A stretch of DNA of 25,078 nucleotides from a virus. The stretch is from the UHGV virus genome UHGV-1753993; one strand, given 5' to 3'. The notes beneath the pieces were generated by a model, which saw nothing but the letters and a program-made list of their open reading frames with translations, made no database searches and was not told the DNA's origin. Within the stretch, counting starts at the first letter, position 1. Every line of letters begins with the position of its first letter. Both the position numbers and the translations under genes were made by a program. This document shows positions 1-25,078 of the stretch, in pieces.

Positions 1-36
1 ACTGTATCGTAGCGAACAGTTTACAGCAGAACTTGA

Positions 37-70
37 AAGAGCATCGGTTTTCAACCGATGCTCTTCTTTT
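37..70 (+). terminator. intrinsic-terminator-like hairpin (13-bp stem AAGAGCATCGGTT / AACCGATGCTCTT, 3-nt loop) followed by CTTTTT
   Basis: Perfect inverted repeat read directly from sequence, T-run at 66-70; presumably ends an upstream + strand gene lying outside the window. Confidence 0.5.
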
Positions 71-87
71 TGTGCGTATTGCTGCCT

Positions 88-198
88 GATATATAATATG
101 TCAATAAATTTCACATACAAAAGTCTTTTCGCTTATGAAAACTACTCAACTCTGGTTTGAACGCCAGCAGTCAATCGCGGGGGGGCTCTTCGTGACAC
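88..198 (+). repeat. Family 5' module copy 1: putative promoter, leader ORF MKTTQLWFERQQSIAGG and G7 tract (179-185)
   Basis: About 110 bp nearly identical to the reverse complement of 5232-5344 and about 75 bp identical to the reverse complement of 1727-1798. Confidence 0.8.
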
Positions 199-913
199 TA
201 TTATCAGCGGCACTATCAACAAAGCAGATGGTTCACTACTTGAAGCTGCATATGCAACTATGCAAGAAGTCGAATGCTATGATGCTGACACTGGTGAATT
301 CTTAGCAGGCTCGCCTATTACAGTGCAGTCAAATGGCGTGCCAACATATAAGTTGACAATTCCTGCAAACAGGCTTGGTGCAGGTGCATTGTCAATTTGT
401 TCAGTGTATCTTGATAATGTCAGCATAAATGACTGTCTACGTTATGGCACTGGCTCCACTTTATATTGCTACGCAGGTCAAGGCGAGACACTTGATAATG
501 TCAATTTGACATGTGGTGATGCACTTGCATGCTTGCCTTGGATTCATGAAATTCATAGAGGTGATTCAGAGACAAATGAGCAACGTGTAGCAATTGTGCT
601 TGATGGCATTAAATCGTCTTGCACAGATGAAGACATTCAGCTACTTGCATCTACATTGTCGCACCCATTTGAATCATTTGGAAATGATAAAGTATTTGCA
701 GGCAAGCCTGCGTACTATGACAACTGCTTTGCTGAATGGCTAATGCTAAATGATTTTCAAGCAGGCAACATGGTCGATGCTTCTGTCACTAACTGCATTT
801 TGCTTATAGCAAATGACCCTGTAGTTGGTGTGGACATCTTGACTACTCTTGGATACATCACATCAGCGTTCACGTTCAACATGTATGACATGACAAACTG
901 GAATATGCTGTAA
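135..913 (+). CDS. Variable family protein, member 1; leader ORF (ATG 135) and body ORF (260-913 in track) offset by -1 at the G7 tract
   Basis: ATG at 135 encodes MKTTQLWFERQQSIAGG; body frame opens just upstream of the G-run as ..GGALRDT.., matching in-frame member 4595-5296 (..SIAGVALRDT..); one extra G or a -1 shift joins them; body shares CLPWIHE and AEWLMLNDF motifs with other members. Confidence 0.55.
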
Positions 914-931
914 TGAACTGCAAATGCACAC

Positions 932-963
932 AAAAAGACTCAGCAATATTGCTGAGTCTTTTT
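932..963. terminator. Bidirectional terminator: 22-nt perfect palindrome GACTCAGCAATATTGCTGAGTC flanked by A5 and T5
   Basis: Read directly; lies between convergent family genes (135-913 on + and 1790-about 1000 on -). Confidence 0.65.
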
Positions 964-1206
964 GTGTGCACTGTGACGCGCTTAATTGATGCATTCTGAG
1001 TGTAACATAGTCTGGAAATGACAGACTATTGCATGCATTGTTTAGATACTGTGTGATGTCATTTGCTGTAGGACCAGTACAGAATATCAATACATGCGAT
1101 GAATGCGCAGTGTTAATAGACTGCTGACGTAAATAGTCATTAACTTGTGCCCACTCAAGCACTGAATAGGTGCCTGAACCTGATATATCATACATTGATG
1201 CATCGC

Positions 1207-1790
1207 CTATCCATAGTGTGTTAGGGAATGCTTCGTTAATATGCGACAGCGTTTCTGCAACAGTTTGCCAGTCTGCTCGAAGTGCTGATTGTGTATTGTT
1301 TGCAATGTTATACTATACAATACTACTGCATGCATATTATCTTCATATTGTGCAGCTTCATATATCCACGGCAAGCATACAGAAGTTCCACCACACTGCA
1401 GTGATATGTCATATGAATTGCCATCGCTAACATTCGTGAGTGTGCCGCTACAGGCAGTGCCGTAATCTAATGCGCCCCATTCAGGGTCATCTGATTCAGT
1501 CTCGTGTGATACGGTAGCAAATAGTTGCAGAGCAAGTTCAGATGTGTCTGGTGACAAGCCTTTAAGCGTCATTTGAAATGTGCAATCACCTGACATGACA
1601 GGCAACATCATTGAACCAAGCAATGTGTTAGATGACATATCATATGCCTCTATGCGCAAAGGCAATGGTATATCAATGTACAGAGGCTCAGATTCACCAG
1701 CACAATAGATAGCGCAGTTAAGTGTTGTATCACGAAGAGCCCCCCCGCGATTGACTGCTGGCGTTCAAACCAGAGTTGAGTAGTTTTCAT
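1207..1790 (-). pseudogene. Variable family member 3, multiply frame-disrupted (C7 tract at 1740-1746; second frame change near 1313-1340)
   Basis: ATG at 1790 gives MKTTQLWFERQQSIAGG; body ORF 1207-1665 is in the -1 frame (..GGALRDTTLN..CLPWIYE..HAVVL); conserved C-terminal motifs (ETLSHINEAF, VLEWAQVNDY) continue in a third frame (track ORF 863-1195) that reads through the 932-963 terminator with no stop. Confidence 0.45.
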
Positions 1791-1798
1791 AAGCGAAA
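1727..1798 (-). repeat. Family 5' module copy 3 (leader + C7/G7 tract)
   Basis: Reverse complement is identical to 131-198 apart from one base after the tract. Confidence 0.8.
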
Positions 1799-1883
1799 GA
1801 GCTGTTAAAAGTTTGTGAAAATGTTTACAAATTATTTATCAACTAAGTGCAAAATCTGTAAGTATATAGTTTTAATATACATC

Positions 1884-1924
1884 AAAAAAAAAACTCCACT
1901 GAGAATTCAGTGGAGTTTTTTTTT
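1884..1924. terminator. Bidirectional intrinsic terminator: A10, 9-bp stem CTCCACTGA / TCAGTGGAG, 4-nt loop, T9
   Basis: Read directly; immediately downstream of the stop of minus-strand gene 1945-2574. Confidence 0.75.
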
Positions 1925-1944
1925 GATGCTTCTAATGACAACTG

Positions 1945-2574
1945 TCAATAAATGCCAACTATGACATGACCACCAAGTCTATTGTTGATAGCTGTGCAAA
2001 TTGCATCAGCATCTTCATATTGCAAATTTGCAAACATAATATGTTCTGGTCCAGGTGAAGTTACACTGCCACTATTCATATGCAATTGGCGCCATTGTTC
2101 AAACATTGCAATTGCATCATCTTGGTAATCAAATCCGCCAACAAGATATGCATCAGGCGCGTATTGCCTCACATATGTTGTGGTGCCAAACTCTTCACCA
2201 AGTGCTGCTGCACCATATTCATCGCAGTCACTAATTCGAATTTGATTGCCATTTGGCAAATACTTGTTAGGATTTGCAGGATAAAACCATGGTAGCACAC
2301 CCAGTTTGTTGACACATATGTCAATGTTGTTTTTTGATGCAGGCTCACCAAATGTTACCAAACATGAGCCATTGCCCATCATGACAGTGTTTTCATGCAT
2401 GCCAACAACATATTTGGTGCCTTTTGGCTCATATGTGCTGAATGTCCATAAGCCTGTTTCAGCATCTGATTGCACTTGGTTGCTAATGTAGCCATCAACT
2501 GACCACATATTGACTGCTACAGATGGAATGTGAGCAACTTGTTCTGAGTCATAATCTCTGATGTAGCCAGACAC
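1945..2574 (-). CDS. Hypothetical protein, distant homolog of the variable family (shares LPWFY and FEQWRQLHMNSG-type motifs); start uncertain
   Basis: Track ORF (209 aa; listed start is GTG). A possible leader ATG at 2645 (MQIPRNWGGG) runs into the C11/G11 tract at 2616-2626 and is -1 out of frame with the body. Confidence 0.6.
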   Translation of the reverse strand: MSGYIRDYDSEQVAHIPSVAVNMWSVDGYISNQVQSDAETGLWTFSTYEPKGTKYVVGMHENTVMMGNGSCLVTFGEPASKNNIDICVNKLGVLPWFYPANPNKYLPNGNQIRISDCDEYGAAALGEEFGTTTYVRQYAPDAYLVGGFDYQDDAIAMFEQWRQLHMNSGSVTSPGPEHIMFANLQYEDADAICTAINNRLGGHVIVGIY

Positions 2575-2615
2575 TTCTTCTACGAATGTAGGTCCAGTTT
2601 GGAGGGCTTGTTGTG

Positions 2616-2626
2616 CCCCCCCCCCC
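2616..2626. repeat. Homopolymer C11 (G11 on the minus-strand mRNA), with adjacent AGTT forming an inverted-repeat arm
   Basis: Read directly; partner arm AACTGGGGGGGG at 2914-2925. Confidence 0.9.
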
Positions 2627-2650
2627 AGTTACGAGGGATTTGCATATGAA

Positions 2651-2836
2651 TTGAGTTTTTGAAATGAGTTGAGTTTTGATGCAAGATGCAAAAACTTTTG
2701 AGTTTTGATGCAAGATGCAAAACTTTTGAGTTTTGATGCAAGATGCAAAACTTTTGAGTTTTGATGCAAGATGCAAAACAACTAAGATGTTGTTTTGATG
2801 CAAGATGCAAAACAACTAAGATGTTGTTTTGATATG
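2651..2836. repeat. Tandem direct-repeat array: 3 units of about 28 bp (TTTTGATGCAAGATGCAAAACTTTTGAG) and 2 units of 34 bp (..AAAACAACTAAGATGTTG), plus partial units
   Basis: Read directly; each unit contains the internal duplication GATGCAA-GATGCAA; no spacers, so not a CRISPR array. Confidence 0.9.
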
Positions 2837-2913
2837 TACATATGGGCAGTCAAAATATATAAACAAACAATTTAATTTTTGAAAAACTCATAAGTTTTAT
2901 GACATTCAAATTG

Positions 2914-2925
2914 AACTGGGGGGGG
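2914..2925. repeat. AACT + homopolymer G8 (2918-2925); inverted partner of 2616-2630
   Basis: Read directly. Confidence 0.85.
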
Positions 2926-3034
2926 TCACATATCTGGCTCAATCTCTTGTTATAACGTAGGTGACATTGCATTCGATGAAAAGTTTGCAGTGTTGCTTTC
3001 ATGTCACATTGCATAACTTAAAACATCGAAACAT

Positions 3035-3463
3035 ATGGCAGTTCAAACACGTTCGGTACTCAAAACGTACTTTGAAACCGGAGATAAACCCACCTCAGCA
3101 CAATTTGGCGACCTCATTGATAGTGCGTTGATGGCTCGATATATTTGGGAGACTGCATCAACTTTTGCAGCAATGGGCAGCACAGTATATATGTCAAATG
3201 CTACTGCAGCGCAAACAATAGATATGCAAGCAGTAGAACTTGGTGAAAGCTTTGTATTCAATAGAGTTGGCGAAGCAGCTGGAATTAATTTGCTGCCAAC
3301 ATTTTCTGGCAGTGGAATTTCAAGACGTTTTGCAGCTAACTATTATGATGTATCTGCAGATTCACCAGGTGTAATGTCATATGCTGTATTGATGACAAAT
3401 ATGAGTCAAGAATTGCTGACATTAAAAGTCGCTCTTATCAACCGCGCTTTATACAACAACTAG
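3035..3463 (+). CDS. Hypothetical protein with conserved N-terminus MAVQTR.VLKTYFETGDKPT.AQFGDLIDS (tandem paralog A)
   Basis: Track ORF with ATG start; N-terminal 30 aa nearly identical to 3541-3951 at protein level but diverged at DNA level. Confidence 0.7.
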   Translation: MAVQTRSVLKTYFETGDKPTSAQFGDLIDSALMARYIWETASTFAAMGSTVYMSNATAAQTIDMQAVELGESFVFNRVGEAAGINLLPTFSGSGISRRFAANYYDVSADSPGVMSYAVLMTNMSQELLTLKVALINRALYNN

Positions 3464-3540
3464 CAGACATACTTGAATGATGAAATTGTTCGAGCTTGTC
3501 TGCAATACAATAACAGACAAACTTCAAACAATTTCATACT

Positions 3541-3951
3541 ATGGCTGTACAAACAAGAAATGTTCTCAAGACATATTTCGAGACAGGCGATAAGCCAACT
3601 GCTGCTCAATTTGGTGATTTGATTGATAGCATATTTGCTGCTAAGTTTATGATGGTATCAAGTACCAGCATTAATGCTGTGCCAAATACATTGTACAGCA
3701 TTAATGCTGGTACATCTACCGTGACAATTAATGCAAATGCGCTTGAACGCGGTGAATCATTTATAGTTGACCGTGGCACTAATGCAATTTATGCAAATGC
3801 TGACGTTGACTTTGTGCACAACAACATGGTTATGTACTCAAAAGGATATGCAAATGTCAGTGCGCCGCAAGATGATTGCATAATGTCGTACACTGCATTA
3901 CTGTGTAATGACTATGTGTTGCTTGTCAATAGGGCATACTATAGCATATAG
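3541..3951 (+). CDS. Hypothetical protein, tandem paralog B of 3035-3463
   Basis: Track ORF with ATG start; shared N-terminal domain. Confidence 0.7.
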   Translation: MAVQTRNVLKTYFETGDKPTAAQFGDLIDSIFAAKFMMVSSTSINAVPNTLYSINAGTSTVTINANALERGESFIVDRGTNAIYANADVDFVHNNMVMYSKGYANVSAPQDDCIMSYTALLCNDYVLLVNRAYYSI

Positions 3952-3975
3952 ATGTCTAAAATTGCCAAACAGCAC

Positions 3976-4010
3976 AAAAAATGCTCCACTGAGATTTCTC
4001 AGTGGAGCAT
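3976..4010. terminator. Terminator hairpin (14-bp stem ATGCTCCACTGAGA / TCTCAGTGGAGCAT) with A-run on the + side (T-run for the minus-strand transcript)
   Basis: Read directly; between convergent genes 3541-3951 (+) and 4036-4559 (-); stem core CTCCACTGAG is shared with the 1884-1924 terminator. Confidence 0.65.
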
Positions 4011-4035
4011 TGCTTATATGTGATGCATCTGTCAG

Positions 4036-4559
4036 TTAGCTGACTTTCTTTGCATTCTTAAGTATGATTGACACGATATCTCCATTGTTAATTTTGACAG
4101 ATGGATTTGACATTGGCAATGTAAGCTTATCACCAACGCCTAATGGATATTGCCATGCCATAGAAGTTAACAGTATGGGATTACCACCAGGGCTTGTGTT
4201 GTTAATGTTGGCATACACATTGATGTTGTAAACGTTGCCAGTACCACGGCCATCTGCTGCATAACAGCCAAAGCCAATTTTTGCAGCAAAGTTTGAGTAG
4301 TCATAAGCTTTTGGCATCATTAACGCACCAATGGCGTAAGTTTCACCACCGCGGCATTCCATCATTTTGATAGGAAAGCCTGACGTTGGTATGTTAACTG
4401 TAACATTGTCAAGCGATATTGTACCTTGTATCGCCATTGTTTCAGTAGTGCCAAAGTTGTACAATGAAGCGTCACCAATAACAAGCTGCAGGTAGACTAA
4501 TTTAGAGCCCCCCCCGCTAGCACTTGTTGACGCTCAAACCAAAATTGTGGAGTTTTCAT
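4036..4559 (-). CDS. Variable family member 4; leader MKTPQFWFERQQVLAGG (ATG 4559) offset by -1 from the body at the C8/G8 tract (4508-4515)
   Basis: Leader frame stops 3 codons after the tract; body frame opens at the tract (SGGGSKLVYLQ..) and continues to the stop at 4036; body is G/N-rich. Confidence 0.5.
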
Positions 4560-4594
4560 ATGCTATGTGTTTGAATATTGTAAGATATGTACAC

Positions 4595-5296
4595 TTAGCC
4601 AAGTGTTGTTTTATCTGTGATGAACACATGAAATATGTCAGATAGTGTTTTCACAATTATAGCGCCCTCATATATTGGCGAAACATAAGAAGCATTAGCA
4701 ATAGACCATATGCCGACATGTGTCAATTTTGCAGATAAGCTATTGCCAACTCTAAAATTAGCAGCCAAGCTATTTGCAGCTATGTTAACTGACACATTGA
4801 CATTAGATGCTACTGATGTATTGCAAATTGTTGACAGTTTAATTGCCACTGGCAACGCAGATTCAAGCATTGCGGTGCAAATGCATGTATTGCCACTGTT
4901 AGTTATTGTTACTTCGCATGATTTGAACGCTTCAATATTGACATTTAGTGTGTTGTTAGCAATATCTGCGCCATATATAAGTGTAAATGCTGCAGATGAC
5001 CAAGACATATCTGCAGCATCAGGCGTGTCAATAAGATAAAATTGTGCGTCTTTTGTTGAGCCGACTAATTGCTTATAGTCATCACCAGTTATGTAAAATG
5101 TGATGCCATCACCATTATTGCTTGTGTACAAGCCTCTTTGAAGTGTTCGCCCTGTTTCAATACAGTGTAAATAGCAAGTTAGTCCATTAACAATGTTATC
5201 AGCATTGTCACGCACGTATATGTGCACGCCTGTGTCACGAAGAGCCACCCCCGCGATTGACTGCTGGCGTTCAAACCAGAGTTGAGTAGTTTTCAT
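4595..5296 (-). CDS. Variable family member 2, intact in-frame copy (233 aa)
   Basis: Track ORF with ATG start; leader MKTTQLWFERQQSIAG then VALRDT..; tract is GGGGGTGG (T-interrupted), giving a continuous frame. Confidence 0.75.
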   Translation of the reverse strand: MKTTQLWFERQQSIAGVALRDTGVHIYVRDNADNIVNGLTCYLHCIETGRTLQRGLYTSNNGDGITFYITGDDYKQLVGSTKDAQFYLIDTPDAADMSWSSAAFTLIYGADIANNTLNVNIEAFKSCEVTITNSGNTCICTAMLESALPVAIKLSTICNTSVASNVNVSVNIAANSLAANFRVGNSLSAKLTHVGIWSIANASYVSPIYEGAIIVKTLSDIFHVFITDKTTLG

Positions 5297-5344
5297 AAGC
5301 GAAAAGACTTTTTGTATGTGAAATTTATTGACATATTATATATC
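5232..5344 (-). repeat. Family 5' module copy 2 (promoter + leader + interrupted G tract)
   Basis: Reverse complement nearly identical to 88-198 (differences: A5 vs A4 upstream of the ATG; GGGGGTGG vs GGGGGGG). Confidence 0.85.
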
Positions 5345-5416
5345 AAATCAGTGCAAATTTGATAAATTTGTAGTACAATTATCATATATCAATATAGTAT
5401 ACAAACCTCTACAACA

Positions 5417-5728
5417 ATGAATATAAACGCATTCAAAGCAATTGAAAAACAACTCAAGCATCTAAAATTTTATGACAGAATAAATCTGTCTCATCTTGAT
5501 ATTCATAGCAGCGTTAACAATGCACAAGTTAAGTTAATAAGCTGTCAATACATGGGTTGCCTTGGCTCGCCAAAAGAACTTCGGTTCGCAGTTAAACGAA
5601 CTGATATGCAGGCAGCGCCAACATCATGGTATCACTATTTAGCAGTGCCAGAATTGTTCTCACAAGATGCAATCGAACAAATTAAAGCAACAATTAAAGT
5701 AGCTATATCTGCAAAAACTCAGCATTAA
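5417..5728 (+). CDS. Hypothetical protein (103 aa)
   Basis: Track ORF with ATG start; start region CTCTACAACAATGAA shared with 5751. Confidence 0.6.
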   Translation: MNINAFKAIEKQLKHLKFYDRINLSHLDIHSSVNNAQVKLISCQYMGCLGSPKELRFAVKRTDMQAAPTSWYHYLAVPELFSQDAIEQIKATIKVAISAKTQH

Positions 5729-5750
5729 ACAACTCAAAATCTCTACAACA

Positions 5751-6230
5751 ATGAACATCAACGACATTAACAAAGAACTTCTTAAAATCTTCTTAGAGAA
5801 GCATGGAGAAGTTCGTCTTTCTAAGAAACATGACTTTCTTGCAATAGAACGCCAACGTACAGACACTCATGTTATTGTAGGCGTATCCTGCAATTTCTTT
5901 GACGATTGTCATACGACCATATCGCAATTTGAAATTCCTGTAAAAGACTGGGACAACCGCAGCAAGTTCATTGCAATGAAAGACTATGTTCGTCAGCCAA
6001 TTGTGCATGAGGACACTGATATGTTTCCGTGGCTGCATTGTATCAAATTTGACATGTCAGTCAAAGCATTCGAATATGTTCCGATTTCTGCACAGTCAAA
6101 TGCAATAGAGCTTGAATTGCTCAACAATCCGCCCTACAAATGGTGCAATAAAGAGCCTGAATTCGATGACTTTGATGACGACTTTGCAAGTCTTGAAGAT
6201 TGCATGGGATATGATGACGATAATGAATAA
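5751..6230 (+). CDS. Hypothetical protein with acidic C-terminus (159 aa)
   Basis: Track ORF with ATG start. Confidence 0.65.
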   Translation: MNINDINKELLKIFLEKHGEVRLSKKHDFLAIERQRTDTHVIVGVSCNFFDDCHTTISQFEIPVKDWDNRSKFIAMKDYVRQPIVHEDTDMFPWLHCIKFDMSVKAFEYVPISAQSNAIELELLNNPPYKWCNKEPEFDDFDDDFASLEDCMGYDDDNE

Positions 6231-6242
6231 AACGCGACTATC

Positions 6243-6533
6243 ATGACACCAGATTATACAGTAGCATTCAGTATTTGCGAAAACAACAAACAAGTCGCAT
6301 ATCGCAAAGCAGAAGTAGGTCCAGAACAATTTGCAGTCATGTCATCTATGCAGATTGGTGCAATCATCAATTTAACAGACAGTGTTAATGTACCTGCAGA
6401 ACGTCGTCAAGAAATGTCATCGCTGTGCGGCGCATATCGCATTATTGACATACAGTACAGTGTAAAAGTAGAAACAATATTGAGTACTTTTGCAGCTTGT
6501 CAGCATTGTGTCATCAAACTTGTGCGAGCATGA
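6243..6533 (+). CDS. Hypothetical protein (96 aa)
   Basis: Track ORF; ATG 12 nt after the preceding stop. Confidence 0.55.
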   Translation: MTPDYTVAFSICENNKQVAYRKAEVGPEQFAVMSSMQIGAIINLTDSVNVPAERRQEMSSLCGAYRIIDIQYSVKVETILSTFAACQHCVIKLVRA

Positions 6534-6670
6534 AATTGAACAAGTTGTTCAAATTGCGTCAACGTTTCATAACTTGTTCATTGATTCTAATGTTCGCATG
6601 GAACTGTGCAATGCTGCAAACAATGATATCGATTCTGTAGTCAAGCGAATTCTTAACATCTCAATGTAAC

Positions 6671-6967
6671 ATGCAAACTAATATGCAAACTAACACATTA
6701 TATCTTGCAAGGCTATCTAATGGTCAAGACATTGGCATAACAGAACTTGCACAGCCAGTATTTCCATGTTTTGTGTATGATGACACATCAAAGGTCTATC
6801 TTACACAAGCAGAACTTGAACAGCAGCCTCATGCAAGACATTGTCATGCAATACCAGATGCACATGCATTACATGTCAGTGGTGTTGGTTATGTACGAGG
6901 CTGGACTGAATTATTTGCCGCATGCAAATCATTAAGAACTGACATCATAAAACTTGAGCGTATATGA
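6671..6967 (+). CDS. Hypothetical protein, paralog of 7291-7551
   Basis: Track ORF; shared motifs ITEL.QPV..C and GYVR.W.EL with 7291-7551. Confidence 0.6.
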   Translation: MQTNMQTNTLYLARLSNGQDIGITELAQPVFPCFVYDDTSKVYLTQAELEQQPHARHCHAIPDAHALHVSGVGYVRGWTELFAACKSLRTDIIKLERI

Positions 6968-7260
6968 AAAACTTTCTGACAATTGTTGCATGCATTATGT
7001 TCATGCTGTTAGGCTATATTCTGAATGGCTGCATTATTATGAACTTCTGGGAGTGGTTTGTAATGCCTGTGTGGCCAGCATTGACTGCGTTATCGCTTAA
7101 GCATGCAATTGGGATATCATTTGTACTGACATTGTTCAAGAATCATGACACAATCAACAAGTTCAGTGAATTGCCGATTGCTGCGCAGTTCTTTATGTAT
7201 TGCATCATGCAGCCTGCAATAATTATGTTCTTGGGTTTTATGGTGCATTGCTTTTTGTAG
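6964..7260 (+). CDS. Small hydrophobic membrane protein (about 3 predicted TM segments)
   Basis: Track ORF; ATGA start/stop overlap with the preceding gene; sequence dominated by hydrophobic runs. Confidence 0.6.
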   Translation: MKNFLTIVACIMFMLLGYILNGCIIMNFWEWFVMPVWPALTALSLKHAIGISFVLTLFKNHDTINKFSELPIAAQFFMYCIMQPAIIMFLGFMVHCFL

Positions 7261-7290
7261 ATATCTTAACAATATCATAAATTGCAAGCA

Positions 7291-7551
7291 ATGGACAAAC
7301 AAGTACGATGCATATTGCGCAATGGCAAGAAAATCACAGTGACTGAATTGTCAGAGCCTGTGTATCATTGCGTATACACAAGTAACAACGCAGAAGTTTG
7401 GCTAACTGCCAAGCAAATCAAAGATGCTGCAGGTGCAGTCAAGTATGTTGACAGCAAGCCATACATGTTGCATGTCTTTATGACAGGCTACGTTCGTGAC
7501 TGGTCTGAATTGCATAAGCGATATGATATTGTAGAACTACAAAACGTCTAA
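7291..7551 (+). CDS. Hypothetical protein, paralog of 6671-6967
   Basis: Track ORF 7282-7551 starts at TTG; first in-frame ATG is 7291. Confidence 0.6.
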   Translation: MDKQVRCILRNGKKITVTELSEPVYHCVYTSNNAEVWLTAKQIKDAAGAVKYVDSKPYMLHVFMTGYVRDWSELHKRYDIVELQNV

Positions 7552-7555
7552 GAAT

Positions 7556-7918
7556 ATGAAACGATTTACATTGTTGTTCATTGCAATTGCATGCATTGCA
7601 TGTGCTGCAGTTAAGCCAACATATGTGTCAACTGTCACTTTGCAACCACGAGAATTTGTTGATAGTGTATGCAATGCACATAATACGCATTTGCCTGAAA
7701 TTGATGTGTGGCATGCTCAAGCGACTGATTCTACTTGTCTTGTTGCAAGAGTAGATACGACATTCAAACATGCTCGATACATTACTACTTCAGCGCCATA
7801 CATTAAGTCAAATGGCAAAGTCGACAACAAACGCTGGTATTTGATTGTTGCGTCAGTTTATCCTTATAGAGATTCTGTGCGTGTAGTGATGCGAATTGAG
7901 CCTCAATCAAATGAATGA
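7556..7918 (+). CDS. Putative secreted protein or lipoprotein (N-terminal signal MKRFTLLFIAIACIACAA with lipobox-like IAC)
   Basis: Track ORF; hydrophobic N-terminus followed by Cys, read by eye. Confidence 0.55.
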   Translation: MKRFTLLFIAIACIACAAVKPTYVSTVTLQPREFVDSVCNAHNTHLPEIDVWHAQATDSTCLVARVDTTFKHARYITTSAPYIKSNGKVDNKRWYLIVASVYPYRDSVRVVMRIEPQSNE

Positions 7919-8079
7919 CAATGCAATCTTGCTGGTTAAGCCCATCAGGTCAAGTCACCTACTGTGACTTTGCTGAACATAGCAAAACTGCTGACATATT
8001 GTTGCAAAAGCTCAAACCAGAGTTGTTGACGCATACAATATGCCAGTTAGTCTTGCGCATGACCAGTTGCAGAACTTGA
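7915..8079 (+). CDS. Small ORF (54 aa), not in ORF track
   Basis: ATG overlaps the preceding stop (ATGA); fills an otherwise gene-free gap; found by manual translation. Confidence 0.3.
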   Translation: MTMQSCWLSPSGQVTYCDFAEHSKTADILLQKLKPELLTHTICQLVLRMTSCRT

Positions 8080-8186
8080 GCAATTATGCTACATTCGATA
8101 TTACAGCTGTGGAAGGCACTACGAAATGCACAAAGGCGCAACGTGAAGCAATGTTTGACTTGACAAGGCACTGGCATGAGCAATAA
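8040..8186 (+). CDS. Small ORF (48 aa), not in ORF track
   Basis: Manual translation; ends 15 nt before the next gene; overlaps the 7915-8079 ORF in another frame. Confidence 0.25.
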   Translation: MPVSLAHDQLQNLSNYATFDITAVEGTTKCTKAQREAMFDLTRHWHEQ

Positions 8187-8201
8187 GATACATTATCTGA
8201 T

Positions 8202-8816
8202 ATGAAACATACAACATATGGACTGGGCTACATCCAGTCACCTAAAGATGACAGAGACTTGCGCTTTGACGCAAAAACTGATTTGCCACTTGTGTACAAG
8301 TTGGCTCAACTTCAAGTAGAAGACCAAGGCAGTACATCAATGTGTGCAGCTTACACAGCAGCAACAATGATTGACTGGTGGTCTTCTGTGCTGTCTATGC
8401 AAGGCAAGCTTGACATCAAAGCATTGTATGAGCGTCGTTCAAATAAGCCTCAAGAGGGCATGATTCCGCGTGACGTCTTTAAGCTGCTCAAAGCACAGCC
8501 AATCAAGATGTCAAAGGGCTCAGAACAATCGCCGATAACTGCATACAGACGTTGCTACACAATTGATGAAGTCAAATCTGCTATTGTAGCAAATGGGCCT
8601 GTATTTGTTGGCATGCTCGTAAAAGACATTGAAGCTGAGCATTTCTGGAAAGGCGATGGCAATTTTGGTGGTCATGCAGTGTCAATTGTCGGCTATACAA
8701 AAGACTCATTCATCATCAAGAATAGCTGGGGTATATCTTGGGGTGATTCCGGCTACACTACAATGCCCTTTGAAGATTTTTCAGCAATCATTGAAGCTTG
8801 GACCATTTTGAGATGA
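8202..8816 (+). CDS. Papain-like (C1-family-like) cysteine peptidase
   Basis: Catalytic-triad signatures by eye: QGSTSMCAAYT (Cys), GGHAVSIVGY (His), NSWGISWGDSGY (Asn/Trp); no signal peptide. Confidence 0.65.
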   Translation: MKHTTYGLGYIQSPKDDRDLRFDAKTDLPLVYKLAQLQVEDQGSTSMCAAYTAATMIDWWSSVLSMQGKLDIKALYERRSNKPQEGMIPRDVFKLLKAQPIKMSKGSEQSPITAYRRCYTIDEVKSAIVANGPVFVGMLVKDIEAEHFWKGDGNFGGHAVSIVGYTKDSFIIKNSWGISWGDSGYTTMPFEDFSAIIEAWTILR

Positions 8817-9553
8817 GCAGAGAATCAGAATTGGCTGCAGCAAATGCAATATTGGATGCTGCAGAAGTAAGTGATGCATTAGAAGTCTATAAGCAGTTTG
8901 ACCGAAGCAAACTTGACAAGACACTTGACAAGTGTTCAAAATACGTTGACGAAGTTCGCAAATTGTGCATAGCAGCAGATGTTAAGTCGCCATTTATCGA
9001 TGCTTCAATTGAGATGGAGAAGACGAACATCAATTTGCTTTGCAAACAAGTGTTTTATGCAATGCATGCACTTGATTCAGTATTCGAGCGCATTGATGCA
9101 CAAGGCGGGGGCATGGGTGAGTTTGCGTTTCTCATCAAACTGCAGAATGATGCAATGTCGTTGGTTCAGCAGTATATATCATATTGTCGAACTCTTCCCA
9201 ATGTACTTGCGTCACTCAATAATAATGTTCGAGCAACTCAAGCAGAATTGCAACAAGGCTCTGGTCAATCTGAACAACAGTCAGGCATCAATGGTGAACT
9301 CGTAACTCGTTCAATCGTTGACCTCATCAAAATTGCAGAAAAGCATAACAGCACATTTGAGCAACTCAAAGATGACAATGATGACAATCCACAGCCATTG
9401 TTTGAAGCAGATGATGAAGTTGCAAAACTGCTTGGTGATGACGTAGAACGTTACACTGATGAAAAGACTTATGCTGAAACAATGAAAGCTGAGGGCAAAG
9501 AGTTCAATGCTGAAGCTGAGTTGGCCAAGCAAGCAAAACCTGAAGTGAAATGA
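8813..9553 (+). CDS. Hypothetical acidic protein
   Basis: Track ORF 8798-9553 starts at TTG; ATG at 8813 overlaps the upstream stop (ATGA). Confidence 0.6.
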   Translation: MSRESELAAANAILDAAEVSDALEVYKQFDRSKLDKTLDKCSKYVDEVRKLCIAADVKSPFIDASIEMEKTNINLLCKQVFYAMHALDSVFERIDAQGGGMGEFAFLIKLQNDAMSLVQQYISYCRTLPNVLASLNNNVRATQAELQQGSGQSEQQSGINGELVTRSIVDLIKIAEKHNSTFEQLKDDNDDNPQPLFEADDEVAKLLGDDVERYTDEKTYAETMKAEGKEFNAEAELAKQAKPEVK

Positions 9554-9572
9554 CAGTTGTAAGTTTATATGC

Positions 9573-10696
9573 ATGAGTCGCTACAAGCAAGATACGCCAT
9601 TAACTGGCGCAGCTATTGAGAAAAGAATTGCAGAACTTGAAGCTGAAAGAGATGAATTGTTAAGGGTGACAGAGAATGTTAGATTAGGCAAACATAAGAC
9701 AGCTCATAGTGAAATTGCACGAAAGTACAACTACAAAATTGGGTGCTTAAAAAAGTATGGGTTTGAAAATGCGATGAAATGCACTGCGCTAAAAAAATCA
9801 AGCAATCAATACCAGACGTGCAAATAATGACGTTGATGCAATGATTGCAAAAATGCAAGCAACAAACTTAAAACGTTATGGCCACGCAAATGGCAATGTA
9901 GAAAAAATTACTGCAACTAAAGTACAGCGATTTGGCAATGGCTATGGCAACAAAGCAAAGGCAATTGATACCAAAAAAACGTAAATATGGCAATGCATGG
10001 GGTGACCGCTCAAAAATCTGTGCAACAAATTTAGAACGTTATGGTTATGCAAATGGCAATGTTGCTAAAATGTGTAAAACTAAACGTGCACGATGGGGCA
10101 ACGCGTTTGGCAATTTGACTTTGATTCGTGAACGTTTAGCAGACTTGTATGGCGCTGTATGCCATTTTAGCGTGCGCTCAAAGTCAAAGCCATGTTCAAA
10201 GCTTGAGTTATTTGTGCATGATAAGATATTACATGCTCTTGGCATTAACTTTGAATATTCACATTTAATAGGTGGCAGATTGTATGATTTGCGATATAAT
10301 GACATAGTTATAGAAATTAGCCCAACAATATCGCACAATAGCACGTACAGTTTTGCATATCTAAATAATAGAACACATAATAATGTGCCAATGCATACGC
10401 ATTATCATTTTGATAAGACTCAACTTGCTCTCAAACATGGCTACATATGCATAACAATTTTTGACTGGCATAACTTAAACGACGTTGTGTCAATTGTTGG
10501 TATGCATTTAGCAAAGCTATCAATAAACTCAACAGACTTCGCACTCAATCCGCAGTTGTCAGATGACAAGTCAACAATTCGCAAACACTGGTGTCATTTG
10601 AAGACAAAAGAGCATATTGAAGACTGCGGACAAGATGAGCAAGAGATGATTGACGCTGGTTATGTTGCAGTGTACGATTGCGGTCATGCAAGATAA
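9573..10696 (+). CDS. Repeat-containing protein (five or more units of about 18 aa, T-x-[KL]-x-R-[YFW]-G-x-[AG]-x-G-[NV]), interrupted by +1 frame breaks at two A7 tracts
   Basis: Track ORFs 9573-9827 and 9932-10696 plus an unlisted 9841-9984 ORF; the amino-acid repeat continues across frames 0, 1 and 2, switching at A7 9791-9797 and A7 9973-9979. Confidence 0.5.
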
Positions 10697-10722
10697 GTGC
10701 AAATGATATTCGCATGTTGTAT

Positions 10723-10804
10723 CATATTCATATACAATATGAATATGCATGTTGCACAATACATATACAAATAACAAATAAACTTCTGAAGATTTTCTGA
10801 AGAG
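10723..10804 (+). promoter_or_regulatory. Upstream region of the SSB gene: hairpin (11-bp stem CATATTCATAT / ATATGAATATG, 10723-10747), TGTTGCACAAT motif (10750-10760), direct repeat TTCTGAAGA x2
   Basis: Read directly; function inferred from position only. Confidence 0.35.
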
Positions 10805-10847
10805 TTCATTTCAAACTTTTTGTTAAACTTTCTAAAATTTTATTGCG

Positions 10848-11981
10848 ATGTCACAAATTGAAAATGGACAGACCAGCAATCAGCCTCTGTCAATCTTTGA
10901 TGTCCAGCCGGACAATGTAGCAAGCTTTGCTAAGCCGGAACGTTCTGCAGGACCCGAGTTCTTTAATCCTAAGCCGCAGGATTCGCCAAAGGACAAAGTT
11001 TATCGTGCAGTTATTCGCGTATTGCCGAATTTAGCAGACCCAGCAGTACCGATTTCAATCGTTCGTTATTACTGGTTTGCAACTGGCCATAATCAGGGCT
11101 TCCGCTACAATTCGCCGAGCTCGCCTAATCCGCATCCTGAAAATCCGGAAAATTTGATGAAACCCTACGGTTGGTGTCCCATTTCGGCATTCTACTGGGA
11201 ACTCATCAATACCAAGGATGCTCAGCAGGAAGCACTTGCAAAGCGAGAGTTCAGTATGCAGAGTCAGTACACTTGCCTCGTGCAAATCAAGGCTGATTCA
11301 GTGCACCCTGAGAACGTTGGGAAAGTACTCCCATATCGACTCCCTGCTGCATTGTATAAAAGAATGCTGAGCTCAATGAAGCCGACTGACGAAGACATCC
11401 AGATGGGCGCTCAGCCTATGGACATGTTCCATCCTGTTAAGGGCCATGACATTCTCTTGAAGATTACGCTTAAAGACGTCAATGGCGTTGAAATGCGTGA
11501 CTACGAGACTTCGACGATTTCGCCCAACGTATCGTCGATGCTGCTTGCAGATGGCAGCCTTGTTGACCAGGCGAAGTATGACACTGACCCTGCATACAAG
11601 CAGCAAATCATGCAGCAGATTGTCGACATGCTCAAGGAGTACCCGAATGTCGAAAAGGAGTGGGGCTACCACGAAGCTTCTGATGACATCAAGCGTCAGG
11701 TTAAGATGCGCCTTGCTAACTACAAGGATGTGTCGGATATCTGGCCTGACATTGTCATCAATCCGTCAGCAGCTCAGCAGGCACAGACTACTCAGCCTGC
11801 ACCAGCAGCAGCTCCGGCAGCTGCGCCTGCTACTGCACCAGCAGCTCAGACAGCCATTGACCCGTTTGCAGCAGCTTCAGCACCTGCAGCAGAGCCTGTA
11901 CCTGCAGCAGCTCCAGCAGCAGCGCCTACAGCAGCAACGATGGATGCTGAAACTGAAGCATTCATCAATGGGCTCAAGTAG
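10848..11981 (+). CDS. T4 gp32-like single-stranded DNA-binding protein with a Pro/Ala-rich C-terminal linker
   Basis: Matches to T4 gp32 recalled from memory (AVIRVLPN vs AVIRFLPS; ENVGKVLPYR vs ENEGKVFKYR); distinct codon usage and higher GC than neighbours. Confidence 0.75.
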   Translation: MSQIENGQTSNQPLSIFDVQPDNVASFAKPERSAGPEFFNPKPQDSPKDKVYRAVIRVLPNLADPAVPISIVRYYWFATGHNQGFRYNSPSSPNPHPENPENLMKPYGWCPISAFYWELINTKDAQQEALAKREFSMQSQYTCLVQIKADSVHPENVGKVLPYRLPAALYKRMLSSMKPTDEDIQMGAQPMDMFHPVKGHDILLKITLKDVNGVEMRDYETSTISPNVSSMLLADGSLVDQAKYDTDPAYKQQIMQQIVDMLKEYPNVEKEWGYHEASDDIKRQVKMRLANYKDVSDIWPDIVINPSAAQQAQTTQPAPAAAPAAAPATAPAAQTAIDPFAAASAPAAEPVPAAAPAAAPTAATMDAETEAFINGLK

Positions 11982-12003
11982 CACAAGCGCATCAAAGATG
12001 CTC

Positions 12004-12041
12004 GAGGCTCAGACAGACATTGTTTGTCTGAGCCTCTTTTT
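12004..12041 (+). terminator. Intrinsic terminator: 12-bp stem GAGGCTCAGACA / TGTCTGAGCCTC, 9-nt loop, TTTTT
   Basis: Read directly; 23 nt after the SSB stop codon. Confidence 0.75.
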
Positions 12042-12059
12042 CATTTAACAAGTCATGTC

Positions 12060-13655
12060 ATGAGACTCAAAGTCATAGGCGATTTGCTTCAGATTGTCGA
12101 AGCAAATGATTTGGAAGCCAAGCAATTATACGCTGAAGCTACTGCAGAAGTGCCAAACTTTGTTGCAGCAGCAGTCAATAAGCGCAAAGGGCGCAAAACA
12201 GATTGGAATGGGCAAATTTGCTATGTGTTTAATGGCATATACCTACCATTTGGCTTATGGAAGCGTATTTGGGACTTACAACTGCGTAAGCCAATTCCAT
12301 ACGAAGTCAAGATTGAGGGCCTCATTGACAACTTTGACCGCATTGTGTCGCTTGAAGAGCTTGAGCAATGGTCAGAATGTCTTGATATGCCATTTGACAT
12401 GCGTGACGACCAGCTCAAGTTTATTTTGACTGCTTGCAAATTCAAGAAATGTTGTTTACGCCTTGCGACTTCTTATGGCAAAACAGCTCTTGTTTATGTA
12501 ATTAGTCGCTTCTTAAAAGATAGCAAGAGAATTAATGGCAAGACGCTTATGATTGTGCCCTCGGTGCATCTCGTGTCACAAGCGTTTGACGATATTGTTG
12601 TCAGCTATCAACAAAATGAGTCAGATTTAGCAAACAAGAACTACAAACTCTACAAAATCCATTCAGGTGTTCGCAATGAGTACAAAATGCAAGATGCAGA
12701 TATGGTTGTTGGCACGTATCAAAGTCTTGTCAACATGCCGGCAGATTTTTTCGAACAGTTTGACTTCATTGTAACTGATGAAGCTCATGGTGCGCCTGCA
12801 GCGTCAATTCGTGAAATCTTTAGTCATTGCACAAAAGCTCATTATCGTCTTGGCGTATCTGGTTCATTGCCGCTTGAACATACAGCAGCTCGTTTGACAA
12901 TTGAATCATACATTGGTCCAATACTGGGCACATTTGGCGTAGCTCAAGCACTTGAAAAGAACATTGTGTCTGACTTCGAAATCAAACGAGTAGTCATTGA
13001 GCATTCAGCAGAATATGATGCGCCGTTTGTGCAGTATCTTGAAGAGCATCCTGAAGTGTTTGATAACACTGCAAGACTGCTTCCAGCAGAACAACATCAT
13101 TGCATGAACTACGTCGATGCTAACAAGCTCATTGCAAAAATTATTTGTTCGCTTGACAAAAATGCTCTTGTGCTTTGCAAACGACGAGACCATGTGCAGA
13201 ACATCTATGATGCTTGTCAAACATTCATACAGCAGTCTGGTGTTGACAAGGTTGTTCACATCATTAGAGGTGATGTACCCTTGCATGAACGCAAAGACAT
13301 GCTTGCAATGATGGAAGCAGAGCCTGACAGACACATCATGATTGCAACAACTGGCACATTATCTACAGGTGTATCTGTGCATGCTTGGTTTTACGCTGCA
13401 TTCTTGATGATTGGCAAATCTGACAACGTAACATTGCAGTCAATTGGGCGACTGTTGCGTAAGCATCCACTTAAGCAGAAAGCAATCATTCTTGATATTG
13501 CGCATAAGCTTACAATTCATAGTGACACGCTTGTCAAGCTTCGCAAAGGCTACTGCTACTGCAATTATGATATGCAGCATTTTGCTGCTCGAAAACGAAT
13601 CTATGACGCTGAAAAGATGCCAGTAGATACAAATGTGCAAAAATTCAAGCTTTGA
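12060..13655 (+). CDS. uvsW: UvsW-like SF2 DNA helicase (Walker A TSYGKT, DEAH box VTDEAHG)
   Basis: Helicase motifs read directly; N-terminal W.G.I...LPFGL and later blocks (MIVPS..SQAFDDI, VVGTYQS, LGVSGSL, QSIGRLLRKH) match T4 UvsW as recalled; start re-set from track TTG 12024 to ATG 12060. Confidence 0.8.
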   Translation: MRLKVIGDLLQIVEANDLEAKQLYAEATAEVPNFVAAAVNKRKGRKTDWNGQICYVFNGIYLPFGLWKRIWDLQLRKPIPYEVKIEGLIDNFDRIVSLEELEQWSECLDMPFDMRDDQLKFILTACKFKKCCLRLATSYGKTALVYVISRFLKDSKRINGKTLMIVPSVHLVSQAFDDIVVSYQQNESDLANKNYKLYKIHSGVRNEYKMQDADMVVGTYQSLVNMPADFFEQFDFIVTDEAHGAPAASIREIFSHCTKAHYRLGVSGSLPLEHTAARLTIESYIGPILGTFGVAQALEKNIVSDFEIKRVVIEHSAEYDAPFVQYLEEHPEVFDNTARLLPAEQHHCMNYVDANKLIAKIICSLDKNALVLCKRRDHVQNIYDACQTFIQQSGVDKVVHIIRGDVPLHERKDMLAMMEAEPDRHIMIATTGTLSTGVSVHAWFYAAFLMIGKSDNVTLQSIGRLLRKHPLKQKAIILDIAHKLTIHSDTLVKLRKGYCYCNYDMQHFAARKRIYDAEKMPVDTNVQKFKL

Positions 13656-13796
13656 TATTGTGCAAAAGTTGATGCTACGTAGTACATTAATCATATAACA
13701 AAAAACAATATGCAACCATACACTTCTACTGAAATCAAAGCAATGTTGCGGCCTATAGTATAGCAGCGAGACCTCAAAGGTGTATTTGACACTTAT

Positions 13797-14150
13797 TTGC
13801 TTGTCACAAAGCGAATTCAAGCTGCAGCAAATGCAACACAACAGCCTGCAACAAAAGTTGATTTTGACAGAGCGTCAAATCAGTTTGGCTTAGCATTGAC
13901 TGAGCTGTACAAAGAGCAGGGCATCAAAGCAGTAGATTTCGTAGAACTTGATATCTATAAGCGCATCTTTGCAGCACAAATTGCAAAAGCAATGCGTGCT
14001 GAAGATGTTGACATAGTCAAGTCTGCAAAGAAGCTTGAGCGCATCATGCAGTATGACCTTAAAAAGCTCATCAACGTCAAAGACAAGAACATCAGCAAAG
14101 GCACTGCAAGATTGCTTGAAGCTGTTCTTGCTGCAGAAGATGATGAGTAA
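13797..14150 (+). CDS. Hypothetical protein; no canonical ATG near the 5' end (track start is TTG)
   Basis: Open frame 13764-14150; an in-frame ATG at 13710 is separated from it by a single TAG at 13761-13763. Confidence 0.4.
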   Translation: MLVTKRIQAAANATQQPATKVDFDRASNQFGLALTELYKEQGIKAVDFVELDIYKRIFAAQIAKAMRAEDVDIVKSAKKLERIMQYDLKKLINVKDKNISKGTARLLEAVLAAEDDE

Positions 14151-14194
14151 TGCAAATATACATATATTGTCAACAAACAAACATAAAAAAAGAT

Positions 14195-14512
14195 ATGCTG
14201 CAACTCAAACATAAAGCCGAAATGGCTCGAGCACTTGCAAACAATCCACTCGTTGTAGTGAAGTTCAGTGCGCCATGGTGTGTGCCGTGTCAAGGTTATG
14301 CGCCAATTTTCGAGTCAACTGAAAAGAAATTCAATGGCAAGGTGACATTTGCTGAAGTGAATGTTGAAGAGTGCGATGAACTTGATAGCACTCACAATGT
14401 TCGTTCAGTACCAACGACAATTATCTTTCGTGATTGCATTGAAGTTGGCCGTGCAACTGGTGCATTGTCAGCTATTGCACTTGAACAACTGATTGTCGAC
14501 AATATGCAATAA
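14195..14512 (+). CDS. Thioredoxin
   Basis: Active site WCVPC, cis-Pro loop VPT, about 105 aa; start re-set to ATG 14195 (track start 14150 lies in an AT-rich leader). Confidence 0.85.
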   Translation: MLQLKHKAEMARALANNPLVVVKFSAPWCVPCQGYAPIFESTEKKFNGKVTFAEVNVEECDELDSTHNVRSVPTTIIFRDCIEVGRATGALSAIALEQLIVDNMQ

Positions 14513-14536
14513 CACACTACAAGCAGTTCATACGCT

Positions 14537-14971
14537 ATGGGCAAGTCGATATTTGACAATGAATGGCTATCTACGGAACTTGAGCGGTTTGAAATCAAAT
14601 ACGACAAGCTTTCAATCAATGACGACACTGTAGTAGCATCAGCAACATCTACAATAGAACAGTTTTTGCAAAAGTCTTCGTATCACAGGTACATTAGAAT
14701 AAGACTTCGCAAATACAAGTTCATTGAGCCAACAAAGTACAATGAGTGCATCGCAAAATGTGCCGCGTTAACAAAAAGCGCTTTGCAGCTTATCAATGTG
14801 TTTGATGCAATCAACACATACTATGAGCTTGACACAAAGCTTTGTTGGGACCAGTTGTCATACACAAACAAGCTCATCATAGCTAAAGACATGCTTGAAT
14901 CACAGGGTAATGACGCTTTGCTAAAATTTGTTATGCAGCAAAAAGCAGCTAATGACATGCTTGACCAATGA
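14537..14971 (+). CDS. Hypothetical protein (144 aa)
   Basis: Track ORF with ATG start. Confidence 0.6.
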   Translation: MGKSIFDNEWLSTELERFEIKYDKLSINDDTVVASATSTIEQFLQKSSYHRYIRIRLRKYKFIEPTKYNECIAKCAALTKSALQLINVFDAINTYYELDTKLCWDQLSYTNKLIIAKDMLESQGNDALLKFVMQQKAANDMLDQ

Positions 14972-15966
14972 AAGATTCACTGAACAGAGGCTCAGCTGAG
15001 CTGAAATCAGCTCAAGCTGCAATTAAACAGCAAGTCAATGCAAAAGACGTGACATTTCAGCACTTCTTTCGTAATGCATTTATTGGACTGCTGTCTGATT
15101 TGTATGCTCGTCTGAATATGCCGACATACATGCTGAGCACTGGTGACCAACGATATTGGTCGGGCGAACTTGTTGGCAAAGGCTCAAGTCCAGTTGGCAA
15201 TACACCAACAAATTCACTTGAAAATGCATTTGTTGACGCGAAAAACTTTGTTCAAACTGTGCCAAGATGCGTTGTTGAAATAGAGTCGCCTCGAATCAAC
15301 AAACAAGCGCTTGGCATGCAAGATACACAGATTCGTCTGATTGCTACAATTGACAGTGTACCTGTCGCATTGTATAGCACAATGAGACGAATACCAGTAG
15401 ATTTTGCTGTCAATGTGCAAGTATTTTCAACAGATTGGTTAACTGCGCTTGAGACTTACGAGTATTTGCTTAGCAAGCTGTATCAGTTGAATATGTATGG
15501 TTTTGTCTGGGCAGGTACCATGCATGGTGCATCATATGAATTCGATGTGTCTTCTATGGATGCTCAGCATGCAATTGTGCATGGCAAAGAAGACATTGAC
15601 ACAGTCATTAAGCTGCCATTGACACTGCACTTACAATATCCTGCAATCAATTCTGGTGATAACATTTGGGCTGGCGATGACATCATCACAGACTACGAGC
15701 ACAACATTGATATTGATAGTGATGATTCTGCACTTGACTTGAACATCACTTTTGGTGGCAACTATGATGAAGCCAGAATATCATTGCCAAGCAAATCAGG
15801 TTCGGCTAATGCAGGCTCTGCAATGTCTGACAGTAGACTCATAAGCATTGTCGGTTCATCTGGCAATGTTGGTCAAGCTGCTGGTAGTGGCAGCAATGCA
15901 AATCTTGCAAGCGTATCAGATGGCAATACAGGTTGTCAGAATGGCGCATGTCATCTTGAACATTGA
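14968..15966 (+). CDS. Hypothetical protein with Gly/Ser-rich C-terminus (332 aa)
   Basis: Track ORF; ATGA overlap with the upstream gene. Confidence 0.65.
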   Translation: MKDSLNRGSAELKSAQAAIKQQVNAKDVTFQHFFRNAFIGLLSDLYARLNMPTYMLSTGDQRYWSGELVGKGSSPVGNTPTNSLENAFVDAKNFVQTVPRCVVEIESPRINKQALGMQDTQIRLIATIDSVPVALYSTMRRIPVDFAVNVQVFSTDWLTALETYEYLLSKLYQLNMYGFVWAGTMHGASYEFDVSSMDAQHAIVHGKEDIDTVIKLPLTLHLQYPAINSGDNIWAGDDIITDYEHNIDIDSDDSALDLNITFGGNYDEARISLPSKSGSANAGSAMSDSRLISIVGSSGNVGQAAGSGSNANLASVSDGNTGCQNGACHLEH

Positions 15967-16514
15967 TGCGTATGAAATATAACACCATCCTCAACAATAT
16001 CAAATTGGCTTTATGGCCATTTGGTGTCATTCGACGTCTAAACAAGCTTGATGCAGAAGCTAACAAGTGGCATCAATATTTGCTTGACTATCTGAATGAC
16101 CCTGAACATGAGTACTTTTTGACATTTTTGAAGAACAGCGGCTTTGCATTGTTCAATGAGCAGCGATGCTTCATTGTGCATACTCAGCTTCCTGCAGAAG
16201 TCATTGCAACAATACAAGGTACAGAATTTGAAGCACTTGACTCAGTTGCAATTGTTGAGCACATCATGCATGAACGCATGGAACCAGTCTTCAATCAACT
16301 TGTGCAAAACAATCTGCTTGATGTCGTAACACTTCGACATAACTACACTGGCAATGGCATCATTAGAACAGTGATGTCAAATGTTGCTGAACTCGAATAT
16401 CTTGCATATGCAGAAGAACAGCCTTTACGATTGTTAAGATGTTCTGCTGCAATATGGAAGATTCTGTTAAGTGCATTGTGCTTAGCAGCATTAGCATTAG
16501 CAATCATCTCATAA
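15966..16514 (+). CDS. Hypothetical protein with hydrophobic C-terminal tail
   Basis: Track ORF 15963-16514 starts at TTG; ATG at 15966 overlaps the upstream stop (TGATG). Confidence 0.55.
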   Translation: MRMKYNTILNNIKLALWPFGVIRRLNKLDAEANKWHQYLLDYLNDPEHEYFLTFLKNSGFALFNEQRCFIVHTQLPAEVIATIQGTEFEALDSVAIVEHIMHERMEPVFNQLVQNNLLDVVTLRHNYTGNGIIRTVMSNVAELEYLAYAEEQPLRLLRCSAAIWKILLSALCLAALALAIIS

Positions 16515-16528
16515 CACAATTTATTCGT

Positions 16529-17074
16529 ATGGCAAAGAAAAATGCTGTTGCAGCAAAGCCTGCAACTGAACTCAAAGACATGACAATGGAGCAGCTGGAA
16601 GCACTCAAAAAGTCGCTCAGTGAAGCTCGAAAAGAACTCGAAGACAAATCGCAGTCAATGCAGATGATTGTCACGACTGATGGCGAATTGCTCAAGTTTG
16701 TTGCACGTAATGTGTGCGAACTTGTTTTGCCGCAACTTGAGTTTGATATGCGACTTATGCGTGATGTTGTCGCATTTGCTGCATGGGCTACGGACGCTGC
16801 AAAAGGACGACGCACCATGGGCATCTTCGAGTTCAAGTACATTGTTCGTGCTGTATCGACGACGAAGTTCAAGGGCGCTCAGGTTGCTGCAGCACTTGAT
16901 TCACTCAACAATCTGCTTGAGGCACCTGCAGCAGAAGTACAGAAGTTCGATGAGCAGTATCGTGAAAACGCCACTGCACTTGACGCATGCTTGCAGGAAA
17001 TTGACAAGCGCAAGCAAGCTGAGCTAGCTGAAAAGACTGCTGAAGCTGAATCGCAGGAAGCAGACGCAAACTAA
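16529..17074 (+). CDS. Hypothetical helical, acidic protein with G/C-ending codon usage
   Basis: Track ORF 16439-17074 re-set to ATG 16529 (MAKKNAVAAKPA); followed by a strong terminator. Confidence 0.6.
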   Translation: MAKKNAVAAKPATELKDMTMEQLEALKKSLSEARKELEDKSQSMQMIVTTDGELLKFVARNVCELVLPQLEFDMRLMRDVVAFAAWATDAAKGRRTMGIFEFKYIVRAVSTTKFKGAQVAAALDSLNNLLEAPAAEVQKFDEQYRENATALDACLQEIDKRKQAELAEKTAEAESQEADAN

Positions 17075-17119
17075 AATGACATTGACATAGTGTCATTGAT
17101 TTTAAGGGTTAGTAAAGTG

Positions 17120-17151
17120 CAAGCAGGCTGCAATTGCAGCCTGCTTGTTTT
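17120..17151 (+). terminator. Intrinsic terminator: 28-nt perfect palindrome CAAGCAGGCTGCAATTGCAGCCTGCTTG followed by TTTT
   Basis: Read directly. Confidence 0.75.
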
Positions 17152-17275
17152 GTGTACAATGACGATATTTTTAGCAACACAAAGTGCAAGTACGCACTTT
17201 ATGTTGTACAATGATGATATTTTAACAACATATGTTGTGCAAAAGCTCAATACATGTTGTACAATATATTCATAT
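17151..17275 (+). promoter_or_regulatory. Repeated 30-bp elements containing TGT(T)GTACAAT (17151-17180, 17203-17232, partial 17255-17275) upstream of gene 17295
   Basis: Direct repeats read directly; motif core TTGTACAA is palindromic; function inferred. Confidence 0.4.
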
Positions 17276-17294
17276 ATGATAAAACAATACGAAT

Positions 17295-18677
17295 ATGCAC
17301 AATGATTTGATTATAGCGCAATTAAATGCTTTGCAGCAGCAATATGAAATTGTGTTTGATGTTGATTGCATTGCATGGCTTCGAAACAGATGCTCAACAT
17401 TTATAGGCATTCCACTGCCATATAATGATTACGTTATTTGTGTGCATCCAATTGTGCGACAAACTGTCGTAGTTGACATAACAAATGCAACTGAACACGA
17501 GCTATTTGAATTGGAAGAGTACATTGCAATGATTCATGCATTGTTGCAATCATATGCACGACATCTGCATTCACAACGATGCAACACGGAGTTTGCTGCA
17601 GTAGATGCGCCCTATTCTGCAAAAACACATTTTGTGCCTGTAATACTTAAGCCTGCATATCCTGTACGAACACAAGACAAACCACGACAAGATAAGACAG
17701 ACATTCAAAGTAGAGAATGCTTTGCAATTGCTCGCATCATTGATGCAACAAAGCAGCATCAATACAAGGCGCATCTTATTGTAGATGATGCAGAAGTGCA
17801 TGACCCAAAACTTTTCGACAAAGATGTGCTATGCTGCTCAGTTGACTATGTGCAGCACTCAATTGACAAATATGGTGTGTTGTACATTGTATGCTCAGCA
17901 ATGAATGACTCGATGAGTCAGTCAGTCATCTACAAACAGCACAAGCAACTCATTGAATCATGGAAGGGCGACATTGTATGGCTATGGTATGATTTACGAC
18001 TCGTGCCGCACATTGCAAACTTTAGATTGCGCTGCAAAAAGATGACAGTTGTCACACAAGCACAGAACATGCATAATGCGTTGTCAATGCTGACAGAAAT
18101 CAATGTCAACACAATTCAGCATGCAAGACTGGAAGGCATTCCATTGTATGCATCACATAACGAAAAACGTTTAGCAAAATTGCAATCAGGCAAGTTGACT
18201 ACTGCAATGCCGATGGTTGCTTGGAATGACATGTGTGCTGAACGCAAACAAGAAGTCATTGATTTGCTTGGCTGCGCAGACATCGAAACTCATGTTGTCG
18301 GCAATATCGACATTGATATGCCACATGTCTATGATGGCACAATCAAGTATTTTGACATATTAACATACTTGTCGCAGTTCGACTTTGCATACATTGTGTG
18401 TGAAGAGAATATGAAACAATGCAACGCAATTACATTCAGAGCAACTGAATCAATGCTTGCAGGCTTGCCTTGTATGTACGTGAATAATTGTGTGTGTCCT
18501 GACTTTATCAAGTATCATAAAGTCGCACACATCAAAAATGCCAAGCATTGTGCAGAAGTCTTCAAGTCATTAAGTGTAGATGAACTTGATGAGCTTATGA
18601 CATTACAAGACAACTATCTCATTGAGTTGCATACAAACATTGTAACAGACTTTATCAAAATTATAAACTCACTGTAA
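17295..18677 (+). CDS. Hypothetical protein (460 aa); C-terminal region weakly resembles the GT-B glycosyltransferase nucleotide-sugar-binding motif
   Basis: Track ORF with ATG start; motif ..FRATESMLAGLPCMYV.. by eye only. Confidence 0.6.
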   Translation: MHNDLIIAQLNALQQQYEIVFDVDCIAWLRNRCSTFIGIPLPYNDYVICVHPIVRQTVVVDITNATEHELFELEEYIAMIHALLQSYARHLHSQRCNTEFAAVDAPYSAKTHFVPVILKPAYPVRTQDKPRQDKTDIQSRECFAIARIIDATKQHQYKAHLIVDDAEVHDPKLFDKDVLCCSVDYVQHSIDKYGVLYIVCSAMNDSMSQSVIYKQHKQLIESWKGDIVWLWYDLRLVPHIANFRLRCKKMTVVTQAQNMHNALSMLTEINVNTIQHARLEGIPLYASHNEKRLAKLQSGKLTTAMPMVAWNDMCAERKQEVIDLLGCADIETHVVGNIDIDMPHVYDGTIKYFDILTYLSQFDFAYIVCEENMKQCNAITFRATESMLAGLPCMYVNNCVCPDFIKYHKVAHIKNAKHCAEVFKSLSVDELDELMTLQDNYLIELHTNIVTDFIKIINSL

Positions 18678-18681
18678 GCAT

Positions 18682-19407
18682 ATGAAATGGCTAACTTGGT
18701 CTGAAACAAAGCGGTTTCAACGAAATCTCATATATCTTAAAATGGCTGAGCTTTGGTCATTAAATTCACATGCTCAGCGAGCAAAAGTTGGCGCATTGCT
18801 TGTAAAAGATGGTTGCATAATTTCAGATGGCTATAATGGCATGCCAACTGGTATGTCAAATTGTTGCGAACATGATACTTCAGCAGGCATCAAAACCAAC
18901 AAAGAAGTTTTGCATGCAGAATCAAACGCATTGATGAAGCTGTGCAAATATGGCAATGCGACCGCAAATGACGCAGTGCTGTATGTAACATACAGTCCAT
19001 GCATTGATTGCGCAAAGCTTATTTTGCAAGCAGGCGTTAAGCAAGTGCATTTTGTTGACTTGTATCATCACATAGATGGCTTGCGACTACTTAGTAGTGC
19101 TGGCATTGAGTTATATTGGTACCCAAGAAGCGCAGCAGATTATGAGGTTGCATGCAATCAAGTAGACTTTGATGATGCATTTCTTGCAAAGTGTGTCAAT
19201 ATCGTAGCAGTTAGTGACAATGTAGATGACATTGTGCATTGCAATTATGTGATATGCAATCTTGACGCAGCATTGTCATATGAGAAGATGCCAATGTATG
19301 ACACGTCATATGGTGTCATTGCAAATCACATCATAGATGAAGTACAATATCAACATGTAATAGATAATTGCAAAGCATATGAGCAAACTCTTCATTTTGA
19401 AATTTGA
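18682..19407 (+). CDS. dCMP deaminase-like (zinc-dependent cytidine/deoxycytidylate deaminase fold)
   Basis: Signature HAESNAL ... PCIDCAKLI read directly. Confidence 0.7.
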   Translation: MKWLTWSETKRFQRNLIYLKMAELWSLNSHAQRAKVGALLVKDGCIISDGYNGMPTGMSNCCEHDTSAGIKTNKEVLHAESNALMKLCKYGNATANDAVLYVTYSPCIDCAKLILQAGVKQVHFVDLYHHIDGLRLLSSAGIELYWYPRSAADYEVACNQVDFDDAFLAKCVNIVAVSDNVDDIVHCNYVICNLDAALSYEKMPMYDTSYGVIANHIIDEVQYQHVIDNCKAYEQTLHFEI

Positions 19408-20542
19408 CACATGTGTGCGTTCAGACATACAGCATCTTAAACATACAGAACCCATCGCATTTGCAGGGTTTGTGCAGACAATGTTTGATGCTGTGTATGT
19501 GTTTGGTGACCCTGAGAACAAACATGCAATACTTGATGAGCTTGTGCATGATAACGTGCATATCATCAATAACATACATGCATGGCAAGATATGCTGAAG
19601 TGCACAAAATCAGACGATTGCGCAATATTCTGGCAGGGCTCAAAGGCTGCTCTTGAACATTGCTCAGAATTTCAGCAAGATGTTCTGTGGAATGCATTCA
19701 AAGCATGGTGTTTGTCAAATGCTCGCAAATTTACGCTAACAACTGATTTGCGATTTGATTTTGACAAAGAGTGCACATTGACAAAGCGATTGCACAACTA
19801 CAAAGAGTACTTAGAATCACAAAAAGACAACATTACACATCTGTGTCAACATAAAAATCTCAAGTATGCTTGGCTTGATGAGTCTCAATGTGTGTTTGCA
19901 CCATTGCAAATCATTGCAGCAGTCAATGCATTGAAGCTTCAATATATAGAGCCAAGATTGCTTAAACGACAAGCAACAATGCAAAATGCAATTGAAGCTC
20001 ATGTGCGTAGCTTTGCTGACATAAAGCAGCAATATGCATGCTGTGCAAGTTGTGCAGGTTTCACATATCTTGACGAGTATCGTAGAAGCGTGATTGAACA
20101 ATTTGTCATACATATGCGTGATACATGTCTCATAACATCGTATATTGATGACACAATTTTGTCTGCGGTTAAATCAGCAGCACCAAACTTTACACTTAAA
20201 TACAAAGTCGCATATGACGCAATGCCTCATGTAATATCGAGGTCCGCGTACAATCTTGTAGTTGGTGATTCATTGTATGTGCAAGCAGGCTTGCTGCCAA
20301 ATCGATGGGTTGAAGGCGTACTTGCAAATTGCTGCAACATACTTGTAGATTATAAGCCAATTACCCTATTTGCTGACATTGTAGGCTTCGATGACTACGC
20401 GACATTTGCAACACTTAATAGCAAAACATGCGTACGCACTGCGCCCACAAATTTTGATGATTGCAAACAAGCACAGCAAAAAGCTCTTGCAGCAATGATT
20501 GTGCAGTGTTACACTATTCTTGAACAAACATTCAAATCATGA
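19379..20542 (+). CDS. Hypothetical protein (387 aa)
   Basis: Track ORF with ATG start; overlaps the upstream gene by 29 nt. Confidence 0.6.
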   Translation: MSKLFILKFDTCVRSDIQHLKHTEPIAFAGFVQTMFDAVYVFGDPENKHAILDELVHDNVHIINNIHAWQDMLKCTKSDDCAIFWQGSKAALEHCSEFQQDVLWNAFKAWCLSNARKFTLTTDLRFDFDKECTLTKRLHNYKEYLESQKDNITHLCQHKNLKYAWLDESQCVFAPLQIIAAVNALKLQYIEPRLLKRQATMQNAIEAHVRSFADIKQQYACCASCAGFTYLDEYRRSVIEQFVIHMRDTCLITSYIDDTILSAVKSAAPNFTLKYKVAYDAMPHVISRSAYNLVVGDSLYVQAGLLPNRWVEGVLANCCNILVDYKPITLFADIVGFDDYATFATLNSKTCVRTAPTNFDDCKQAQQKALAAMIVQCYTILEQTFKS

Positions 20543-22095
20543 GAACACATATAATTACTCAAACTGGCTACATAGACTTTTTCAATTCATTGACTTGGAA
20601 AAGTGCAGCAATGTTTGAACGAGCAAACAAAGATGACTTATTCATTGTGGTAGGCTTTGTGCCACAGATGAAAGATGTCGCAGATTGCTTGACTACATCA
20701 GGTCATCATGTCAAATATGTTGATGTGTCAGATTTTGCTCAATGTCGCATTGCTGACATTATGAAGCGTCTTGATATGTCAATGACATCTTGCAATATGA
20801 GCTACATTGCAACATTTAATATATTCAATGGCGCATGCAATTCATTTCAGCAGGCAGAACTTGATACATTTTCTGCATATTGCAAGACATTTGGTACTGC
20901 ATCAGTCAAACGTGATTTGCCGCTAATTGACGCAGCAGGCTCAGTCTACAAAGCACTCATGTATGTAGTGTATGAGATGCTGTCAGTCATTATGCAGTAC
21001 AATATTGCATTGAATGCTCGCAAGACTAATGACAAACAACAAGGCACAGTCATAAACAACTTTGTCGAAGACCCATTGCAGCACAAGCTCAATTACATTG
21101 ACTATCGCTATTCAGGACCATATGAAAGCGCATTTAGTGCATCAAAGATATTCAAAGTGCAACATTGGTACTTTCATGATTGCAATAATGTCAAAAAGCT
21201 TGGTCTTGAATACAATTCTGCATATGTATATGATGTTACAGCAGAACAAGATGCTATTGCATATTATGGATGGTGTCCATCACAGCAATACTGGTATTTG
21301 CATGGCAAAACTTGGAATGATATTGAAGTAACATTCGATGACAAGCGACTGAATTTTGTATTTGCATTGACAAATACTTGGCGAGACAAAACTGAACGCA
21401 CAGAACTCATCAACAAACTCATGCATCTGCACAATCAAGATGCAATTGACAAGGGTATTGTGTTCAGATTTTTCAGCAGAGATAAACAACAGCAGTCAAT
21501 GTCAGACAAGTTGCTGCCATATGACACATACCTTGAACTCATCAAGCATAGCAGATTCACATTGATTGTGCCGTCATATGATGCAAACTGTTTTAGTTTG
21601 CGTAGATTCTGTGAAAGCATTGTGCTTGGCTGTGTTCCACTTGTGCACAACTCATGCAAACTCTATATGTTTGACAGATGGCCACAGTTCAAACAGTTTG
21701 TCATTAAGAAGCTCATGATTAGCGATGATGACTTGCAGCATCTTGAAGACATTGTTCAGCCATATAGACATACACAATTGTTAAAAGAGTTGTGGCACAC
21801 TGATTTCATTCAGCAATATACGGGTGACTTTGTGTATGATATTGCATTGCATCTTGCATATATCAATAAAGATGTGCCAATCAAGAAGTCTTGTGACAAT
21901 TGCGACAATACACTTTCACATGAGCGCTGTGTAATTTGTGAAGCAAACAACTTTATGAGTCATGCATGGTCATGTTCATATTGCAAGTTCTGCAAGTCTG
22001 ATATGTCATGCGCACTTGATGCAGACGATGGCTCAGCCGCATGTTGCAATGGTGACAGCTTTGTGTTGAAAGAGCCATTCGTAGAAGTGCAATGA
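20539..22095 (+). CDS. Putative glycosyltransferase (exostosin/GT47-like motif) with Cys-rich C-terminal tail
   Basis: Motif YDTYLELIKHSRFTLIVPSYDANCFSLRRFCESIVLGCVPLV resembles the F[CT]LxP.G...R..E.L..GC[IV]P signature; C-terminal CDNCDN..CVIC..CSYCKFC cluster; ATGA overlap at start. Confidence 0.6.
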   Translation: MRTHIITQTGYIDFFNSLTWKSAAMFERANKDDLFIVVGFVPQMKDVADCLTTSGHHVKYVDVSDFAQCRIADIMKRLDMSMTSCNMSYIATFNIFNGACNSFQQAELDTFSAYCKTFGTASVKRDLPLIDAAGSVYKALMYVVYEMLSVIMQYNIALNARKTNDKQQGTVINNFVEDPLQHKLNYIDYRYSGPYESAFSASKIFKVQHWYFHDCNNVKKLGLEYNSAYVYDVTAEQDAIAYYGWCPSQQYWYLHGKTWNDIEVTFDDKRLNFVFALTNTWRDKTERTELINKLMHLHNQDAIDKGIVFRFFSRDKQQQSMSDKLLPYDTYLELIKHSRFTLIVPSYDANCFSLRRFCESIVLGCVPLVHNSCKLYMFDRWPQFKQFVIKKLMISDDDLQHLEDIVQPYRHTQLLKELWHTDFIQQYTGDFVYDIALHLAYINKDVPIKKSCDNCDNTLSHERCVICEANNFMSHAWSCSYCKFCKSDMSCALDADDGSAACCNGDSFVLKEPFVEVQ

Positions 22096-22140
22096 GCATA
22101 ACTACGTTGTACTGTAATCAAAAATCAAACATAATACACA

Positions 22141-22713
22141 ATGATAGCGATATTTGAAGGTGTAGAAGCTTCAGGCAAAACAACACTCATCAATGAATTG
22201 ATGAAGTGGCGCCCATGGTTTATCAATTGCAAACGAACATCTCGTTCTTGGTGGCAGCAGCATGAGTCAGGTGATGACCCAATGCCCGAACCTTGGGACC
22301 TCAATGAAGCGTTCTTTTATGATTGGCGCTTCTTCTTAGAGTTCATTGGAAATGACTCTCAAGGCTTTGGCAAAGCAACATTTTTGTGTGACCGTTCGTT
22401 CATCACACATCAAATCTTCAACACAACGCTTTACAAAGAGTTGCACACTGATAAGCATCAAGCATTCTTTGAAGCATATGAAAAGAAGCTTGCAACATTG
22501 CCGCACGTAGTGTTCTTATGCAAGCGTGATGTTGTGCCAGATTTTGTTGATAACTTTTGCGGTGATGTCAACATTGATGTCAGCAAACGCAATGAAATGA
22601 TTGCTGCATATGATGAGTGGCGAAAGAACTCACCATTGCATATTGTCGAAATCGACAACAATGCAAGTCTGCAAGACAATGTGCTAAAATGCTTAGCTGA
22701 ACTTGGTGCATGA
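22141..22713 (+). CDS. P-loop nucleoside-monophosphate kinase, thymidylate-kinase-like
   Basis: Walker A EGVEASGKTT at the N-terminus and a DRS motif (LCDRSF) by eye. Confidence 0.6.
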   Translation: MIAIFEGVEASGKTTLINELMKWRPWFINCKRTSRSWWQQHESGDDPMPEPWDLNEAFFYDWRFFLEFIGNDSQGFGKATFLCDRSFITHQIFNTTLYKELHTDKHQAFFEAYEKKLATLPHVVFLCKRDVVPDFVDNFCGDVNIDVSKRNEMIAAYDEWRKNSPLHIVEIDNNASLQDNVLKCLAELGA

Positions 22714-22925
22714 GTAGAGTAACACCACAGCAATTACAAATGATGACAGACAAGCATGTCGCGTCATCAGTCATATTGCATACAATTGAATCTGCGTTAG
22801 CTTGCGACATCAAAGCAAAACTCGTAGATATCTTGAAGCTTAACAATGTCGAAGCGTATCTTATTGAAGACATTATAGATGAATGCTTTGACAAAGATTT
22901 GATTGCCTCAGACTGTGCAAAATGA
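22710..22925 (+). CDS. Small acidic hypothetical protein (71 aa)
   Basis: Track ORF; ATGA overlap with the upstream gene. Confidence 0.5.
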   Translation: MSRVTPQQLQMMTDKHVASSVILHTIESALACDIKAKLVDILKLNNVEAYLIEDIIDECFDKDLIASDCAK

Positions 22926-22932
22926 CAATGTA

Positions 22933-22943
22933 TGTTGTACAAT
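22933..22943 (+). promoter_or_regulatory. TGTTGTACAAT motif copy
   Basis: Exact 11-mer identical to 17202-17212 and 17255-17265. Confidence 0.35.
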
Positions 22944-22998
22944 ATCAACATATAAAATCCATCCTTTATCCAAGCTTTACAAAGCAAGAAACCTGCCA

Positions 22999-23050
22999 GA
23001 TGGCTGCTGCACATGATTTCACAAAATGTAGCAGCAGCCATCATTTTTTT
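22999..23050 (+). terminator. Intrinsic terminator: 12-bp stem GATGGCTGCTGC / GCAGCAGCCATC with T7 tail
   Basis: Read directly. Confidence 0.6.
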
Positions 23051-23058
23051 GACTCAAG

Positions 23059-23196
23059 ATGAGACGAGACAAGTACCATAAGCTTAACATACCTGATAAG
23101 TGGAATACTGAATCAGATTACACTGCATCAATAGTCATATATGCAATTATGGCTGCACTTGCAGTAGCATTTGCTTTGTGTGTAGATATGATATAA
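23059..23196 (+). CDS. Small single-pass membrane protein (45 aa), not in ORF track
   Basis: Manual translation MRRDKYHKLNIPDKWNTESDYTASIVIYAIMAALAVAFALCVDMI; follows a terminator. Confidence 0.3.
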   Translation: MRRDKYHKLNIPDKWNTESDYTASIVIYAIMAALAVAFALCVDMI

Positions 23197-23202
23197 CGTT
23201 AT

Positions 23203-23934
23203 ATGTGTATGAAAGCACAATCAAATATCAAAAGCGGCATAGATGCACTTAGTAAAGTGCGTGTAGCCAACACATCTATTGTCAATAAACACTGGTATGA
23301 CAAGCTTAGCAATTCTATTGCAGACTTTCTGACAAGTGTGTTGCTCATTATGATTGTGACTATCACATTTCTTATTGGCATCACTACGCATATTTATGCA
23401 GTATTTGGTGACTATTGGCTTGCGATAGGCTATCAATTCGTGGTGTTGCTTACGTCAGTCAACTCTGATTTGTTGCCAAAATACAAGAACATTCCACTGA
23501 TTGCAGTGTTTATGTCATGCTTTACATGCGTGTTCGTGTTTTTGAGCTTTGATGGTCACTTATCAACTGGCATCATGCTTCTTGTCAATGCATTGAAGTC
23601 ACTTGCCATAGCACTTGTCGAATTCATCTTTGCGTATTTGTTCGTAGCTCGTAACAATCGCACAAAAGCAGAACAAGCAGGCATTCAGTTTGACTTTGAG
23701 GGCAATGTCATTGAGCTGCATGCACAACAAGATGCTGCACAAGTTGAAGACACCGAAGTGTTACCAGCAGACAATGAGCCTATACATGTTGAAGAAGAGC
23801 AGCCAACTGTAATCGAACCAGTTTGGCAGCCAAAACGCTGTCATTGTGGTTTTGTTGCAGACTCTGAAGATGCTTGGAATGACCACATTGCTAACTGCGA
23901 TGTCTACAAATTTTTTGAATCATCTGCAAAATGA
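23203..23934 (+). CDS. Multi-pass membrane protein (about 4 TM) with acidic, Cys/His-containing C-terminal domain
   Basis: Track ORF with ATG start; hydrophobic segments by eye; C-terminal C-x-C ... H ... C. Confidence 0.65.
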   Translation: MCMKAQSNIKSGIDALSKVRVANTSIVNKHWYDKLSNSIADFLTSVLLIMIVTITFLIGITTHIYAVFGDYWLAIGYQFVVLLTSVNSDLLPKYKNIPLIAVFMSCFTCVFVFLSFDGHLSTGIMLLVNALKSLAIALVEFIFAYLFVARNNRTKAEQAGIQFDFEGNVIELHAQQDAAQVEDTEVLPADNEPIHVEEEQPTVIEPVWQPKRCHCGFVADSEDAWNDHIANCDVYKFFESSAK

Positions 23935-25078
23935 GGCTCTTCATACACAAGCTTGATTGCATAATCGACCCATACTCAAACAACTTGGTATCACAAGAAC
24001 CCGTGCTGTTTGCAAAAGCACTTGTGTCATTTCCAGAGTCTCCGTTCAGTCAAGTCATTCTTATTGCAAATCAACGAAAGCATCTTGCAAGCATCAATGG
24101 GCATGACATCATTGCTGCAACAGTAGAAGACATATTGAGTTTGCAATTCAACATCTGTTCAAATGATGTTTGGATTTTGTGGGGCGGCTGGATTGATTTG
24201 CTAAATATGCTGCCTCGACCTCAAGCAGAAACAGTTGTTAAGCTGCATGCTATGTGGCGAATGTCTACTGCAGCAAGAATGACAATTTGTACTGACATGC
24301 GATTCCCATTTAAGCGTGTCAACTTTGTGCATGCAGGCAGAGTTGAGCTACATGGCGTGTATGATGAGCCAGTACTTGAACTTAGCCAGTGCATGAATTT
24401 GTCAAATGAGCATTCAGTGTTCAACAATGTCAAATGGCTGCCATTGTTTATGCTGCCAACATACAGCAATGTTGCGATAGAGCCTCGTCATATTGGCGCA
24501 AAAACAGTAGACTTGATATATGCTACAAGAGATTGGCATATGCTATCTGACAGTCGCATAAACAAAGTCATTCGATACTATGTAGATTCAGGTTGTCGCT
24601 CAAGTTTTCTTGGTGAGCACAAACATACAGGCAACTTGACAAGTAGATTGTCTGATGCACAAACGCAACTACTACAGTCAAATTGCTCATTTGATTTTAG
24701 TGTGCCATTCTATAGTGTGCCATATGCAATGTCATATGCAGCAGCACACATTGCTATCGGTGACCAACAATATGAGCAATATGGGTTGATACCAAATCGT
24801 GTTGGTGAAGCAATTGTTGCACGAATTGCGACTTTTGTTGATTGCGCAGTTGACAAAGACAGACGATTATTTGCAGATGATGCGTATTTGAGCAAAGTGT
24901 CATATGTGCATTCTGCAGAACAAGTACAGCAACGCATTGCAGCATTCAAACAGCACCCAGACATTTATGCAGCATTTTGTGAACGACAAGCAGCATATTT
25001 GAAAACTCGATATGACATTGCAAAGCACTTTTTTGCAGTGACATACGACTTCATAAATAAACACAAACATCAACATAA
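23931..25078 (+). CDS. Hypothetical protein, 3'-partial (at least 382 aa; runs off the window end); absent from ORF track
   Basis: Manual translation from ATG 23931 (ATGA overlap with upstream stop) shows no stop codon through 25078; the listed minus-strand ORFs here are antisense to it. Confidence 0.6.
   Translation, partial: MRLFIHKLDCIIDPYSNNLVSQEPVLFAKALVSFPESPFSQVILIANQRKHLASINGHDIIAATVEDILSLQFNICSNDVWILWGGWIDLLNMLPRPQAETVVKLHAMWRMSTAARMTICTDMRFPFKRVNFVHAGRVELHGVYDEPVLELSQCMNLSNEHSVFNNVKWLPLFMLPTYSNVAIEPRHIGAKTVDLIYATRDWHMLSDSRINKVIRYYVDSGCRSSFLGEHKHTGNLTSRLSDAQTQLLQSNCSFDFSVPFYSVPYAMSYAAAHIAIGDQQYEQYGLIPNRVGEAIVARIATFVDCAVDKDRRLFADDAYLSKVSYVHSAEQVQQRIAAFKQHPDIYAAFCERQAAYLKTRYDIAKHFFAVTYDFINKHKHQH

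Follow-up and report, generated by a model that had tools for sequence, protein, structure and literature searches.

Layout and conservation of the gene block

The window analysed here is a 25,078-nucleotide stretch of the virus genome UHGV-1753993, from an uncultured phage. Its segment from 17295 to 25078 carries eight closely spaced genes, all on the + strand (Table 1). The initial annotation had described a tightly packed, co-oriented cluster with overlapping starts and stops, and every open reading frame was recovered at the positions given there. From 17295 to 23931, the successive intergenic distances are +4, −29, −4, +45, −4, +277 and −4 nt, four junctions being overlaps. A strong terminator-like hairpin lies between the end of the upstream gene (17074) and the start of the cluster, and presumably marks a transcription boundary.

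Three metagenomic relatives of greater divergence (L013, L014 and L020) share the synteny of the block; their gp32 and UvsW proteins are only 54-80% identical to those of the window phage. Since gene order is kept despite this divergence, the genes are real and not chance open reading frames. The order BGT-like, deaminase, (BGT-like), GT47-like, kinase (see below for these names) is common to the three relatives and to a fourth, L017; the smallest conserved module, in L020, consists of a BGT-like gene, the deaminase, a GT47-like gene and the kinase. The window is also collinear, at 95-96% identity, with IMG/VR contig 3300045988_149023. Neighbours of the cluster encode gp32, a UvsW-like helicase, thioredoxin, a Mre11-Rad50 fusion, a second helicase and ThyA, so that the block is embedded in genes for replication and nucleotide metabolism. 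No UvsW-like helicase of a sequenced phage exceeds about 31% identity to the one encoded here, which puts the phage only at a distance from T4. It is a distant T4-like phage, probably with a host in the phylum Bacteroidota.

The small acidic protein and the membrane protein were as first described. The latter has an acidic linker and a C-terminal CxC...H...C motif, and gave no significant family match against Pfam and PHROG profiles. Its gene adjoins BGT-B in L013 also.

Table 1. Features of the gene block and of its downstream flank
Feature	Position	Strand	Size	Basis or remark
Terminator-like hairpin, then T-run	17119-17148	+		13-bp stem, 8 G-C pairs
BGT-N, T4 DNA beta-glucosyltransferase-like (GT63-like)	17295-18677	+	460 aa	profile homology
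dCMP deaminase	18682-19407	+	241 aa	PF00383, 75.5 bits (cut-off 25); PHROG 174, 1e-44
BGT-A, T4 DNA beta-glucosyltransferase-like	19379-20542	+	387 aa	A1 profile homology
GT47-A, exostosin/GT47-like GT-B glycosyltransferase (putative)	20539-22095	+	518 aa	sub-threshold Pfam match, motif
P-loop nucleotide kinase, thymidylate-kinase-like	22141-22713	+	190 aa	weak profile matches, motifs
Small acidic protein	22710-22925	+	71 aa	pI 4.7; only partly conserved in L014
Membrane protein	23203-23934	+	243 aa	hydrophobic segments within residues 35-151
BGT-B, T4 DNA beta-glucosyltransferase-like	23931-25078 (window end)	+	391 aa in full	profiles
GT47-B, second GT47-like gene	just past window end, in near-identical contigs		412 aa	start overlaps BGT-B end
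TS homologue (candidate dCMP hydroxymethylase)	L005 12654-13535			IMG/VR contig 3300045988_149023

Three proteins related to T4 DNA beta-glucosyltransferase

As single sequences, the products of 17295, 19379 and 23931 had no match in the PDB, and 17295 had none in Pfam, PHROG or NCBIfam. Their relationship emerged from family profiles. The profile of the 17295 family (A3; 12 members from an exhaustive HMMER search) matched T4 DNA beta-glucosyltransferase (BGT, PDB 1BGT) with an E value of 1.2e-10, and that of the 19379/23931 family (A1) matched it at 8.8e-8, over BGT residues 44-338 and 95-334, respectively. Among 177,635 distinct PDB sequences each of the two profiles matched this protein alone, and within a 20-kb stretch of T4 they selected b-gt only. 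By hhalign, the A3 family aligned with T4 b-gt (95.8% probability, E 6.6e-9) and with the 19379/23931 family (97.8% probability). BGT-B also matched PHROG 7922, a beta-glucosyltransferase family, at 1.2e-8. By these comparisons the three proteins are divergent homologues of T4 BGT, with mutual identities of only ~20-25%. The GT-B-like protein recognised at 17295 is thereby given a family, while 19379 and 23931, put forward earlier as possible novel enzymes, are instead paralogous BGT-like transferases (BLASTP, E 9e-16). The gene at 23931 does run off the window, as had been seen, but is no longer an unknown: 382 of its 391 codons lie inside, and the full length was read from the near-identical contig L001.

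In BGT, Asp100 is the catalytic base, within the motif TD(I)R(L)PF. Its equivalent is invariant in all three proteins: D233 in BGT-N (YDLRL), D123 in BGT-A (TDLRFDF, residues 122-128) and D122 in BGT-B (TDMRFPF, residues 121-127). The equivalents of the UDP-binding residues Arg195, Arg269 and Glu272 are likewise invariant in the alignments, being R317, R382 and E385 in BGT-N. BGT-B has R290 and E293 in PNRVGEA (IPNRVGEA, residues 287-294), to which LPNRWVEG (residues 306-313) corresponds in BGT-A. E141 and R235 are also invariant in the BGT-N family alignment. The first ~115 residues of BGT-N form an N-terminal extension, and a C-terminal HNCDxCP knuckle is conserved in the BGT-B family. The AF2 model of BGT-N (pLDDT 34) was unusable for fold assignment.

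A role in modifying surface glycans had initially been held equally possible. Several glycosyltransferases do follow one another here and proteins encoded upstream carry BACON carbohydrate-binding domains, so that the entire block might be a surface-glycan or host-polysaccharide cassette merely lying beside nucleotide genes. We find this highly improbable, as three of the transferases are specifically akin to T4 BGT, whose catalytic residues they retain, the transferases are interleaved with a deaminase and a kinase inside a replication module, a hydroxymethylase is encoded nearby, and genes for a flippase, a polymerase, a lipid carrier or NDP-sugars are missing. To our knowledge, DNA is the only substrate of the T4 BGT family; because three genes belong to it, DNA is favoured over surface glycans as the acceptor. 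A surface role is thus clearly less likely for the BGT-like proteins, and a minority possibility for the two GT47-like ones.

Two GT47-like proteins

At residues 340-369, GT47-A carries the motif FTLIVPSYDANCFSLRRFCESIVLGCVPLV, which fits what we take to be the GT47 consensus for the C-terminal nucleotide-sugar motif (F.L.P.G/Y...S.R..E....GC.P) and is conserved in the GT47-B, XG4 and pv27 homologues. Its Cys-rich tail (residues 441-518, nt 21859-22092), with 10 Cys and three CxxC, looks like a zinc finger. Motif and tail thus agree with the exostosin/GT47-like protein described at first, but the score against Pfam PF03016 was 25.3 bits (E 1.2e-5), below the gathering value of 33.4, and covered the C-terminal domain only. 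Precomputed PF03016 matches of its homologues were graded 'weak', and a tentative structural match of the GT47-like protein to the exostosin fold came from a model of pLDDT 57. GT47-B was related to the GT47-A family by hhalign at E 7e-47.

Each GT47-like gene overlaps a BGT-like gene, GT47-A starting within the stop of BGT-A (ATGA). The two BGT-like/GT47-like pairs are conserved and are probably translationally coupled. The exostosin-like A075L of chlorovirus PBCV-1 acts on a capsid glycan, and by analogy only the BGT-like enzymes might work on DNA, the GT47-like ones, perhaps with the membrane protein, glycosylating virion proteins or host envelope glycans. We give this some weight but doubt it, in view of the overlapping, conserved pairs and of the minimal module of L020, where a GT47-like gene is retained with the BGT-like gene, deaminase and kinase. 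Neither a signal peptide nor a transmembrane segment was found in the GT47-like proteins, and the tail resembling a zinc finger also argues against such a role.

The homologue in Pseudoalteromonas phage vB_Psh_XG4 (E 2e-14) bears on the same question. Its gene is flanked by those of a second glycosyltransferase and a C5 cytosine methylase, and 3.4 kb upstream of it come a T4-type dCMP hydroxymethylase gene and one for a bifunctional nucleotidyltransferase/kinase, in what is by gene content a cytosine sugar-modification cluster with NDP-sugar functions (the first 7 kb of the record). The hydroxymethylase, the nucleotidyltransferase/kinase, a glycosyltransferase and a GT47-like transferase liken XG4 to the window phage; it differs in lacking a BGT-like gene over the 15 kb examined.

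Nucleotide enzymes in the block

The dCMP deaminase recognised at 18682 scored well above the Pfam cut-off and has both zinc motifs, HAE at residue 78 and PCxxC (PCIDC) at residue 106, followed by ~90 additional C-terminal residues. The kinase at 22141, annotated as a P-loop dNMP kinase, does show a TMPK-type P-loop (FEGxExSGKTT) and a DRS motif, but its profile matches were all sub-threshold: AAA_28 at 2e-3, Thymidylate_kin at 0.02 and PHROG 761 at 9e-6 (P-loop only). No gp1-type family was among these matches in Pfam, PHROGs and NCBIfam, and the profile of the kinase family had no match in the PDB. It did match a 'thymidylate kinase' of Chryseobacterium phage MA9V-2 at 1e-31, and RB69 gp45 at 5e-6. 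In MA9V-2 this kinase gene overlaps a thymidylate synthase (TS) homologue of the subfamily found in the window phage, so that in both phages the kinase family accompanies the same TS subfamily. Given this linkage, the kinase may be a functional analogue of gp1, and we propose that it is a 5hm-dCMP (dNMP) kinase.

A probable hydroxymethylase gene downstream of the window

A search beyond the window for a TS-like hydroxymethylase had been advised. Such a TS homologue is encoded ~7.1 kb downstream of the window end, as seen in the 95-96% identical contigs; a second, canonical ThyA (Pfam 4e-76) also lies downstream in the near-identical contig. The TS homologue matched the CMP hydroxymethylase MilA at 1.5e-22, its best PDB match overall, and T4 gp42 at 8e-12; among thymidylate synthases, its best match was the N229D mutant (1NJC). 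A hydroxymethylase is called from a TS fold with the catalytic Cys, N177D, L143D/E and a retained D169, Asn at this last position being the mark of 5-hydroxy-dCMP synthases, all tested ones having it (PMC13326640); the D169N rule rests on that one study. Aligned with E. coli ThyA, T4 gp42 and RB69 gp48, the TS homologue has the catalytic Cys, L143D, D169 and N177D, and its motif RSNDVxxGFxND agrees with T4 gp42. RB69 gp48, the control in the same alignment, has Asn in the D169 column. The Asp of the TS homologue (RSND) speaks against a flavin-type 5-hydroxy-dCMP synthase, and by these residues it carries the cytosine and hydroxymethyl signature of gp42.

The same pathway logic could nevertheless serve another acceptor, either 5-hydroxycytosine, as in RB69, DLP3 and RL38J1, or 5-hydroxymethyluracil. 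MilA is the best PDB match of the 5-hydroxy-dCMP synthases of those three phages too, their clusters have a TMPK-like 'nucleotide kinase' beside the glycosyltransferases, and the kinase profile weakly matches RB69 gp45. The deaminase could supply a route based on dUMP. Moreover, Sphingomonas phage PAU combines BGT-like genes with a TS of the D169N type, so that the BGT-like family is not specific for 5hmC. Against 5-hydroxycytosine stands the Asp at D169, and against hydroxymethyluracil the Asp at N177, which is cytosine-specific; the Asp at L143 is of the hydroxymethyl type, and the deaminase is accounted for by the separate ThyA. Another base is thus unlikely.

A model for cytosine hypermodification

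We consider it probable that the cluster serves a T4-style hypermodification in which 5hmC is made before replication and then oligoglycosylated on the DNA. Most likely, judging from the genes present, the cytosines in the phage's own DNA are given a coat of multi-sugar chains that protects it from host nucleases. Base hypermodification, as first suggested, is supported by three BGT-family genes, a TS-type hydroxymethylase and the replication and nucleotide context. The cluster would hold the post-replicative half of the pathway and part of its nucleotide half.

For substrates, sugars, order of action, pairing and biological effect, we infer the following scheme. The TS homologue would convert dCMP to 5-hydroxymethyl-dCMP, which the TMPK-like kinase would phosphorylate; host NDP kinase would complete 5hm-dCTP, to be incorporated by the phage polymerase. 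The deaminase would supply dUMP to the canonical ThyA, the role that cd has in T4. On DNA, the three BGT-like enzymes would flip out the 5hmC base and move a sugar from UDP-sugar onto its hydroxymethyl group, the conserved Asp acting as base and the Arg/Glu pair holding UDP. The two GT47-like enzymes would then extend the product with further sugars, giving a di- or oligosaccharide or mixed glycoforms. The resulting glycan would block restriction enzymes and other DNA-targeting defences.

T4 glucosylates 5hmC by means of the gp42 hydroxymethylase, gp1 kinase, gp56 dCTPase, cd deaminase and alpha- and beta-glucosyltransferases. Shared with it are a TS-homologue hydroxymethylase of identical active-site signature, a dCMP deaminase, BGT-family transferases with the catalytic Asp and UDP-binding Arg/Glu, more than one DNA glycosyltransferase per genome, and a location in the replication and nucleotide region. 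The window phage differs in its three BGT-like paralogues without an alpha-glucosyltransferase, its two GT47-like enzymes and a kinase that is TMPK-like rather than gp1-like. In the 58 kb examined of 175 kb, a phmmer search with T4 gp56 found no dCTPase, and a gp1-type dNMP kinase did not appear either, so replacement of cytosine may be incomplete. No NDP-sugar synthesis genes were seen near the cluster. Sugar-coated DNA is a known strategy, probably served here by an enzyme set that is unusually rich and partly new.

Poly-glycosylated cytosine clusters have been described in RB69, Acinetobacter phage DLP3 and Rhizobium phage RL38J1, where the transferases attach glycans of one to three sugars to C5 of cytosine (Lee et al., NAR 2026, PMC13326640). 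They too combine a TS homologue, a TMPK-like kinase and GT-B glycosyltransferases (two or three), but their synthase is the D169N flavin-dependent one, their transferases are GT4-like instead of BGT-like and GT47-like, and they have their own NDP-sugar synthesis genes, whereas no sugar-activation genes were seen in the window phage. In the survey that described metaviromic 5hmC glycan clusters, GT-B contigs were often associated with ThyS (Pyle et al., bioRxiv 10.1101/2023.12.21.572611). BGT-like GT-B enzymes are shared with these, and yield mono-, di- and tri-saccharides on 5hmC there, but the clusters tested are MT/TET-dependent and make 5hmC post-replicatively; GT47 and exostosin have 0 occurrences in that report. 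The DNA of PAU is reported as heavily modified (PMC7824862). PAU differs from the window phage in its type of TS, in having dTDP-sugar genes and in giving no GT47-like match. In gene content, its gp171-gp187 region is alike, with a glycosyltransferase, TMPK, gp32, UvsW and, next to a TS homologue, the two tandem BGT-like genes gp179 and gp180.

Results

A gene block with three relatives of T4 beta-glucosyltransferase

All eight + strand ORFs described by the initial annotation were recovered in the window, which is of phage origin, and their tight packing with overlapping starts and stops was borne out (junctions of +4, -29, -4, +45, -4, +277 and -4 nt). A strong terminator-like hairpin lies between 17295 and the preceding gene, so the eight-gene block probably begins a transcription unit. 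Genes past the window end were read from two IMG/VR contigs, 3300045988_149023 and _152288 (~175 kb each), which are 95-96% identical to the window and collinear with it over ~10.4-25.1 kb. No DNA-level relatives of the region were found by Megablast against 50,697 phage records, and the UvsW-like helicase is at most ~31% identical to those of known phages.

Features of the window and of the genes following it, the latter as ordered in the near-identical contig L001
Feature	Position	Residues, size or match
Papain-like peptidase	window 8202-8816	
gp32-like SSB	window 10848-11981	
UvsW-like SF2 helicase	window 12024-13655	
Thioredoxin	window 14150-14512	
Terminator-like hairpin	window 17119-17148	13-bp stem and T-run
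BGT-N (17295)	window 17295-18677	invariant E141, D233, R235, R317, R382, E385
dCMP deaminase	window 18682-19407	HAE and PCxxC motifs
BGT-A (19379)	window 19379-20542	TDLRFDF 122-128; LPNRWVEG 306-313
GT47-A (20539)	window 20539-22095	GT47-like motif, residues 340-369
Kinase	window 22141-22713	P-loop FEGVEASGKTT (TMPK-type); DRS motif
BGT-B (23931)	window 23931 to window end	TDMRFPF 121-127; IPNRVGEA 287-294
GT47-B	start just beyond window end	412 aa
Downstream 1st, small membrane protein		
Downstream 2nd, single-chain Mre11-Rad50 fusion	L001 16244-20170, ~1.1 kb past window end	1308 aa
Downstream 3rd, ORF		364 aa; no Pfam or PHROG match, not GT-like
Downstream 4th, divergent TS homologue	L005 12654-13535; start ~7.1 kb after window end	293 aa; Pfam 3.7e-24
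Downstream 5th, DinG/XPD-like helicase		
Downstream 6th, canonical ThyA		352 aa; 4.3e-76
Downstream 7th, RNase T-like exonuclease		

As judged by family profiles, BGT-N, BGT-A and BGT-B are relatives of T4 DNA beta-glucosyltransferase (BGT, product of b-gt; PDB 1BGT). Searched as single sequences against the PDB, neither the kinase nor any of the four large proteins had a significant match; family profiles alone succeeded. BGT-N by itself matched nothing in Pfam, PHROGs, NCBIfam or the PDB, nor in phage records by tblastn. An exhaustive HMMER search gathered 12 relatives, and the profile of this family retrieved 1BGT (E 1.2e-10, spanning BGT residues 44-338), which relates 17295, first labelled GT-B-like, to T4 BGT. 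By hhalign, the family reached 95.8% probability with the T4 b-gt product and 97.8% with the family of BGT-A and BGT-B. These last two had been put forward as possible novel enzymes; the profiles place both in the T4 BGT family instead, as paralogues of each other (BLASTP E 9e-16, 24% identity). BGT-B matches PHROG 7922 'beta-glucosyltransferase' (1.2e-8), and a six-sequence profile of the two proteins' family had 1BGT as its sole significant match among 177,635 distinct PDB sequences (E 8.8e-8). On a 20-kb T4 stretch, both BGT-like profiles retrieved b-gt alone.

In BGT, Asp100 is catalytic, and Arg195, Arg269 and Glu272 bind UDP. The columns opposite these four residues (TDIRLPF around Asp100) are invariant in both BGT-like families. 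Shorter relatives of BGT-N (346-386 aa) begin at about its residue 120, so that its first ~115 residues are an extension. An AF2 model of BGT-N from a two-sequence alignment was unusable (pLDDT 34), so its GT-B fold is putative. The three enzymes are very divergent, and their specificities, whether for sugar, anomer or sequence context, probably differ. The BGT-B C-terminus, HKHQHNCDICPCKL, is kept throughout its family (L001 14560-14600).

A candidate hydroxymethylase downstream of the window

The thymidylate synthase (TS)-like hydroxymethylase that the initial annotation proposed to seek outside the window has a candidate on the near-identical contig, the divergent TS homologue. It is nearest to the MilA CMP hydroxymethylase (1.5e-22), and T4 gp42 was also matched (8e-12). 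Its top thymidylate synthase match in the PDB is 1NJC, the L. casei N229D mutant, with an Asp opposite E. coli ThyA Asn177. In E. coli ThyA numbering, cytosine specificity goes with N177D, a non-methyl product with L143D/E, and flavin-dependent 5-hydroxy-dCMP synthases with D169N (Lee et al., NAR 2026, PMC13326640). Aligned with E. coli ThyA, T4 gp42 and RB69 gp48 (database sequences), the homologue has L143D and N177D and keeps D169 (motif MRSNDVIWGFCND versus MRSNDVVFGFRND in T4); RB69 gp48, used as a control, has D169N. The second TS keeps L143, D169 and N177, the pattern of a true thymidylate synthase.

From the signature of the first homologue, the modified base is predicted to be 5hmC. 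The same signature disfavours another acceptor base, 5hoC or hmU, which we consider very unlikely; hmU was set aside since the homologue has the cytosine-specifying Asp, and a role of the cluster kinase as a 5-hmU DNA kinase was dropped on the same ground. The 58 kb readable yielded neither a T4 gp56-like dCTPase nor a gp1-type kinase, and sugar-activation genes did not turn up. Close by, a single polypeptide combines an Mre11/SbcD-like nuclease with a Rad50/SbcC-like ATPase; their T4 counterparts, gp47 and gp46, are separate.

Deaminase and kinase

The dCMP deaminase call at 18682 was confirmed (PF00383, 75.5 bits) and the protein, with its two motifs, is a bona fide dCMP deaminase, probably acting, by analogy with T4 cd, in dUMP supply for dTMP synthesis. 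It has a ~90-residue C-terminal extension (residues ~150-241) that matches no family; the deaminases of relatives are of similar or greater size (243-275 aa). The P-loop dNMP kinase proposed at 22141 stood in part: a TMPK-type P-loop and a DRS motif are present, and the profile matches were all sub-threshold. A three-sequence profile of the kinase had no PDB match.

GT47-like genes and their pairing with BGT-like genes

The exostosin/GT47-like call for 20539 held for its motif and not for its Pfam score: the match to Exostosin_GT47 (E 1.2e-5, 25.3 bits) is below the 33.4 cut-off, and its C-terminal domain contains a motif resembling the GT47 nucleotide-sugar motif, common to all family members examined. 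The few homologues carry precomputed PF03016 matches. An AF2 model from seven sequences was mediocre (pLDDT 57), and a BFVD fold search with it gave low-TM generic GT-B matches only. The Cys-rich tail noticed earlier is indeed there, with 10 Cys and three CxxC in the last 78 residues (window 21859-22092), and looks like a zinc finger. Two other assignments were rejected: a sialyltransferase, the PM0188 matches being weak (E 0.01-0.07) and judged non-significant, and a diverged BGT paralogue, hhalign giving just 30% probability between the GT47-like and BGT-N families.

On the near-identical contig, the start of a second GT47-like gene, GT47-B, overlaps the BGT-B stop; its product aligns with the GT47-A family at E 7e-47 (hhalign). 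Because of this overlap, the locus holds two overlapping BGT-like/GT47-like pairs, 19379/20539 and 23931/GT47-B, and a third BGT-like gene besides. It looks as though a two-gene unit was duplicated long ago to give the pairs. Their overlapping genes are probably translationally coupled, and we infer that each pair is functionally coupled.

Cys/His-rich C-terminal knuckles occur in three cluster proteins, GT47-A, BGT-B and the membrane protein, which ends in RCHC...H..C (window 23824-23931). Cys content of the cluster proteins is generally high (2-4.6%).

Conservation and links in other phages

The order gp32, UvsW, thioredoxin, four unknowns, BGT-N, deaminase, BGT-A, GT47-A, kinase is the same in two diverged metagenomic relatives, L014 and L013 (gp32 identity 80% and 62%). 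L013 also has the membrane protein, BGT-B and GT47-B, past a 4.6-kb insertion. A more distant contig, L020, holds a BGT-N-like gene, deaminase, GT47-like gene and kinase, and thus defines a minimal module. The contigs of two distant family members, P0017 and P0021, were too short to show gene neighbourhoods. The glycosyltransferases of L013 have diverged further (28-43% identity) than its UvsW (54%) and gp32, which is compatible with arms-race diversification.

In Chryseobacterium phage MA9V-2, the kinase profile retrieved (E 1e-31) a 'thymidylate kinase' that overlaps a TS homologue; this TS is the top phage match to the hydroxymethylase candidate (44% identity) and has an identical signature. 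The GT47-like family also occurs in cultured Pseudoalteromonas and Vibrio phages. Its neighbourhood in Vibrio phage pv27 showed nothing informative. In Pseudoalteromonas phage vB_Psh_XG4 (family match E 2e-14), an unannotated record, the GT47-like gene is preceded, in order, by those for a T4-type dCMP hydroxymethylase, a HAD-like protein, a bifunctional nucleotidyltransferase/APH-kinase and a GT, and is followed by a C5 cytosine methylase (L018 100-6580). The set has the look of a typical cluster for cytosine sugar hypermodification.

The DNA of Sphingomonas phage PAU is reported to be extensively modified (PMC7824862). This phage has tandem BGT-like genes, gp179 and gp180, whose matches to the two BGT-like profiles reach E 3e-16 and 1.5e-23, near TMPK, gp32, UvsW, a D169N-type TS homologue and dTDP-sugar genes. 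That homologue, PAU gp182 (L015 11177-11881), annotated as thymidylate synthase, has L143E, D169N and N177D, the 5-hydroxy-dCMP synthase signature. From this signature beside BGT-like and dTDP-sugar genes, PAU DNA may contain glycosylated 5-hydroxycytosine.

Discussion

Sugar-coated DNA is a main phage route around restriction, CRISPR and other DNA-targeting defences, and DNA glycosylation enzymes double as tools, such as T4 BGT for 5hmC mapping. On sequence grounds the locus is a real, coherent DNA hypermodification module, an early proposal supported by BGT homology, the TS signature and synteny. In the model that we favour with good confidence, 5hm-dCTP would be made before replication, the three BGT-like enzymes would then glycosylate the DNA, and the two GT47-like enzymes would extend the sugars. 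A surface-glycan role had been held equally possible; an entire block devoted to surface glycans now ranks far lower and appears highly improbable. That only the GT47-like enzymes work on non-DNA targets we consider unlikely. In the literature searched, no exostosin/GT47 enzyme tied to phage DNA modification was found.

The pathway logic is shared with T4 and with multi-sugar clusters on cytosine that were described recently, those of RB69, DLP3 and RL38J1 (PMC13326640) and the 5hmC glycan clusters that Pyle et al. found in metaviromes, where BGT-like GT-B enzymes linked to ThyS homologues are reported to be common. Unlike these systems, the present locus has more, and more diverged, BGT-family paralogues, two GT47-like partners and a conserved two-gene duplication; compared with T4, a TMPK-like kinase replaces gp1. 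In a bolder and rather doubtful extension of the model, the two overlapping and probably coupled pairs would act with the third BGT-like enzyme to build on 5hmC an oligosaccharide, long or branched, with at least 3 sugars, which possibly alternate as in the products of exostosin co-polymerases. If true, this would be the first recruitment of the exostosin/GT47 fold into DNA glycan synthesis, the family here having no earlier tie to DNA modification in that literature, and no single phage would have a more complex set of enzymes for glycosylating DNA. Should the GT47-like enzymes extend DNA glycans, DNA glycan chemistry would be broadened and new reagents could follow. Published rules that tell 5hmC from 5hoC by the signature of the TS homologue could also be put to the test on this cluster.

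Host and genomic surroundings

The leaders inspected of cluster genes are A-rich, with no Shine-Dalgarno-like sequence, and the TS homologue and the kinase both find their best matches in Chryseobacterium phages. The outer flanks, L009 and L011, consist of unannotatable genes, probably structural, except for BACON domains in large upstream proteins (L011 4055-8383 and 9113-9727). A-rich leaders, upstream BACON domains and Chryseobacterium phage matches point to a host that is probably a flavobacterium or another bacterium of the Bacteroidota. Window 9554-10403 does not align to the IMG/VR contigs, while 9358-9554 and 10403 onward do, which suggests that the strains differ here by an indel or a replaced segment. 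At its C-terminus the gp32-like SSB has a low-complexity tail rich in Ala and Pro (PAPAAAPAAAPATAPAA..., window 11795-11936), which accounts for a local GC spike to 0.51 and a TRF match. Among short unannotatable ORFs, window 2669-2833 holds ~5 tandem copies of a 28-nt unit (TTGAGTTTTGATGCAAGATGCAAAACTT), whose role could be iteron/origin-like or regulatory.

Follow-up and report, generated by a model that had tools for sequence, protein, structure and literature searches.

The window analysed here is the whole of a 25,078-nucleotide stretch of DNA, the virus genome UHGV-1753993, and an open frame on its plus strand runs off the right-hand end. This frame, the genes around it and the reading frames opposite it are as follows:

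18682–19407, plus strand: dCMP deaminase (PF00383, 3.4e-21; phrog_174, 1.1e-44)
20539–22095, plus strand: putative 518-aa glycosyltransferase (GT) of GT-B type, GT47/Exostosin-like, with a Pfam match below the gathering score
22141–22713, plus strand: 190-aa P-loop protein with a thymidylate-kinase-like N-terminus, the match being to the P-loop region only
23203–23934, plus strand: 243-aa conserved protein, upstream of the open frame and coupled to it, containing hydrophobic segments and a variable acidic linker; the C-x-C…H…C motif at the C-terminus is invariant
23931–23934, plus strand: ATGA start/stop overlap, with ATG 23931–23933 lying on TGA 23932–23934 of ORF 23203–23934
23931–25078, plus strand: 391-codon gene for a GT-B enzyme of the T4 beta-glucosyltransferase family, of which codons 1–382 and 2 nt of codon 383 lie in the window
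24221–24469, minus strand: antisense shadow ORF, 82 aa, TTG start; lacks its start in relatives L004, L002 and L003 and is interrupted by a stop in L004 and L003, its own stop not being conserved
24710–24964, minus strand: antisense shadow ORF, 84 aa; interrupted by 1–2 stops in L004, L002 and L003 and lacking its start in the last two
24754–24945, minus strand: antisense shadow ORF, 63 aa; 2–6 internal stops in L004, L002 and L003

Translation of 23931–25078 yields 382 stop-free codons (23931–25076) and a leftover 'AA'. The original prediction, made from the letters of the window, had described an uninterrupted frame of at least 382 codons reaching the window edge, and re-translation bears this out. 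The closest upstream in-frame stop is the TGA at 23916, making the ATG at 23931 the earliest possible start. An alternative start at TTG 23985 was dropped because the N-terminus from Met1 is kept in all homologues and supplies the Rossmann fold with its first beta-strand. The overlap of this ATG with the upstream stop, which had also been pointed out, was seen in the window and likewise in all the relatives compared (the junction …AAAATGA… is present in L001, L007, L008 and L004) and suggests translational coupling to the upstream gene. The mechanical ORF list leaves out ORFs that run off either end of the source, and this accounts for the absence of the gene from it. The prediction had likewise blamed the lack of a stop inside the window and proposed looking for one downstream; in three strains that are 96.3–96.7% identical over the gene, the sequence continues as AAC TG. 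GAC ATT TG. CCA TGC AAA CTT TGA, which adds nine codons (NCDICPCKL) before a TGA stop and gives a protein of 391 aa as read from these strains. Of this real 391-codon gene, which belongs to an uncultured tailed phage, the window contains 98%, counted from the start codon. Scans of its surroundings for promoters and terminators gave no more candidates than shuffled sequence did, and no tRNAs were found in the 25-kb window.

Purifying selection acts on this coding frame. Compared with a 96% identical strain, differences fall 8/2/32 over the three codon positions, with 34 synonymous and 7 non-synonymous codons. The homology search proposed for the 382-aa fragment recovered full-length homologues of 391–413 aa at 98, 68, 44, 44 and 33% identity, and these have the N-terminus M-x-L-x-I-H-K-x-D in common. 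The sole point in favor of a chance open frame or pseudogene, with one of the minus-strand ORFs as the real gene, is the absence of a stop within the window, and we give this explanation a negligible probability. Given the base composition of the region, 382 open codons would arise by chance with a probability of 1.6e-11; over 2000 shuffles of the region the mean length of the longest open run was 57 codons and no shuffle gave more than 167, and the remaining five frames are open for no more than 49–88 codons. Full-length copies are kept in at least seven independent contigs, and the selection on the frame also speaks against a chance origin. The three minus-strand ORFs are in the mechanical list at exactly the coordinates first reported for them, and their earlier description as antisense shadows holds: they are broken in relatives at 68% and 44% identity, whereas the sense frame is open at these positions in all of the relatives compared. 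The substitution pattern over codon positions, the shuffles and the disrupted antisense ORFs led us to reject both a chance ORF and an antisense gene. For annotation, the missing entry in the ORF track is an artefact of the window edge that conceals a real gene, and the three minus-strand ORFs should be discarded.

The encoded protein is a two-domain GT-B enzyme and a divergent member, or subfamily, of the T4 DNA beta-glucosyltransferase (BGT) family that falls outside the curated Pfam model. No model reached any threshold in Pfam and NCBIfam scans of the protein. PF09198, a 167-position model of the N-terminal domain, gave no match to P0001, P0003, P0005 and P0006 even at E<=10, and its gathering score was not reached. 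Single-sequence phmmer against the PDB returned only a spurious ZnuB match (E 1.9), tblastn of the protein against phages gave four weak matches only, and none of 50,697 phage records was matched when the whole window was searched by megablast. The clade is small: a set of 1.84 billion proteins, clustered at 50% identity, contains just 5 representatives of it below 1e-30. A PHROG match was obtained to phrog_7922, 'beta-glucosyltransferase' (1.2e-8), and T4 BGT was the sole PDB match of the clade profile (E 1.7e-7). HHalign aligned the protein with T4 BGT over residues 117–357, the Asp100 loop included, at a probability of 95.4% (E 1.7e-8). Intermediate sequences connect the clade to PF09198 members; when 83 relatives were aligned (alignment A3), 56 of them matched PF09198, and their joint profile matched 1bgt over its full length at 8.7e-82. 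Identity to T4 BGT is 17–19%, and the N-terminal domain is recognisable by its fold and Asp loop only.

Structural comparison gave the same assignment. The AF2 model had a pLDDT of 96 and a pTM of 0.94, and the first six Foldseek matches in the PDB were all T4 BGT (E 8.6e-15 to 1.3e-12, TMt 0.70–0.76), followed by a generic GT-B at E 7e-8. A structural search of BFVD produced the same picture. These results extend the T4 BGT family to a divergent clade that is missed by current Pfam and NCBIfam models. Clade members have a near-neutral pI of 6.4–8.1 as compared to 9.05 for the basic T4 BGT, making the protein less obviously a DNA binder than the T4 enzyme.

Within the gene, the following elements correspond to functional sites of T4 BGT or are specific to the clade:

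23997–23999, plus strand: Glu23 codon, aligned to T4 BGT Glu22 ('PSSETIY'), invariant in the clade
24288–24314, plus strand: C-T-D-M-R-F-P-F-K motif, residues 120–128, invariant in the clade
24516–24557, plus strand: I-Y-A-T-R-D-W-H-M-L-S-D-S-R loop, residues 196–209, where the C-terminal nucleotide-sugar domain begins
24783–24809, plus strand: G-L-I-P-N-R-V-G-E motif, residues 285–293, invariant in the clade and nearly so in A3
25062–25078, plus strand: start of a clade-specific His/Cys tail, H378-K-H-Q-H382 and 2 nt of N383

In both HHalign and HMMER alignments, Asp122 (24294–24296) falls on Asp100 of T4 BGT within its F-T-D-I-R-L-P-F segment; we take Asp100 to be the catalytic base, from the D100A entry 1nzd and the established literature. 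Arg209 aligns with T4 Arg195, and Arg290 and Glu293 align with Arg269 and Glu272, the contacts of the T4 enzyme to the UDP phosphate and ribose. Asp122, Arg209, Arg290 and Glu293 are nearly invariant across the 83-sequence superfamily alignment. T4 Arg191, which contacts the beta-phosphate, aligns with Leu205 in the new protein; the clade-invariant Arg200 sits in a three-residue insertion region beside this leucine and, judging from the alignment, may substitute for Arg191.

T4 BGT itself (gene b-gt; PDB 1bgt, 1qkj, 1nzd; PF09198) is a two-domain GT-B protein of 351 aa, and both it and the 391-aa protein described here are encoded in a phage nucleotide-metabolism neighbourhood linked to a gp42-type hydroxymethylase. 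The two differ in that the N-terminal domain of the new protein has extra beta-hairpins (E50–64 and E130–139), its phosphate loop has the three-residue insertion with Leu in place of Arg191, and it ends in a His/Cys tail, T4 BGT containing no Cys at all. The tail, completed by C384 and C387 just beyond the window edge, follows the pattern H-x3-H-x-C-x2-C and occurs in 6 of 7 clade members; P0006, gp180 of Sphingomonas jumbo phage PAU and T4 BGT lack it. We infer that it binds zinc; its pLDDT in the model is low (52–64).

The gene is part of a conserved phage cluster for nucleotide metabolism and DNA modification, and is translationally coupled to its neighbours. The order gp32-like SSB, UvsW-like helicase, thioredoxin, dCMP deaminase, GT-like protein, kinase-like protein, membrane protein, BGT-like gene, second GT-like gene and SbcCD is kept down to relatives of 44% identity, and the gene for the 243-aa protein precedes the BGT-like gene in all relatives. 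The 190-aa P-loop protein is a weak candidate, by sequence, for the nucleotide kinase that would act on the modified dNMP. The 518-aa GT-like protein is a paralogue of a 410-aa protein whose gene follows the BGT-like gene in relatives; their PF03016 scores of 25.3 and 21.6 bits lie below the cutoff of 33.4, and the family profile found nothing in the PDB. A model of this GT47-like family built from database homologues had a pLDDT of 57, and its Foldseek matches were all GT-B with TM values of just 0.3–0.4, which is only a hint of such a fold. The family was also compared with PAU gp171 and with the BGT-like protein, and is unrelated to either. A conserved 387-aa protein had no PDB, Pfam, PHROG or NCBIfam match, and no dCTPase was identified in the 25-kb window.

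A homologue of thymidylate synthase (TS) lies 7 kb downstream of the BGT-like gene in L001, a strain of approximately 95% identity (positions 15023–15916 of that contig). The linkage was seen in this one relative contig, outside the window, the other contigs ending before that point. The L001 protein has the catalytic Cys, carries L143D and N177D and retains D169, like T4 gp42, a combination that serves as the criterion for dCMP hydroxymethylase (PMC13326640). The D169N signature of a 5-hydroxy-dCMP synthase is absent from the L001 protein, which has Asp at 169, and present in PAU gp182, which has Asn. In T4 and the distantly related phage PAU, the BGT-like gene also adjoins or lies near a TS homologue. 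In the Enterococcus phage Planchet, no TS homologue was found within 7 kb of the BGT-like gene, and in the Ralstonia phage RsoM2USA the context of the BGT-like gene is unannotated.

The nearest protein in an isolated phage is PAU gp180, an unannotated hypothetical protein with 21% identity over 73% of the query by tblastn; of the two best structural matches in BFVD, one is an entry of 385 aa, which fits its length. PAU gp180 has the T-D-x-R-x-P and L-P-N-R-x-x-E motifs found here, and its module has a similar order (GT, thymidylate kinase, SSB, UvsW helicase, BGT-like gene, another gene, TS homologue). The PAU system differs in the D169N substitution of its TS homologue, in the dTDP-sugar genes of its cluster and in the lack of the His/Cys tail. 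The T4 DNA alpha-glucosyltransferase (PDB 1y6f) also has a GT-B fold and acts on 5-hydroxymethylcytosine (5-hmC) in DNA, but it ranked just 43rd in the structural search (E 1.9e-5), is a retaining enzyme and has no motifs in common with the new protein. The arabinosyl- and hexosyl-transferase clusters of RB69, DLP3 and RL38J1 follow the same logic as the cluster here, combining a TS homologue, a thymidylate-kinase-like kinase, several GT-B enzymes and a HAD sugar-phosphate phosphatase; however, their transferases resemble the GT4-type proteins BshA, MshA and sucrose-phosphate synthase rather than T4 BGT, and their TS homologues carry D169N whereas the one linked here does not (PMC13326640).

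The best explanation of these data, and one we hold to be probably correct, is that the product of this T4 BGT-family gene glycosylates 5-hmC in the phage DNA. The protein has the fold and catalytic motifs of T4 BGT, and it is by analogy with that enzyme that we infer DNA to be its acceptor and 5-hmC the base it modifies, as well as the beta stereochemistry and the identity of the sugar. According to this model, cytosine derived from dCTP would be replaced in the phage by 5-hmC through the action of a gp42-type dCMP hydroxymethylase and a nucleotide kinase. After replication the enzyme would bind duplex DNA and flip out the modified base, with Asp122 of the T-D-x-R-x-P-F loop activating the 5-CH2OH group as a general base, and Arg209, Arg290 and Glu293 of the C-terminal domain holding the diphosphate and ribose of the nucleotide-sugar. 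The sugar would be transferred with inversion, and the modified DNA would resist host nucleases. DNA glycosylation sets the sensitivity of phages to restriction, CRISPR and type IV systems, and the uncultured lineage can be flagged as a probable carrier of glycosylated 5-hmC. T4 BGT is also a laboratory reagent for mapping 5-hmC, and a relative with other sugar or sequence-context preferences could be useful.

Other acceptors need to be weighed against this explanation. With the same fold and chemistry the enzyme could act on a different base in DNA, either 5-hydroxycytosine, as in the RB69, DLP3 and RL38J1 pathways, or 5-hydroxymethyluracil. The location of PAU gp180 two genes from a TS homologue with the 5-hydroxy-dCMP synthase signature indicates that BGT-like enzymes may serve other hydroxylated pyrimidines, and the dCMP deaminase of the cluster supplies dUMP. 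However, a dCMP deaminase is also encoded by T4, and the TS homologue linked to the clade, matching T4 gp42 at D169, N177D and L143D, predicts 5-hm-dCMP rather than 5-ho-dCMP or hm-dUMP; we consider another base improbable. The presence of up to three GT-like genes in the cluster, the lack of conservation of T4 Arg191 in the donor site and the non-basic character of the protein would fit a second-step transferase that acts on an already glycosylated base, the GT47-like paralogues performing the first step. Such a role is quite unlikely, because the clade strictly keeps the base-proximal T-D-x-R-x-P-F loop and Glu23, both features of T4 BGT, a first-step enzyme, and the second-step transferases known from T-even phages adopt a GT-A fold instead (PMC13216743).

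The acceptor might also not be DNA at all but a virion protein, a host envelope glycan or a small molecule, with the coupled membrane protein as a possible partner. The translational coupling to that conserved protein and the near-neutral pI are compatible with this alternative, as is the great diversity of acceptors used by GT-B enzymes. By both profile and structure, however, the nearest proteins are the DNA-modifying BGTs, seven orders of magnitude ahead of other GT-B enzymes, and the gene belongs to a replication and nucleotide-metabolism module rather than to the structural or lysis genes, leaving a non-DNA acceptor with little likelihood.

A more elaborate version of 5-hmC glycosylation is offered tentatively, as a possibility that we favor less than the simple one. 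The gene might encode the base-proximal transferase of an undescribed, multi-step hypermodification of 5-hmC in a new uncultured and possibly large phage lineage. Together with the two GT47-like paralogues, the enzyme could build an oligosaccharide or place an unusual sugar instead of a simple beta-glucose, using a donor to whose synthesis the phage would contribute a KdsC-like sugar-phosphate phosphatase fusion. The enzymes could be organised by the zinc-knuckle tail and by the coupled membrane protein, which has a Zn-like motif of its own. The two GT47-like paralogues are without relatives in isolated phages, and the backbone genes of the lineage are approximately 30% identical to those of any annotated phage.

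Re-translation of the + strand from ATG 23931 to the window edge at 25078 yielded 382 sense codons, two leftover bases (AA), and no stop, consistent with the original observation that a long uninterrupted frame was missing from the ORF track. The proposed ATGA overlap is also present, formed by ATG 23931 and the TGA with which the upstream ORF 23203-23934 terminates. The closest upstream in-frame stop is at 23916, so ATG 23931 is the first start available. Given the base frequencies of the region (A.31, C.20, G.21, T.28), 6.3% of codons should be stops, and the probability of 382 open codons by chance is therefore only 1.6e-11. The longest open run in 2000 shuffles averaged 57 codons, with a maximum of 167, and the remaining five frames of the region are open for at most 49-88 codons. 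We consider a chance ORF to be refuted, its probability being negligible.

A search of 5.8 billion proteins with the encoded protein recovered five full-length homologues of 391-413 aa (98, 68, 44, 44, and 33% identity), all sharing with it the N-terminus M-x-L-x-I-H-K-x-D. Contigs L001, L007, and L008, from near-identical strains, are 96.3-96.7% identical to the window over the gene and approximately 95% identical over the shared 8-15 kb. Past the last base of the window, all three read N-C-D-I-C-P-C-K-L and then TGA; these nine additional codons indicate a gene of 391 codons, of which 25 nt of coding sequence and the stop are missing from the window. By its own statement, the ORF-listing tool leaves out ORFs extending beyond the source, which accounts for the absence of this frame from a track that contains three short minus-strand ORFs internal to it, and bears out the suggestion that it was omitted because no stop occurs inside the window. 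In the three strains the ATG of the downstream gene lies within the last 13 nt of the gene, so that overlaps chain it to its neighbours on both sides. The 42 nucleotide differences from L001 fall 8/2/32 at codon positions 1/2/3, with 34 synonymous and 7 non-synonymous codon changes, a pattern characteristic of purifying selection acting on this frame. At the homologous positions of relatives with 68% and 44% identity, the minus-strand ORFs (24221-24469, 24710-24964, and 24754-24945) have lost their start, contain 1-6 internal stops, or both, and the sense frame is open in every relative. These ORFs are antisense shadows, as had been proposed.

The window corresponds to a phage module for replication and nucleotide metabolism with its genes almost all on the + strand, and gene order is retained in relatives as distant as 44% identity of the encoded protein. 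The genes in the window include:
8202-8816, peptidase-like
10848-11981, gp32-type SSB
12024-13655, UvsW-like helicase
14150-14512, thioredoxin
18682-19407, +, dCMP deaminase
19379-20542, +, 387-aa unknown
20539-22095, +, 518-aa protein, GT47/Exostosin matches below threshold
22141-22713, +, 190-aa P-loop, thymidylate-kinase-like protein
23203-23934, +, conserved 243-aa protein, with hydrophobic segments and an invariant C-x-C…H…C terminus
23931-25078, +, the gene described here
After this gene, L001 contains:
7948-9180, 410-aa protein, paralogous to that of 518 aa (30% identity, E 7e-49)
9602-13528, fused SbcD-SbcC-like nuclease, 1308 aa
13904-15001, 365-aa protein whose N-domain is KdsC-like (HAD sugar-phosphate phosphatase)
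after the 365-aa protein gene, 297-aa thymidylate synthase (TS) homologue

The L001 TS homologue was aligned with T4 dCMP hydroxymethylase (gp42) and with E. coli ThyA (PDB 1aob_A, verified identical). The catalytic Cys is present, and ThyA positions 143, 169 (retained), and 177 are all Asp, exactly as in T4 gp42. Under published criteria, L143D/E indicates hydroxymethylation, N177D a dCMP substrate, and D169N the 5-hydroxy-dCMP synthases (PMC13326640), and on the basis of these residues the enzyme is predicted to make 5-hm-dCMP. T4 gene 42 adjoins b-gt, and in Sphingomonas jumbo phage PAU the gene for BGT-like gp180 is two genes from the TS homologue, with a similar module order. According to surveys covering BGT homologues (PMC13216743) and hypermodification clusters (PMC13326640), clusters of this kind are being found widely.

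Pfam and NCBIfam scans and a single-sequence PDB search with the protein gave no family match. More sensitive methods agreed on a single family. Among PHROGs, phrog_7922 ('beta-glucosyltransferase') matched residues 189-361 (1.2e-8). When a profile from six sequences of its clade was compared with the whole PDB, the sole match was T4 DNA beta-glucosyltransferase (BGT; 1.7e-7), and HHalign of the clade profile against the authentic T4 b-gt product (from NC_000866) gave a probability of 95.4% (E 1.7e-8) over residues 117-357. When 1.84 billion cluster representatives were scanned exhaustively with HMMER, just 5 proteins scored below 1e-30, alongside approximately 200 weaker relatives, the shared part being mostly the C-terminal domain. 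Pfam PF09198 (T4-Gluco-transf) was matched by 56 of the 83 aligned full-length relatives, and their joint profile matched 1bgt end to end (8.7e-82). The AlphaFold2 model computed from the alignment of these 83 relatives is very confident (pLDDT 96, pTM 0.94). Its six top PDB structural matches are all T4 BGT (E 8.6e-15 to 1.3e-12, target TM 0.70-0.76), followed by generic GT-B enzymes from 7e-8, with T4 alpha-GT only at rank 43. A viral structure library agreed, its top three including entries of 385 aa and 351 aa, lengths that match PAU gp180 and T4 BGT, respectively. The protein is a member of the T4 BGT structural and evolutionary family. Because the curated Pfam model of that family, tested on the protein itself, gave no match, we would class it as a divergent subfamily that lacks annotation.

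In the alignments, C-T-D122-M-R-F-P-F corresponds to F-T-D100-I-R-L-P-F of T4 BGT, Glu23 to Glu22, Arg209 to Arg195, and Arg290 and Glu293 (in G-L-I-P-N-R-V-G-E) to Arg269 and Glu272 (in I-T-L-R-V-W-E). The roles of the T4 residues are those given in the established structural literature, in which D100, changed to Ala in PDB 1nzd, is the general base of T4 BGT. In the 83-sequence superfamily alignment, conservation of D122, R209, R290, and E293 is 90% or higher. The proteins differ in that T4 BGT has Arg191 where ours has Leu205, beside a 3-residue insertion with a clade-invariant T-R200-D-W; the model has extra hairpins in the N-terminal domain; and the clade is near-neutral (pI 6.4-8.1), whereas T4 BGT has a pI of 9.05. 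A C-terminal H-x3-H-x-C-x2-C tail is found in six of the seven clade members but is missing from the seventh (P0006), PAU gp180, and T4 BGT, which contains zero cysteines. The tail is modeled with low confidence, and the spacing of its four His/Cys ligands points to a possible zinc knuckle.

That BGT-type enzymes glycosylate 5-hmC is textbook knowledge, and the best-supported reading, one we regard as likely, is that the gene encodes a post-replicative DNA glycosyltransferase acting like T4 BGT on 5-hmC. Asp122 would act as base in the transfer to 5-hmC, with the nucleotide sugar held by Arg209, Arg290, and Glu293. A sugar other than simple glucose is conceivable in view of the KdsC-like phosphatase fusion and the two additional putative GT-B enzymes. 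A different modified base as acceptor is unlikely, and there is only a slim chance of a second-step role in which sugar is added to sugar. A non-DNA acceptor, argued for only by the neutral pI of the protein and by the membrane protein coupled to it upstream, is similarly improbable. More novel, and less likely than not, is a hypermodification of hmC that is itself new and proceeds in several steps, with GT families not described before and a BGT bearing a Zn tail.

The 518-aa and 410-aa paralogues flank the region of the gene. Their Pfam matches (GT47/Exostosin, Glyco_trans_1_2) are below threshold, the AlphaFold2 model of the paralogue family reaches a pLDDT of only 57, and its structural matches are all GT-B enzymes at a TM of just 0.3-0.4; the GT assignment is thus weak. 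Both contain very conserved motifs (N-F-x-E-D-P-L-Q-H-K-L and P-S-Y-D-x-N-C-F-S-L-R-R-F), and essentially no relatives were found among 50,697 annotated phages. They probably represent a new GT-B family, for which the structure model is poor. The 365-aa gene, directly upstream of the hydroxymethylase homologue and approximately 6 kb past the window end, is also found at L007 20491- and L008 13813-. Residues 6-140 of its product resemble KdsC-type HAD phosphatases (KDO-8-P / KDN-9-P), matching TIGR01670 below cutoff (1.8e-9) and PDB KdsC entries at 1.7e-4 to 1.5e-3; the remaining C-terminal domain of approximately 220 aa is unassigned. This protein hints at synthesis of part of the sugar donor by the phage itself. 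No complete NDP-sugar pathway was recognised.

The 243-aa protein, which had no family match, contains an acidic linker of variable sequence and ends in an invariant C-x-C-x12-H-x3-C motif, so that Zn-like Cys/His motifs are found at the C-termini of both this protein and the glycosyltransferase. In relatives its gene is always upstream of the glycosyltransferase gene, and the ATGA overlap suggests that the two are translationally coupled. Three conserved proteins of the module were unmatched in Pfam, PHROGs, NCBIfam, and PDB sequences: 17295-18677 (+, 460 aa), 19379-20542 (+, 387 aa), and 14968-15966 (+, 332 aa). Of these, the 387-aa gene probably belongs to the same pathway as the dCMP deaminase and GT47-like genes, since it overlaps each of them. 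The fused nuclease joins an SbcD/Mre11-like metallophosphoesterase to an SbcC/Rad50-like ATPase in one protein of 1308-1311 aa (phrog_35725, 7e-112), also encoded at L007 16200-20126 and, in a more distant relative, at L003 4415-8350; the T4 counterparts are two separate proteins, gp47 and gp46. Sizeable minus-strand ORFs are confined to the first 5 kb or so of the window (1207-1665, 1945-2574, and 4595-5296; 152, 209, and 233 aa) and had no PHROG match.

In PAU (NC_019521), gp182 (L005 11177-11884) is annotated 'thymidylate synthase', and gp180 is at 8791-9948. At ThyA positions 143/169/177 gp182 has Glu/Asn/Asp, and thus carries the D169N signature diagnostic for 5-hydroxy-dCMP synthases (PMC13326640). 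The surrounding cluster contains a BGT-like gene, another GT, and dTDP-sugar (rhamnose-pathway-like) genes, and heavy modification of PAU DNA has been reported (PMC7824862). From these observations, PAU DNA may carry a glycosylated 5-hydroxycytosine that a BGT-family enzyme helps to install.

The phage is novel, with no megablast match among 50,697 phage records. No Shine-Dalgarno-like purine tract was present in the 25 nt upstream of any of 23 + strand gene starts (e.g. 5417, 5751, 7556, 17295, 22141), which suggests a host with SD-independent initiation, such as a member of the Bacteroidota. The leaders are A/T-rich, often reading …aaaac… or …ctacaaca ATG. The helicase of the window shares at most approximately 31% identity with its counterparts in huge uncultured phages and in PAU, Chryseobacterium phage MA9V-2, and Tenacibaculum phage pT24; its closest named relatives include Chryseobacterium and Tenacibaculum phages.
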